Source: Candidatus Bathyarchaeota archaeon (lineage in GTDB: Archaea > Thermoproteota > Bathyarchaeia > Bathyarchaeales > DTEX01). Taken from it: a DNA stretch of 64,000 nt. Location: positions 224,001 to 288,000 of the forward strand of contig CAVQNT010000002.1 of assembly GCA_963714275.1 (NCBI GenBank), in the 5' to 3' direction. Within the stretch, counting starts at the first letter, position 1; every line of letters starts with the position of its first letter. The position numbers and the translations under genes are program-made. The notes beneath the pieces were generated by a model, which was given only the letters and a program-made list of their open reading frames with translations, had not been told where the DNA came from and searched no databases. Of this stretch, positions 1 to 64,000 are shown in pieces.

Positions 1-428
<428 letters not shown>

Positions 429-592
429 TTAACTATATTAAAGCAGCCGCTATACTTCTACTCACATAAGGAGGATAAGACAAAGTATGAGAATACAATA
501 CCACAGCGAGAAGCCTATAGCCTACACTATTAGGAAGTCTCGCGAGACACCCAGCGTGCCAAGCACGATAATAATAAGCAGTTTTAACGGAG

Positions 593-1805
593 GTGAAAGC
601 TAATGAAAAGCTAGACGAAGTCAAAGTATGGGTTGAGTCAGAGCCAGCTATCAGCAAGTGGCTCGCATCATTCAAGAATCCCAGCACCCGCATCAACTAT
701 ACAATAGTGATGCAGACGTTCCAAGAGTTTACTGGCCTAAGAGGAGAAGACTTTCTCGCTGAGATAGATGCAGAGGAAGCCAAGCCGCTCACTCAGAGAG
801 GAAGCATAGAGAAACGATTCGTTCCCTTCTTTGAGTGGTTCACATCTAAAGGCAACGCAGAAGGCACAGCGGTCGCTAAGATAGGCGCCATAATGAGCTT
901 CTACCGCTTCTACAACTACCGCTGCAACTTCAGCCCGGGAAAGACTTTCAAAGCGGCTAAGAAGAACAGGGAAGTCAATATCACCAAAGAAGACGTTAAG
1001 AAGCTCTGTTTCAGCAGCCAAGAACCTTCGAGACAGAGCAATCATCCTAGTCCTCTACCAGAGCGGATGCGACCTAAGCACTCTTCGAAGCCTCAAAGTC
1101 AGGGATGTTCAGCATGGCTTAGAGTCAGGAGAACTTCCCCTTAGGCTTAATCTGAGACGCCGAAAAGAAGCAGTGGAATATCACAGCTTCATCTCAGTGG
1201 ACGCCATCGAAGCGGTCAGAGCTTACCTCAACGAGCGGACGAGAAAAGAAGGAGCTTTAGACCTAGAGTCTCCTCTCTTCATCAGAGAAAGAATCATCGC
1301 CATGTGGAGAGGAAAGCCGAGAAACGTAATCAGAGAAGCTCAGCAACATCCTCATAGAGAAGTTCTTCAGAGAAATCGCAATGGAGGCTAAGCTTCTTTC
1401 AGCAGAAGAGATGAGCAGAACCAACTGGAATCCCTTCAGAGCTCACGCGCTTAGGCGAGCTTTCGGAGATGCTTTAAGAGCAGCAGGCGCAGACTATGCA
1501 GCAATAGAGTATTTCATTGGGCACAGGACACCTATGCACGGCGCTTATCTGGGAAACATCGACCAAGCATACATCAAGGCTATGGATAATCTCAGCATCT
1601 TTGGAAGCAGCAACGAAGTGACAAACCTTAAGATAGCAACCCTCTCAGCAGAAGTGGATGGTCTTAAAACTCAGTGTCGGAAGTGCAAAGATTCGCCAAA
1701 GCAATTGAGCCTGTGCTTAGGGATTATCTCGACGACGATGCGAAGTTTAACGCGTTCAGCTACACAGAGAAAGCCGCGTTAGTTGAGCAGTTGAATAGGA
1801 AATAG
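593..1805 (+). CDS. Tyrosine recombinase/integrase, split by about 3 indels
   Basis: Joined frames give an N-terminal SAM-like domain, LRDRAIILVLYQSGCDLSTL (box I), RAHALRRAF (HxxR), IGH and GAY, then a C-terminal coiled coil. Confidence 0.85.
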
Positions 1806-2017
1806 AGCGGAAAGGGAAGGAAGATTCCTCTTCTTTTTCGGTCTTATCCTCCGAAGAACGGGGAAGCCTTCCTCCCCCGCAATCCTCCCTTCTTATAAGC
1901 TTTAAGAAACTGCGTTAAGAAACTTACTTTCGTCTAGCTTTATATCTTAACATCTTGTAGTAGTTCACAACCTAGCAGCGTAAGCTGTGAAGGTTTCTAC
2001 CAAAGGAGGAATGATAT

Positions 2018-2392
2018 ATGAAAAAAGCTAACCCGCCGTCGGATGCAAACGAGGTTGAAGGTGAAGACTTAGTTGAAGTTGAAGGCGAATATGGAAGAAT
2101 AAACCCCGTAGTAGCAAAGATAGTGCTAAGCACCCTAGTCTACGACTTAGCATTTGACCACCAAGATGAATTAGCAGAAAAAATAAAGGAAGCTTGTGAG
2201 GCATTATGTTGGCAGCACACACCTACAAAGAAAGAACTAAAGAAGGCTGTACCATATTTCTTTGAACTCGTCAGACAAATAGACAACTGTGAAATCCTTT
2301 ATTTCGACATGGACGAAAAGTCGTTAGGGAAGATCAAAGTTTCAGGTATCCCGCAAGTCGTCAAAGACATTAAAAGAGAGAAATTAACATAG
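2018..2392 (+). CDS. Hypothetical protein
   Basis: 124-aa ORF with AAGGAGGA RBS upstream. Confidence 0.6.
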   Translation: MKKANPPSDANEVEGEDLVEVEGEYGRINPVVAKIVLSTLVYDLAFDHQDELAEKIKEACEALCWQHTPTKKELKKAVPYFFELVRQIDNCEILYFDMDEKSLGKIKVSGIPQVVKDIKREKLT

Positions 2393-2440
2393 ATTGGGGC
2401 AGAGACGTATACCCAAAAGACGAAGAAGAGGCAGACGTTG

Positions 2441-2609
2441 CATGAACTTCAAGCCAATCGTGGCTAAGTATGACGACCACTGTTTCTGGTGCAAACGCCA
2501 CTTTGACATAGGGACGCCTATCTACTGGCGAAAGGAATCGGGGAAGTCAACCGTCATCTGCTTAGACTGCTGGGAAAGAGAGCAGCTCAGCCTCTTTAAT
2601 CATGACTGA
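2441..2609 (+). CDS. Small Zn-finger protein
   Basis: AKYDDHCFWC...CLDC, two CxxC pairs. Confidence 0.5.
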
Positions 2610-2870
2610 GGATGACACTCTCAGCCTTCGGAATCGTTATTCTACAATCGACTGTTGCAGGAATATCCACATTATCCATATGGATATTGGGGATATTTTG
2701 CTCCCTAAGAGAGAATATATTCATCATCATACAACAAGCTAGCGGGTATGCCCGCTGGGACACGAGGACTGTCATCCACTGTGGTGGCACACCCTCAGCA
2801 TCCCTACAATATTTTTTAAAAATAATGCGTCGTCCAACGCTTTTATAAAGTAATAAATATAATAAATATC

Positions 2871-3230
2871 ATGTCAATCGAAAAAGAAATATTGGATGAG
2901 ATGATTCCTAAATTAAGATCACAATTCTTTAGATCAGTTCACTTTGGCTTACAAGTTCTAGACTCTCTTTTAGAGCAATGTGGAAAGAATAAAGAAAAAG
3001 AGAGTGTCGAAATAAAAAATACGAACCTTTTGTTGCTAGTGAGTCAAATCAATAGAGCGTTTAGGGATTCTTCATTGTACATAGAAATGATAGAAAGCCT
3101 ATTGGGAAAGCATGAAAAAAGATGGGCTGATTTATTAGAAAAAGCAAAAGAACAAGATATAGAACAGCAAAAACAAATTAATGCAACATCAGAAAAACTT
3201 GGAAAAATTAGTCCAACGTATATAAAATAG
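2871..3230 (+). CDS. Hypothetical helical protein
   Basis: 119-aa ORF, TATA-like TTTTATAA about 25 nt upstream. Confidence 0.55.
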   Translation: MSIEKEILDEMIPKLRSQFFRSVHFGLQVLDSLLEQCGKNKEKESVEIKNTNLLLLVSQINRAFRDSSLYIEMIESLLGKHEKRWADLLEKAKEQDIEQQKQINATSEKLGKISPTYIK

Positions 3231-3377
3231 ACAATGTTTTCTCCATGATGATAGACCTCAGCCGCTGTGCTGGGATATCTGTCATCTTCCACTTGTTTTT
3301 AGAGCTAGCTTACGCCAACACAAGGTTTTTACCAAGGCTTTGATAAACTTAGCTTAGCTGACTAAGAGGTAGTTCAG

Positions 3378-3671
3378 TTGTCAGTCACAATAGATAAAGT
3401 TATAATAAATCGTCATTGTGTGGAAGCAATTCAGGGATTTCCTAGAGAGCACTTTCATTTAGAAGGTAAAGGTACAGATGATGAGATTAAAGGTGTTTGT
3501 AACGCACTTAGAGAATACAATGTAGGAGACACTGTTCAAGTCAAAGACGAAATTAAGTTTAATTTTTCGGGTGTGTGGAAAATAGGCAGGTTAGAGCTAA
3601 CACAAGAAGGGAAGACTCCTATTATCTACAAATTTTATATTGGATTTTGGGGCTTACAGATACATCCATAA
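3378..3671 (+). CDS. Hypothetical protein
   Basis: 97-aa ORF, GAGGT RBS. Confidence 0.5.
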   Translation: MSVTIDKVIINRHCVEAIQGFPREHFHLEGKGTDDEIKGVCNALREYNVGDTVQVKDEIKFNFSGVWKIGRLELTQEGKTPIIYKFYIGFWGLQIHP

Positions 3672-3854
3672 ACTTATTCTTGAAGAACAGTTACTTCTGT
3701 CTCATTAGGTAGATGCCTTTCTTCTTAGACTACGCAACGCCAGCCGTCTTGAGACATAAGACGGACTATCCCCTTCTGTTCTTTAATCGGCTTGTCAGAT
3801 AGGTCAAGCGGGTATAGTGTCTTTTTCGTTCATTGTTCAGCACCTAGGGATAGA

Positions 3855-4672
3855 TTATCGGTTCTCTTTGAGGAATTCTTCGACATCTTTATGCTGCTTC
3901 AGTTTGCTGGCGAGTGTAGGCCTAGGCTTCTCTTCAGCAGGCTCAACTCCGTAGTCGTGCTGATACTTCACTAGTTGGACTGACGTAACCGGCGCCCAGC
4001 CTGTCATAGCAAAGTATTCGGGATATTTCTGCTTCAACTTCAGCTTGGCTCTGACTGCTTTAGCAGGGTTGTCGCTAGACGCTTCGAGGATAAGTCTTTC
4101 GCTTCACGGTTGTGAGCATATCTTACCGCAGCCAGCGCGCTCGCTTTACCTACGGCTACAGTGCCTTTAGCAGCTAACTTAGTGCCTGCCCAAGCCGCTT
4201 TTGCACCGTACTTAGCACCAATGACTGCAGTTTTGCCTGCTAGTTTACCTACGGCTAATGCGCCGCGGCCGACTCCACGTCCCATTGCGCCAAGAACTTC
4301 ACCTAATGAATTTTCTACAGCAAGGATAGTGGTGAACCCTAGCCTTTTGAATGCTTCAGCTCTGGCGTGGCCGTTTAGAATTTGGTACTCGCCACTCGGC
4401 AGCTTATGCACCATTATAGGCGGAATAGTGTGTCCATTCTTATAGAGGTCCATAAAATACTTCACTCTCTCTTCAAAGTTGGGCTTAACGCTGTCGCTGG
4501 GGACAAGCTCGTCTATGTTGACGTCTATTATAGTCATTTTCACCACTTTGGAGGGATATCCCTGCGTGTGGGCTGTTGTTGAATGCTGACCATGTCCGCG
4601 GACGTAAGAAACGACAGGTATTCTTTCTCTGTTGTAAGCTCTAACTCTGTGTCTAATTGGACTTTTTCTCAT
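3855..4672 (-). CDS. ParB/Srx-like domain protein with basic N-terminus (probably frameshifted into 3855-4037)
   Basis: IPPIMVHKLPSGEYQILNGHARAEA resembles the ParB GxxR motif. N-terminus RKSPIRHRVRAYNR; Gly/Ala-rich helix. Confidence 0.65.
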
Positions 4673-4776
4673 GCATGTTTATCCTCCTAACAGTTGATGA
4701 TTCATAAAACTTACGGGAAGGATTATTGTGTCATCGAGCTATCCAATGAAGCCTCGGTGGTGATAGAAGGTTTGGC

Positions 4777-4975
4777 TTATTTGCCGCCGGGGAGGCCTTT
4801 GACTATGATGACTAGAACGTAGATGACGAGCAGTGATGCCATGACTCCAGTGTAGTTACCAGCTGATCTGATACAGATACACTTGGTCAAGACCGCTGAT
4901 TATGAGGACCGCGAGAATAGCGATGACGAAGCCGAGGATGGGATACAAGAACTGTCCCATTGATTTCGCTGACAT
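4777..4975 (-). CDS. Small two-helix hydrophobic protein (~65 aa, one indel)
   Basis: Manual translation MSAKSMGQFLYPILGFVIAILAVLIISGL / SAGNYTGVMASLLVIYVLVIIVKGLPGGK*. AT-rich TATA-like region upstream. Not in the ORF track. Confidence 0.55.
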
Positions 4976-5382
4976 GTCATTTATCACAACCTAAGGATGG
5001 TTGATATAATTTTATCTTAAGTCGCATTTAGAGATTCCTTAAGCAGCGAGAAGGCTGAAGTTTTAGTTGGACTCCGAGCACAAATTAAGCACGTGATAAA
5101 GGAAGAGGCTCGGCGTCCCCAACGACACCAGTAGGTTGAAGACTGGCAAGATAGACTACGCATACTGAATTTATAAATTTATCTCATAGAAACTTATTTA
5201 AATTAAGCCAACGTAATAAGTAATCAACAACGACAAACCCTTAGGTTGATGAAAATGAACGTCTAAAATATTCTCACAAACAGAATGCGAAACTCTTTTT
5301 AAGCAGACGAATTCCATCCTCAACCCTCAGCCTCGGCTCAGACCTCACTTCTGAACAGAAAGAACAGCTAGCCTACGGCGTA

Positions 5383-5817
5383 GTGAATGACTTCTTCTCA
5401 AGTCCACGGTACATCATTCATCAAGAAGTTCGCACAACCCGGGAAGGACAAGGCGACCACGACTTTTACATAGCTGATAAGAGGACAAGGATTCTCTATC
5501 ACACAGAAACTCAAGACGTCAACGAAGACCACAGACTCTACAAAGAATGGGCTGACAGCCGAATTGTTGATAGATTCAGGTCACACCAAATGCAGGTGAA
5601 GAAATATGCCGCTAAGTATGGCTGCTCACGAATCGTCAACTTGATGATAAGGCCTACACTCACCTTTGCTAGCAAGGCGGTAAGAAAGTTCTTTCAGAAA
5701 GCCGTCAAAGATTATAAGATCAACATGGTCTTAACAGGCAAGCAACTGCTAGGAGAGACAGTGACGTTACCTCAGCTTGGTGCGAAGCCCTGCTTAAAGC
5801 TAACCGCGGCAAGCTAG
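5383..5817 (+). CDS. Hypothetical protein, possible PD-(D/E)xK fold
   Basis: GDHDFYIAD...HTETQD pattern. Confidence 0.4.
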   Translation: MNDFFSSPRYIIHQEVRTTREGQGDHDFYIADKRTRILYHTETQDVNEDHRLYKEWADSRIVDRFRSHQMQVKKYAAKYGCSRIVNLMIRPTLTFASKAVRKFFQKAVKDYKINMVLTGKQLLGETVTLPQLGAKPCLKLTAAS

Positions 5818-6076
5818 CAGGATTTAACCTAGCTACCGCGAGTTTAGTTAAAACTAGACGACTGTTGACTAAAGTCTGACGACAACGTCTGCTCTATATT
5901 AGGCTCTAGTTTCGTTAGGAATCCTGCAAAAGATGAAACTTTGTCGCCAAAACTCCCTCTTTTTTACCCGCGAGGTGTTTCTTCAGCACAGAATCCCACC
6001 TTGCTCGACGACGATTTGTGTGAATATTATTTAAGACTTATGAAGTTAACTTCAAACTAAGTAATTACTGAAATAT

Positions 6077-6625
6077 CTATTTCTTTGTGGATGTTTTTCT
6101 TTTCTCTACTCTGGATTCTGCTCTAAAGATGAGTCTATGCATATTTTCAGGTTTAAAGAAATCTGGCTCGGTCCTATAAACATACAATAATTTTGCTGAT
6201 GGTTCTATGTTCTTAATAGGAATAATCTCTCTTAACATATCTATTTGCCCCTCATCTTCAATCTTGTGTTTTTTGCTTATTTTTTCAAGATTTAATTTCA
6301 CTATCTCCTTATTTCCCACAGTGGGAATAGTCAGAGATTTAATACTATTAAAAAAGATTAATGATATTATAGTAACTATAGTTAGAAGAACTGATGCAGA
6401 TTCGGCGGGAGTCAGACTAGAGATATAAGGAGATATCATGTTCAAAAGTGTAACTAGGAAAACAAACATTAAACCCACAAAGAGTATATAGGCAAAAAAG
6501 AAAAATGAGAGATTTTGTTTTGTCAGAGATGGTTTTTTAAATTCGTCATCCACAATTTTTACAAGTTCTTCTAAAGAATACCCTATCTTCTTTGGTTCTT
6601 CGGTCATGTCAATCACAAGAACCAA
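6077..6625 (-). CDS. Membrane protein (2 TM)
   Basis: Two hydrophobic segments in a 182-aa ORF. Confidence 0.55.
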   Translation of the reverse strand: MVLVIDMTEEPKKIGYSLEELVKIVDDEFKKPSLTKQNLSFFFFAYILFVGLMFVFLVTLLNMISPYISSLTPAESASVLLTIVTIISLIFFNSIKSLTIPTVGNKEIVKLNLEKISKKHKIEDEGQIDMLREIIPIKNIEPSAKLLYVYRTEPDFFKPENMHRLIFRAESRVEKRKTSTKK

Positions 6626-7106
6626 TCATACCAATACTAAGCATTAACTTTTCCCTCTTTTTCTGTTTCTCTTTTTGCGGAAACTTGGAAATATTAAGGG
6701 TATTGTATGATGCTGAGAATAAATTCTTCTTCCGCTCAGTTTCTTCTGGTGATGTTGATGTTTGACGAGTTGATCTCTTGGCTTACTCAGCAGTGGTTAA
6801 GTCTTCTCAAGTGGTATTCTTCCCTAGGCTTCAACGGCCACGTCATCTTTGAATTGGCTTTTCTTGCTGGTCTTATCGTGAGTCTCAGCATCCTTGCGCG
6901 CAGCATCATATCCCGGGTTAAGAAACGTATTGAGAAACCTCCCTTTTAACCGCCTCGGCTTCAGGAATAGGAGGTTTGGCGATATCAACAGCTCCTGTTG
7001 TGCACCGCCTAGAGAGAACGACACTCTCGCCTCCTGCCTATAGAAGCCGAGGTCTCTCATCTTCCCTGCGAGCAAAAGTAATTTATAAATTCTTCTTCTG
7101 CCTAAG

Positions 7107-7514
7107 TTGCTTGGTGATATTGTGGAAGTTCTTTCTGAAGTCGTCGTGAAAGAGAATCTTGGGAATCCATCAATCCCTTCAAGCCAGCATCTTTGTCCTG
7201 TATGCGGCTCTGCTCTTGCTGGTGTGAATCATAAGAGTTGGTCGTGCTCAAATTTGCAGTGTCCTGTGACGAGGGTGGTTTTTAGCGACGATAGGGTTGC
7301 AATGTGGACTAAAATTGAGAGAAAGGGCGAGGCTTATGGGACTTATACGCGTGTAGTTTTTAACATTGGGTGTTTTAATCGTCATCATAGAGAGTGCAAA
7401 CTGTGCGGTAAGCCTTTCGTAGCAGGGGACAAAGTGACTAACCGCCACGGCAGAAACTTAAAAAGTTACGAATTATTTCACGAGCACTGCTACGAGGCTT
7501 CAATAATAAGGTAA
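7107..7514 (+). CDS. Double Zn-finger protein
   Basis: CPVC...CSNLQC and CKLC...HEHC. Confidence 0.55.
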   Translation: MLGDIVEVLSEVVVKENLGNPSIPSSQHLCPVCGSALAGVNHKSWSCSNLQCPVTRVVFSDDRVAMWTKIERKGEAYGTYTRVVFNIGCFNRHHRECKLCGKPFVAGDKVTNRHGRNLKSYELFHEHCYEASIIR

Positions 7515-7623
7515 ATGGTAATGCTCTCAAATAAGACCGCAGGGATTCTATCATCCCTATGCTTGCTCTGCTTTCTTGGGATATGCATCATCTTATCGAA
7601 GAGAATGAAGAAGGTGCCTTAAG

Positions 7624-8223
7624 ATGTCTGAAGCTGATTTAGCCTTCTTCGGCGAGAGGATTGCCAAGAGGCCTAATCCCTCTATCTCTGCGGAAGAGGG
7701 TAAGAAAGACTTAGACTTTAAGAAGCGGTATGAAGCTAGAAGAAAGGAGAGGCTTGAAGAATTCAGAGACTGGACTTTCGATAGCTGGAAGACTAAAGGC
7801 TGGAAGCCTACAGTTGAAGGAGAGAAGATTAGTCCTATCCTCCATGCGGTGTTGATATCTGAGTTCTGCTGGGGCGTGGGTATGGTTGAGTTGGCTGATG
7901 GCCTCCGCCTATCCAGTGCCACGACCTACAACCACATTAAGAGGCATAACAAGGATGTTCAGACGGTTGGCTCTTGTCCGCTATGCATTCGTGGCATTCC
8001 CTACGCTGGCGACTTAATAGATATCTATTGTGAGGCTGAAGTCCAGCTTGGCATGCGCCTTCGAGAAGAGCTGATGATTGAGGATAAGGTGAAGGACTTA
8101 GATAGAGATGCGTCTGATGCAGTGGTTGACGAGTGGTGTGCTGCAAGGTTCGACCCGCTTGAAAAGAAGTACAGGAGTAGAACGCAGCTACTGTTTAGAC
8201 GTCCGCTTTTTAGGCATTTATGA
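7624..8223 (+). CDS. Hypothetical protein with putative HTH/Zn motif
   Basis: MVELADGLRLSSATTYNHIKRH (HTH-like) and CPLC. Confidence 0.5.
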   Translation: MSEADLAFFGERIAKRPNPSISAEEGKKDLDFKKRYEARRKERLEEFRDWTFDSWKTKGWKPTVEGEKISPILHAVLISEFCWGVGMVELADGLRLSSATTYNHIKRHNKDVQTVGSCPLCIRGIPYAGDLIDIYCEAEVQLGMRLREELMIEDKVKDLDRDASDAVVDEWCAARFDPLEKKYRSRTQLLFRRPLFRHL

Positions 8224-8422
8224 CTTTATTTGCGTTTCAATGTTTAGCGAGCCTTATAACCACCACTACTAAGTACAAATTCAAAAGTTTTCTATTTTCG
8301 TTGCTGGCACTCTATGCATTACGTAGGCATATGCAAAATGATGCATAATATAGGTGACTACCATGTAAACCTTAATATAATATTATATTTATAATTCTGG
8401 GCTATGCATGGTTTTGATGGGT

Positions 8423-9031
8423 CTACTTTACTAGAGTTAGAGCCCGAGCGATGTCTTCCGCGATCATTCTGCGTTTGCTTTTTTCGATGAAGAAACTGGG
8501 ACCTGCCTGCAGATAAGACGGGAAGGCTCTTTTCCCTTGAAAGAAGTATTCTGCGCTTCGTATCTTGTACGTAGAGCCTGCAGGTATCACCCTTCCCTCG
8601 CCAGCCCTTTTGGTAATATAATTGGTGGCCTTGATCGCTACATCCCCCATTAGCATGAGCGCCTTTAGATTTGGGAACAGCTTCAATTCCTGTTCCAGAA
8701 TTCGTGAACATTCTTCGATGGTGGTTGCCTTAATCCCGTATCCAGTCTTCCCACATTTCACGGCGGTGGTGAGGTACACGCCTAGATTGAGAATATCTTG
8801 CACCGATGTAACGTGAGTGCCTGCATCGTTGAATGCTTGTACCGTGGTCCTCTGAAACAGGGGGTCGCCCTTCGCGTAATAGTAGTCGCTTGGGTTCGGT
8901 GGCGCTGCCTCAGCGATCATTGCGATGGAGACTTGTTGCGGTCTAACTTCCACGTCTGGAACGACATAGCACTGATGGTTCATGTCGCCGCATGGGAACT
9001 TGACACATCTTACGCATTCACTTACTCGCAT
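8423..9031 (-). CDS. Uracil-DNA glycosylase superfamily protein
   Basis: MIAEAAP, YLTTAVKC, ECSRILEQEL and LMGDVA motifs. Confidence 0.75.
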   Translation of the reverse strand: MRVSECVRCVKFPCGDMNHQCYVVPDVEVRPQQVSIAMIAEAAPPNPSDYYYAKGDPLFQRTTVQAFNDAGTHVTSVQDILNLGVYLTTAVKCGKTGYGIKATTIEECSRILEQELKLFPNLKALMLMGDVAIKATNYITKRAGEGRVIPAGSTYKIRSAEYFFQGKRAFPSYLQAGPSFFIEKSKRRMIAEDIARALTLVK

Positions 9032-9145
9032 TTTCTTAGCCTCCTTCGAACCTCGATCTGTGCGGATAAAACGATAAGTGGATTAAAGATGTGACTGCTT
9101 AATGTATACTTACAGCCTATTTCTATGTCTTTCGCATCATACGTT

Positions 9146-9400
9146 TTAAGGCGAACCTGAACGGGTCAGTATCCACCAGAGTAGAGACAGGATGTTGATT
9201 ATTATGAGGATTGGTGAGATTACGAAGACGAAGCCATCCCTACGGTAGACGTAAAGGAGTATCCACGGAACACTTTCCAAAGACGGCATCTTCTCAAGAA
9301 TTAAAGGCACGATGAACAATAGTGCGCCAAGAACCATCAGCACAATCCCTAGGACTTGGGGGAAAGGAAATATCTTAGGCTCCATAGCCATAGCTCCCAA
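9146..9400 (-). CDS. Small membrane protein (DUF2905-like)
   Basis: Hydrophobic N-terminus, YRRDGFVFVISPI and a C-terminal TM segment. Confidence 0.6.
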   Translation of the reverse strand: MGAMAMEPKIFPFPQVLGIVLMVLGALLFIVPLILEKMPSLESVPWILLYVYRRDGFVFVISPILIIINILSLLWWILTRSGSP

Positions 9401-9462
9401 ACCTTCTAAATAAACTTAAAACAAATAAAATACATGCCTGAAACGTAAAAAAAAAATAAAAG

Positions 9463-11901
9463 TCACAAACGGTTTAGTTTTTCACCAGTTTTTAGGAGCT
9501 TGTCAGCAGCTAGTACGCAGAATATGTAGGTTGCGCTTCCGCCTATCACGTTTTCGGACTGCTGCCACAGGAACGGAAAGTTGTCCTTCAACTCTGGAAA
9601 GTCAGGTCGTACAAGCGCAGTCCCAGACACTACGCCACCGGGAATGTATGACCAGTCCGCCCTGTTCGTGCCGTAGGCTGATGTCAAAGAGCGTGCGCTG
9701 ACGCCTGAAACAAAAGACACGTTTGAGCCTGGGTGGCAGCCAAGAACATAGTGGACCGCGGCGAACAGGTTCTCAGGATCGAACAATTCGGGATATGCTT
9801 TGTTCAGGTAATACTGTTCCATCGCGTGCTCCAGAATTTCCCACCCGATGCCCCAAACCCTTCCAAACCTACTTTCCGTGGCTGGTATATGATACGGGTT
9901 CTTCATCAACGTTTCTTCCAGATTTGATTTATATTCCTTTATTGCTTCTTTCACGTCGCCAGCGAATTTTTCGTCCTTTAACAGTGGAAGAGCCCGTGCA
10001 ACAGCCCAACCGACCCTTTCAATGTTACCAGTTATCTTGGATTTCAGCTTCAACAAACGTTGCCGATATTTATCTTCACCAGTCGTTATAAGAAGCTCCA
10101 CAGCAGCATGGATCTCCTGGGTCTCATGTTGGTAGGCATATGAGCTACGCTGGACTACAGGAGGATGGGTCTGCTCGTGCTCCCATGCTTTAATAGCAGT
10201 TTCTAAGCATTCCCTAGCCAAATCGTCTTCGTAACCACGCAGTATTCTGCTTGAGGTTGCTAATGCTGTGATGACCTTGTATTCGATGGCTGTGTCATGG
10301 TTCGTGAAAGCCCACCTGTCGTCGAGTTTGCCTGACCGTTCGCCTGAAACCTCGCCAGAAGACAATGACGGATCGTAGACCTTGTTGTCCGTTATGAGAG
10401 AGCCGTCGCCAAGATGTACATACTGGTCTATTTGTCGTTCGATGATGCCCGAAAAACTGTGCCCAGCAGCACGGTAACCCGAAAGAAGGTTTTCGACGCC
10501 GTGGGCGACCTGCTGAACAATGTCGGGAACGCCGTCCGGAGTGTGCAGCAGCACCAACCGCTCGTCTTTGTTGACTGTCGTCTGATCGGTCTTAACGTCG
10601 AATTCTTCCCCAGCCAAAGCCAAAGTGAACGTGGTCTGAGCCTGCGAACCTGCCGCGAGGTCGTAGTCTCCAGCGTCATGCCACCCACCCTTGTTTAGTC
10701 CCGGTATGTGCTGGTCTGCAGAGTACGGGGTGTCAGTTGTCGGTCCCTGCTTGTAGCCATCGAAATGCACTTGTCCAGTTGGAGCCTGCAACGCGTCGTC
10801 TAGGTGGCAAGCGCCGTGCCAAACTTGGTAGCGGTCGTAAACCTTCATGTGGCACATCTGCACGGGAAAATAGGTTTCCAAGGTCGGTTGCCAAACGTCG
10901 TTGCTGTAAACGTCTCGGGAAATTCGGAACGGAGGAGTAGACTCGGACTCAAACTTAATCACGTACACTCCGTCTTCGCGAACATGACTGAAGTCGAAAA
11001 CAGCATAATTGTAATGTAGAAACTTTCCCCATTTTTTGGGCTGAGCTGAAAACACTTTGCTTAATCCTTTTTCGGAATCAACGCGTAAAAGTGTCGCCTC
11101 CCCAAAGTCTTGTGTTCCAGCGTCAAGTTCAATCACTGCCCGTTTACTCTGAGAGGGATGATAGCCGACCTGCGAGACTGCTATGACGGGTCCACGCCGC
11201 CATTCGGGGACGCTGTTAGGCGTTATCCGCCACTGCAAAGCGCCCTTCGTCCTGTTCGGAGGCAACACGGACCTTACGACGAACCATCCGTTCTGAACCG
11301 TGTTTCGGCCATCAAGCAACGTAATCTCTCCGTTGCCGATCTGTTCGATGACCATCCTGCGTAGAGGGTTCTCAGCTGCAACCGTAAGCCTTAATCCCCT
11401 AGCCATAGGAGCTGGCTCCAGACCTCCGTCGGGCATAGTCGCCATCGGACCATTCGCCTGTCTCGGGAAGACGCTGAACGTTGAGCCCAGATTGAACGTT
11501 TTTCCGAAGTAGGCTGGAGGAAACAGTTCCAGATTGAAGCTTGCTTTGCCTACTATCTCGTTGGGAAGCGGGCGGTCGAGGTCGACGCTTACGAGGACGG
11601 AGTCGCCTTCCGACTCGACATTGATAACGAAGCCATAATTGTGTTCGGGAAAGCTAAGGGGCACTTTTATTATGCCTTTGTCAACGTCTACTTCGCGTTT
11701 TCCAGCCTTAGGCACTCTTGACCATTGGCCGGGGGCAGGTTCCAGCCTGAGGTCGCCGTTTGTAGCGACGCGTTCGCCATGCTGGATTATTTCTATTCCG
11801 CCCTGTTTGCCTTCGGGGTAGGAGTTGTGGAAGACGAGGACTGACAAGCCCTTTGCTTCGAGGTATTCGAGCTCGTTTATTTTCCATCTTGTCTCTTTCA
11901 T
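9463..11901 (-). CDS. Glycoside hydrolase family 9 protein
   Basis: SQVGYHP (CelD-N Ig region), GGWHDAGDYD catalytic motif, C-terminal SENVI. Confidence 0.85.
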   Translation of the reverse strand: MKETRWKINELEYLEAKGLSVLVFHNSYPEGKQGGIEIIQHGERVATNGDLRLEPAPGQWSRVPKAGKREVDVDKGIIKVPLSFPEHNYGFVINVESEGDSVLVSVDLDRPLPNEIVGKASFNLELFPPAYFGKTFNLGSTFSVFPRQANGPMATMPDGGLEPAPMARGLRLTVAAENPLRRMVIEQIGNGEITLLDGRNTVQNGWFVVRSVLPPNRTKGALQWRITPNSVPEWRRGPVIAVSQVGYHPSQSKRAVIELDAGTQDFGEATLLRVDSEKGLSKVFSAQPKKWGKFLHYNYAVFDFSHVREDGVYVIKFESESTPPFRISRDVYSNDVWQPTLETYFPVQMCHMKVYDRYQVWHGACHLDDALQAPTGQVHFDGYKQGPTTDTPYSADQHIPGLNKGGWHDAGDYDLAAGSQAQTTFTLALAGEEFDVKTDQTTVNKDERLVLLHTPDGVPDIVQQVAHGVENLLSGYRAAGHSFSGIIERQIDQYVHLGDGSLITDNKVYDPSLSSGEVSGERSGKLDDRWAFTNHDTAIEYKVITALATSSRILRGYEDDLARECLETAIKAWEHEQTHPPVVQRSSYAYQHETQEIHAAVELLITTGEDKYRQRLLKLKSKITGNIERVGWAVARALPLLKDEKFAGDVKEAIKEYKSNLEETLMKNPYHIPATESRFGRVWGIGWEILEHAMEQYYLNKAYPELFDPENLFAAVHYVLGCHPGSNVSFVSGVSARSLTSAYGTNRADWSYIPGGVVSGTALVRPDFPELKDNFPFLWQQSENVIGGSATYIFCVLAADKLLKTGEKLNRL

Positions 11902-12044
11902 TTCCCATCAATCCATGTCTTTGTGCTGATTTTTCTTATTAAACTTGGGATACCTTCACAAAAATCCCTATGAGTCTTCGTTAGGCTTTTAAGCAGTCTA
12001 GTAGTTTATGTTTTGAATTTCGTGCATCCTATTGGTGAAAAGCA

Positions 12045-12566
12045 ATGTGCATACTAGGCAAAGATAAACTGGTTGAACTCATCGAAAAAAGCAGGTGCGT
12101 TTACCCGTTCGACATGAGCCTTCTGGATGGCGATGGCTATGTCCTCACAGTCAGGGACGAAACGACCCTTAACTACCTTGAACACAAGAACCTGATATCC
12201 AAAGAGGTCGTTTTCACCCCGCCCGACTACGTTGCCCACTTGACGGCGAAAAGCAAGTTCGGCAGAGTTGGACTGTCCTTCCTTAACGCGGCGAAGGTTC
12301 ACAGTGGCTTCGTTGGCAGACTCGCCTTGGAACTCGTTAACCTCAGCAACGAGAGGACGCCGATCACCATCAGGAAAGGCGACCCCCTGATTCACATCGA
12401 GTTCATAACACGAATCGGGAAGCCTTCGCCTTACATGGGAGAGTACCAGTTCCAGTACATGACTGACGAGGAAGTTCACATTTACGTTCCAATCTTGAAG
12501 GAAGTGTTCGCCAACTACGAGCAGCTAGCCAAAGTCTGGTTCAAAAACAAGCCCCTAAGAGAATAA
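12045..12566 (+). CDS. dcd: dCTP deaminase / dUTPase family
   Basis: AKSKFGRVGL, VHSGFVGRLALELVN and YMGEYQFQ. Confidence 0.85.
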   Translation: MCILGKDKLVELIEKSRCVYPFDMSLLDGDGYVLTVRDETTLNYLEHKNLISKEVVFTPPDYVAHLTAKSKFGRVGLSFLNAAKVHSGFVGRLALELVNLSNERTPITIRKGDPLIHIEFITRIGKPSPYMGEYQFQYMTDEEVHIYVPILKEVFANYEQLAKVWFKNKPLRE

Positions 12567-12639
12567 CGGAGCCAGAAAAAGGCTGGAAAACGAATGTTTT
12601 AAATATCTCTGTTTTCTGTATGCTCAGAGGAATGCAGCT

Positions 12640-13167
12640 ATGAAAGCACGTAACTACCGCGAAGTTAAGGGCGTCGCATACACTAGAACCAAGTACATTC
12701 ACGGAGCTCCCCTGTCCAAAATCGTGAAGTTCACGACGGGAGACCCTTCCAAGAAGTTTGAGTACAAGTTTATTTTGGTCGCCAATAAAAGGCTCCAGAT
12801 ACGGCACAACGCTTTAGAAGCAGCCCGAATCGCGGTGAACCGAGAACTGCAAGTGAAGCTTGGAGAAAACTTTTACATGCGTGTCTTGCCCTTGCCTCAT
12901 GTTGTGCTTCGCGAGAACAAGATGATTTTCGGAGCACATGCAGACAGGCTTCAGGACGGCATGAGGAAGTCTTTTGGTAAACCCATCGGAAGGGCAGCCC
13001 GAGTGGAGCCTGGTCAAACTTTAGTCGAGGCTTACGTTAACGAAGACGGGATTGACACCGCTAAGCTTGCTTTGAAAAGGGGAGAAGACAAGCTGCCCAC
13101 AACGTGCAGGATTGTTATGGAAAAAATTCCAAAACCAGATGTTAAGGTGAAAGAAGTTGCCAGCTGA
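12640..13167 (+). CDS. rpl10e: 50S ribosomal protein uL16 (archaeal L10e)
   Basis: ALEAARI, VLRENKM, ADRLQDGMRKSFGKPIGRAARV. Confidence 0.97.
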   Translation: MKARNYREVKGVAYTRTKYIHGAPLSKIVKFTTGDPSKKFEYKFILVANKRLQIRHNALEAARIAVNRELQVKLGENFYMRVLPLPHVVLRENKMIFGAHADRLQDGMRKSFGKPIGRAARVEPGQTLVEAYVNEDGIDTAKLALKRGEDKLPTTCRIVMEKIPKPDVKVKEVAS

Positions 13168-13181
13168 AGAAAGAAAAATTT

Positions 13182-15539
13182 GTGTTATGGTTCGACGAAA
13201 TCGGAATAGAAGACGTCCCAACGGTTGGAGGAAAAAGCGCCAGCCTAGGCGAAATGACCCAGAGGACAGGAGTCCCCGTGCCCTTCGGGTTCGCAACGAC
13301 CGCTAAGGCATTCTTTTACTATCTAACATTCAACCAGATTGATAAAAAAATGCCCGAGATTCTAGAGGAAATCAAAGACCCCAACGACACCAAGACCCTT
13401 CAGAGCGTCGGCGCAAGATTACGGAAAATGATTGCCACAGCGGATATGCCTGCTGACCTTGAGAAAGAGATAGTTGACGCGTACGCAACCCTTGCCAAGA
13501 AGGTTGGCGAAAAAGCGCCTTTCGTGGCGGTTCGCAGCTCAGCCACGGCTGAGGACCTTCCTGACGCAAGTTTCGCTGGTCAACAGGAAACTTACTTGAA
13601 TGTTCACACCTCGAAAGAAGTTGTTGAAAAAGTCAAAGAATGTTATTCAAGCCTGTTCACGGACAGAGCAATTTTTTACAGGATTCAGAAAGGTTTCGAC
13701 CACATGTCCATTGCCCTAAGCGCCGCTATTCAGCTCATGGCTTACAGCAAATCCAGCGGAGTCATATTCACGTTGGACGTTTCAAATGGCGACCGAAGCG
13801 TGGTGTTAGTCGAAGCTGGCTACGGACTAGGCGAATTCGTTGTTCAAGGCACGATTACGCCAGATGAGTATCTTATAAGAAAATCGGACCTCAGCATCGT
13901 GAAGAAGAACGTTCCGAAAAAGACCGTTCAGCTCGTCCGGATCCCGTCTGGAGGAACAGAAAAACGTTCCGTGCCATCAAACCTTCAGGACAAACAGGTT
14001 ATGACTGATGAGCAAATCATCGAATTAGCCAAGTACGCAATCGCCATAGAGCAGCATTACAAGAAGCCCATGGACATCGAGTGGGCTCTCGACGAAAGGA
14101 CGAACAAGCTCGTCATCCTTCAAGCACGCCCAGAAACAGTGTGGGCAACAAAGAAAGAAGAAGCAAAGACTGAAGAAAAAGTTACCACAACAACCGAAAG
14201 AAAAATCCTCGTTCAGGGACTTCCAGCCTCTCCAGGAATGGCTGCAGGCAAAGTCCACATAATTCCGACCACTGACAGAATCAACGAGTTCAATAAAGGA
14301 GAAATTTTGGTCACAGAGATGACTGCGCCAGACTGGGTTCCAGCCATGCGTAAGTCAGCCGCTATAGTCACAAACTCGGGAGGCATGACCTGCCACGCTG
14401 CCATAGTTTCACGTGAGCTCGGAATCCCGTGCATCGTAGGCACAGCGTCGCGCGGAAAACCCGCAACCGAGTCCATAACGGACGGCATCATGGTTACAGT
14501 CGATGCGAAGCTCGGAGTAGTCTACGAGGGCATACTTGAAGAGGCAACCAAAAAGGAGGCTCCCGTCGCAGCCGCCGTCGCCGAGTCATACATAGTCACT
14601 GGCACAAAGGTTTACGTGAACCTTGGAGAGCCCGAAATCGCCGAGAAAGTTGCAGCCTTACCCGCTGACGGCATCGGCTTGTTAAGGCAGGAGTTCGTCT
14701 GGACAAGCGAAATCGGCGAACACCCGCTTTACCTCATCGAATCTGGGCATCCAGAAAAAGTTGTTAACGGACTTGCAGAGGCTTTCAGAAAAATCTGCGC
14801 CGCATTCAATCCGAGACCTGTTATTATGCGTTTCAGCGACTTCAAGTCTTCCGAGTACAGAGACCTGAAGGGCGGAGATAAGTACGAGCCTGTTGAGCCT
14901 TCAGCCTTGATGGGTTGGAGGGGAGCGTCACGCTACTACGATCCCAAGTACATCGAAGGCTTCAAGCTTGAAGTAAAAGCCGTCAAAAAAGTCCGAGAAG
15001 AATATGGACTCAAAAACCTTCATGTCATGATTCCGTTCTGCAGGCGGGTCGAAGAAATGGAGAAAATCAGTAAAATCCTCGAAGAAGAAGGCTTAGTTAG
15101 AAGTCTAGACTTCAAAGTTTGGCTTATGGCTGAAATCCCAAGCAACTGCCTCGTCGCCGACAAATTCAACAAATACGTAGATGGATACAGCATCGGAAGC
15201 AACGACTTAACTATGACGATTCTGGGGTGTGACCGCGACAACGAAACCGTGGCTCACCTCTTCGACGAACGCGACCTCGCTGTAAAACGGGCAATCCGAC
15301 TGCTCATTAAACTTGCCCACCGCGACGGAAAAACGGTCAGCATCTGCGGACAAGCCCCAAGCGTCTACCCAGAGTTCACCGAGTTCCTCATCAAAAGCGG
15401 AATTGACAGCGTCTCAGTAAGCCCAGACGTGGTCGCTTCAACCCGCAAGCTCGTCGCAATGGTTGAACAACGCCTAATACTCGACAAAACCACAGGAAAA
15501 GGACTGGCTGAAGACCAAGACCTCGACATTCCAGCCTAA
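13182..15539 (+). CDS. ppsA: Phosphoenolpyruvate synthase (true start possibly TTG at ~13157 across an A-run indel)
   Basis: VGGKSASLGE, VAVRSSATAEDL, SFAGQQET, TCHAAIVSRELG, SIGSNDL, ICGQAPS. Confidence 0.97.
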   Translation: MLWFDEIGIEDVPTVGGKSASLGEMTQRTGVPVPFGFATTAKAFFYYLTFNQIDKKMPEILEEIKDPNDTKTLQSVGARLRKMIATADMPADLEKEIVDAYATLAKKVGEKAPFVAVRSSATAEDLPDASFAGQQETYLNVHTSKEVVEKVKECYSSLFTDRAIFYRIQKGFDHMSIALSAAIQLMAYSKSSGVIFTLDVSNGDRSVVLVEAGYGLGEFVVQGTITPDEYLIRKSDLSIVKKNVPKKTVQLVRIPSGGTEKRSVPSNLQDKQVMTDEQIIELAKYAIAIEQHYKKPMDIEWALDERTNKLVILQARPETVWATKKEEAKTEEKVTTTTERKILVQGLPASPGMAAGKVHIIPTTDRINEFNKGEILVTEMTAPDWVPAMRKSAAIVTNSGGMTCHAAIVSRELGIPCIVGTASRGKPATESITDGIMVTVDAKLGVVYEGILEEATKKEAPVAAAVAESYIVTGTKVYVNLGEPEIAEKVAALPADGIGLLRQEFVWTSEIGEHPLYLIESGHPEKVVNGLAEAFRKICAAFNPRPVIMRFSDFKSSEYRDLKGGDKYEPVEPSALMGWRGASRYYDPKYIEGFKLEVKAVKKVREEYGLKNLHVMIPFCRRVEEMEKISKILEEEGLVRSLDFKVWLMAEIPSNCLVADKFNKYVDGYSIGSNDLTMTILGCDRDNETVAHLFDERDLAVKRAIRLLIKLAHRDGKTVSICGQAPSVYPEFTEFLIKSGIDSVSVSPDVVASTRKLVAMVEQRLILDKTTGKGLAEDQDLDIPA

Positions 15540-15546
15540 AAGTAGG

Positions 15547-15570
15547 CTTTTCTCTCCTTTTTCTATTTTG
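15547..15570 (+). terminator. Oligo-T archaeal terminator after ppsA
   Basis: T-rich run CTTTTCTCTCCTTTTTCTATTTT just after the stop codon. Confidence 0.5.
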
Positions 15571-15746
15571 GGGAAAATAATTTAGTCAGCTAACCCGAAT
15601 GATACACAAATCAGACCAGTCTAAGGCTCAATAAATCAGAAAATGTTGATAGAAACAAGAAAAACCCATCGAAGCCATGAAACACAAGAGTCTTAGGCTT
15701 AAATCCTTGCACCTATCCAATATTAACATAAAAATAAGCATAATCC

Positions 15747-15768
15747 TGACAATGAACTGAAACTGTCA
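15747..15768. promoter_or_regulatory. Possible operator (TGACA-N12-TGTCA) upstream of the enolase-like gene
   Basis: Short inverted repeat between the AT-rich promoter and the start codon. Confidence 0.3.
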
Positions 15769-15792
15769 ATGCCTTAACAGGAGAGTCACCTA

Positions 15793-17061
15793 TTGGGTTC
15801 AAAAATAAAGTCTGTTCATGCCCGACAAATCTTTTCTGACCGTGGACACCCAGGAATTGAAGCTACCGTCACAACTGAAGATGGCAAAACAGGAACAGCA
15901 ATTGCCACATCGGGAGTGTCAATCGGAAAATACGAAGTCCAGTTCATCTACGACGGGGGAGAACGCTGGGCTGGAATGGGAGTCCAAAAAGCTGTAGATA
16001 ACGTCAACGCCATCATTGCCCCCGCAATAAAGGGCATAGACGCCACAAGACAACGAGAAATCGACGAAACAATGCTTAAACTGGACGGAACACCGAACAA
16101 AACAAAACTCGGAGGAAACGCCACCGCAAGCGTCTCAGCCGCAGCCCTAAAAGCAGGAGCCGCAAGCCTAGAAATCCCCCTGTACCAGCACATAGGTGGA
16201 GTCAACGCCTGTATATTACCAGTCGTCGGAGTGGTATGCGTTGTCGGGAGCGACAGGTACGGCGGAGGAAAACGGTCAGGCGGAAAACCGAGCTACGCAT
16301 TCATGGCTTACGGGTTCAAAACCTTCTCCGAAGCCTCATACGCGTGCTGGGACATCGAAAGACGGTTCAGCCAACTTGTTAACAAAAAACTCAAGGTCAA
16401 AATTTCGTCAGTCATGACGATGCCATTGGTTCCTTCTGGAGTAGTGAACAGCGATCGAGACCTCTGGGACCTAATGACAGACGCAATAAACAATGCGGGA
16501 TACAAAAACAAAATCGGAATACAAGTCGACATCGCAGCGGGAACCTACTACGAAACCGAAAAAGACAGATTCGTAGGCTTGTTCTCAAAGGAAGACAAGA
16601 CCAAAGAAGACCTCATCGAGCTTTACAAGGAGATGGTGAAGGACTACCCGTTCGTCATCGTCGAGGACCCGCTTGACGAGGTCGACTACGAGGGACACGC
16701 CACTTTAACACGGGAACTTGACATAGAAGTAGTTGGAGATGATCTCTTCACGACAAACATCGAACGGCTCAAACGCGGAATCGAAGCCAAAGCATGCAAC
16801 GCTGTGCTGCTGAAGGTTAACCAAATAGGAACAATCACCGAAGCCTTCGATATGGTCCATCTCGCCTACAGACATGGCTATGGAGTCATGCCCTGCAGCA
16901 GCAGAGGAGAAGGCGCAGACATAGCGGACTACGTTGTCGGCTTAAAAACGGGGCACATGAGAGAAGGAGGAACAGGACAAACAGCAAACCGATTGCTCCA
17001 AATTGAGGAAGAGCTCGGAAGCAACGCAAAATTCATAGGAAAAGCAGGCTTAAAACCCTAA
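15793..17061 (+). CDS. Enolase-family protein, divergent paralogue
   Basis: ARQIFSDRGHPGIE, KLGGNA, DIAA, EDP, VGDDLF and LLKVNQIG present. The canonical GGxH, QEF, GDEGG and HRS motifs are altered. Confidence 0.85.
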   Translation: MGSKIKSVHARQIFSDRGHPGIEATVTTEDGKTGTAIATSGVSIGKYEVQFIYDGGERWAGMGVQKAVDNVNAIIAPAIKGIDATRQREIDETMLKLDGTPNKTKLGGNATASVSAAALKAGAASLEIPLYQHIGGVNACILPVVGVVCVVGSDRYGGGKRSGGKPSYAFMAYGFKTFSEASYACWDIERRFSQLVNKKLKVKISSVMTMPLVPSGVVNSDRDLWDLMTDAINNAGYKNKIGIQVDIAAGTYYETEKDRFVGLFSKEDKTKEDLIELYKEMVKDYPFVIVEDPLDEVDYEGHATLTRELDIEVVGDDLFTTNIERLKRGIEAKACNAVLLKVNQIGTITEAFDMVHLAYRHGYGVMPCSSRGEGADIADYVVGLKTGHMREGGTGQTANRLLQIEEELGSNAKFIGKAGLKP

Positions 17062-17416
17062 AACCATAGATCTAAAGTATTCGTATAAAAATCTCAACTA
17101 GCTCAGCTAGATTGCACGCCGAGTTAACAAGAATCCGAAAGCGTCTCGCACGCAATCAAGCGGCTTCTCGAAAAAGGTCTCATAGTTGATTGTAAGGTTG
17201 TATGGTTTCAGTGGTTTACCAGCCAAATTATGACAACGAAAAAGTCCAAGCTTTATTGAACCTTCAAAAAACACTGAAAAAAATCAACCAATAACTCCTT
17301 TCTTCCTAAAAGATTAGTATGGTAAACACTAACTTAGAACACCATGCAAACACATTTTCACCCTACTAAAGGGATATTAGGTCGAAGGCATCAAGTAGGC
17401 TTGGGATGAGCAGAAA

Positions 17417-18499
17417 ATGGCAGATACAATTCTCGTCTACGTTGGCACATACACGTTCCGTAAAAGCGAAGGAATCTACGTGTTCCAGCTGGACCCGTCC
17501 ACAGGCGCCTTGAAACCCTCCAGCAAGGCTACGGGAATACAGAACCCGTCTTTTTTGGCGATTGAACCGCAACAAAAGTACCTTTACGCAGTCAACGAGA
17601 CCGCGGACTTCGAGGGCAAACCCTCAGGTGCAGTAAGCGCCTTCTCTATTGACCAGGAAACGGGCGAACTGTCACTGCTTAACAGCAAACCCTCTCTTGG
17701 ATTACACCCATGTTATGTCTGTGTGGACAAAACAGGCAAATTTGTGCTCGTGGCAAACTACTCAAGCGGAAACGTTTCCGTGTTGCCCGTAAAAAGGGAC
17801 GGAAGCCTAGGCGACGCAGCTGACTTTGTTCAGCATCACGGTTCAGGCGTTGACCTGAAACGGCAGGAAGGACCCCACGCGCATTCCGTAACCTTGGATG
17901 AAGCCAACAAATACGCGTTCGTGGCGGACCTTGGGCTAGACAAAATCATGGTTTACAGGTTCGATTCAAACCTAGGAAAACTGACACCAAACGACGAACC
18001 GTGGACAAAAATCCATTCTGGCGCTGGTCCGCGCCACTTCGCCTTCCACCCAAACGGCAAATACGCTTACTTAATTAACGAGCTGGACTCCACGATAACA
18101 GCGTTCAACTATGACGTAGAACACGGCACACTGAAGGAGATGCAGACAGTTCCCGCGCTTCCTAAAGATTTTAAAGGCACAAGCCACTGCGCAGACATAC
18201 ACATCGCCCCGTCTGGAAAGTTTCTATACGGGTCAAACCGCGGTCACAACAGCATCGTCATATACGCTATAGATGAAACCACAGGCAAACTTGCTTACGT
18301 AGGTCATGAGCCGACGCAGGGCAAAACGCCACGAAACTTTGCCATTGACCTTGCGGGCAATCTTCTGTTAGCTGCAAACCAAGACACTGACACCATCGTG
18401 CCCTTAAAGATAAACCAGCAAACGGGGCAATTAGCAGCAACAGGAAAAGTAACCAAAGTACCGATACCTGTATGCTTGAAAATGATGCGTATCTCCTAG
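17417..18499 (+). CDS. pgl: 6-phosphogluconolactonase (lactonase beta-propeller)
   Basis: YVGTYT, ANYSSG, RQEGPHAH, GAGPRH, SNRGHNS and PRNF. Confidence 0.9.
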   Translation: MADTILVYVGTYTFRKSEGIYVFQLDPSTGALKPSSKATGIQNPSFLAIEPQQKYLYAVNETADFEGKPSGAVSAFSIDQETGELSLLNSKPSLGLHPCYVCVDKTGKFVLVANYSSGNVSVLPVKRDGSLGDAADFVQHHGSGVDLKRQEGPHAHSVTLDEANKYAFVADLGLDKIMVYRFDSNLGKLTPNDEPWTKIHSGAGPRHFAFHPNGKYAYLINELDSTITAFNYDVEHGTLKEMQTVPALPKDFKGTSHCADIHIAPSGKFLYGSNRGHNSIVIYAIDETTGKLAYVGHEPTQGKTPRNFAIDLAGNLLLAANQDTDTIVPLKINQQTGQLAATGKVTKVPIPVCLKMMRIS

Positions 18500-18597
18500 T
18501 ACGAAAAGCTAATCAAAATTTTTCGTCAACGCACTGATTATTTCTATAATAACTGAGTTTACTATGTATTTATATATTCGATCATCCTAAGTATTGT

Positions 18598-19833
18598 GTG
18601 AGAAATATGGCACAAAGACAAAGGCTTCAGTATTTGGAAGAAATAGCACCCTCCACTAAACGTTCATACCAACTTGGCTTAAGAAGCTTCTTTAAAGTTG
18701 TGTATGATATAGTGGAAAAGGACGATGAAAAAGTTGATATAGACTTAAACAAATTTTCCGATAAATATTTTGAAGATAAGAGGAATGTTGAAGAGGACAT
18801 TGGAAAATTCTTAATAGCACTGAAGGAACGCCCACCAAAAAGCCAAAGATTGTTCATGTCAATCATTAGAACCTTCTTTGTTGAAAATGATGTTGAGTTA
18901 CCCGACAAATATTGGAGAAGGGCAAGTAAAAGGATACATGGGAATGGCGCAAGGACGGATGATAAAGTACCAACGAATGAGGAACTCAAAAGACTTATTA
19001 TGAACATGCCCCTCAATGGGAAGGCACTATTTTTGACACTAGCATCAAGTGGCATAAGGATTGGTGAGGCATTAAGTCTGGAAATGGATGACATTTATCT
19101 CAATGAGGTACCTGCGAGGATACACATTAGGGGAGAGAACTCTAAAAATGGGAATGGAAGAACAACATTCGTTTCAAGTGAGGCAAAGGAATTACTTGAG
19201 GAATATCTACAGAATAGGGACAGATATTTGGACATAGCCTCCAAACGTAGTAGATTTGGTAAAAATAAAGAGGACAAAAGACTCTTTCCATTTGAGCAAA
19301 CAACGGCACAAGTCTTATGGACAGGCGCAATTGACAAATCCAATCTTAATGGACGTGACAAAGGCACAAATCGGCACGTATTCCATCCACATGTACTGAG
19401 GAAATTCTTTAGGTCAAAAATGTCCCAAATGGTTCAAGTTGACATAGTTGAAGCACTAATGGGTCACGCTGGATACTTGACCAGTGAGTACCGAAAATAT
19501 TCAGATGAGGACTTGGCAAAGGCATACACTTTTGGTGAATCCACTGTAATGGTTTTTGGGAACGTAGAGAAGGTCACTGAACTACAGCAAACGGTAGAGA
19601 CAACAAAGAATCAGCTCCAAAACTTAGTCAATGGTTTAGTCACTGAGAATTTGGCACTTAAACAAAGAGTCAATCAAATCGAAGAGGGCTGGAAAAAGCA
19701 AGAGTTCCTTTACAACAAACTGGAAAAAATAATCGGTGAAAAGGAAGCAGAGATGGAAGTTTTTAGAGCCTTCTTAGCAGAGGACAAAAAGAGGAAGGAG
19801 CTAAGAGGAAGAACGACAGAAGAATGCTCTTGA
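18598..19833 (+). CDS. Tyrosine recombinase/integrase (intact)
   Basis: SSGIRIGE (R), SKNG (K), HPHVLRK (HxxR), MGH, EYRK (Y); C-terminal coiled coil. Confidence 0.93.
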   Translation: MRNMAQRQRLQYLEEIAPSTKRSYQLGLRSFFKVVYDIVEKDDEKVDIDLNKFSDKYFEDKRNVEEDIGKFLIALKERPPKSQRLFMSIIRTFFVENDVELPDKYWRRASKRIHGNGARTDDKVPTNEELKRLIMNMPLNGKALFLTLASSGIRIGEALSLEMDDIYLNEVPARIHIRGENSKNGNGRTTFVSSEAKELLEEYLQNRDRYLDIASKRSRFGKNKEDKRLFPFEQTTAQVLWTGAIDKSNLNGRDKGTNRHVFHPHVLRKFFRSKMSQMVQVDIVEALMGHAGYLTSEYRKYSDEDLAKAYTFGESTVMVFGNVEKVTELQQTVETTKNQLQNLVNGLVTENLALKQRVNQIEEGWKKQEFLYNKLEKIIGEKEAEMEVFRAFLAEDKKRKELRGRTTEECS

Positions 19834-19949
19834 AGCTACAAAAGATGATTAATAGTATCTGCTTTAGTATCGTAAACCAGTATGTATCAAAGTTTTCGAA
19901 TCAGCAGAGTTTGAGCTGTAAATAGAGCTGTAAATATTGAGGTTTTGAG

Positions 19950-20441
19950 ATGTTTAAAACAAAGGAAATCGATGGAGTAATTGTTTTTTATATAGAGACT
20001 CCATGTTCGGAGACGGTTTGTCCACACTGTAAAGGTGGAAAGTTACGTTTGTATGGAAGCAGAATTCTCCACTGTTCTTTATGTGGGAGTATTTATCAAA
20101 AGTCTTCATCGGATGCTTTGATAAGATTGAATGTTAATCCTGCAAGCAATCTTTCAGAATACCCCGAGGTAATACTCTACTTCGATTTCCGCTACTGTGA
20201 TTGTAGTGTGCAAGCCTACATAGAGACAGGTATGTTAAATGGTGGCGTCTTTGGCTCAAGATATTGTCCTAAACACAATGTCATTATAATAGAAGGTTTC
20301 TGGGAACCAGATGAACTTGCGTCAATTGCCCAGATAACAATTGAGATAATAAACCATGAGACGCTCCACTGGATATTGTGCAGAGACTTTGACGAATCGA
20401 CTTCTTTGTGGTTTGACGAGGTTAAGGAAGTTCCGCTTTAA
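19950..20441 (+). CDS. Zn-ribbon protein with HExxH motif
   Basis: CPHC...CSLC; INHETLHW. Confidence 0.55.
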   Translation: MFKTKEIDGVIVFYIETPCSETVCPHCKGGKLRLYGSRILHCSLCGSIYQKSSSDALIRLNVNPASNLSEYPEVILYFDFRYCDCSVQAYIETGMLNGGVFGSRYCPKHNVIIIEGFWEPDELASIAQITIEIINHETLHWILCRDFDESTSLWFDEVKEVPL

Positions 20442-20457
20442 GGAGCAAGCGCGCGCT

Positions 20458-20866
20458 AGACATTATGTTGAGACTATGGCGGTTATGGCTCAGTACAACC
20501 CCTTCTTTGAGAAAGCAGGGATGAAGAGAATCGCTGAAAGGAAACCTGATAAATCGATCATTCAGGCAATAAAAAGCCTTGAGGGATCTTGGTTTCATGT
20601 CTTACCTTTTAAGCAGTCAACAAGCGAACATCAATAAGCTCGAGACACTGAATGAAGTTGAGCTTCGAAAGGTCCACGAGATTTTGTTGAAAATCAGTAC
20701 TGCGTATTATAAGAGATTACGGTCTACAAGTGATATTTTTCTCAAAAAAGAAGAGTTTAGAAAATGGCTACAAACAGCCCCAAATGACACTCTTGCCAAG
20801 GTCCTCACAAGACTAGCAGTCCTCGCAGAGACAAAAATCTACCTATTCTGTGAGAAAAAAACTTAG
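20458..20866 (+). pseudogene. 3' fragment of the ABC-ATPase/GNAT gene (paralogue of 61943-63376)
   Basis: RHYVETMAVMAQYNPFFEKAGMKRIAERK...YLLSSQQANINKL...YYKRLRSTS...LAETKIYLF closely matches the C-terminus of the intact copy. Confidence 0.88.
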
Positions 20867-21071
20867 ATATAAATCAAAAAGGATGTAGTGAAACTATAAA
20901 AAAGTAGCATTTTACAGAACATGATTTTTAATAATGCCATTACTGCTAATCCAAGGTTCTGTAAACTCTTTGTTTGGTTATTTCCCTTGTAAACTTTCAT
21001 TTGGTAACTAACAACGAGCCCATGTAATAATCGGTTGAAAATTCTGGACACAGTTCGATTGATGAAATTGA

Positions 21072-21677
21072 TTAACCTGCGAAATAGAAGAATAAGTGGT
21101 AGATAGTTATATCTTCATTTCCAATTCTAGTGTGAACTGATAGGGTACAATTATTGATCTCTGTAACATCTTGGATTTTTTTACAAGATGTCTTGAGTAT
21201 TCCTTGCCTTACGTTTTCGATTATACTCCGAAAATCACCGTTTTGAATGTAACCTAACATTCCTGCGTGCTTATCACGTCTTGAATACTTTCCTGAGAGG
21301 ATTCTGCCAATACCATCATCATTGCTCAAATATTCTGATGTTGACCACTTCTGTTTTGCGTATATTCGTTTGGCCTCAATGTGCAAAAATAATCTGTGAC
21401 CTAAATTGAATTTTATGTCTGGTTCATACTTTTCATCGATGGCAACTTGCTCTTTAGGTCTTAATATGATGTCTATAGACCTTCTCTGATATAATGCTGA
21501 GATGGAAGTTTGGGTTTTCAAATACCAGACCAATTGTTCGGTTATGGCGTTCTCTTCATAGTTAACTGCATTATCATCCTTTTTCACTATCTCATATGAT
21601 TCAGCCAGGGGTTTCAATACTAAATCAAGAATTGCTCCCTCTGTGTCAAATTTATACATCCAGCTTGGCAGAGGCAT
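21072..21677 (-). CDS. PD-(D/E)xK nuclease-like protein downstream of the MTase
   Basis: EPDIKF...HIEAKR; AGMLGYI. Confidence 0.6.
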   Translation of the reverse strand: MPLPSWMYKFDTEGAILDLVLKPLAESYEIVKKDDNAVNYEENAITEQLVWYLKTQTSISALYQRRSIDIILRPKEQVAIDEKYEPDIKFNLGHRLFLHIEAKRIYAKQKWSTSEYLSNDDGIGRILSGKYSRRDKHAGMLGYIQNGDFRSIIENVRQGILKTSCKKIQDVTEINNCTLSVHTRIGNEDITIYHLFFYFAG

Positions 21678-21686
21678 ACCTCTACT

Positions 21687-24533
21687 TCACACCTTCTGAA
21701 GAAAGAGACCAATTTCTTCATTTGCGTCTTTAATAGCCATAAACCGAGTCCAGTCTTTTGGTCTATTGCTCTTGTAAATATATAGTCTCTCAGCATCATA
21801 GAATGTATTTTTCTCTTCTTTGAAGATTTTCGTTCTGTCATATGTTCTGACTTGGTTTTGTTCTATTATGCGTATGAACGGTTTCAGCCTTTCATCGCTC
21901 AAGACGATTTTGAACTTAGTTTTAGAAATCGTGAACTCAACCATTGTTCCAAAAAAATCAGAAACGTAAAATGCTGCATTGATGTGAAGCTCATCTTTTA
22001 AAAACGGATGAAAAGTCTCGCTGAACTCTTTACAATACTCGGAAATTTCATCATCCGTAACAATACCCTCACGTTTATCTTCAGTTTTCTCATAATGGTT
22101 AATTTGCTGCATAGCATAGTAGTCAAGACCATAAAGCTTGCATACCAAACTATCTATTTCGCCATGCAAGCCTTTGAAATCAAACGATTTAGAGTCTATA
22201 ACCCTCACTTTGTCAACTATAGCTTTGACGATTTCAGTTTTATTTTCCAAATCAGGAATAGGAAAGGATTTCAAGTGCTTTAGATTCACTTTGGGATAGT
22301 TGCCTTCTTTTCTTTGCCTGTGTTTTACGCCAAGGTAAAAACGAGCTAGTTTTGAGTTTAATATAGCCTCAAAAAGGACAAGATACTCCTTTGGATAGTC
22401 TGGTCTCAGTTTAAAAATACAAAACCTTCCATCATACAGTGTAATGTTGTGATCAAGAAAGGCTTTGATTGGCCAGCTTCGTGTCATCACCAGCTTTTCA
22501 CCCTTGAATAAATCAAGGTTTCTTGGCCTATCCAAATGCGAACCGTATTGCAAATAAGCATCTTTTTCCTTACCAAAGTAAGGTTGTACATTATTGAGAG
22601 AATCAATTATAGGCCAATGGGCAGGACTGATTTGTAATGAACTCCTATACTTCTCATTGAATTGCCGTTCTGAGAGCCCTTTGCGACTTGACCACTCCAT
22701 TAGACCCACTTCAAATCTCTGCTTGAAATGGTTAAGATTGTGAGTGCTACTGTCAATGAAGTCTATCAGGTCAACGTAGGCATCATACCCCAATGAATAA
22801 ATGTGCCAAAGATTGTCTTCTTTCTTCAATTTTTCAATGGAGAGTCTTGACTTATTATCATCATTTATGATTTTAGTCAGATTGGAAAAGGGAGTCAAAT
22901 CAGGTATGATAAACTCCACTTCATCATTAGGCATACGATCAAAGATTACTATGCAGGCAGGTTCACTTTGGGATCCAAAAGTAACGTCTTTTATCCGTGA
23001 TAGGCTTACAAAGACTCTCAAAGAATTTGCACTTGTAAACATGTCTCGAAATCTCCTCGATTCTGAATTTATGAAGTTTGACAGATTCACAACCATTCCG
23101 CATATCGTTTCTTTTTTGGTCCATTTCTGCAGGCTTAGCAAGAAACATTGTGAACTTTGAAACTTCGAAACACTAGGCCAGCACCTCTTTATACGTAGCT
23201 TATCTTTTTCTGAGAAGTCATAACCCCAAGGTGGGTTTCCTAATATGAAGTCGAATTGTTTGCCCTTAAAAATGTCATCGAAGAGAGAATCTCCACAGAC
23301 AAGATTCCCATTCTTCTTCAGACCTGGAAACATAAAATGCTCTTCGCTGTTGCTGAAAAGTTTCTCGTTAATGTCTTCTGGTGTTTCATCCTCGATTATT
23401 TTCAAATAAAGACTTAGAGCAGCAATCCTCAACGCATCGTTGTTCTTGTCAATTCCATAAAGGTAATTTTGTACCATCTTGGCTTTTTCTTCCAAGGTTA
23501 GCTTTGTTTGTTTTTGCTCTTGCTTAATTCCTATAAGGTATTCAAAAAACTTGACAAGGAAAACTCCTGATCCGCAAGCAGGGTCTAATGCACTCAAGTA
23601 TTCATTCTCTAGGATAGCAGTGACCCTCTTCTCTTCTAGCATTTTGCTTATGGTATAATCAACAACGTTTTCGGGGGTGAAAACGATTCCTTCGCTTTTC
23701 CTTCTCTTTTCTGCGAGGAATGTTTCATAGATATTGCTGATCAATATTATAGGGATTTTTTTGAAGTTGTATGGGATTAAGGTGGTTTGGAGATTTTGAG
23801 GGTATGTATAGACTTTTCCAAAAACAAAATCTAACTCCCTCATTATTTTGGCATTAATATCTTTAGGTATATCTCCTTTTTCAAAGATGTCCCCATTTAG
23901 GCTGTCAGTATAAAAGTCAAATAGTTGAATCAAGTCTTCGATTTTCTTATGCGGGTTACTAAGTGTCTCTTTGAGACTATCTCGACCTGCTCTATCTTCA
24001 AGGAATCTAATGAACAGGCATCTATCCATTATTTTTTGAGTGAATCTTTCTTGTCATTCCTTTCACTTAGTAATTGAATTATTCTGTTTCTGCGAATCTT
24101 TTAGGTTTTCCAGCAGGTCTTTATCTACTGTTTTGCGTGTTCTTGTTTTTAGAAGGTCTCTTATTTCCTTCAGACATTGTCCTGTGTCGATGTTTTCTTT
24201 TTTAAACAGATCCATGTATCGTTGTGCTTTGGGAGAATTGTCTCCATATGTGAAAGAAACTATTGATGCATTTTCGATTGGTCTTCTACTGTCAGGTTTT
24301 GTCTTTGAGTCGCAAACATGAAAGGTGTCTTCTCCAATTAATGCAATGAAAAATTCGGTTCTGTTCTCACACCACGTGTCGGTATGCATTTCAAAGAATT
24401 TCATGAGATTGGCATCGCATAGAGAAATGAAGTCTATAGAACCTAACTCATAGGTATACCTAAACCGATTGTCTTCTATTCTTTTGGCAGCATTATCCAA
24501 ATTCGAATCTTTTAGAAATTGCTCAAGCAGCAC
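21687..24533 (-). CDS. N6-adenine DNA methyltransferase, type IIG/Eco57I-like, with TaqI-C-like TRD (one indel near 24040)
   Basis: GIVFTPENVV, LDPACGSGVFL, GNPPW, ILNSKL, PIPD. Confidence 0.88.
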
Positions 24534-24755
24534 TCATTTGCTACCTTCTGTCTCTTTCTTCTTGAGCCTCGTCTCTTCTTTGATTGTTTCTTCCTTTTCA
24601 GCGATCAAACGTCCGTTCGTGACCTTAAGTGCTAATTCTTGCTCCCCTTTCCATCCGAGTCTGTTTATTGCATCGTCTGGAATCACGATTACATGCTTGT
24701 AATGTTTTTTGTCCTTATACTTATAAGCCAACTGGTTCTGCAATTTGGCTTTCAT
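24534..24755 (-). CDS. AbrB/MazE-like DNA-binding protein
   Basis: VIVIPDDAINRLGWKGEQEL...NGRLI. Confidence 0.75.
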   Translation of the reverse strand: MKAKLQNQLAYKYKDKKHYKHVIVIPDDAINRLGWKGEQELALKVTNGRLIAEKEETIKEETRLKKKETEGSK

Positions 24756-24922
24756 TTAATCTCTCCTTCTTTTTGATTCTCAAAAAGGTAAGTTATCGCA
24801 TCGTTCGGTATCTGGTGTTTTTGTCTTTTTCTTTGAAGTTCGCCAGCTAATGAGGTTAAACGTCGATGGTTCTCTTCAGTAACCTTGACGGTAACTTTTG
24901 CTACATTTTCTCCTTTAGGCAA
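24752..24922 (-). CDS. Small RHH-like regulator (56 aa)
   Basis: Manual translation MPKGENVAKVTVKVTEENHRRLTSLAGELQRKRQKHQIPNDAITYLFENQKEGEIK. Its stop overlaps the AbrB ATG (ATGA). Confidence 0.6.
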   Translation of the reverse strand: MPKGENVAKVTVKVTEENHRRLTSLAGELQRKRQKHQIPNDAITYLFENQKEGEIK

Positions 24923-25380
24923 TTATACTACCTTTTCTCCTTTGTGTATATGGTACCACGTACTACTTAACATTTGCCAGCTGAGCTACACAGCCAGAAT
25001 CCAAGACGTTATTGTTCTTTATCTGTTGATAAATTCATCCGCAATTTTATTAATTTCGGAAATACTTTTTTTTATATTCTTCCCATGATCTATCTATATC
25101 TAATTTATCTTTAGATTGTTCTCCAGAAATAAGTCTTTGAGGAAAATATGGGAATGTGTCAATTTTTCCAAAGACATCATTTTTCAAAATATTCTCCTTT
25201 GAAAGATTAAGATATTTTCTCTCAACTCGAATTATGGATTCAGTTGGTTCATCGCTTTTCATGGTCTCTCTAATCACTTAATTTATGTTAGTAAAGATTT
25301 AACATTTCACTAAGGTAAGAAGTTAAAAAGTTTTAGAATTATTGTTTGTGTTATCTTAATTCTTATGATTTATTATTGTA

Positions 25381-26031
25381 TCAAGTACAATTTGATTCTA
25401 GAAAACAAATTAACCCTATATCAGTAAAGATTCTTTCTATAGCATTAACTCCTTCCCAAAATTTCGATATGAAATTGTCTATGTCAATAAGACTGTGGTT
25501 TGATTTTCTTCTAATTTCTCCTGAACCATTAATAGTGAACTTTAAATGTGCAATGATGTTTCTTACTTCTCGGTTGATGAATAGATTAAATAAGGAAATA
25601 CCCTCGCTCTTTAGGAATTCTATTTTATCGCTCAGATCAAGTTGTCCTAATTCTTCAAAGTTCGTGACGTGTTTTATTAAATGACCTCTCGTGTGGATCT
25701 CCCGCTTGTTGATTATCAAAAGAAATAGAACCATTTCTATTAATGTGACTCCTAGACTTTCAACAAGCCCCATATAAGCAAGCATTTTACTCATAGACTT
25801 AACTTTCTCATCATTATATGTAATTTCGGTCTTTAGATTTTTAAGAATATTAGATATATTTTGGGCTTCTTTCCATTTGTTATAAAACTCCTTACAATGA
25901 TCTAAAAAAAGTTTATGAGAAGTAGGAGTTTCTCCCCCGGGACGAGGAAATTTTACAGGCTCGAACAAAGTTCGAAGTTTAGCTTCAGCTTTTCGGTATT
26001 CCATAGATTCGTAAATTGGTTGATGACTCAT
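25381..26031 (-). CDS. HEPN-like protein
   Basis: RNIIAH (Rx4H motif) in a helical protein. Confidence 0.55.
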   Translation of the reverse strand: MSHQPIYESMEYRKAEAKLRTLFEPVKFPRPGGETPTSHKLFLDHCKEFYNKWKEAQNISNILKNLKTEITYNDEKVKSMSKMLAYMGLVESLGVTLIEMVLFLLIINKREIHTRGHLIKHVTNFEELGQLDLSDKIEFLKSEGISLFNLFINREVRNIIAHLKFTINGSGEIRRKSNHSLIDIDNFISKFWEGVNAIERIFTDIGLICFLESNCT

Positions 26032-26051
26032 ATTATATTCCTTATTTATAA

Positions 26052-27724
26052 TTAAAAACTTATTTTAAGAAGTCTTTTTATTTCTTCAATAAGCCATTTT
26101 TGCCTTTTCTTAACTTCTTTTTCCGTCCAATCAGATTCTTTAATTATTTTTTTGGTAATTTCAAAAGAAGTTATTCCATCAAAACCTTTGCCTTTATATA
26201 TTCTTCTTTTTTTCGGAAATTCATCATTACTTGCTCTAATATTTTTACTACCTGATAGTAGTGTTAGGTTTCCTATGTTATCCAGCCACAGTTCTGATTT
26301 TTCTTTTGACCATCTATTTTTCCAATAGGGAATCTTATCCCATTCTTCAGGAAGAATATGATCAGCATGAAGGTTTCTACTATACTCTATAAATACGGAT
26401 TCATCTGTTTGCCCATATTCAATTAGGATTAACAATGGTTTCAGCCAAGAATTTCTATAAGCGTCATCGTCTAGGTTCTCTTTAATCCATTTTAATACAT
26501 TATCCTCCTTTATTTTTTTAACAATTTCATCCTTTATTCTAATAAGTGAGGCTCCCTTTTTTACCAAATTTATGAGTTTAAAAGAGAAATCTCTTGTTTT
26601 TGCTGTCGTATAATTTGCAATCCAGTAAGAATAGTATAATCTTCTTAGCTCTTCGCATAATCTGTTATATTGTGGTAAATCGCTTCTCTTTGCGGCAACA
26701 AGTATGGTTTTCCAAAATACTGTGTCTGGTAGATTTCGTAAGCAATAAATTATTTTTGACTTTTGATTCAATATCTCATCATACTGCTCGGAAAATAGTT
26801 TAAATTCATGAACCACTTTTGTTGGGTCTTTCCTTTTAACTATTTTTTCCAATTCTTCGTATAATGACTTTTTGGGTTTACTCGCGAGTAAATAGTATAC
26901 ATAATATGTAAGGAGGTCGGATACTGATTCATCATTATTATCAGCAATATTTTCAATTTCTCGCCAGGATACTATGAACTGAGTGCGCCTTTTGGTTTCT
27001 TCTATCCTGCTCAATAAGGCACTCTTGGTCAAGTCAGCAAGACTTAATTCTAATCCTCGTGTGTTCAAAGTTTGGAATAACTTAATCGCAGACACTCTAT
27101 TTGAACAAGTAATAGTAACCATTACCACATTTTCTAGTATATAATGTATGAGTTCTTTTATTTGGCTAATTCCTGACTTCTTATGAAGCTTAGTCTAACC
27201 TATTCTTGAAAATTACAGCAGCATTCATAAATTTAAATTTAGGTTTCCTTTTCTCTTTCTGAGTAAGATCGTTCTTTGGAAGTATGGTTTTTTCAAGTAT
27301 TTCCTGTTCAAATGGAATTTGGTACTGAGTCTGAGTTATAAGTCTTAACCTATATTTCTTGTCAACCATACTCTTAATAGCGTTATGAATTTGGTTTGTT
27401 AGCAACTCATCTTTCCCCTTTAAAATTCTTAGGTGAAAGTCTCTTAAAACACAAAAAAGAATTGTCAATGAAGTAAGTCTTTGTTGCCCATCGATTACTT
27501 CAAGATTTCCATCTTCAGTCTGAGCTAATATTAAAGGTCCCAAAAAATAATACAGATCCTTACTCTCAAAAGACTGAATAAATATCTTCCCACAATTGTC
27601 CAATTTCATCATCTCCCCAATTATAAGGTCTCTGATAATCAGGTATTTGGTAATAATTTGTGCCATCAAAAATAGCTCTTACTGTCTTTGTATCAGGTTT
27701 AAAATCACCCAGTGTTTTACTCAT
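26052..27724 (-). CDS. GmrSD-family DUF262 + DUF1524 (HNH) restriction protein, frameshifted
   Basis: IPDYQRPYNW, VIDGQQRLT, FQTLNTRG, DHILP, IGNLTLL, N..ASN. Confidence 0.88.
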
Positions 27725-27942
27725 AAATTACACCCTCTCTTGAGCTTCCTTATCCACTTAGTTCTACAATTACTGATTGGTTTATCATGGATTTTATGAT
27801 GTCTTGGTATGTTTGTATTTTACTTGTTATAGATATGATAATCATTCGATATAGCCCCATAAAAAAGGAACACTTGCACCTATTAATAAATTATGAACGA
27901 TAGAAATCCAGATATCAGGTTATTATATAAAATTCAGACGTA

Positions 27943-28090
27943 ATGGAAGAACATCAAAAACAGCAATTGTAAAGCTTGACCCTATTTCGAAAATCAAGAC
28001 AGTGGTCTTGAACATCCCAGATATTTATTTTAAAGACCAACCTGAGCTTAGGATGCTCCTAAAACAGAAACTTGACCCCGTATTTCATTA
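27943..28090 (+). pseudogene. 3' fragment of the LMW phosphatase paralogue at 33714-34043
   Basis: MEEHQK/AIVKLDPISKIKTVVLNIPDIYFKDQPELRMLLKQKLDP versus MEELHKKVIVKRDP...DIYYRDQPELKTILKQKLDP. Confidence 0.75.
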
Positions 28091-29708
28091 AGTTAAACTG
28101 CATTTCTTACATATTTTTGTTTTCCGAATGAAACCAGTGGTAATAACGCAATTTGGGCATACAAATGTTCCACATTTGTCGCAAGTCACACCATGGTCCT
28201 TGCCATATTGAGTGTTGCATATGGGGCATGTGACTATACATAGATTACAAATAGCGGAGTTGCAGAAGGGGCATGTTTGAGTTATGTGTTCTTTACAGAA
28301 TCGGGTTTGGCACGAGCTGCATTCTACTCCGTGTTCTTCACATAGCCATTTGCCACATGTAGGACATCGTTTTACATGTTCTTCGCATAAACTTTGTCCG
28401 CAGATTTCGCATACAGCGACTGTTTTCTTGGAGGTGATTGTTAAAGCTGCCAATTTATAATGTTTGGGACAATTGCTTAATGTATCCTCTAGTATCGTAC
28501 CTGAACATGCCAGTATCTCTTTTGCATAAGTCTGTTCCAAAAGAGTCAAAATCAACTGACCATCTTGGGACGACAACGATGTCTCTCAGATTTATTCTAA
28601 TATCGGCTCTCTTTGGGATATATTTTATTGCCCTTATCTCTGGAAGTATATATTCTCCCTTGGTCTTTGGATAATAGGTAATTGTTTGGGTATTTTTTTC
28701 TATGATAAAATCATAGCCCATCCTTTCCGCTTGTCCAGGTGTGACAACGGGTTTTACCTTGTTGACTTGGTAATCATTTTCTTTGCTATGAATATATTTT
28801 CTTCTCTGATCATAACTTCTTAATTCTTGAAGTAATTTCTTGTTTCTTTGATTTTCAGCACGTACCCTTTTAGAAGTGACAAGTTTAATAGTTTTTTCAA
28901 GTACACCTACACCTTTAGATGGCATGGGATTTATAATGCTACCATCTAATGCATCAATAAATAAAGTTTCTCTATCATCAAACCTATGCAATTTTTTTGT
29001 AGGATCTTTGAATTGAGCCTTAAAAGTATATTCAATTATAAAATAGGGGTGACAAATAAGTTCAACATTGCTTATTTGTATCTTGTCTTTATTTTGTAGA
29101 TCCATAAATGTCGCATGATTAAAATCAATATTCAATGGCAAAGCATATTCTAAAGTAAACGATTGCCCTATTCGACTTTCATCACGCCCCACGGAAAGTG
29201 TAAGCCATTTTTCTGAGATTTCATCCCGTTCCCACGTTTCTATTTTATTATGTTGTGCAAATTGAGACGCCTCGCTTGTAAACCCACTGATAGAAACAAA
29301 AATTCCGTTCCATCTAAGGTCTAAATCTTGCAGCTTCTGAGAGAAATCCCTAACCTTATCAATACCAACTGGATCTGAATAATTTTTACACTCAACAGCA
29401 ATTATTCTACCAGACTTCTTTGCAATGATATCAATTTCACTTTTAGTCCCACTCTTCCCTTCTAATCTCCTTCTTCTTTCTGTCTCAAAGCCTCTTGCTT
29501 GAAAAATTTTCTCAACCACTTCTTCAAGCCTATTTCCAAGTTCATAAATACTTGTTGTCAGCTCTTCCTCTTCTTCATGAGGTACCTTTTCTTCAATGGT
29601 TGCTTCTTCTAAAATGGTTGGTACTTGAAGAGCATATCCGCACTCAGAGCAGAATTTAACGTCTGTAATTGCTAATTTTACGCCACAATTAGGACAATAC
29701 TTGGGCAA
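28088..29708 (-). CDS. Mrr-like restriction endonuclease with N-terminal Zn ribbon and C-terminal multi-Cys domain (one indel)
   Basis: CPNCG..CSECG; SEIDIIA...VECKNY...GFTSEA; 28088-28576 consists of CxxC repeats. Confidence 0.75.
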
Positions 29709-29859
29709 TTGTTTCCCCTAAATCATTCATATCAATAGAAATAAAAGATTTATGAACAATCACACATTTTTACTAAAGAAAGAATTATGAAGATACCTCT
29801 CTCCCTTTGTTATCACAAACTGCTTCATTGTCATTAGAAACTGCTACATTAGTTTCTCG

Positions 29860-30187
29860 ACTTCCTTTTCCGAGACCAAATAGACATTAATATTTAGTTT
29901 TCCTATAGAATGTTCAATTGCCTTCACATAACGCCTATAGTTAGGTGTTAAGACTAATGCGTATTCTTTTGTATCATCCTTCATATACCGCATGAGCTGC
30001 CAATTGCAGTTCCTAAATTCACATCTAGTGCAGTCGTGTCTCCTTTAATTTCAATAATTAATTCTTTTCCAGATTTCTTAGCAATTACATCTGGACCCCG
30101 TTTCTTTCCTGGGTGCGTTTCAACTATCTGGTATCCTCTGTTAGTGAGATAGGCAACTATTCTTCCTAGCATTTCACTTTCTTTCAA
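29860..30187 (-). pseudogene. Small PD-(D/E)xK endonuclease, frameshifted
   Basis: GPDVIAKKSGKELIIEIKG...LGTAIG, continuing in another frame. Confidence 0.5.
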
Positions 30188-30440
30188 TCTTGACCCTTCT
30201 TGCTGTGGTGTCTAGCATAAATCTCTAAGATTTCTTTTTTGAATTTTTGTAAACCATAATCCGAAAGAGTAGTCTTAAATTTAGCACCTTTCTCAGCACA
30301 GACTATAGTTAGATTGGTTGTTATCTTTGCGTTACCACAAGGAAAAATGTCCAGCTTGATTTGTATAGTCTTTTCCGATATCTTAATCATGCCTGTACCT
30401 CCCTATAATTAGCTAAACATTAATTAACCTATTATATGAA

Positions 30441-31354
30441 TTGGAATATTTAGGAATGGTTTTTTTGAGAATTCCAGTTCTGTGTTTTCCTTGGACTTGC
30501 TGGAAATGTCATGAGGAGATGAGGGTTACATATCCTTGCTCTGAAGATGTCTACAAAACAGAACTTAGAGGTAACCTTGCACCAACATATAGTATGACTC
30601 AAAGATCAGACGTAATCGGAAATATATGTCCGCATTGTAGGGCTTACCAAGGCAACTTCTTTGTATGGGACGATTGTATTATTGGACATGCTTACGATTT
30701 AAAGAACTACATTGTTGGTTATCTTGATGTCAAAGTTAATTGCTTGATTTGCAAAAAAACGATTGATAGGGCTTCTATAAAAGAAGACTGGGACTTACTA
30801 AGCTTTTACGAGGACTACTACAATATCCAAAACTTACCTCCAAAGAATAAGGAAGAATCATATGAAGCAAGAATTGAAGTCTTAGATCCTGATTGGCTCT
30901 GCGATTCGTGCCTAAGAATCGAATCCGAAAAAGAAGAAAAATCCAAAAAGAAGAAGACCGTCAAATTGAAGAAGACAGAATCCGCCGAATAAGAAAGGGA
31001 CCATTAATCTTATGCCCTATATGTAAAAAGAATACCAGAGAGAATCCTGAAATGATCTTTGTAGATCACCATGTATCATATTCTCCAGAGGAAAAATTAA
31101 TGGTTTGTTCAAGTTGTCACATGAAAATACATCACAGCAATTCTTACCCCAATTTTAAGCCAATAGATGAAAGAGTTACTGAGGAACAAAAGAAAAAGCG
31201 TGAGAGACGAAAAAATATTCGGTTAATAAGAGAGGGAAAGTTGTCAATTGATGAATATTGCTACATGTGCGGAGAAAAATTTGAGAAAGACAAGGCTTTT
31301 ACTTTTGTAAATGGAACGAAAGTCCATACTGATTGCTTATGGCAGACAGTATAA
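30441..31354 (+). CDS. Multi-Zn-finger protein with HNH-like motif (one indel)
   Basis: Several CxxC pairs; VDHHVSY...VCSSCHMKIH. Confidence 0.55.
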
Positions 31355-31560
31355 TTAATTATTCAAAAAGTTTGAACAGTGGAATGCGCTCGAAAAATCA
31401 ATAAACAAAATATTGCCCCTAAAGGATAGCAAAATCAGAACATACAAACTCATAAACACAGATGATCTAGGCCAACTTGCGTCTTTTACATGAACAGTTT
31501 GCACTGATTAAAAAATATTAAAAGAATTAGATATTTTGTTTAGTTTTAGACTGACACCCT

Positions 31561-31830
31561 CTATTTAATTTCGATGAGTTGCATGGCTTCGTGGAAGTAG
31601 TTGAGCACGTTCATGCCTTTGTCTGTGATCTTGTAAGTTATGTGGCTACCTAACTCTTCGGAAGTAATCAGCTTTTGCTCCATCATTGTATCGAGAACAT
31701 GCTTAAGAGGTTTCCAGGAAAGGTTAGTCCGATACATGATTCGTGTAGGCTTGTTGACGCCTTTCTTTATTGCCTGTAAGATGTCGAGGTAAATTTCAAT
31801 CCGTGAACGTTTAGTACTCACATTAAACAC
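31561..31830 (-). CDS. Winged-HTH regulator (ArnR1/HTH_45-like)
   Basis: KRSRIEIYLDIL...PTRIMYRTNLSW...YKITDKG. Confidence 0.85.
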   Translation of the reverse strand: MFNVSTKRSRIEIYLDILQAIKKGVNKPTRIMYRTNLSWKPLKHVLDTMMEQKLITSEELGSHITYKITDKGMNVLNYFHEAMQLIEIK

Positions 31831-32054
31831 CTATTAGCTCACTAGTTTTTTCTTATTGAGTTTTAACCGAGAAACACATGTAGTACCATTTAACATTAAG
31901 ATTATGAACCAAAGGGACAGACGTTGAATATTTCTTAAGGGTCGCTAACAATGTGAAACTAGTTAATTACACCTTTACATAACACAAAAAATTATTTAAA
32001 CTGAAAATATAATAGCAAAAAATTTATTGCAAGAAAAATATAAATGATAACTCA

Positions 32055-32119
32055 CTGGGAGACCCAAACCTACCTAAATATTGCTCCTTATCACCTCCTT
32101 GGCAGCTTGGGCTTCCCGG
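32055..32119. ncRNA. Candidate structured small RNA, a hairpin carrying an anti-SD/SD sequence
   Basis: 13-bp stem CTGGGAGACCCAA/TTGGGCTTCCCGG enclosing ATCACCTCCT; GC-rich patch in an AT-rich intergenic region. Confidence 0.35.
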
Positions 32120-32380
32120 GCAATTTTCCTCTGCAAAATTTTATAAGTCAACCTTTATAGTATTTCTCAAACTAGAGACGTAAAACTGCTCTCTTAAAAA
32201 ATACTTGACTAATTGAAGAGCAATGTTTAGACAATAATTTAATGGCTTCAAAAAAGAGGCTTTTGGTTATAAAATCTCAATTTGGTTTCTTTAACATGTT
32301 ATGTTTTCTTCTGTATAATCATTTCTCAAGCTTTTATACTATATCTTTAATTTTGTTTGGTGTTTTAGGTTGGTGGACCC

Positions 32381-32575
32381 TTGATTGATGAGGTTATTAG
32401 GCTACTCGAGGATGGAGAGTGGCATAGTTTTTCAGAAATTCAGGAGAAATTAAATCTACCCAAGGATTTGTTTTTTAAAAGTGTACAATTCTTTAAAGAG
32501 TTTGATTTAGCGGAATTAGACGAAAAACAGGAAAGAGTAAAAATATCATCCTCTTTTTTAAACCTCACAGTTTAA
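32381..32575 (+). CDS. Small wHTH protein
   Basis: LLEDGEWHSFSEIQEKLNL...FFKEFDL. Confidence 0.6.
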   Translation: MIDEVIRLLEDGEWHSFSEIQEKLNLPKDLFFKSVQFFKEFDLAELDEKQERVKISSSFLNLTV

Positions 32576-32641
32576 AGGTTATGCCAAGGACTCTTGTTAA
32601 CTCAGCTAGCCATAGAAGAGAACTCTTACCCTAAGATTTAG

Positions 32642-33238
32642 ATGATTGAAGAGGCAATAGCAATGAAGGTATTAGGTTACGGTGAAGATTTTCTTACGTT
32701 TTGGGCTATTAATAAAAAACTGGATAGGATATTCAATCAACTAAAGGACAAAACTGACCCCGAAGAATGTATTGTCTTCTATCGCCCAAGCTTCGGCAGA
32801 AAAGGCGGAACAATACGTGCTGAATTCGGTGAATTTGACGCGATAATAGTAACTCCTAAGACTGCATATCTTGTTGAAAGCAAGTGGGATGGAAGTAATG
32901 CATCCTTTAAGGATAATATTCTAAAACTCGAAGAAGTTCAGATCCGTCGTCATAAAATATTCAGATGGTACCATGAGAACTGGAAGAAAGAAAACTGGAC
33001 GGAATTTATCCAGAAGCACGATTATGAATTTAGAAAAGATTTTGGTAAAAACATCGCCCCAGCAGAAGAGCTTGCTCAGCAAAAACCTGCAGACTATTTA
33101 AAAAGAACGCAAAGAAAAGAACTGATCGATGTTCTGCTTTTCTTTCACAGAAGAGAACCACCGAAGATTGAAACAAGCTTTAAGATAGTGACTCTGAAAT
33201 ACAGACTGGCAGATGGTGAATACACCAAGTTAGCATGA
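32642..33238 (+). CDS. PD-(D/E)xK-like protein
   Basis: FGEFDAII...YLVESKW. Confidence 0.55.
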   Translation: MIEEAIAMKVLGYGEDFLTFWAINKKLDRIFNQLKDKTDPEECIVFYRPSFGRKGGTIRAEFGEFDAIIVTPKTAYLVESKWDGSNASFKDNILKLEEVQIRRHKIFRWYHENWKKENWTEFIQKHDYEFRKDFGKNIAPAEELAQQKPADYLKRTQRKELIDVLLFFHRREPPKIETSFKIVTLKYRLADGEYTKLA

Positions 33239-33285
33239 TGCCACAGGTAACTATTTAGCACATCATCTAAGAACCAGCAGAAGAA

Positions 33286-33310
33286 CCCCCTCTCCCTTTG
33301 TTTTCACGGA
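33286..33310 (-). promoter_or_regulatory. ORB-like box (copies at 29796-29820 and 40489-40512)
   Basis: Minus strand TCCGTGAAAACAAAGGGAGAGGGGG, directly upstream of TTTAAAT on the plus strand. Confidence 0.5.
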
Positions 33311-33363
33311 TTCTTTAAATGGGTTTTATGCTAGCTCTAAAGCCCTTATTGGGTGGGTTTGTT

Positions 33364-33642
33364 TTGGGTAGGACTGTTCCTTCGTTTCGTATGATGCTTG
33401 AAGGCGAGATTGCTAAATGGAAAGAATTCATGAAGGCTCTTCCAGGCAACTCAGATAAAGAAGCCTTTAAAGAGTTGATGAAACATTGCCGCAGTTACGC
33501 GTCAGGTTGCAGGAGCTGCTGTTAGACCCATCGTATCAGATGCCATGTTCATGTCCATTCTTCTAGCTCACGAAAAAAGAACTGAAGAAAGATCAAGGCT
33601 TCACTAGAAAAACTTAACGATTCATCCAATGATGAACGATAG
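33364..33642 (+). CDS. arCOG07300-like small protein (usual PolB2 partner), frameshifted
   Basis: MGRTVPSFRMMLEGEIAKWKEFMKAL...EAFKELM...RPIVSDAMFMSILL. Confidence 0.6.
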
Positions 33643-33713
33643 TTACCGATTGTATTTTTTCCATCATCAATAAAAGATAAGCCTGATACAAACATTAACA
33701 AGAGGAAACACTT

Positions 33714-34043
33714 ATGCCTAAGAAGGTTTTGTTTGTCTGCACTGGGAATTTTGACCGTTCTCCAACAGCTGAAAACATGTATAAAAATGTTGAGGGCTTA
33801 GAGGTTAAGTCAGCCGGCATTTCGGTTGCCGCACAGAAACCACTTTCAAAGGAGCTTGTGGAATGGGCTGACGCCATATATGCCATGGAAGAACTACACA
33901 AAAAAGTCATTGTTAAGCGTGATCCCTCAGCAAAAAACAAAACAACAGTCTTAGGCATTTCTGACATTTACTATAGAGACCAACCTGAATTGAAAACAAT
34001 CTTAAAACAGAAACTGGATCCCCTTTTAAAACAGCCAAAGTAG
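33714..34043 (+). CDS. Low-molecular-weight protein-tyrosine phosphatase-like
   Basis: VLFVCTGNFDRSPTAE (CX5R); WADAIYAME. Confidence 0.88.
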   Translation: MPKKVLFVCTGNFDRSPTAENMYKNVEGLEVKSAGISVAAQKPLSKELVEWADAIYAMEELHKKVIVKRDPSAKNKTTVLGISDIYYRDQPELKTILKQKLDPLLKQPK

Positions 34044-34175
34044 TCCAAGCAGTGTAGAAACACCCCATCGTACAAGTGTTAGCGAAACATTGGGATGAAG
34101 AGGATTAACGACAGAAGAATACTTAGTTCAGAAATTCTAATTATGAGCTTTTATTAATTGTATAAGTGATCTCAA

Positions 34176-35531
34176 ATGGTTAAGCTTACGTTCTATGGTG
34201 GAGTCAACGAGATTGGTGGCAACAAAATTCTTTTGGAAGACAGGAAAACCAAGATCATGCTTGATTTTGGGCAATCTTTCACTTTTGGTGCAGACTATTT
34301 TACAAGTTATCTATCAGCTAGAAGCATTAATGGTTTAGGAGACTACTTTGAATTCAATCTTTTGCCAAAAATAAAGGGATTATACTCAAAAGAGCAGTTA
34401 GCCTTCACTGACCTTGCATATGTTGAGCCTAAAATTGATGCGGTTTTTCTTTCTCACGCTCATTTCGACCATATTACTCACATTCATTTTTTGGATCCAG
34501 AAATTCCAATCTATCTGGGTGTTGGCACCAAACTATTTATGGAGTCAATGGGGGAAACCAGTAGTTTCTGGGATTATGGTGAGCATGAATACAACCTGTT
34601 CAGAACAGGAGACAAAATCAAAATTGACAACATAACAGTAGAACCTATCCATGTTGACCATTCCATACCTGCAGCCTATGGTTTCATCATTCACACTTCA
34701 GCTGGACAAGTGGTTTACACTGGGGACTTGAGAAGACATGGACCTAGGAAGGATCTAACTGAAGAGTTTATTGAGAAAGCCAAGGATGCTGAGCCAATTG
34801 CGTTGATTACTGAGGGAACAAGGATGGCAGATACTGAGAAAAGGCAAAACTATTCAGAACCACAAGTGGCAAAGCTCGCCCATGATGTTGTTTCTTCAAC
34901 TGACAAGATGGTTTTCGCGACTCGGTACAGCAGAGACATTGACAGATTCAATAGCTTCTACAAAGTAGCCAAAAAGAACAACAGAAAACTTGTCATTAAT
35001 CCAAAAACTGCCCATTTGCTAACCAAACTCCTAGGCGATGAACATTTGAATGTTCCAGATCCACTTAAAGATGATAATATCGTTGTGTATTATAAACGGA
35101 AGAAGTCTGGAGCTTTTGATGAGTCTGACTATTATCTTTGGGAACGGGAATTCATGGACAAAATCGTAACCCACGATTACGTGAGTAAGAACCAGAAAAA
35201 CTTGATAATGGACTTGGATTTTTCGCAGCTAACAGAACTGGTGGATATTAAGCCTAACCCTGGCAGTCACTTCATACGTAGCATGAGTGAACCGTTCAGT
35301 GAAGAAGATGTCGAGGACTATGTTTTACACAACTGGACAGACCACTTCAAAATGCAATTCCATCAACTGCATGCTTCAGGACACATGGACAAAGACCAGC
35401 TGCTTGAAATGTTGAAGGAAATTCAACCTAAACGAACATTCCCAGTTCACACCGAAAACCAACAACTCTTCAAAAAATATTGCAATAATGTTCAGATGAT
35501 CAAACAAAGGAAAGAATATGTATTGAACTAA
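34176..35531 (+). CDS. Metallo-beta-lactamase / RNase J-like hydrolase
   Basis: GGVNEIGGN, SHAHFDH, VDHS, YTGD, HASGH, PVH. Confidence 0.88.
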   Translation: MVKLTFYGGVNEIGGNKILLEDRKTKIMLDFGQSFTFGADYFTSYLSARSINGLGDYFEFNLLPKIKGLYSKEQLAFTDLAYVEPKIDAVFLSHAHFDHITHIHFLDPEIPIYLGVGTKLFMESMGETSSFWDYGEHEYNLFRTGDKIKIDNITVEPIHVDHSIPAAYGFIIHTSAGQVVYTGDLRRHGPRKDLTEEFIEKAKDAEPIALITEGTRMADTEKRQNYSEPQVAKLAHDVVSSTDKMVFATRYSRDIDRFNSFYKVAKKNNRKLVINPKTAHLLTKLLGDEHLNVPDPLKDDNIVVYYKRKKSGAFDESDYYLWEREFMDKIVTHDYVSKNQKNLIMDLDFSQLTELVDIKPNPGSHFIRSMSEPFSEEDVEDYVLHNWTDHFKMQFHQLHASGHMDKDQLLEMLKEIQPKRTFPVHTENQQLFKKYCNNVQMIKQRKEYVLN

Positions 35532-35621
35532 GATTCCATGTCAAACTATGTTTCTTACATGATTACTTTTTCCGTAAAAGGAAGTTCCAAAAGCCATAAA
35601 CTGTACCTTTCTTTAAGTGTT

Positions 35622-35939
35622 TTACTTCCTCATCAACTGTTTTACAGTTGTCCAGTATCTGCTCTCACCTCTGTTCAACACTGGGGGAATAATCCAGTAT
35701 TTCATGCCGTCTTCACAAAAGTAATACCTGTAGGTCCACTTCTTATGTTTTCCACTAATTCCGTGTTTCTTGATTATCTCTTGCAGTTTATCGTAGAGTT
35801 CAGGATACTTGTTTCTAATGATGTATTCGTGGTTGTTACCTTGTGTTGACCTGTGCCATTCTGCTTTAGAGAGTTCGTCAATAAGGCTCTGCATTTCAGG
35901 AGAAAGTTTCCGTTTCACTGGCTTCAAAATTTGAGCCAT
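35622..35939 (-). CDS. Hypothetical protein
   Basis: 105-aa ORF with GAGGT RBS; HEYI...DGMKYW. Confidence 0.55.
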   Translation of the reverse strand: MAQILKPVKRKLSPEMQSLIDELSKAEWHRSTQGNNHEYIIRNKYPELYDKLQEIIKKHGISGKHKKWTYRYYFCEDGMKYWIIPPVLNRGESRYWTTVKQLMRK

Positions 35940-36124
35940 CCTTTTATTACCTCTTTGGTATAATTTTATATCTATTTTTTAACATATATACTTAATGGTT
36001 ATTCCGTATAGTGTTCTAACTAAAAACCAGCGAAAATCTGAAGAGGCAACAAGAGAATAAAAAACTGTAGCTAACTAATTGGTCTATGAATCTGTTATAG
36101 TAGTCTATTGGCTCAAATAACTAT

Positions 36125-36856
36125 CTAGATTTTCCAGAAAGCCGTGTATCCCCTTCTTTGTTTTTTCATTTCCTTCACTCTTTGTTCTAGGTCAGCTTTG
36201 CCTTTTTCATATTCTTCCTTCTTTATCAAATCATCTTCAAACATCTGCTTCAATAGAATAGGTAGAATTTCGGCAACTGGCGGAGTTATTTGATTAAAAA
36301 ACTCATCGATTTTTTCTTTAGGTATCATAAAAAGATTCTTAGAAGTTTCTTCGACAAAGGATATAAAGTCTGAAAAAATTTCCTTGGCAGACACAAAATC
36401 CGACTGTGCGAAATCCATCGGATTTTTCCATTCACTATTCTTATGGTCGACATATAGACAGCTTTCTCGAACCCTTCTAAATTCATTGACAGCCTCGCCA
36501 AGTTCTTTTATCGATTTTTCTATTTCCTGTCTGGACGGCTTTTTCTTGGGATAGACTAGTTCTCCCCTCTTAAATCTCTGACTTGCGTAGATGCCAAGGG
36601 CGAAGGCTGTTTTAGATTTGTGGTCCATTAAATCCTTTCTTACTTTTTCATCGTATTCAAAAAAACCCACATAAGTCATCGCATAAAAATATGCCTTTGC
36701 AGCTTCCTCCATTGCAGTAAAGTATAGGAAGAAAGCATGGGCAAAACTATTATTCTCTGCCAATATGTCTGCGTCTTGCGTAAGACGATTCACATGATCC
36801 ATACAGATATCTCTGCCTTTTCTAAAATCAATTTGTTTTAGCATGTTCATCCCCAT
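36125..36856 (-). CDS. AbiV-family abortive infection protein
   Basis: AMEEAAKA...DHKSK...RESCLYVD. Confidence 0.8.
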   Translation of the reverse strand: MGMNMLKQIDFRKGRDICMDHVNRLTQDADILAENNSFAHAFFLYFTAMEEAAKAYFYAMTYVGFFEYDEKVRKDLMDHKSKTAFALGIYASQRFKRGELVYPKKKPSRQEIEKSIKELGEAVNEFRRVRESCLYVDHKNSEWKNPMDFAQSDFVSAKEIFSDFISFVEETSKNLFMIPKEKIDEFFNQITPPVAEILPILLKQMFEDDLIKKEEYEKGKADLEQRVKEMKKQRRGYTAFWKI

Positions 36857-37244
36857 TCTTCATAATAACATTACAACATACTACTGGTTACAATCATATA
36901 TCTTATCCACAAGAACCTTGAATGCGAGATATGTTAACAACACGAACGCGCGCTTCATTTCTTCTGTACAAAATTCTTCCGTGAGGTTCCGTAAATAATT
37001 TCGTTCCGCATTTCTTACAATAGAAGGTTTTACCACCGAAAAAAATGTTTTTTACTTCATAACAATTTTTGCATATAGTAAGAGCTAGTGAACTGTAGCC
37101 AGGCTATAAAATTGGCGCATGTGGTACTCTTGGTGCGCGCACATACACATTTCTAACTAAATGATAAAAATCACAAAAATATTTTGTCAAGAACTGTCAA
37201 AAATAAAAAATGTCAATTCGTCAATGTCAAAAATCGCAGGCTCA

Positions 37245-38610
37245 CTAACGTATTTTCATTTTGCATATATTGCCGAGAAATTCTTGGTTCAAGGGTTTAT
37301 TTGGACCAGTGTTTTTCACACTTCTTATCTTTACCTTATAAAATGCTTTTTCGTGCTCTTGAAAATAAGCAGATGTTGTTAGAATAACTGCATTTACTCT
37401 TTTCGTTAGTTTCAGTTTTCCTTTTAATCCGTTTTCAAGAAGCATTAAATCTCTTGCAGACTCCTTCTCGTCCCTGTAAAACCCCATGTTCATTTCGATG
37501 TAGATTATTCCAGGTCCCTCTGTGGGTATCTGAGTATAGGCATGATCAAATGAATTAAGAATACCTTTTATTCGATCAGGTAAGAGCGACGAAACAAACA
37601 CCACAAGACGGGGATTCTTGTGCTTAGGCTCAGGGGCATTAATCGATACGTTATCTCTTTCCAGATAGAGATCTATTACAGGATTTGTCCAATCAAAACT
37701 AAATCCATCCATACTTGGTTTGATGTTTTCATCTGAATGGTGATAAATATCTAGCGTAGGTTCATGCATATTAACATTAAATTCTCGGAGATCGGGCTTA
37801 AAATGACCGTCTATAACATTGTTTAATTTAGGGAATTCTTTCAAAATTATTTGGAATTTATTTGCTGTAAATACCCCGCATTTTGAGTTTTTAATTGAAG
37901 TTTGAATGTATTCTATTAGAAAGTCTTTATCTGCCGTTGTTAGATCTGAATCTGTTTTAACAACAACAGCGTAATTTTTCCCAAGGTTATCTAAAGCCTT
38001 CAGAACATTTACTAAGATTTCATCCCAGAGGTATTGGTTGCGCATGTCTCTTTGTGACTTCTTATCTTTTTGCTTGCATTCAACATAGACTTTCTCTCCA
38101 TCTTTTTCAACGCACATATCTGGCGTCTTCTCTTTTTCTTCCTTAATAAAGCAAACTTGGTATCCTGCTCGCTTGAGAGAAGATGATACTTTTATCTCAT
38201 ATACAGCCTTCTCAAAACTCACAGAATCTGTTAATCTTGTTCTCCACATTTTTCGAGTACTATTTTTTATCTTTCTGCCATCCTTGCTAATCAATGCAAT
38301 AGATTCTATTTCCATTAAATTATTACCAAGATCAAATAACTCCAACAATTCCTTTGTAAAAGAATGGGTTTGCTTTTGAAGGAGACTTTGATAATTAGGA
38401 TAGCCTTTTCGCCACAAAGCAATAAGAGGATTAGGAGTTGGGCTGATCAGATGCCCATATTTCTTAGGTTTATGATCTGTACTTGCTTTCGCTATAATTA
38501 TTGGTTTGTGCTCAGAAACCTTGAAAAATTCTTCCCCAGTAGTAGATACGACCTTTTCTATGGCTAGGCGAATGCTATCTATTGTTATTTTCCATTCCTT
38601 GTAAGTCATA
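37245..38610 (-). CDS. Hypothetical protein with PD-(D/E)xK motif
   Basis: YEIKV...KTPDMCVE...YVECKQK. Confidence 0.6.
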
Positions 38611-38885
38611 ATTTCAATCGACGATGAAATAAAATGTACTTTAACTTTTATATAGCGTGCGCTGGTAGATACAAAAAGAGTCAATTATTCTGATAATTAA
38701 CAAAGCACGCTTTATTGTCTAGTTAGTCTATTTTTTTTTTTAGTTGCTTTTTTGAGAATCTTTCTTCGACATATTCTTTTATTTTTTGAGAAGGCTGGTT
38801 TTTAATCTCTTAGCAGTAGCTGTAATCTCTTAGCAGTAGTAGATAGAAGAATTTGTCAAACTCTCACACTAGCTGTATTTGCTAG

Positions 38886-39110
38886 TTATATGTCAGCGCG
38901 CGTGTGCTTCACAGAGTTCTTTATTTTTTCAGATATTAGGAAGCCTGCGAGTATAATTGCTCCACCCAATATGTAAACAAGGATTTTTTGATACTGATTT
39001 ATATCAATAGAATATACTGCCAAAATGCCCACTATCACCCCAGCCACAGCTATGGGTAAGTAAGCCTCTGTGATATGACGAGTTTTCATTTTTTGCCACC
39101 TTCCACACAT
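38886..39110 (-). CDS. Small 2-TM membrane protein
   Basis: Two hydrophobic helices. Confidence 0.5.
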   Translation of the reverse strand: MCGRWQKMKTRHITEAYLPIAVAGVIVGILAVYSIDINQYQKILVYILGGAIILAGFLISEKIKNSVKHTRADI

Positions 39111-39148
39111 ATTAATATTTAATGGTTAGAGCTCAGTTCACTAGTCGG

Positions 39149-39433
39149 TTAAGGATTCTTTAAAGTTTTGTAGAGAAGATACGGAACCGAAGCTGAAAGA
39201 AACGTTACCGAACCAAAAATAAGAGTACCCCACTCTAAAATTTCAATCACGTCATTGGCAACCCAAATAAAAGGACTAGGAGCAATACTATGATATGGAA
39301 TGTCAATTGGTGTCAAATCAACCTCATAATGTCCAAGAATGTAACTATACATAACCAAAGAAACCACAATATTCCCTAGAAACCACAACATCAACAGCAC
39401 AAATGGCACAACAAAAAACCAACGACTCCTCAA
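39149..39433 (-). CDS. 2-TM membrane protein (paralogue of 49361-49755)
   Basis: RWFFVVPF.LLMLWF...YILGHYE...WVAN...TFLSA...YLLYK.LKNP shared with the other copy. Confidence 0.65.
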   Translation of the reverse strand: MRSRWFFVVPFVLLMLWFLGNIVVSLVMYSYILGHYEVDLTPIDIPYHSIAPSPFIWVANDVIEILEWGTLIFGSVTFLSASVPYLLYKTLKNP

Positions 39434-39459
39434 CTACTTTCCCCTTCTTCTCTTCTGTT

Positions 39460-39642
39460 TTAACCACGATGGGTTTTGTTTATTCCAAAAATCATCAGTG
39501 CACCAGCAATAGCTAAAAGAATACCTGCAATGATTATCATTACTATCCCAAAACTGAACGAAAACGCCCCTAAGTACAAAATTAAAAATTCCGCTCCAAT
39601 TATAGCAAGGATTACTCCCACTAAAATTTCTATAAATCCCAT
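39460..39642 (-). CDS. Small 2-TM membrane protein
   Basis: Hydrophobic 60-aa ORF. Confidence 0.5.
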   Translation of the reverse strand: MGFIEILVGVILAIIGAEFLILYLGAFSFSFGIVMIIIAGILLAIAGALMIFGINKTHRG

Positions 39643-39732
39643 GTTGCTCCCTAAATCAATCTTATAAGAAATGAATACTTTAATCTTTGCTTTTATGAAA
39701 GATACATAGCTAAGCGAGAGAGGTGAATAAGA

Positions 39733-39954
39733 ATGTCAGAAAAAGATTCTGTAGAGTTTAAATGGCTGGATGCTAAACCGATAGGTAATCAAACAGTTGT
39801 ATTCAATTTGGAAGATGGAACGCAAGTAAGGATTAGAGTAGATATAAACAGAGCAGGCGTCGCTATTAACTCCGTCAATCCTGATGGAAGCCCACAATAC
39901 CATTTTGATATAGGTATAGACTCAGCAAATAGTTCCTGCACAAAGAAAGTTTAA
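39733..39954 (+). CDS. Hypothetical protein (probably frameshifted at the 3' end)
   Basis: GAGGTGA RBS; LEDGTQVRIR...NPDGSPQY. Confidence 0.55.
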   Translation: MSEKDSVEFKWLDAKPIGNQTVVFNLEDGTQVRIRVDINRAGVAINSVNPDGSPQYHFDIGIDSANSSCTKKV

Positions 39955-40751
39955 GTTGCCCAAACAACAAATTGGTCTTCCTAAACCAGAAAAAAATATC
40001 ATCGTTTGAGCTAGAAACTGAGGGGGTACTATAGTTATGAAGCATAAATCGATTCAAAATATTGAGTTATACTTCATAAGAGTAATTTCAATAGTTTCAT
40101 AAATATATTCTGCTAGTTAGGAGAGAATTTTATGGAAGTAGGTGAACACGAAATAAATAAAGATAAAAAACTTACAATAAAAGATAAATTATCAATAACA
40201 GCACAGGGCATGTTAATGATGGCATCTGCCTTTGAGGTTTTATGGATATACAAAATTTTTTTGGGATTCTAGCTCACTAGTTTAAAAGTAGTCTGGTAAT
40301 AGTTCCGTATTTCTTTTAATGTTTTGGCTTCTTTGTGTTTTTGTATTATTTTATGTTTGAATGCTTTACAAGAAGTCCATAAGTTTTCTTTTTCGATTTG
40401 TAAAGTGCAGTATCCGTGATAAAACAAACAGTCTCTACAATCTATCATTATCTTTCAGCGTAGAGTAGTTTACAAGAGATAAAAGTGGTCTGTGAAAGCA
40501 GAGAGAGGGGGGCATAGAATCATACTTCAAGTTTCTCTATGGCTTTTTATCATACAGAAAAAGAAGATTAAAGGTACTGAATCCCTATCTATTTTTTTAT
40601 TTATTTTCTCTGCTAAATGGAGTCCGTGACGGTACGGAGTCGCCCTAAGCTGAGCTAAGACAAGAAAGGGCAAGAGAGAATACTTGAATGAAGCCAAAAC
40701 AAGAGACCTCATGAATAGTTTGGATCAGTTCTTTGAAACAACCATAGAAAT

Positions 40752-41126
40752 TTAATTTTTAACTAATTTAAGAATGGATGCTATTAGTTCAATAAGAAAA
40801 TGCCTGACAATATTTCTAACTAATTCATGTTTAACTAAAAAACCTGCAAATGTTGGACTTATTCGATAATACATATCAACGGTTTTTCTTCCAAAATAGG
40901 ATGACATCAGGAGGAAATCTCTAAAATGATAAAATAATGGCAAGTATTCCGTGTCTGATGTACCATAAACTGCTGTAACAATAAAACAGCCTTGTTTACT
41001 TAAATCTACATATCTGTTAGTGGTAACGTTATATAAAATACTGGGTATTTCCCTTCCTTTCTCATCTTTTTTGTAACAAACATATATAATATCTCTCGAA
41101 CGTAAATCTAAATCTGAATTTCCCAC
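40752..41126 (-). CDS. CFI-box-CTERM domain protein
   Basis: GCFIVTAVYG...FRD.LL...GR..V..YYRISP. Confidence 0.75.
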   Translation of the reverse strand: MGNSDLDLRSRDIIYVCYKKDEKGREIPSILYNVTTNRYVDLSKQGCFIVTAVYGTSDTEYLPLFYHFRDFLLMSSYFGRKTVDMYYRISPTFAGFLVKHELVRNIVRHFLIELIASILKLVKN

Positions 41127-41355
41127 ATTTATTCTAAATTCATCTTCCCCAGCCTCTGTTATAGTTCTTATTACCCAGTATCCTTGCCTTCCCCTTTTTG
41201 CTGTGTTGCTATATTCTCTTATATTCTCTTGAGGTCATCTCGTCTTCTCTTCTTCTCTTCTACTTACTCAGCGCTCTGCACTCTGAACTTTGCACTACTC
41301 TACTCACACAAAATAAAGAACACGAGAAAGAAATAAAAAGCCAGCTATCTTCCAT

Positions 41356-41943
41356 CTAATGCTTTGCGTGCTTACCATAACTTCTCATTCGTCGTTTACC
41401 CAACAGTTTTTCGATTTCTGAACGATTATGATCTCGATCTCTGAATGATCCCCTCTGTAGGTATTTATCAAACTCTTCAACATTAATTTCCTTATCATAG
41501 TATCTAAACAAAGCAATCATAAAAGCATAAGGATCTTTAGCTCTTTCGATAATGGGTACCCACAAATTGGAGTGAATTTCTTTTTTTACTTCCATTACAA
41601 GCATTTCTTTGAATCTCTTATGGCTAACAAAACAATTCTGACCATTGAGGTAGTACACTGGACTCTCAGGCGAATTGGTTTTGGAGGCATTAGAAAAGCG
41701 GTCAATGAGTTCAGAATAATTTTTGCCCTTTTCCATAGATATACAATCACTCATAAGGCATTTTTTACAATGAAAGAAAAGTCTTCCTTTATGTTTTTTC
41801 CAAATTAAAGGATTATTGCAATTTGGGCATGGTGGATTTTTTTGTTCTATTTCTTCAATCCGCTTCTGGATTTTTTGAACATCTTTTTTGGTTTTCCATT
41901 CTTTTTCTTTCTTGAATCTATCTTCTGGACGAGGACGAGGCAT
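41356..41943 (-). CDS. Zn-ribbon hypothetical protein
   Basis: CPNC...CKKC. Confidence 0.55.
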   Translation of the reverse strand: MPRPRPEDRFKKEKEWKTKKDVQKIQKRIEEIEQKNPPCPNCNNPLIWKKHKGRLFFHCKKCLMSDCISMEKGKNYSELIDRFSNASKTNSPESPVYYLNGQNCFVSHKRFKEMLVMEVKKEIHSNLWVPIIERAKDPYAFMIALFRYYDKEINVEEFDKYLQRGSFRDRDHNRSEIEKLLGKRRMRSYGKHAKH

Positions 41944-42414
41944 TATTTGCCCTTCTTTAACAATTAAAATGATTCATTTATTATTTATATTATGGGGTTT
42001 GACAGAAATATATTTTTCATTAGATTTTAAATATGGGTATTCTAAAATCTCTAACTTATTAGATTCCAGTTGAATAAATCTGAAGAGCGTTGACCGTCTT
42101 GAGACATGATAATGAGTCTTTTAATGGCTCAAAAGTGAGAAAAAAAAGTAAACAAATACAAACAGCATAAAAATTTATGCAAATCCGACCAGCCCCACCA
42201 AAGACTCAAACTTATCTGGGTTTAGGTATGAGGAGAATTCCTGTTTTTAGTGACAAGTCGTTGTTGACAGCTAGCTAGCAGGTCTTTTTTACTCGTTTCT
42301 AAAGGTTATTAGTTGAACGAGTAAAAGCTCATCAAGCTAGCTATTAAATAGTGGGTTTTCAGAGGCTATTCTGTAAAAGCTTTAAATATCCTCTGGAGTT
42401 ACCTTTATTCTAAA

Positions 42415-43224
42415 TTGTTAAAGAAGATTATTTCTTATGAATTTAGTATCGAAGAGAACCTTGTTCCGGGAAATGTTTTTTCGGAGAAACTTCACAATAT
42501 GGAGCAGTACGGGTTTGAAGGAGTGGAAGTCTGGGGTAGAGACCTACCTCAAAAACTTGAAGAATTAAAATCGGCTCTAAGCACTTCAAAAGTGAAATTT
42601 TCCACAGTCTGTGCTGGTTATGGCGGAGACCTCTTAGGTCCAGACCGAAAGACAAGAGAGATCGCTATCGAAGGGTTGAAAGAAAAACTCAAGATCTGCG
42701 CTGATCTTGGCGGAGTCGGCGTCATAACTGTTCCGACTTTTAGGGATCCGAAAATCCCGGATCTTTACCCTTGGTATCCTGATGTGAAAGAGGTTGAGAA
42801 GCAGATTCTGATTGAGGAATGCAAGATCGTCGGTGAATATGCCGATGATGTTGGCGCATACGTGCTTTTGGAGCCTCTAAACCGGTACGAAACCCATTTC
42901 ATCAATAGACTTGATCAAGCTATTGAGGTATGTAAGGTCGCTGGGAAAGAACATGTAAAAATAATGGCTGATCTATTCCACATGAGTATCGAGGAGGAAG
43001 AAATCCCTTCCAGCATAGAGAAGGCAGCGGATTATGTTCTCCATGTCCACCTCGCTGACAGCAACCGTGTGCTTCCAGGGTACGGACACACCGACTTCAA
43101 ATCAGCCTTCCAAGCCTTAAGAAACATCGGATACAAAAATTTCATGGCTCTCGAATGCAGAGTTCCAGGCAACCCTCAGGAAGAATTGCCAAAATGTGTA
43201 AAGTATCTGAAACGTCTCACCTAA
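42415..43224 (+). CDS. Sugar phosphate isomerase/epimerase (xylose-isomerase-like TIM barrel)
   Basis: LEPLNRYETH, DLFHM, HVHLADSNR..PGYGH, ALEC. Confidence 0.9.
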   Translation: MLKKIISYEFSIEENLVPGNVFSEKLHNMEQYGFEGVEVWGRDLPQKLEELKSALSTSKVKFSTVCAGYGGDLLGPDRKTREIAIEGLKEKLKICADLGGVGVITVPTFRDPKIPDLYPWYPDVKEVEKQILIEECKIVGEYADDVGAYVLLEPLNRYETHFINRLDQAIEVCKVAGKEHVKIMADLFHMSIEEEEIPSSIEKAADYVLHVHLADSNRVLPGYGHTDFKSAFQALRNIGYKNFMALECRVPGNPQEELPKCVKYLKRLT

Positions 43225-43243
43225 TGGAGCAGAGAGATACCTG

Positions 43244-44278
43244 ATGGCTGAAAAAGTTAGAGTAGGATTCGTTGGTTGTGGCGGAATCGCTGTTAACCAC
43301 CTCAAAAGCCTAGTTAAGAACCCACATGCACCACTTGTAGCCTTCTGCGACATTAATCTAGACCGTGCAGAGATGATTGCTAAGGAGTACGGAACAAAAG
43401 ACGCTGCAGTTTTCGACAAAGCTGAAAAGATGTTCAAAGATACTGCGCTTGACGCAACATATTTCTGCTTACCTCCTTTCGCTCACGGAACAGAATTGGA
43501 AGCGATTGAACGTGGCATACCGTTCTTCGTTGAGAAGCCTCTTAACCTCTATCTGGATCAGGCGAAGGAGATAGCCTCAGCTGTTGAGAAGAAGAAGGTT
43601 ATGACAAGCGTTGGCTACATGAATCGCTATAGGAGAGGCGTCCAGAAAGTAAGAGAACTGCTAAAAGATGACCCTCCAATCCTTGTGCTGGGCGGATGGA
43701 TTGGAAAGACTCCGCGCCTAGCTCCTGAGTCTGCAATCATGAAGTGGTGGATCATTAAGGAGAAGAGCGGCGGCCAATTCCACGAGCAGGTAACCCACAC
43801 AGTGGATCTAGCGCGTTTTTTATGCGGCGAAATATCTGAGGTACATGCCCTTCCAGCGGGGGGCTTCAATAAGGGTACACCGCCTAACTATGACATTGAA
43901 GATGCGAGTACAGTTAACATCAAGTTTGCGAGTGGAGCTGTGGGAAATCTTTGGGCTTCCTGTTCAGCCAACGGAGGCGGCGGAGGAGTAAGCTTAAACA
44001 TATACGCCAACAAAATAACAGCTCTCTTCTCAGGTTGGGACCACTCTTTACGCCTGCTTCGAGCCGTCCCTGAAGACCCAAGCGTAACTTTACTTCAGGA
44101 TGTCCCAGGTGAACCCAATATATTCGAAATAGAGGACAACGCATTCATCGACGCCGTTCGTTTAAAAGACGCTTCAAAAATACTATGTCCATACTCCGAC
44201 GGATTGAAAACCATTAAAGTCACACTCGCATCCAACAAATCAATAAAAACAGGAAAACCTGTCAAAATCCCCACATAA
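43244..44278 (+). CDS. Gfo/Idh/MocA oxidoreductase
   Basis: GFVGCGGIA, PPFAH, VEKP, VGYMNRY, HTVD. Confidence 0.92.
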   Translation: MAEKVRVGFVGCGGIAVNHLKSLVKNPHAPLVAFCDINLDRAEMIAKEYGTKDAAVFDKAEKMFKDTALDATYFCLPPFAHGTELEAIERGIPFFVEKPLNLYLDQAKEIASAVEKKKVMTSVGYMNRYRRGVQKVRELLKDDPPILVLGGWIGKTPRLAPESAIMKWWIIKEKSGGQFHEQVTHTVDLARFLCGEISEVHALPAGGFNKGTPPNYDIEDASTVNIKFASGAVGNLWASCSANGGGGGVSLNIYANKITALFSGWDHSLRLLRAVPEDPSVTLLQDVPGEPNIFEIEDNAFIDAVRLKDASKILCPYSDGLKTIKVTLASNKSIKTGKPVKIPT

Positions 44279-44463
44279 AATAAAAGGTTTCGCATAGGAT
44301 CTACAAGTCTATTATATAGAAAATATGGATATGATGACAGCTGAAGATAATAGCGCGCGCGAATAAAAATGATAATTGAATACAATAAAAAGCTAAAATT
44401 CAGAATATGAAATATAATATGAAAATTTAATAAATAAATAATAAGCGCACTAAGGTTATTAGG

Positions 44464-45929
44464 TTGTTAACCAAAAAAAAATTTTCTATTTTAGCCATTT
44501 TATTACTATTATTCACTCCTATTTTCTTCCCTAATTTTTCATCTGTAGTTTGTGATAATGAAGAAAAATATACTTATTATGGCATCATCCCGAATAAAAT
44601 ATACCAGTATGTCTTAAATGATACAAACAGACCTGAATTAGGGTATATTTTACAGCAGGCTGTAGATACAGTGAGAACAAAAATTTTAGTATCGATCACA
44701 GCGACTGAAGATGATACGAACGTGCGCGTCTACCGTTTTTTGGACAAAAACAATGTTAATCTGGTTAACCAAACCAATATAAATGCTATGGAGAAATTCT
44801 TTGTGCTTTTTCCTAACGGATCAATGTTCAAAGTTGTAACAGACAAGTACGCGTCTGTCATGATTCTCAATTTTCCAAACATACCGCCTAATTCAAGTCC
44901 AAACGTGAGAGATGCAATGCCGAACACCTATCAAGCCAGCATAAATGGCACATACATTGGTAAAGAATTTATTTTTATGGCTTCATGGGATCCGGGATCA
45001 TATCAATGGGAATCCTACAGAATTTTTGCAGTAGAAAAAGCAGACATAAAAGTAACAGATGAAAACGGTAACGAACAAAACTATTCGCTTGATGCCAATT
45101 CATACAAAGACATTTCGGTAGACACCTATGTATCCTACCGGGTTGAGTCAACGGGTAACATTATGATTCAACTAAAGAGAGTCAAGGGAGAGGAAACTCT
45201 CGTATCTACTATTTTGTGCCTTCTGCTGAAGGAGGATTTGTAGGAAAAACATTCTTTACAACTTCTACAACTGATTGGGACTCAATAGAAGATTATGGGT
45301 TCCATATCTCTGTAACACAGGATTCTAAAATTACAATTTGGGACTTGGATACAAAGGGAAAAATTATAGATTCCTCGGTAAAAGGTGGAGAAGGAATAGT
45401 CGTTCAGCCAAAAGCAAATGCGATTTTGGTGCAAAGTACTGAACCAATCACTTTAGAGTGGCTGGCTAATGGAACCACAACTAGACTAGGAGGAGACGCA
45501 TATGGAGGAGGGATTGCTTACATTGGTGTTAAACCAAACGAGGAAACTCCATTTTTCCTTTCAACAAACTCTACTATTGAAGCTTACATCTTCGCCTTTA
45601 AACAGACAATGGTCTCTTTAGATGATAGTTCGGTATCGATAGATGCGGGATCATATTTTGTTTTAACTACCCCAGGAGCCCACATAATCAGTTCCGACCA
45701 GAATATTGTTATTGAAATTCTAAGTTGGCCGCTTTACCCGAATTTTCAGGGTCTTAATTTTGGAGGAGTCCAGATACCCAGCGTTCAAACAGTGGATATA
45801 GTTGTTGACGTGACATTGACTCCTCTTGGAGAAGGGTTCCCAATAACGTATATAATCATAGGAGCTGCAGCTGCTGCAATATGCGTAATCGTGGCTTTCA
45901 TTTTCATAAGAGACCGAGGCAAAAAATAG
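44464..45929 (+). CDS. Secreted/surface beta-rich protein with C-terminal TM anchor (one indel)
   Basis: Signal peptide; beta-rich body; ITYIIIGAAAAAICVIVAFIFIR. Confidence 0.65.
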
Positions 45930-46191
45930 CATCGAGCAGTATTATTTCACACAAAAAACAAAAAATGAACGAATACAAACTAAGAATCTTCTTTTTTTCT
46001 TCATCGTAGTTTTTTCGGTCCAATCATATTTATGTTATATTTTTACCTTCTATGGGCATCAATCATAATAACAGCCTTAGGAGCAATAACAGACTATATC
46101 TCAGAAGCTCATTACGCATCTAACCCGCCAAAACAGGCTCTAACTGTTAGCTCACTGCGTTTGTGAGTTTAGAGGGGTTTGGGTTAGGGCT

Positions 46192-47067
46192 TTACTGTAT
46201 ATTCTCACGAAGTCGTATTCTTCTGTTACTTGTGTTATTCCCAGTTTTTCGAGTTCGTCTGTGACTTTTCCTCGGCTTGTTATGAGGAATCTCCATTGTG
46301 TCGCCTTTCAGTGAAACTTCTCTGACCTCCGGTATAGACCTAAGTTTTGTCAACGTGCGTGCCATGTTCAGGTCTTTTGTTGGAAAGGACAGTTTGATTA
46401 GCCCAAGTTCTTCCGCGATTTTTTCCATGCTGCCCCATCTTTTTACTTCGCCGTTCATGAAGAAGTATGCGTGGTCAGCTTTCAGTGGCATTTCAGCCAG
46501 GAGGTGGGTTGACAGTATCAGTGAGCATCCTGCGTGGACTTTTTCTGTTAATTTTTCGTACAGTTTCTGTTGGCTTATTGAGTCCAGTCCCCGTGTTGGT
46601 TCGTCGAGTATCAGCATTTCAGGTTCGCCCAGCAGAGCTGCTGTTAAAACGAGTCTTTGGTACATTCCTGTCGAATATCCGTCAATTGTTCTGTCAACGT
46701 AGCTGCTTATGTCGAACAGGTTTAAGCCGTCTTTTAGGTCTGTTTCTGACAGTTTTTCGAGCTTCGCGTAGTATCTTAGGACTTCTATGCCTTTAGCCCA
46801 TTTCGGTAGCGCGTGGTTTTCGAGTTGGACTCCCACTTTCTGCATGAGTTTGACTCTGTCTTGCCACGGGTTCAGGTTCATGAGTTCGATTTTACCGTTT
46901 GAGGGTTTGATGAGTCCGCTCATGATTTTGATTAGTGTCGACTTGCCTGAGCCGTTTGGTCCCAGAAACAGGTTTAGCCCTTCATACAGGTTGATCGTCA
47001 CGTTTTTTAGTGCGTCTACGGGTCCGTATCTCTTGTTCAGGCTTTCAGTGTGTCCTACTTCTTTCAA
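46192..47067 (-). CDS. ABC transporter ATP-binding protein
   Basis: GPNGSGKST, YSTGMYQR, LILDEP, STH. Confidence 0.9.
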   Translation of the reverse strand: MKEVGHTESLNKRYGPVDALKNVTINLYEGLNLFLGPNGSGKSTLIKIMSGLIKPSNGKIELMNLNPWQDRVKLMQKVGVQLENHALPKWAKGIEVLRYYAKLEKLSETDLKDGLNLFDISSYVDRTIDGYSTGMYQRLVLTAALLGEPEMLILDEPTRGLDSISQQKLYEKLTEKVHAGCSLILSTHLLAEMPLKADHAYFFMNGEVKRWGSMEKIAEELGLIKLSFPTKDLNMARTLTKLRSIPEVREVSLKGDTMEIPHNKPRKSHRRTRKTGNNTSNRRIRLRENIQ

Positions 47068-47557
47068 TAAATCTCATCCCTATGTCGAGGATTATGGTTG
47101 CAATCATGAAAACGAAGCTTGTGGCAACAGCTGGGACGATTATGTCTTCTTCGAGCTCTATGCCTTTCCAGCTTATGGTGAAACTGAATTGTGCCTCGTT
47201 TGGGTACGTGCTTGTTACGTTCACTGTGTAGAATCCTCTGTTTGATGGCGTGAAATCCAACGAGATTGATTGCCCCAATTGTCTTTCAAGGTTGAAGTCT
47301 CCGTACATGGATTTGATGGTTAACAAGCCTTCGAAATTGTCGTCTGTGGTTTGAAAAGAGATGTGGTATTCTTGAGTGGTGAAGTACCAGACATTAACCA
47401 TTTGCCCGTAAGGCAACATAGAACCTGTGCTTTGACCGCGGGAACCTACGCCGACAGCATCTCTAAGATAGGTGGCTGAAGCTATTGCCAGAGATGTTAA
47501 GGCTACAGCAAGTGTGAGAAACTTAAGAAACGAAAAGGTAAAGTTTCGTTTACTCAT
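47045..47557 (-). CDS. Membrane-anchored protein of the ABC operon
   Basis: N- and C-terminal TM segments; overlaps its neighbours. Confidence 0.6.
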   Translation of the reverse strand: MSKRNFTFSFLKFLTLAVALTSLAIASATYLRDAVGVGSRGQSTGSMLPYGQMVNVWYFTTQEYHISFQTTDDNFEGLLTIKSMYGDFNLERQLGQSISLDFTPSNRGFYTVNVTSTYPNEAQFSFTISWKGIELEEDIIVPAVATSFVFMIATIILDIGMRFIERSRTH

Positions 47558-48344
47558 ATTCCGTCATCCTCCCAAAGACTAGCCATGATAAAGCCAAGAG
47601 AACAAAGGAAGCGAGAATAACATTCAAGACTGTTCCAAAAACAAGCGGCTGTTGCCAAAATATGCTGGTCACGTTAGGGGTTAAGGTATATAGAATGCTC
47701 CACGGGGGAAGAGTTGTCCTTAGTGAAGTGGCTACTGTTTCTATGTATTCCAACATGTAGAGTATTGCGATTGAGATGCCTGCGGAAATAGATGTTTTCT
47801 TGATTATTATGGACAAAAAGGTTGCCAAAGAAATGATTACGAGGAACATGGCAAAGTAGTGCAAGTCCACAATGACCATTGACGGCAACATCTCTGGGAC
47901 GCTTAGAACGTCAATGAAGGCTTTAGGCTCCAACAGGACTAGATATATGGTCGAACCCACTATGAAAACCAGCGTTGCTGTAATGATTAGGTATGCAAGT
48001 TTTGCCAGAAAGACCGTTGTCTTTTTTACCGGCTTAAGCATCAGGCTTCTGAGAATTCCTGTCTCATGCTCATAAGAAAACACCACAGAGGTGAGTAGGA
48101 CTAGTAAGGGCGATACGAAACGGTAAATGTATATGAACGGGTCCGTTATTGTCCTGATTGAGCCGAGACAAACGAGTTTTCTTGTCCACGTTTCATCCCA
48201 TGCTACAGAACCGGTAAGTCCCAGGTTGATATCTTTAAACTGTAATGAGAAGATAAGCAGTACGTATATGGCTAAAACAAGCCAGAGTCTGTTTCTGTCC
48301 TTGAGCTCCCAAGAGAGGACGGTTAGGAACGACGTTTAGACAAC
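47550..48344 (-). CDS. ABC-2 type permease (start extended manually)
   Basis: EHETGILRSLMLKPV...FLAK; open frame upstream to VLSWELKD. Confidence 0.8.
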
Positions 48345-49213
48345 CTCTTAACGTAAATGTAGTAGACCAAAGGCAACAACGCGACCACAACGATCAACAA
48401 AGGAATGTACCACGGAAAACCGCTTCCGCCGCCACCAACAGTTGGCTTATCACTGCCCCTCAAAATGTTAGTGTCAAAAATAATCAAGGAACCAACGATC
48501 CAGCCAACCTTCTCCCGAGAATACTCGGACTTTACATCACCAAGATTCTTCCTGCACAGTATGATGCCAAACTTTTTTGTGAGAATGTCATCAGCATACC
48601 GATCAAGGGGGAATAACAGCAAGCCCTTTTCAACGTGATAATCGTATTGAAAACTCAGCGTGAAACCAATACCAACATTGCCGCCTATTTTCCCTTGAGA
48701 GAGCTCCAATGTATTAAGATCAACAAACGTCTGGTTTGGTCTTTGGCCAAACGCGGCGTTAATGAAGTCGAATTCGTTGAAGTACCCTATGGGCGTAAGG
48801 AAGGAGTGAGTAGGAGCATATATTCCGTATAGTGGTTGGACTTCACTCAATATCAATACATTGTCCCAAGTAATCTTAGTGCCTAAGAAGTCGTAGAAAG
48901 CTGTTACGCTTGTATTTGCCTCTCGAGGATAAATCCAGAACGGGCACTTGCCCCAAACCACTTCGGTGTCTCTGTCGACGAGGTCCCTAGTTTCTAGGTT
49001 AACCCAAACCGTGCATGATAGGCTTGACGTATTGAACAGGATGGGCAGCACGGTGCTTTCGTTGAGACTAACCTTTAGAAGGGCATAATTGCTGTCAACC
49101 TCAACCACGCTGAAACCATAACGAGCAACAGTAGTTTCGTTTGGAAATACCCCCCCTACAAGCACAAGACAAGTTTCATTCAACCTCACAACGCCACTCA
49201 TAATAAGACTCAT
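48323..49213 (-). CDS. Surface protein with C-terminal TM anchor
   Basis: GGGGSG linker, then FPWYIPLLIVVVALL and a basic tail. Confidence 0.6.
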   Translation of the reverse strand: MSLIMSGVVRLNETCLVLVGGVFPNETTVARYGFSVVEVDSNYALLKVSLNESTVLPILFNTSSLSCTVWVNLETRDLVDRDTEVVWGKCPFWIYPREANTSVTAFYDFLGTKITWDNVLILSEVQPLYGIYAPTHSFLTPIGYFNEFDFINAAFGQRPNQTFVDLNTLELSQGKIGGNVGIGFTLSFQYDYHVEKGLLLFPLDRYADDILTKKFGIILCRKNLGDVKSEYSREKVGWIVGSLIIFDTNILRGSDKPTVGGGGSGFPWYIPLLIVVVALLPLVYYIYVKRLSKRRS

Positions 49214-49360
49214 ATACTGCGTAAGAACCCGGCGTCAACCAATCAAGCTCGCCACAAACAACAGAACCTCTACAAACCAATAGAATTAATGACAGAAAAA
49301 GAAGGGGATAGTAAAGATTTTTATTCATATTTTCTCGGCCTCATTTTTCTAGCTCATCGG

Positions 49361-49755
49361 TTAAGGATTCTTCAAAGCTTTGTAGAGAAGATACGAAACT
49401 ATAGCTGAAAGAAATGTTTCTAAGCCAACAACAAGAGCAGCTCGCTCTAAAACCTCCATGATATTATTGGCAACCCAAATTAAAGCAGGACTCGATGCTA
49501 CACCAACCCAAACAAAAGTAGGAGTCGGAGATACTTCAATTATAGTATTATTGACCATGTCCCAGACAATAGCCTGACTGGGGAAAGTCCCGTAATCTCT
49601 TCATTTGTTGTCGGTGCTAACTCATAATGTCCTAGAATATAATCGTGGAAAAACGGGGAAAGAACAAGGTTCACTTGAAACCACAACATCAACAGAATAA
49701 ATGGCACAACAAAAAACCAACGATCCCTCAACCACATCCCCCTTACCCTTAACAA
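49361..49755 (-). CDS. 2-TM membrane protein, paralogue of 39149-39433 (one indel)
   Basis: Both ends are near-identical in nucleotide sequence to the 39.1-39.4 kb copy. Confidence 0.65.
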
Positions 49756-49863
49756 CCAAATCTTGGAGACCCTGCCTTATAAAATATTGCACAAAAATGG
49801 CAGAATGTGTCTGGTTTTCTAGGTAGTTAACCGTTCATTGAGCCTTTTTATTAGTCAGCTATA

Positions 49864-49918
49864 GATTCTATGACTCTTACTTTAAGATAAAGACTTTAAG
49901 ATGCAGAATCATAGAGTC
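49864..49918. promoter_or_regulatory. Inverted plus direct repeat site upstream of the tail operon
   Basis: GATTCTATGACTCT ... AGAATCATAGAGTC (12/14 inverted) enclosing two copies of ACTTTAAGAT. Confidence 0.5.
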
Positions 49919-49977
49919 CTAATTATAGATTATTTCGTGAAAATAAGTTAAATATAGTCTTTTTAACATAGTTTGTT

Positions 49978-50325
49978 ATGCCTTACTGCGACAGTGACGA
50001 TGTTCGCCTTGTTTGTGGAGTCGCAGAGAACGTTATCAGCAGCGGAGACATCGGCGGTTTAATTGTTTTTAGTGATCAGGAAATTGATGACAAGATAGGA
50101 AGCAGCTTCGGGGAATCTGTGCCTACACGGATCACTCGCCTTTCTGCTCTTTTGACGTCTATCCAGATTTACAGTCGTCCAGATTTTCGTTTCCGCCTTG
50201 GAAAAGCTGGCGTTGACGAACAAACAATAGAAAAGAATCTTGACCGTTGGCAGGCTGAAGCAGACGAGATTTTCGATTTTTACAGCGAGACTGATGAGGG
50301 AGCTTTCAGGGTGGTTCAGGCTTGA
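49978..50325 (+). CDS. Head-tail adaptor-like protein (gp6/gp15/Mu gp36 type)
   Basis: MPYCDSDDVR...SDQEIDDKIG...VP..I..LS, the typical adaptor N-terminus and size. Confidence 0.6.
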   Translation: MPYCDSDDVRLVCGVAENVISSGDIGGLIVFSDQEIDDKIGSSFGESVPTRITRLSALLTSIQIYSRPDFRFRLGKAGVDEQTIEKNLDRWQAEADEIFDFYSETDEGAFRVVQA

Positions 50326-50777
50326 CAGATCTTTCAGAAATTAAACAGGAGATTGTTGACATCCTCGTTGTTGATACAGAGCTTATGGAGCTTCTCGGTG
50401 AGGATCCTGCTGGAGACGTGCCTGTTTATAATGGTTGGCAGTTAGGTAAGCATCCGGTTCTTCCAAGTGTCACCGTAACTGATAGTGCTGATGTTGGAGA
50501 AATTTCTGGGCTTGGTGATGGCTTTGATGGAACAACAGTTTACGAATGGTCTTACACGGTGATCCAGATTGACGTGTGGGCTGCTAACGAAGCCTCGAGG
50601 GATGCTATTAGCGCTCAGGTCCGTAAAGCCTTGCTTAAGGCAGCTGTTGGCTTGTCAGGTTTAGGGATAGCGTTTTTGTCTTCTAACATTGTCCCGGTAA
50701 ATGAAGCTAATGAATTGATTTTCCGTCATTGTATCCGCTACACTGTTTTTTATCAGTTGGAGGTTTCGCTGGAATGA
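50322..50777 (+). CDS. Tail terminator / tail completion protein (DUF3168-like)
   Basis: PSVTV...IQIDVWA...RDAISAQVRKAL. Confidence 0.7.
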   Translation: MTDLSEIKQEIVDILVVDTELMELLGEDPAGDVPVYNGWQLGKHPVLPSVTVTDSADVGEISGLGDGFDGTTVYEWSYTVIQIDVWAANEASRDAISAQVRKALLKAAVGLSGLGIAFLSSNIVPVNEANELIFRHCIRYTVFYQLEVSLE

Positions 50778-50897
50778 GGAACCTTATTCGGGCGTCTTTG
50801 CTTGGCGGCTTATTCATTCTTGAGCCTAAGATTGCGTTGATCGCAACTGCTGGCGTGTCATCAAGATTATTGATTAGAAATTGGAGGAGGCGAAAAC

Positions 50898-51347
50898 TTG
50901 GAAACAAAAAATAAGGTTGTAGCTGCTTTGCTACTAATCACCTTACTTTCATGTGTTGCAGCTGGCGTTTATGCTGCTGCTGTTTATCAGGCTACTATAA
51001 CTGGCACGGGAAAAATTGTTTCTTTAAACATCGCTGTTTACAGTGATAGTGCTTGCACAGTTAAGTTGTCTTCGATTGATTGGGGAAGCCTATCTCCCGG
51101 ACAAACTAAAACGGTTACTTGTTACGTGAAAAGCATGTCAACCGTTAATTCTACTCTTTCATTGTCAACTGGAAGCTGGAACCCGTCTTCAACGTCAACT
51201 TATGTCACTCTTTCATGGGATCATGCTGGATACAAGATTAAACCGAACGAAGTTCTCACTGTAATTTTTACTTTAACTGTTAGCCAGTCAATCACGGGGA
51301 TCTCAACTTTCAGTTTCACAATAACGATAACGGCGACGGAGGCTTAA
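50898..51347 (+). CDS. Secreted Ig-like protein, TasA/bundling-pilin-like
   Basis: Hydrophobic signal ending GVYA; IDWGSLSPGQTKT..CYVK; terminal strand FSFTITITA. Confidence 0.5.
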   Translation: METKNKVVAALLLITLLSCVAAGVYAAAVYQATITGTGKIVSLNIAVYSDSACTVKLSSIDWGSLSPGQTKTVTCYVKSMSTVNSTLSLSTGSWNPSSTSTYVTLSWDHAGYKIKPNEVLTVIFTLTVSQSITGISTFSFTITITATEA

Positions 51348-51727
51348 TGAAAATGTTAGGCGCTTTTGATAATCCCCAAACTATCGCTGCGGTTCTCGGC
51401 TTCAGCTTCGGATTCCTTTACGGTGAAGCTTTCAGCAAATTTGATCAAGCAGTAAAATACGAGAACACTTGGTATGAAACCCTTAATCCCGTGCTCAAGT
51501 GGTTCATAGCCAGCCTTCTTGACGCTAACCACCATTTTCAATATGGGCTTGTTTTGATGTTGCTTACGTATCTCTATTCTTTGCCTCCGTTATGGCCGTT
51601 GATTTTGTGGTGGGCTGGAGCCGGTCTTGTTGTAAGCGACTTGAAAGACTACCAGTATGTTCTCGAAAGAATGGGGTTAGTGAAAGATCTCGGATCACAG
51701 ATATCAAATCAAGATCAAAAAAAGTAA
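51347..51727 (+). CDS. Membrane protein (3 TM)
   Basis: Hydrophobic segments; LLDANHHFQYGL. Confidence 0.55.
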   Translation: MKMLGAFDNPQTIAAVLGFSFGFLYGEAFSKFDQAVKYENTWYETLNPVLKWFIASLLDANHHFQYGLVLMLLTYLYSLPPLWPLILWWAGAGLVVSDLKDYQYVLERMGLVKDLGSQISNQDQKK

Positions 51728-51745
51728 TGGAGGAAAAAAAGGAAA

Positions 51746-52166
51746 ATGCCAGTCTATGTCGGAAAAAACGTCTACGTGTTCATCACAGCAGACACCAGTG
51801 GAGACATGGGCGCTTTCGTTGCCCAGGAAGTTACGATTGAGCCTAAACAGGCTGTTGAAGGCTTGGACGCTCTTGGATCTGACACGATCGAAGAATGGGC
51901 TGCTGGACTAAAAACTTACGAAGGAACAATTAGGGAACCATTGAAAGTTGGAGACGACGGAGAAACTCAGCCTCGCAAGAATGTCAGCCTTGCAGGAAGA
52001 TCTCACAGAATATGATATGCAGCTGAAATTCAACAACCCAAGCGGAGACATTAGCATCAGCTTTACAGGCGTGATCTTTCCTGACGTTTCTGTTTCTGCA
52101 CCAAAGAACAAACCGGCAATAGTATCGACAAGGTTCAAAGCGAAAACCGCTGCTGTCGACACTTAA
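51746..52166 (+). CDS. Major tail tube protein (one indel)
   Basis: AQEVTIEP..VEGLDALGS...GLKTYEGTI / ISFTGVIFPDVSVSAPKNKPAIVSTRFKAK; ~140 aa; syntenic position. Confidence 0.7.
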
Positions 52167-52188
52167 GAGAATTCTCTTTTAGGAGAAT

Positions 52189-52524
52189 ATGCACTTGGAG
52201 AAAACACTGTCTTTCAATGAAGTCTTAACTAAAATTGAAACTATACGGAAACACAGCGTCTATGTTGAAGAGCTTGGCGGATCTATCCCTTATTGCGACT
52301 TGACTGTTGAGGACTTTATTGAAATCACCAAAAACAAAAACGAAGACAACACTGAGCTCAACGTTAAGATCTTCTTTAAGGCATGGCACCACGCAGACCC
52401 GAAGGTAACGCTTGAGGCAGTGAGAACTAAGATTCCTTTGCCTATAGTCCTAAAAATCGTTAAGGAAATTGTGCCAGGGCTTGTTCAAACAGTCCCTTTA
52501 GGGAATTCGCCAGGTCCGAAATAG
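52189..52524 (+). CDS. Tail assembly chaperone (gpG-like)
   Basis: Lies between tube and tape measure genes and ends in a slippery heptamer. Confidence 0.7.
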   Translation: MHLEKTLSFNEVLTKIETIRKHSVYVEELGGSIPYCDLTVEDFIEITKNKNEDNTELNVKIFFKAWHHADPKVTLEAVRTKIPLPIVLKIVKEIVPGLVQTVPLGNSPGPK

Positions 52525-52733
52525 GCAGACGAATTTACTTGCTCAAGCGTCTCGGTTTCAGTGTTTCGCAGATCCTTAGGATGCCGTGGAGCCAAGCGAC
52601 GTTCTGGATGGAAGCAATAGCCTACGACAATGAGCTTTGGACTTCTCGAGACGTCTCTGGAAGCCAAGAGAATTCCGAAGAAGCCTACGATCTAAACAAC
52701 TTCGCAAGGACTCTACCGAAAGCAAAGAGATGA
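52494..52733 (+). CDS. gpGT-like -1 frameshift extension
   Basis: C CCT TTA at 52494-52500; the -1 frame is open (FREFARSEIGRRIYLLKRLGFSVSQILRMPWSQATFW). Confidence 0.6.
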   Translation, partial: PFREFARSEIGRRIYLLKRLGFSVSQILRMPWSQATFWMEAIAYDNELWTSRDVSGSQENSEEAYDLNNFARTLPKAKR

Positions 52734-52838
52734 AATTATCACACGTGTAATAAAGCCAGAAAAGCTGTCCATTATGCCACGTGGCATAAAAGAAAAATTG
52801 ACTAAAGGGCAAGCTTTACCGAAAGCAAGGGTGAAAAA

Positions 52839-53199
52839 ATGAGCCTAACCATCGAAGTAACAGGCGTCGACAAACTTGTTGAACGCCTGAATCAAATGCA
52901 GACCATAAAAGAGCCCGTAGCGGAAGCTAATGGAGCTTTATCTCGAGAAGGTAGTCACTGACGCTAAGTCTATTGTGCCCGTTAGAACTGGCACCCTTCA
53001 GCGAAGCATCATGTTTTCAGGGGGAGATGGAGAATACCAAGTTGGTAGCCGAGTTTTTTATGCGCCTTTCGTGGAATATGGGACCTCGAGGATGCGTCCT
53101 CAACCTTTTCTCGGTCCTGCTCTTTTGTGGAACATTCCAGCTTTGAAAGAAGCCTTGCTGGACATTGTTGGAGATTGGCTTAGGAGACGTGGAGAATGA
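52839..53199 (+). CDS. HK97 gp10-like tail completion protein (one indel)
   Basis: IEVTGVDKL...PVRTGTLQRSI...YAPFVEYGTSRMRPQPFLGPA. Confidence 0.88.
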
Positions 53200-54482
53200 G
53201 CGTCCAACTTCCAGAACTTGTTACCACCGCTCGAGTTGTAGATGAAGCTTCGGACACTTTGAGGCAAATTGCGACTAACGCAAAGGGTTCTATGAGTGAT
53301 ATGGAGACTGCTGCACGTCAAGTTGAAGATGCTCATAAGCAGATGAATGCTGGGCTTAAAGACGTAGTCACAGGGTTCAGCGGTGTTGCCACTTCAGCCT
53401 TTGCCCTTTACAATGCTTATGATCGAGTTACAACTTCAGAAGTTGCGCTTGACCGAGCTAATCTTGTTGTTAAAACAAGCGCTAACGCCGTAGAAGATGC
53501 GCAGAACAAATTGAATGCTGCCGTAGAAAAATATGGTCCAGACAGCATTCAAGCTCAGTCTGCAGCTAAGGATTTCACTCGCTCAAGAACGGTATCAAGT
53601 GGCTGTTGAACGTGCTGATACTTGCTCAGGGTAATCTTAATCAATCAATGGTAAGTGCAGCTATTCAAGTTATTCCGTCAGTCATCACAGCAATATCCAG
53701 CCTTTCTAAAATGACGGGCGGAATCGACAAAGTCACCGAGTCCCTGGGAATATTGTCCAGTTCTGGAGGTTTGGGGGGAGTAACTGAAGCCATGGGCGCA
53801 GCGTCCGCTGGATCCTCAGGTTTAGGCGTCGCTTTAGGCGCATTAATTGTTCCGATAGCCGCTGCGACCGCTGCGGGACTTGCATTAGTTGGAGCTTTAG
53901 CAGCTATAGGATCCTGGGCAAAAGCGCAATATGACAGTTTGAATATGTCAGCAGAGGCAACAGCGAAAGCAAGCAACATGATGGATGATTACACGGAATC
54001 AATTATCGAAAATGCTAAAGCTAAGCAGCCCTGGCGTCTGGAAGCGCATCTTCTACGCCTACCGTAACAACAACAACCACGACAACGACCACAACTCCAG
54101 CATCTACCGTGACAACTCCGACTGTTGTGGTGAATCCAACAACAACACCTACTCCGGCACCTGCGTCAACAGTTGTAGCGGGAGGGGGAGGAGATAACAT
54201 AAGTAATGATGATGCAGGAAGGAGGCTTCGGAATTGTTGACAAGCCTACCCTGTTTTTGGCTGGAGAACACGAGCCTGAAGCTTACTCTTTCTGTCCCGC
54301 AAGCAAGGTGGGAATTCTCCTCCTTTGAAAGGTCTTTAACGATTAATTTTAGTCCAAACATTCAATCAGGACCCGTTTACGGTGTTAGGGGAGTCCGTGA
54401 GCTCGCTGACCTCTTGTATGATGAATTTAACAAGAGGATCCGTAACGAACTGAAAAGCAGAACATTGTATTTGGAGAGGTAA
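53196..54482 (+). CDS. Short tape measure protein (several indels)
   Basis: ARVVDEASDTL, Ala-rich helices, and C-terminal MQEGGFGIVDKPTLFLAGEHEPE. Confidence 0.75.
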
Positions 54483-54485
54483 AAG

Positions 54486-55310
54486 TTGGCTGTAACCCTA
54501 AAGGCTGGAGCGAATAGTCTTGAGCTTGGAGTTGTAAGAGGTCTTCCCTTCACTCATTCAGGCCGTATTGCAGAGGTTGATTTGCCCGGTAGCCGTGGTT
54601 CAAGCCGTCAGGATCTTGGTAAAGAGCCTATGCGAATAACGTTTCAGGCGCCTTGACTGGTGATGACCGTTACGAAAACTTCGATCAGCTCGAAAGGTAT
54701 AGAGGCCTTGGTTACGGCTTAAAGCTTGAAAGTCCATACCTCAACACTATTGCTTTTTTGGATAGCGTTAATCTTGCGGGCATCAGAAAAACGGTGCTGG
54801 ACTACAGTCTTAGGTTGACGGAGAGCAAGTTTAAAAGTCTTGATAATTGCGACACAAAGGATCAGTGGCATTCGGATGACGGCGGAGACCAGACTCTTGA
54901 GAATGCTGATCCCTTGCCGAAGGAAGGCGAATACTGTTTCAAGCACACTGAGACCGCTGACACAGTTCTGGATTTACAACGATTTCGACATTGTAGATTT
55001 ATCAAATTATGATTACATAGCGTTCTGGTTCTACGTGAACTGCATTGACCTGACTTCTCTCGAATTAAAGATTTATAATGACAACAATAACACTTGGCTG
55101 AGTTACGATTTTCTGCCTTTAATCACGGAAGCTAACAAGTGGCACCGCATACTTCTTCACAAGTCCGAATTCACGGTTCATTATAGCGGAGACCCTCCAG
55201 AAGAGGTCTCGTTCGACTGGAGCGCCCTAGAGGAATTCTTTTTTGAGTTTACTAGAGCGGATTCTCAAGAGATGGTTTTCTGTTTTGACGATTTGGGAGC
55301 GTATGAGTAG
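54486..55310 (+). CDS. Distal tail / tube-initiator-like protein with C-terminal CBM-like domain (indels)
   Basis: IAEVDLPGSRGSSRQDLG..PMRITF; DLSNYDYIAFWFY...W..I..HKSEF. Confidence 0.55.
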
Positions 55311-55328
55311 GTTTCATGGTGATTAAAA

Positions 55329-56045
55329 ATGACAAGATACGTAAATGAAGATGCTGAAACGAAGGTTCAAGTTCTGGATAGTAATGGAGACCCAGCGACT
55401 GGAGCAACGGTTCTCTACAAAATATATGATGAGGCAGACGTGCTTTTCGATTCTGGTTCGATGAGCCATATTGCAGACGGCATTTTTACTTTACAGTGGA
55501 CACCCGATGCTGTTGGCGAGTGGACTTTCGAAGCTTACAGTTCTAATCCTAAGTTCAGAGATTCAAAGGTTTACAAGATTGAGTCTATCTTAGCTTTCAA
55601 GCATAAACCAGACATATACGACCTTCATGAACCACCAGACCTAAACACATGGTATACCCCGCTCGACGTTAGTGGCGGAGCAAGAGTTAAACTGGTAGCG
55701 ATAGAGCAAACTAATGATGAATCTAATGCTAAGGACATTGAGTATGAGTTCACTATTGATGGCGAAGTTTATACTGAAACTTACCCATGCGCTCATGGCA
55801 AGTATTACTCGTTTGTTACAACTTATCACGGTGGCATAGAGCCTATTGAGGGATATGAACAAGTAGCTACGTTCGGAGTTCAGAAAAGAGACTACATATC
55901 CGCTACTGTCGAAGAAATTGAGTCTTCAGAAGGATTTTCAGAAATGCACGCATTCAAATTTAGATACCGTATGACTTCAGCGCCAGGCACAAACCAAGAG
56001 ATGCATTGCGTAATTATCTATGACAAATTAGAGAAAGTGACTTAG
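55329..56045 (+). CDS. Putative virion structural protein
   Basis: Ig-like N-terminus (G.FTLQWTPDAVGEW); acidic. Confidence 0.5.
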   Translation: MTRYVNEDAETKVQVLDSNGDPATGATVLYKIYDEADVLFDSGSMSHIADGIFTLQWTPDAVGEWTFEAYSSNPKFRDSKVYKIESILAFKHKPDIYDLHEPPDLNTWYTPLDVSGGARVKLVAIEQTNDESNAKDIEYEFTIDGEVYTETYPCAHGKYYSFVTTYHGGIEPIEGYEQVATFGVQKRDYISATVEEIESSEGFSEMHAFKFRYRMTSAPGTNQEMHCVIIYDKLEKVT

Positions 56046-56078
56046 TTCACGTTTAAAAACGCTTTGAAGTGAACTTTC

Positions 56079-58354
56079 ATGATTGAGCCAGTGATAATTG
56101 ACGATGAATCCATTGACGAAGAGGACATAACCGTCCGCGCCTTAACCAACTTTCAGACATCACTTGTTGTGCCACGTGGAATCTTCAACGACAATTTTGA
56201 GGGCGAAAACGGACATCCTCCCGACCACGGTAAGTGGATTCGTTTCTTTTGCGGAGATAGCTTGTCTGAGCAGGGTTACGGAGAAAAATACTGTGACATC
56301 CAAGATGGAAGGCTTCGGATGCAGATGAACGGCGACGGAAGCGGAGACGGATGGTTCTACCTGAACTGCATGACTCGTGCTGAGTTTAAGGTGCCCTTCA
56401 GCCTTTCATTTCAAGTAACGATTGAGCATAATGTCGGTCAATGCGGAAACCACTTCATGTTTTCTTTCGTGGATCCTGACCCTAACCGCGGATTTCTGCT
56501 TAATTCTAAACTTTACGGAGATACTCCAACTACATTGTGGGCTTTCGATGACTATGAAGGGACTGATTACTGCTGGGTGCTTAATTGTTATGGAGGCATG
56601 GTTATTAGCGGAGAGAACGCTTGGGAGCCTGACCACGTTTACAACGTTTCCCTCGTTCCAGATTTCACTGATTCTCATTCGACCATTCTCACTATCACGG
56701 ACAATGAGACTGGTGACATAAAATTTCAGACTAATCAAAACTTGGTGGATCCGCAAGTAAAATATTTGCGGGCGATGTTCAGCGTTTACGAGTGGGCTGA
56801 AACCTTCACAGCGTTCACCGTATTTTATGTCGACAATTTCAGCGTTGTGAGATCTACAAGCAAAAAGGCGAAGGCTGTCGTCAGCATGGCTCACTCAGTG
56901 TTGTGGCATGATGGTGACGTTGGTAACCTGTTGGAGGAAGCTAACAGCTTGCTGCGATTTCCTTTTATGGTCAAAGGTTTACTCAACCTGAAGACGGAGC
57001 TTTAACTTCGCTTAGTTTTTTTTCGACTGGTGGTCAGGACGTTCGCATTCTGCTTTATGATAGTGCTGGGAACATTCCTGGCTCTCCCCTGACTGAAAGC
57101 ATTGAGGTTGAAGGCACAGCTGCGGGCTGGAACCAGGTTGGAGTCGGCGGGGTTAGTCTCGATGAAGGCGTTGATTACTGGATTGTTTTTGATATGAGTG
57201 CTGGAGGCGGAGTTCGTTTTAGTGGTGATGGTGGGCATCGTGCTTTCATCGAGGATAGCTGGCATTATGGAGACCCGTTTCCTGACCCTTGGGCTGGAGG
57301 AGAATATGATACAGGCTATCAAGCTGAGGTTTTCTGGATTTATGAGGTATCAGCTCACACTGACATCTTAATAGCGAGTGATGATGTTTCTGACATTAAC
57401 GTTTCTTTAAGGGACAGCTGTTACCCTTCTTCTTCAGTCACGCTTGACAATAAGCACGGGCAATATGACGACATCAGAATCATGGATGAAATCGAGATTC
57501 GTGCTGGCTGGGATCATATTTTGTGGCTTCTTTTCAGGGGCTACATTGACATTCCAGAATTCAGTTTTCCTCCTGCAACCGTGGAGATCTCGAGCAGCAA
57601 GGGCTACGCTTCTGCGCTTGAGTTTAGGGAAACTGATGAAGAATCTTGGGTAGATGAGGATTCCGAAGATATCGTGCAGAGCTTGATAGAGAATTATTAT
57701 GATGATTCTCAATTCACACCTGACTGGATTGATGAAGGCATAGAAATCAGCCTTGACAGTGACGATGAGCCTGTTAGTGAGGTTCTGCAGAAAGTTGCGG
57801 AGATGAATGGTTTTATCGTTTATGTTGACTTTAACAAGGCTGTTCATTTTGTTGACCCTGACGATGATTCTACGCAGAGTAATCTCAGCATTTCTAAGGC
57901 TGAAGACGTGGTGAGCATAAAAAACCGTCTTGTTGACTCGATTGTTAACAGGGTTACGGTGAAAGGCGCTGAAGACAATGTTACAGTTGAAGATGAAGAT
58001 AGTCAAGACGTTTATTGGCGCCGGGACAGGACTTTCACTGATGAGAAGCTAACGAGCTTAGCAGCTGTCACCGCAAGGGCTAATGAGATTCTCGCAAAAA
58101 TGAAAGATCCTTACCAAGAGGTCCCGATTGTTCTTCCCGAATTCTATCTTCTGGAACTGAATGACGTTCTAACTGTTTATTGTGATGCAGTCGGTTTCAG
58201 CGACCCTGATGAAGGCGAATTGATAACGGTGAAGGGTGTAACTTACAATTTTAATCCTTCTGGGCTTCGGACTACGATTAGCGGGGTAAACAGGGGCTTC
58301 GTTGTCTCTGACGTTCTTAGTGATCATGACAAAAAGTTGAAGGGGATATCTTAA
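56079..58354 (+). CDS. Baseplate hub / tail protein with N-terminal lectin-like domain (indels between 57005 and 57194)
   Basis: EIEIRAGW...LFRGYID; LQKVAE..GF..YVD....HF; IVNRVTVKG; SQDVY..R. Confidence 0.65.
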
Positions 58355-59080
58355 ATGACGGGCAGGATGCAGCACGGGACAATTCATTACACTGCTTCCG
58401 AGATTCAAGCGATGGCTGGAGGAGGTCTAGGCGGGGGAGCTGTACCGATCGGTGCGATTCTCATGTGGAGCGGGACTTTGCTTACAATTCCGTCAGGTTA
58501 TCAACTGTGCGACGGCACGAATAGCACTCCTGACTTAAGAAGCAAGTTTGTGAAGGGAGCTGCTATTGGACAGAATCCCGGAGGATCAGGGGGAGGCACA
58601 ACTTACGGTCATGCTGGAGGATCTGTCACAAGGGGGACAGCTGGAGTAACAATAAACAATGAATCTTCTCACACTCACGCTAATTCTGCGAATACGGGTG
58701 CTGGATCAGCTCACACTCACACCGTTGGAACGACAGCGGTGACTCCGACTACTCATAGCAGTCAGGGCGGGCACACTCACAATTCGCATACCACGGCAAC
58801 AAGGGGCACAAGTGGAAGCACCGCTGTGACGGGACCTTCAACTCATGACAATCAGGGAGCTCACACTCATGATAACCACGGTTTGACTTGGGGACCTGCT
58901 AACGAGTCTACTCACACGCATCCAATAGGGGGAAGCACTGGCACGGGCACAGCTCACAGTCACGGTGTAACTGAGCCTAATGCTGGCGCTGGTCATGATC
59001 ATGGTTTTACTCAGCCAAGTGACCACACTGGCGTTGAGCCTTCGTATTATGCTGTCGCATTCATTATGAGGTTGACCTAA
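58355..59080 (+). CDS. Tail fibre/spike with collar domain and HxH repeats
   Basis: VPIGAILMWSG..IPSGYQLCDGTNSTPDLRSKFV; seven HxH motifs; PSYYAVAFIMR. Confidence 0.85.
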   Translation: MTGRMQHGTIHYTASEIQAMAGGGLGGGAVPIGAILMWSGTLLTIPSGYQLCDGTNSTPDLRSKFVKGAAIGQNPGGSGGGTTYGHAGGSVTRGTAGVTINNESSHTHANSANTGAGSAHTHTVGTTAVTPTTHSSQGGHTHNSHTTATRGTSGSTAVTGPSTHDNQGAHTHDNHGLTWGPANESTHTHPIGGSTGTGTAHSHGVTEPNAGAGHDHGFTQPSDHTGVEPSYYAVAFIMRLT

Positions 59081-59252
59081 AAATGTCTGGGACGATTGAG
59101 GAACATGAAGCCGAATTTATCAGGGGATTCTTAGCGGAAGCTCGGGAGATTCAAAGGAAATACGGGATTAACAAGTCTGAAGCCTTGGGGATCCTGGTTC
59201 TTCTGGAGCTAAAGAAGATTCACAGCCACCTTGATAAAACGGAGGGTTCTGA

Positions 59253-59516
59253 ATGACTGCTTGGGGAAGCAAGAGAAGTAGGCTTGAAATTTACTTGGAC
59301 GTCCTGAAGGTTTTGCGGAAGGGAGAATCCAGGCCTACACGGATAATGTATCAGTCAAATTTGTCGTGGAAGCCTTTGGTACAGATTCTTGATAGTTTAG
59401 TGAGGCAGGAAATTATCGAAGTAACCCAAGACAACTTTCACAGTGTTTACCGCTTAACCAAAAAAGGCGTCAATGTTCTGGAATATTTCAAAAATGTAGA
59501 ACTGGAGACTGATTGA
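59253..59516 (+). CDS. Winged-HTH regulator (paralogue of 31561-31830)
   Basis: KRSRLEIYLDVL...PTRIMYQSNLSWKPL. Confidence 0.85.
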   Translation: MTAWGSKRSRLEIYLDVLKVLRKGESRPTRIMYQSNLSWKPLVQILDSLVRQEIIEVTQDNFHSVYRLTKKGVNVLEYFKNVELETD

Positions 59517-59877
59517 AACGACAAACATTGATCTAAGCGAATTCAAAAAGGGAGATCTTATTCGTGTTGACTGGTTCGACGCTTCAAGGGGACAGGCCTT
59601 AACGATCCGTGGAAGGCTGGATATCCCCGTTTACAGTTGGGGAATCTACTTAGGAGTTCTCGGACAGAAAAGGAGACATATCGTTCTCGCACAAAACAGC
59701 TTCAAGCTTAACAACGAATTCTATGACGTCGATTACACCTGCATCCCTGTGAGCTTCCTTGACGGTATAACGGTAATCCATAAAGCTGAGCTCTCGCCTG
59801 ACGTCGCAGAGCTGTTGTTGTTAAGCTTCACTTCTGGGCGTAGGCGCATAATTAAGGAGAGAACTGTAAATGCCTAA
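59509..59877 (+). CDS. Hypothetical protein (non-canonical CTG/ATT start, or an indel)
   Basis: Manual: a 122-codon open frame KGDLIRVDWFDAS...VYSWGIYLG...HIVLAQN...DVDYTCIP fills the gap and overlaps both neighbours. Confidence 0.65.
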   Translation: MIETTNIDLSEFKKGDLIRVDWFDASRGQALTIRGRLDIPVYSWGIYLGVLGQKRRHIVLAQNSFKLNNEFYDVDYTCIPVSFLDGITVIHKAELSPDVAELLLLSFTSGRRRIIKERTVNA

Positions 59878-60079
59878 ACCTGAGAAAGAGCCCAGGATAA
59901 CAATTAAGAATCTCGGCATCAGAATCGGCACGGCTGACTATCGTTTTCTTATTGCCCTGATCCTCACCCTTGGCCTTATAGTTGTTCTCGTTAAGGGAGA
60001 CGTGGAAAGCGGTAAAGTCCTTTCACCCCTTGTTCTTCTTGCGGTTGCATGGTATTACAAAGACAAAGTGAAAAGGTGA
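59870..60079 (+). CDS. Small 2-TM protein (holin-like)
   Basis: Two TM segments and a basic C-terminus. Confidence 0.45.
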   Translation: MPKPEKEPRITIKNLGIRIGTADYRFLIALILTLGLIVVLVKGDVESGKVLSPLVLLAVAWYYKDKVKR

Positions 60080-60082
60080 TTT

Positions 60083-60614
60083 GTGATGCCGAAGGGTAAG
60101 CCTTGGACTAACGATGAAGAAAAGCAGCTTAGAACAATGTTGGATGAACGGAAGCACATTGACTTTATCGCTCAAACTCTTAGTAGATCTAAGGAAAGCG
60201 TTAAAGTAAAAATTAAGAGGATTGGAATAGAAGTTGTTGTCACCCCCGTTTCAGGTCTCACAACAACTTCTGATTTAAGTTCTTCCAGTGGAGCTTCCAA
60301 GCGTTGAGGAAACGCTCAAAACTTTGTGTGCTGCCATAAATTCTCTTAAAGCTCGAGGTCTTGACCAGGCTGAAGTTTTCCGTTTACGGACTATGATTCA
60401 GGGTTGTAAGATCTACAAGGAGCTTCTTGCGGACTACATCAATTATCGCGGGATTGAAATGAGAATAGATGAAGATGGAGGAAGATTATGGACGTCTATT
60501 ATCGGAGGCCAAGGGCGTGGCGGGCAAACCTGCTGTTTCCAAGGTGGTTTAACGCTCAGGACCTTAAGCAGCAATTTGATGAAATTAAGGTCTCGCAGGC
60601 GATGGAGTCAGTAA
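60083..60614 (+). CDS. Myb/HTH protein, terminase small subunit candidate (indels)
   Basis: GKPWTNDEE...IAQTLSRSKESV / ELPSVEETLK; immediately upstream of TerL. Confidence 0.55.
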
Positions 60615-61936
60615 TGATCCTGTGACTTTTTTTGAGCAAGTGGTGGGATTCAAACCCACGTCTTACCAGGTTAACTTTATCAAAATGTTTCAGGAAAAAC
60701 AGTTTATTGCAGCTCGGTGGTGTCGTCAGTCAGGTAAGAGCTGGATTATTTCAGCGTTGCTTTTGTGGTATGCCCTGACGCATGATGACAGTTATATCGC
60801 TGTCGTAGGTCCTTCGTGGAGACAGACGAAGCTCATCATCAGACGTATAACCTATTTTCTGCGTAAAGTCCCTCCTGGAATGTTCACGAAGCCACTGAAG
60901 ACTGTGATCAGGTTCCCTAACGGAAGTGCATAGAAGCTTTCCCGAACAATCCTGACACTATCCGAGGTCCAACGCTTCAAGTCGTGTATTGCGATGAAAT
61001 GAATTTTATTCGTGATGATGAAGAGCTCTATGATGCCTGCCTGTTCACACTTGGCACGACTAACGGGAAATTCGTTTGTAGCATGCAACACCTTGGAATA
61101 CTGACAGCATTTTCTACAAGATTTTTAACCACAAAGATTACGAAGACTTTGCTAAGAGTCATGTTACCTGGCACGATGCTGAGGAGCCTAATGGACCTTT
61201 AAAAAAGAACATCCTAGACAAGATCCGTAAACAATTCGCTGAGGATCCCTGGAGATGGAAAAGGGAGATGGAGGCAGATTGGTCAGAGGACGAAAATGTG
61301 TGGTTACCGCAATCTTTGATAACAAAGTGCATCGGAACAGAACGGTCTTGCGGAGAAGACCTTGATCTGGCTAATCCTGACATCGGACAAAGGGGACGGT
61401 ATTATGGTGGGCTGGACTTTGGCAAACATGGAGACTACACAGCCTTCACAGTTATCGACAGCGTAGCTGACAAGTTCTTACTTAGATACATGAAGATATG
61501 GCCACTCGAGACGCCTTATGCTTCAGTCATCGGCTTCGTTAAGCAGATTCAGGACCGCTGGAGTAACTTCATAACGATTCGTGCTGACCAAACAGGAATA
61601 GGCGACTATATTGTTGAGGATATGAAGAACGGCGGAATCCTGAATGTTGAAGGAGTCACCTTCAGCCTTCCCAGAAAACAAGAGATGGCGAGCCTTCTCA
61701 AACAGAGGATGATGGACAACAAATTCTATTATCCCTATTTCACTTGGGACAAGCCTTACCGCAGCGAATACGTTGCTGAGTTGAATGTTGAAAGGTTCAG
61801 CCTAAGGAAAGATGGCACCATCGTTCTTAATCATCCTCAAGGCACCCATGACGACGTCTTTTGGTCGACAGCACTCGCCTTGTATGCTACAGTTGAGATG
61901 AAGCCTATTGATCCTGACGGATTCAGGTTCGGGTGA
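60488..61936 (+). CDS. Terminase large subunit (several indels)
   Basis: RWCRQSGKS (Walker A), YCDE (Walker B), GLDFG, DQTGIG, HDDVFWS. Confidence 0.9.
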
Positions 61937-61942
61937 TAGATA

Positions 61943-63376
61943 ATGAAAGATTTGCGGATCCACAAATTTAGGCGCCTTTACGATAGGTCAACGGGAAAGT
62001 TTACAGTTGATATTAAATATTCCACGAGAGCTGACATCACTCCTAGGACTATTGGGGTTGCTGAAGCCTTCGGACTGGGCATTGATGAAGCAAAACTGCA
62101 CGTCATTTACGATAACGCAGAATTCCAGATTGGCCAATCAGATATCGTTTACATCACTGGCGAAAGCGGTTCTGGAAAGTCCGTTTTGCTACGGGCTTTT
62201 GAGAAGGACCTGGGAGATGAAGCTCTTAAACATTGATAGCCTCACGCTGGATCCTGACAAGCCTCTTATTGAAACCGTAGGTAAGGACCTGAATGAAGCC
62301 CTCGAGCTTTTGAGCAGAGTTGGGCTGAATGACGCTTACCTGTTTCTCAGAAAATACCGGGAGCTCAGCGACGGACAGAGATATCGTTACAGGATAGCTA
62401 AGCTCATAGAGTCAGGTAAACAGTTCTGGATAATGGACGAGTTCTGCGCCACATTGGACCGTGAGACTGCGAAGATCGTAGCCTTTAACGTGCAGAAACA
62501 AGCCAGGAGGACAGGCAAAGCCGTGATTGTGGCAACTACGCACACTGATCTCCTTGAGGACCTTGCCCCTTCAGTACACATCCATAAGGGTTGGGGGAAA
62601 CGTCTTGAAGTCAATTATTATTCTAACCAGATTAACATTGTTTGCAGTGTTTCGAGGGATCTTAGAATCGAGGAGGGCTCCATGAAGGACTATGAAGCGT
62701 TAGCGGAATTCCATTACCGCAATGTAACTGCTCATCCGGCTCCAATTAAGACCTTCACGTTATGGCGAAGCGATAACGAGCTTGCAGGCGTCATCGTCTA
62801 CTCTTATCCTCCGCCACAGATTTTCGGGCGTAAGGAAGTCTGTTGGAAGAAGTCTTCCGATTCAGGAATTGAACGAGAAACTTGCGTCAATCAGCCGGGT
62901 TGTTCTTCACCCGAAATACCGCAGCATAGGCTTAGGCGCATATCTTGTTAGGGAAACGCTGCCCCTATGTGGAAGACGCTACGTTGAAACTATGGCTGTT
63001 ATGGCGCAGTACAACCCTTTCTTTGAGAAGGCGGGAATGAAGAGAATCGCTGAAAGAAAATCAGATACATCAATCACTGAAGCTATAGATAGCCTTGAGC
63101 AGCTAGGCTTCAAACCCTACCTCTTATCCAGCCAACAAGCAAACATCAACAAGCTAGATACATTAAGCGAAACTCAACTAAACAAAGTGCAAGAAACACT
63201 CTTACAGGTCAAGACAGTATATTATAAAAGGCTACGGTCAACAAGCGAAATCTTCCTTAAAAAAGAAGAGTTTGGAAAATGGCTACATACAGACTTCTAA
63301 TGACATCACAGCTAAAGTAATTACTCGTTTGTCAGTTCTCGCTGAAACCAAAATTTACCTGTTCTGGGAGAATTGA
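61943..63376 (+). CDS. ABC-ATPase / GNAT acetyltransferase fusion (indels)
   Basis: GESGSGKS, LSDGQ, IMDEF, ATTH; FHYR and ISRVVLHPKYRSIGLG. Confidence 0.85.
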
Positions 63377-63538
63377 AATCCTATAGAATGAACCTAAGTT
63401 GCCAACAGCGAATTTCGTTTTCCGGTGTAATCAAATAACAACAACCTAATTTAGGATTAGATAAAAGTTTGGGTTTGGAAAATAAAATATAGAAATCAAG
63501 AAAACCTAAAAGAAATTGATTAAATATGGCGAGTAGAT

Positions 63539-63990
63539 TTGGCTGATCAAGAATTTTACGAATTCGAGTCCCAGATTGATAAGAAGACAAAGGTCATAGT
63601 TAATGATTTTTCGTTGAAATGTTCTCGTCCAGACATAATAATAGTCAAAATTTTTAAACAACTTGAAAGAAAATGGAAACAAATCGGACAAGCAACAATC
63701 GAAATCACAAACTCAAAAAAAGATGATTGGGTGACATCGAAATTGGTTCAATACGATATGAATATAAAGGATTTAGGGGGAAAGGCATTGGAACCAAAGT
63801 CGTCCAACTAATGCTTGAATATCTTAAACAAAACGGAATAGAAGGAGTATATGGCGAAATAAGCAATGTAGATGATGTTGAAAAGGTAATAAATTTTTGG
63901 AGGAAAAACGGCTTTACAATAACCTTGTATGAAAAACGGGAAGGGCATTTTATAGCAAAAATAAGTTATAATCTGTTTAAAGAAAGATAG
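63539..63990 (+). CDS. GNAT acetyltransferase (one indel)
   Basis: FRGKGIGTKVV...INFWRKNGF. Confidence 0.75.
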
Positions 63991-64000
63991 CAGAAAGTTA

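Follow-up and report, generated by a model that had tools for sequence, protein, structure and literature searches.

The tail and packaging operon described here is very probably the neck, tail and packaging half of a tailed provirus of 58 kb, with the head half situated on another contig of the same assembly, and the two were likely parted by reciprocal exchange with a genomic island at a shared cargo block. A pair of attachment sites flanks the two halves, the insertion sites of both provirus and island are empty in relatives, a near-identical block is present in both elements, and the rejoined halves are collinear with a sister provirus. The window analysed (64,000 nucleotides) corresponds to C2 224,001-288,000; coordinates without a prefix refer to the window, and C2, C6 and C7 are contigs of the same assembly (Table 1).

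Gene content of the operon and its flanks

As the earlier note had described, closely spaced plus-strand open reading frames (ORFs) run from 49978 to about 63300 in the ORF listing of the window. The TATA-like box, TTAAATAT, lies 22 nt 5' of the presumed leaderless ATG, where about 25 nt had been given. The region upstream of the operon is 91% identical to C6:337545-337700 in the sister provirus, in comparison to about 80% for the adjacent coding DNA, and one 16-mer within it is common to the sister, a metagenome contig (L119), and a remnant at C2:343.2 kb. By its sequence, this region is a putative promoter; sigma-70 promoter scans are inapplicable to archaea.

Most of the gene roles proposed earlier were borne out by PHROG and Pfam matches, some of them weak: tail terminator, HK97-gp10, tape-measure pieces, hub, fibre, HTH_45 regulator, N- and C-terminal pieces of the large terminase (TerL), and ABC with GNAT. 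Others draw on fold or position. For instance, the intact tube orthologue of a same-genus genome, G406, is 65% identical to the N-terminal piece of the window ORF, and its fold model matched tail tubes at Foldseek E values of 1e-5 to 1e-3, which supports a predicted tail tube. For the tape-measure pieces, the intact 444-aa homologue in G406 gives a match at E 2e-14. The ORF at 49978 is likely a head-tail adaptor, with weaker support than the tube: it falls in the Atlas Mu gp36 / Phage_connect_1 clusters at 0.95, and its best Foldseek matches are phage neck proteins (E 0.47-0.78), with nothing at E 0.001 or better. Position suggests that two further ORFs are likely tail assembly chaperones, the first being 57-64% identical in three relatives (G050, L144, and G406) and 84% in the sister, and that an HTH gene is a candidate small terminase (TerS); neither assignment has a family match. 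None of the 32 ORFs scanned against PHROG and Pfam matched portal, protease, capsid, or sheath families, in agreement with the earlier reading, and the absence of a sheath match indicates a non-contractile tail. No lysis gene was recognised at the operon locus, and no replication gene among the ORFs listed for either proviral copy, the left-end ORFs of which were mostly outside the family scan.

Table 1. Features of the two proviral halves, the presumed exchange partner, and the sister provirus
Feature	Position	Strand	Evidence or remarks
Left end of island P2 with tyrosine integrase	18556..19833	+	Swap partner; 15-bp repeat
2.7-kb cargo block: AbiV-like HEPN gene and 479-aa ORF	36072..38759	-	Near-identical to C6:69684-72367
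Cargo between head and tail	38760..49819		Sugar isomerase, oxidoreductase, secreted and membrane proteins, ABC cassette
Upstream region	49820..49977	+	Conserved; purine-rich stretch and TATA-like box (49948-49955)
Likely head-tail adaptor, gp6/gp15/Mu gp36-like helical bundle	49978..50325	+	Atlas clusters, weak Foldseek
Tail terminator	50322..50777	+	phrog_78 E 1e-3, PF11367 E 2e-3
Two ORFs, 149 aa (secreted-looking) and 126 aa (membrane-looking)	50898..51727	+	Also in sister; no family match
Predicted tail tube protein, frameshifted	51746..52166	+	Fold of G406 orthologue
Two likely tail assembly chaperone ORFs	52189..52733	+	Position; no family match
HK97 gp10-like tail completion protein, frameshifted	52840..53199	+	phrog_5 E 1e-18, PF04883
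Short tape measure protein in pieces	53196..54482	+	PHROG tape-measure matches, E about 1e-3 to 1e-4
Likely distal tail / tip genes, the first split by two frameshifts	54486..57005	+	Homologues in sister and G032; no family match
Tail hub-like protein	57194..58354	+	phrog_1887 E 1e-11
Tail fibre / collar-like protein	58355..59080	+	phrog_5795 E 7e-14, phrog_2097
Winged-helix regulator	59253..59516	+	PF14947 E 1e-19
HTH gene just 5' of TerL, candidate TerS, frameshifted	60083..60614	+	Single ORF in L144 and G090
TerL in pieces, ATPase and RNase H-like nuclease	60622..61936	+	phrog_2, phrog_5909, PF03237, PF17289
ABC ATPase-GNAT fusion, frameshifted	61943..63300	+	PHROG/Pfam; single ORF in relatives
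Start of right cargo slot	63380..64000		Element continues past window end
MarR-like gene, ParB, Zn-ribbon tyrosine integrase	C2:302-308.2 kb		14-20 kb past window end; MarR-like is our label, without a Pfam match
Tail-less head module	C6:59.6-69.4 kb; C6:63644-69425		Portal, capsid
Full-length sister provirus	C6:310-370 kb		78-91% identity over operon

The flanks also agree with the earlier description: minus-strand membrane and ABC genes lie directly upstream of the operon, and past ABC-GNAT the GC content falls from 0.48 to 0.34 as AT-rich cargo begins. The upstream cargo probably belongs to the provirus, as the sister carries an 11-kb cargo slot at the corresponding place between head and tail. 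G406 also has an ABC cassette ahead of its adaptor; orthology with that in the window was considered and rejected, the similarity being 33% in the ATPase only. The right cargo continues to about C2:300 kb and includes DNA methyltransferases and a second methionine aminopeptidase.

About 14 frameshift sites fall within the 8.8 kb of the operon for which intact relatives give coverage, and a count with curated proteins found no in-frame stop over this length. Host genes have 0.35 frameshifts per kb by a cruder count, and 17 of 50 host or other genes in the same assembly are frameshifted. Only 8 of 71 indels between the proviral copies lie in runs of at least 3 (background 16%); no homopolymer bias was thus seen, leaving a homopolymer error model without support. 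Between the sister and the split copy, dN/dS is 0.14 for the tail and 0.16 for the head; these are two proviral copies and not host orthologues, and the values reflect selection on the virus before integration.

Head module, attachment sites, and presumed exchange partner

Although the earlier note had taken the element to be head-less, the whole-genome search for portal and capsid genes that it proposed revealed two loci of each, all on C6, against two tail modules. In the head module, the portal (C6:63713-64549) matches phrog_146 at E 4e-34, and the HK97-fold major capsid (C6:66864-67739) matches PF04454 at E 1e-32 as well as PF09950 and is Linocin_M18-like; the sister's capsid matches phrog_264. 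Head genes just past 64 kb had been a further suggestion, but tblastn with the sister's head proteins found none on C2; the sole match there, at C2:325 kb, was to one small accessory gene (40%).

The head module is linked to the operon by a 17-bp core that occurs exactly twice in 2.64 Mb: as attR at C2:308179-308195, at the 3' end of the integrase and 21 kb downstream of the operon, and as attL at C6:59578-59594, at the left edge of the head module. None of 19,986 random window pairs shared a 17-mer. In G406, the 17-mer is present once, at the empty site, where the left flank matches C6:59430-59594 at 91.6% identity and the right flank matches C2:308177-308519 at 88.9%. The operon site is likewise empty in G226 and G405, and no close copy of the operon was found in the five same-genus genomes searched. 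In three of four same-genus loci fetched, the Lrp orthologue is preceded by tRNA-Thr at a distance of about 125-130 bp. The integrase, the directly repeated attL and attR, and the site empty in relatives are those of a provirus, but in this assembly the modules are not contiguous between attL and attR, the head being on C6 and the tail on C2.

When rejoined, the halves measure 58,226 bp and align collinearly over their full length with the sister, which measures 60,370 bp. A search for att sites of the sister yielded no pair; a 16-mer at C6:164779 was considered and taken as a chance match that seems to lie inside coding sequence. Among nine stretches outside this genome that show all three modules together, seven have the order head, tail, TerL, and a terminase placed after the tail is the usual order of this virus group. 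No description of this gene order, or of the dispersed genes of relatives treated below, was found in a literature search, mostly of open-access papers. The possibility of a one-off deletion, raised earlier, is correct in that relatives have head genes upstream; here, however, the head was moved and not deleted.

At the left end of the presumed partner, a 15-bp sequence (18556-18570) recurs inverted at C6:75647-75661. Five same-genus genomes were searched for the second empty site, and in all three with the gene (G406, G226, and G405) the sequence equivalent to C6:75676 onward begins within 32-54 bp after that equivalent to window 17417-18499. This site shows the apparent swap to be reciprocal, the presumed partner being a 24-kb island (P2) in which no virion genes were seen. 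The cargo block, present in both hybrids, is 99.2% identical to its C6 copy over 2,691 bp, and the latter starts about 260 bp past the head module. No other repeat between C2 and C6 reaches 1.2 kb and 97% identity, and the block is likely the crossover or mis-join point. In 200 other genomes of the order, a search for it gave nothing but matches below 45 bp. The pieces to the left (35646-36064) and right (39718-40354) of the block adjoin each other at C7:125.1-126.8 kb, which is not explained by a single crossover inside the block. However, the right piece also matches alone elsewhere, and thus cassette shuffling may account for this adjacency.

Cause of the split and other readings

The virus would have integrated by its own integrase between tRNA-Thr(GGT) and an Lrp-family gene, with a layout that probably ran from the head through a cargo slot, the tail operon with its own promoter, TerS/TerL, ABC-GNAT, and a second cargo slot to the integrase. 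The terminase would have stayed with the tail because TerS/TerL follows the tail operon in this layout. Recombination between the cargo-block copies would invert or translocate the chromosome between them, and the split provirus would lose the ability to excise in one piece, although expression of its genes, or complementation of the sister by them, would still be possible.

A real rearrangement of this kind has a somewhat better than even chance of being the cause and is slightly favoured over a mis-join at the block. An assembly artefact nevertheless stays a serious, if lesser, possibility, in which the cell carries an unbroken provirus and the flanks of the 2.7-kb repeat were exchanged during assembly; the one-provirus reading is the same and the cause differs. 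The break falls at the only long near-identical repeat between C2 and C6, but 11 substitutions, dispersed over 2.1 kb, separate the block copies, which are thus distinct. Similarly, the assembly is rich in errors, as the frameshifted host genes indicate, and yet its 1-Mb contig carries both copies of a 9.1-kb, 98% inverted repeat, suggesting long reads. For S. aureus prophage inversions, the accessible text of one study states that raw-read phasing was required to tell them from assembly errors (10.1101/522078). Of 18 sequencing runs listed, none was from the source sample, none shared more than 14% of the sequence words, and no RNA run was among the matches; among the contig pieces listed from 6 of these runs, none bridged 49.8 kb or the block ends, a result that favours neither cause. 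Contig-end overlaps, which bear on inversion versus chromosome fission, gave no join.

In related Bathyarchaeia, intact portal and capsid genes are scattered among host genes and apparently vertically inherited, making them a candidate for a system like a gene transfer agent (GTA). A lone intact portal gene occupies an orthologous site across at least three genera, a capsid cassette confined to a single clade is under strong constraint, and two relatives carry a tail and TerL cassette with 29-65% identity in neck and tube genes. A literature search, mostly of open-access papers, returned nothing relevant on GTAs in Bathyarchaeia. These dispersed genes are the larger lead: if they build particles, Bathyarchaeia, a group of archaea abundant in sediments, would possess a domesticated system for gene transfer, testable in a cultured member.

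It is conceivable, but rather unlikely, that the split is real with both halves active, the provirus being caught on its way to a grounded, particle-making system at two loci, and that the same virus group, with modules that have their own promoters and are spaced by cargo slots, gave rise to the dispersed portal, capsid, and tail-terminase cassettes as an archaeal multilocus GTA. Improbable, too, is a GTA-like system in the making at this locus, in which the head and tail/terminase operons would each be transcribed from a promoter of their own after a real split and the particles would package host DNA. The conserved upstream region, the lack of in-frame stops, and relatives with dispersed intact head genes (two also with a tail and TerL cassette) would suit it, as would dN/dS were it not a product of selection before integration. 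However, the locus has an integrase and att sites, same-genus genomes have the site unoccupied and so not one of stable vertical inheritance, the operon's frameshift sites stand against the host rate (a cruder count), and of the dispersed set this genome has no capsid type and only broken remnants of the portal.

An F-type tailocin, that is, a domesticated non-contractile tail released to kill competitors, is very improbable: the missing sheath, short tape measure, TATA-like box, and non-adjacent head genes recall one, but the reading is largely refuted by the att pair, the empty sites, and the operon's own head module, and additionally the adaptor, TerL, and integrase are kept, the operon is not inherited at this site, and no lysis gene was identified. 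Just as improbable and largely refuted is a satellite dependent on a helper, with tail and terminase of its own and heads obtained in trans from the full-length sister, since its own left att is absent from C2 and attL lies on C6 before its own head genes.

Overall, the earlier inference of a domesticated tail particle, a GTA with an unlinked head, or a helper-dependent element runs against the integrase and att sites, the sister, the empty sites, and the normal terminase order. The split provirus that had been offered as an alternative is very probably the right reading. The operon is likely the right half of an ordinary tailed provirus and not a tamed tail weapon. This removes one tailocin/GTA candidate, in itself of modest importance, and documents a layout of a Bathyarchaeia provirus that is misread if the terminase is expected beside the portal. 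If the split is real, it would also illustrate how defence cargo common to two elements can divide a provirus.

Comparison with known systems

F-type tailocins such as monocin consist of non-contractile tail genes without adjacent head genes, and monocin tubes were among the Foldseek matches of the tube model. In contrast, this element keeps an adaptor, a terminase, and an integrase, and a matching head module is present elsewhere in the genome. The gene transfer agent RcGTA retains its terminase. Both RcGTA and this provirus have virion genes at unlinked loci, but RcGTA is vertically inherited with stable flanks (PMC5026251, PMC5721377) and is not expected to carry an integrase, whereas the present locus has an integrase and att sites, and the same site is empty in same-genus genomes.

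Known tailed proviruses of Bathyarchaeia include 'Fuxiviridae' and 'Kunpengviridae' (10.1101/2023.08.24.554615) and BATPV1/2 (PMC11705971). According to the available descriptions, these viruses share with this provirus a portal, an HK97-fold capsid, TerL, a tail tube, tail genes, and defence cargo, and Kunpengvirus likewise has an integrase (10.1101/2023.08.24.554615). Fuxivirus genes are numbered in the usual order, with TerL 27, portal 28, capsid 34, and tube 38 (10.1101/2023.08.24.554615). Compared with its published description, TerL and ABC-GNAT here follow the tail and cargo slots lie between modules; compared with those of the Bathyarchaeia viruses in general, the capsid here is Linocin_M18-like and a replication gene was not found.

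There is also a likeness to S. aureus, where prophage-mediated chromosomal inversions give chimeric prophages by a reciprocal exchange of two integrated elements at a near-identical stretch, with the same risk of confusion with assembly error (10.1101/522078). As far as the accessible text of that study describes, the partners are two prophages that share more than 10 kb, and the chimeras retain all genes. Here, the partner is an island in which no virion genes were seen and which shares 2.7 kb of cargo, and head and tail therefore end apart.

Head and tail modules of the source genome

The spare head module on contig C6 and the tail operon of the window belong to one provirus. A 17-bp sequence at the 3' end of the tyrosine integrase has its sole other copy on the left border of the head-only element (C6:59578), 74 bp from tRNA-Thr(GGT); as a control, 0 of 19,986 pairs of random windows (200 x 400 bp) had a 17-mer in common. 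In the same-genus genome G406, tRNA-Thr(GGT) stands next to the Lrp-family gene found after attR, with a single 17-mer copy between them; this empty site matches C6 on its left flank and C2 on its right. The same arrangement with a diverged core is present in G226 and G405 and is absent from G408; among 25 loci of other genera, the tRNA is nearby but otherwise placed in three, and no tRNA lies within the flank compared in 22. Rejoining C6:59578-72367 with C2:262760-308195 gives 58,226 bp, and 15 of its 16 matches of at least 80 bp to the 60,370-bp sister provirus (the second copy, C6:310-370 kb) are collinear, the remaining one being a short inverted paralogue.

The source genome (91% complete, 10 contigs) holds two head modules and two tail modules in total; the window spans C2:224001-288000 of this assembly. 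Head genes just past 64 kb, a possibility raised by the earlier note, are not there: C2 continues with cargo, a MarR-like gene, ParB, the integrase and host genes. The likeness of the operon to its sister copy begins 158 bp upstream of the adaptor. The sister is full length with three cargo slots (L047, L048), which by eye hold arsenic-resistance-like and ABC genes and type I restriction-modification; no att pair was found for it. Just past the window, the provirus cargo contains a second methionine aminopeptidase gene (L122:1258-2157), 95% identical to the C10 copy, which is the one with host neighbours.

Closely packed plus-strand ORFs from window position 49978 to about 63300 are indeed present, and family matches back the terminator, gp10, tape measure, hub, fibre, winged-helix regulator, TerL and ABC-GNAT; none of 32 scanned ORFs in the window matches portal, protease, capsid or sheath families. 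For the tube, a fold model of the intact G406 orthologue (pLDDT 87) gave 50 matches in the PDB with an E value no higher than 0.001, and almost all those listed come from tail, injection-system or Hcp structures. The adaptor is modelled as a helical bundle, with phage neck proteins as its top two structure matches at E 0.47-0.78 only; most of its Atlas neighbours are viral, Mu gp36-like clusters among them. The TATA-like box upstream of the adaptor is also found in the sister, a metagenome contig (L119) and a remnant on C2, each with different genes upstream of it. Therefore, a promoter bordering a cargo slot is a trait of close relatives and not a mark of domestication. A small membrane-protein gene is duplicated in the window (39145-39446 and 49357-49744, 80%) and occurs a third time on C10; one of the window copies lies immediately upstream of the adaptor region.

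Coordinates of features in the source genome and its relatives
Feature	Position	Remark
Tyrosine integrase (end)	C2:308198	
Second operon copy (sister)	C6:337.5-352.7 kb	78-91% identical to whole window operon
Sister head module	11 kb upstream of sister operon, across cargo block	portal, protease, scaffold, decoration, Linocin_M18-like capsid
Second head module	C6:63.6-69.4 kb	80-87% identical; without tail after it
TATA-like box	window 49948-49955	
Second-island integrases	window 18598; C6:72702	
TAGCTA / CTAGCTAG-like words	window 36060-36080, 39700-39720; C6:69675-69690; C7:125560-125630; L119:330-470	
Dispersed genes of G406	C2:33.4-35.8 kb, C2:58.9-60.1 kb, C4:38-51 kb (contigs of G406)	
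Dispersed capsid cassette, lone portal, tail-TerL cassette	L215-L217, L224-L227, L230-L233, L240-L245, L141	

A proposed exchange with a second island

The swap between the provirus and a second island is reciprocal. At window 17417-18499 lies a gene that in G406, G226 and G405 runs directly into the genes at C6:75676 onward, and thus the second island is also cut in two; this gene was not found in G408 or G351. Both hybrids have in common a 2,691-bp block that is 99.2% identical and carries an AbiV-like gene. The pieces flanking the window's block on both sides are neighbours on C7, which fits a swap badly. The right-hand piece matches alone in G406 and in run contigs, preceded by unlike sequence, and therefore the exact crossover point is uncertain; the swap itself may have taken place in the cell or in the assembler. 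Prophage-prophage exchanges of this kind are known from S. aureus, where read phasing was needed (10.1101/522078).

A 15-bp inverted repeat lies just inside both ends of the second island (window 18556-18570 and C6:75647-75661) with an integrase near each, and the island may belong to the tyrosine-recombinase elements that carry terminal inverted repeats. TAGCTA / CTAGCTAG-like words were seen at several cargo junctions (by eye, without a control), and many islands of this genome have near-identical cassettes in common; together these would possibly reflect a cassette-shuffling mechanism. A 9.1-kb inverted repeat of 98.1% identity lies at C2:80457-89565 and 962456-971573.

Sequence integrity and gene order

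Compared with intact relatives, 8.8 kb of the operon show 14 frameshift sites and no in-frame stops, a pattern of indels but no nonsense mutations that suggests sequencing error. The sister has 10 frameshift sites in 9.8 kb, and several of them fall in genes that are also hit in the operon. On a cruder count, frameshifts affect 17 of 50 host genes (0.35 per kb) versus 6 of 7 element genes (1.2 per kb), and some decay is therefore possible. The dN/dS between copies, 0.14 (tail) and 0.16 (head), reflects the virus lineage.

TerL relatives occur in 189 of 401 genomes of the class, often several per genome. About 30 longer stretches were surveyed, of which nine outside the source genome have head, tail and TerL together, the others being partial or single TerL or adaptor genes amid host genes. 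The order is head - tail - TerL in seven (G090, G114, G229, G346, two in G347, and viral contig L144), with ABC-GNAT following in six and the seventh stretch being cut off at TerL. Of the other two, G011 has the usual TerL - portal order and G032 a different arrangement. Tail-then-terminase order is thus normal for this virus group. At the extremes, head and adaptor have no gap between them in G114 and one of about 15 kb in G302. This layout is not described in the portions available of PMC11705971, PMC13573593 and PMC13669383, and Fuxivirus, judged by the gene numbers in excerpts of its description (10.1101/2023.08.24.554615), has the usual order, in contrast to the mostly head - tail - TerL order here.

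Further remnants that share this provirus's skeleton, without virion genes, lie at C2:325-343 kb, C4:1-16 kb, C10:1-23 kb and window 20.4-33.6 kb, and hold regulators, integrase, TerS-like and GNAT fragments, and the adaptor's upstream box. Single truncated adaptor remnants occur amid housekeeping genes (L104 and L117, of G196 and G292, and L143), those of G196 and G292 sharing one site, and TerS-like and TerL pairs occur at L051-L052 (G347) and L057 (G199), with no further virion gene detected in the flanks examined.

Dispersed virion genes in relatives

Overall, the earlier note described the operon largely correctly, and of its interpretations only the split provirus holds, not the tailocin or GTA-like readings.

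A different head type, whose capsid PHROG and Atlas confirm, is found in 8 of the 46 other genomes of the family (seven full length, one fragment) and is absent from the source genome, which also lacks the dispersed genes at orthologous sites. It forms a four-gene cassette amid host genes, and its linkage to a lone portal is loose or absent. Nine dispersed capsids without internal stops form one clade (100/99), in which the sister pairs G050 with G404 (100/99) and G406 with G351 (86/91) agree with genus labels, several other forks being open. In G406, G226, G351, G360 and G401 the lone portal has one and the same set of host genes beside it, with identity similar to that of its neighbours (pS 0.53-0.94, pN 0.06-0.25). 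No match to the integrases of the source genome was seen in these capsid and portal stretches. G406 and G050 additionally have a tail - TerL - ABC-GNAT cassette that is intact; its first gene is the adaptor in G406, and in G050 a few phage-like genes precede that point. Its neck and tube genes are related to those of the window operon, but its TerL is only 31% identical.

With host neighbours that recur in different genera and pN values well under those of pS, the dispersed set is a candidate for a domesticated, GTA-like system in Bathyarchaeia. Against this stand its patchy distribution, the presence of only broken remnants in several genomes, a close full-length TerL of the G406/G050 type found in only 2 of 46 genomes, and the fragmented state of the assemblies. 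In being spread over several loci, the candidate set resembles the multilocus RcGTA (PMC5026251, PMC5721377).
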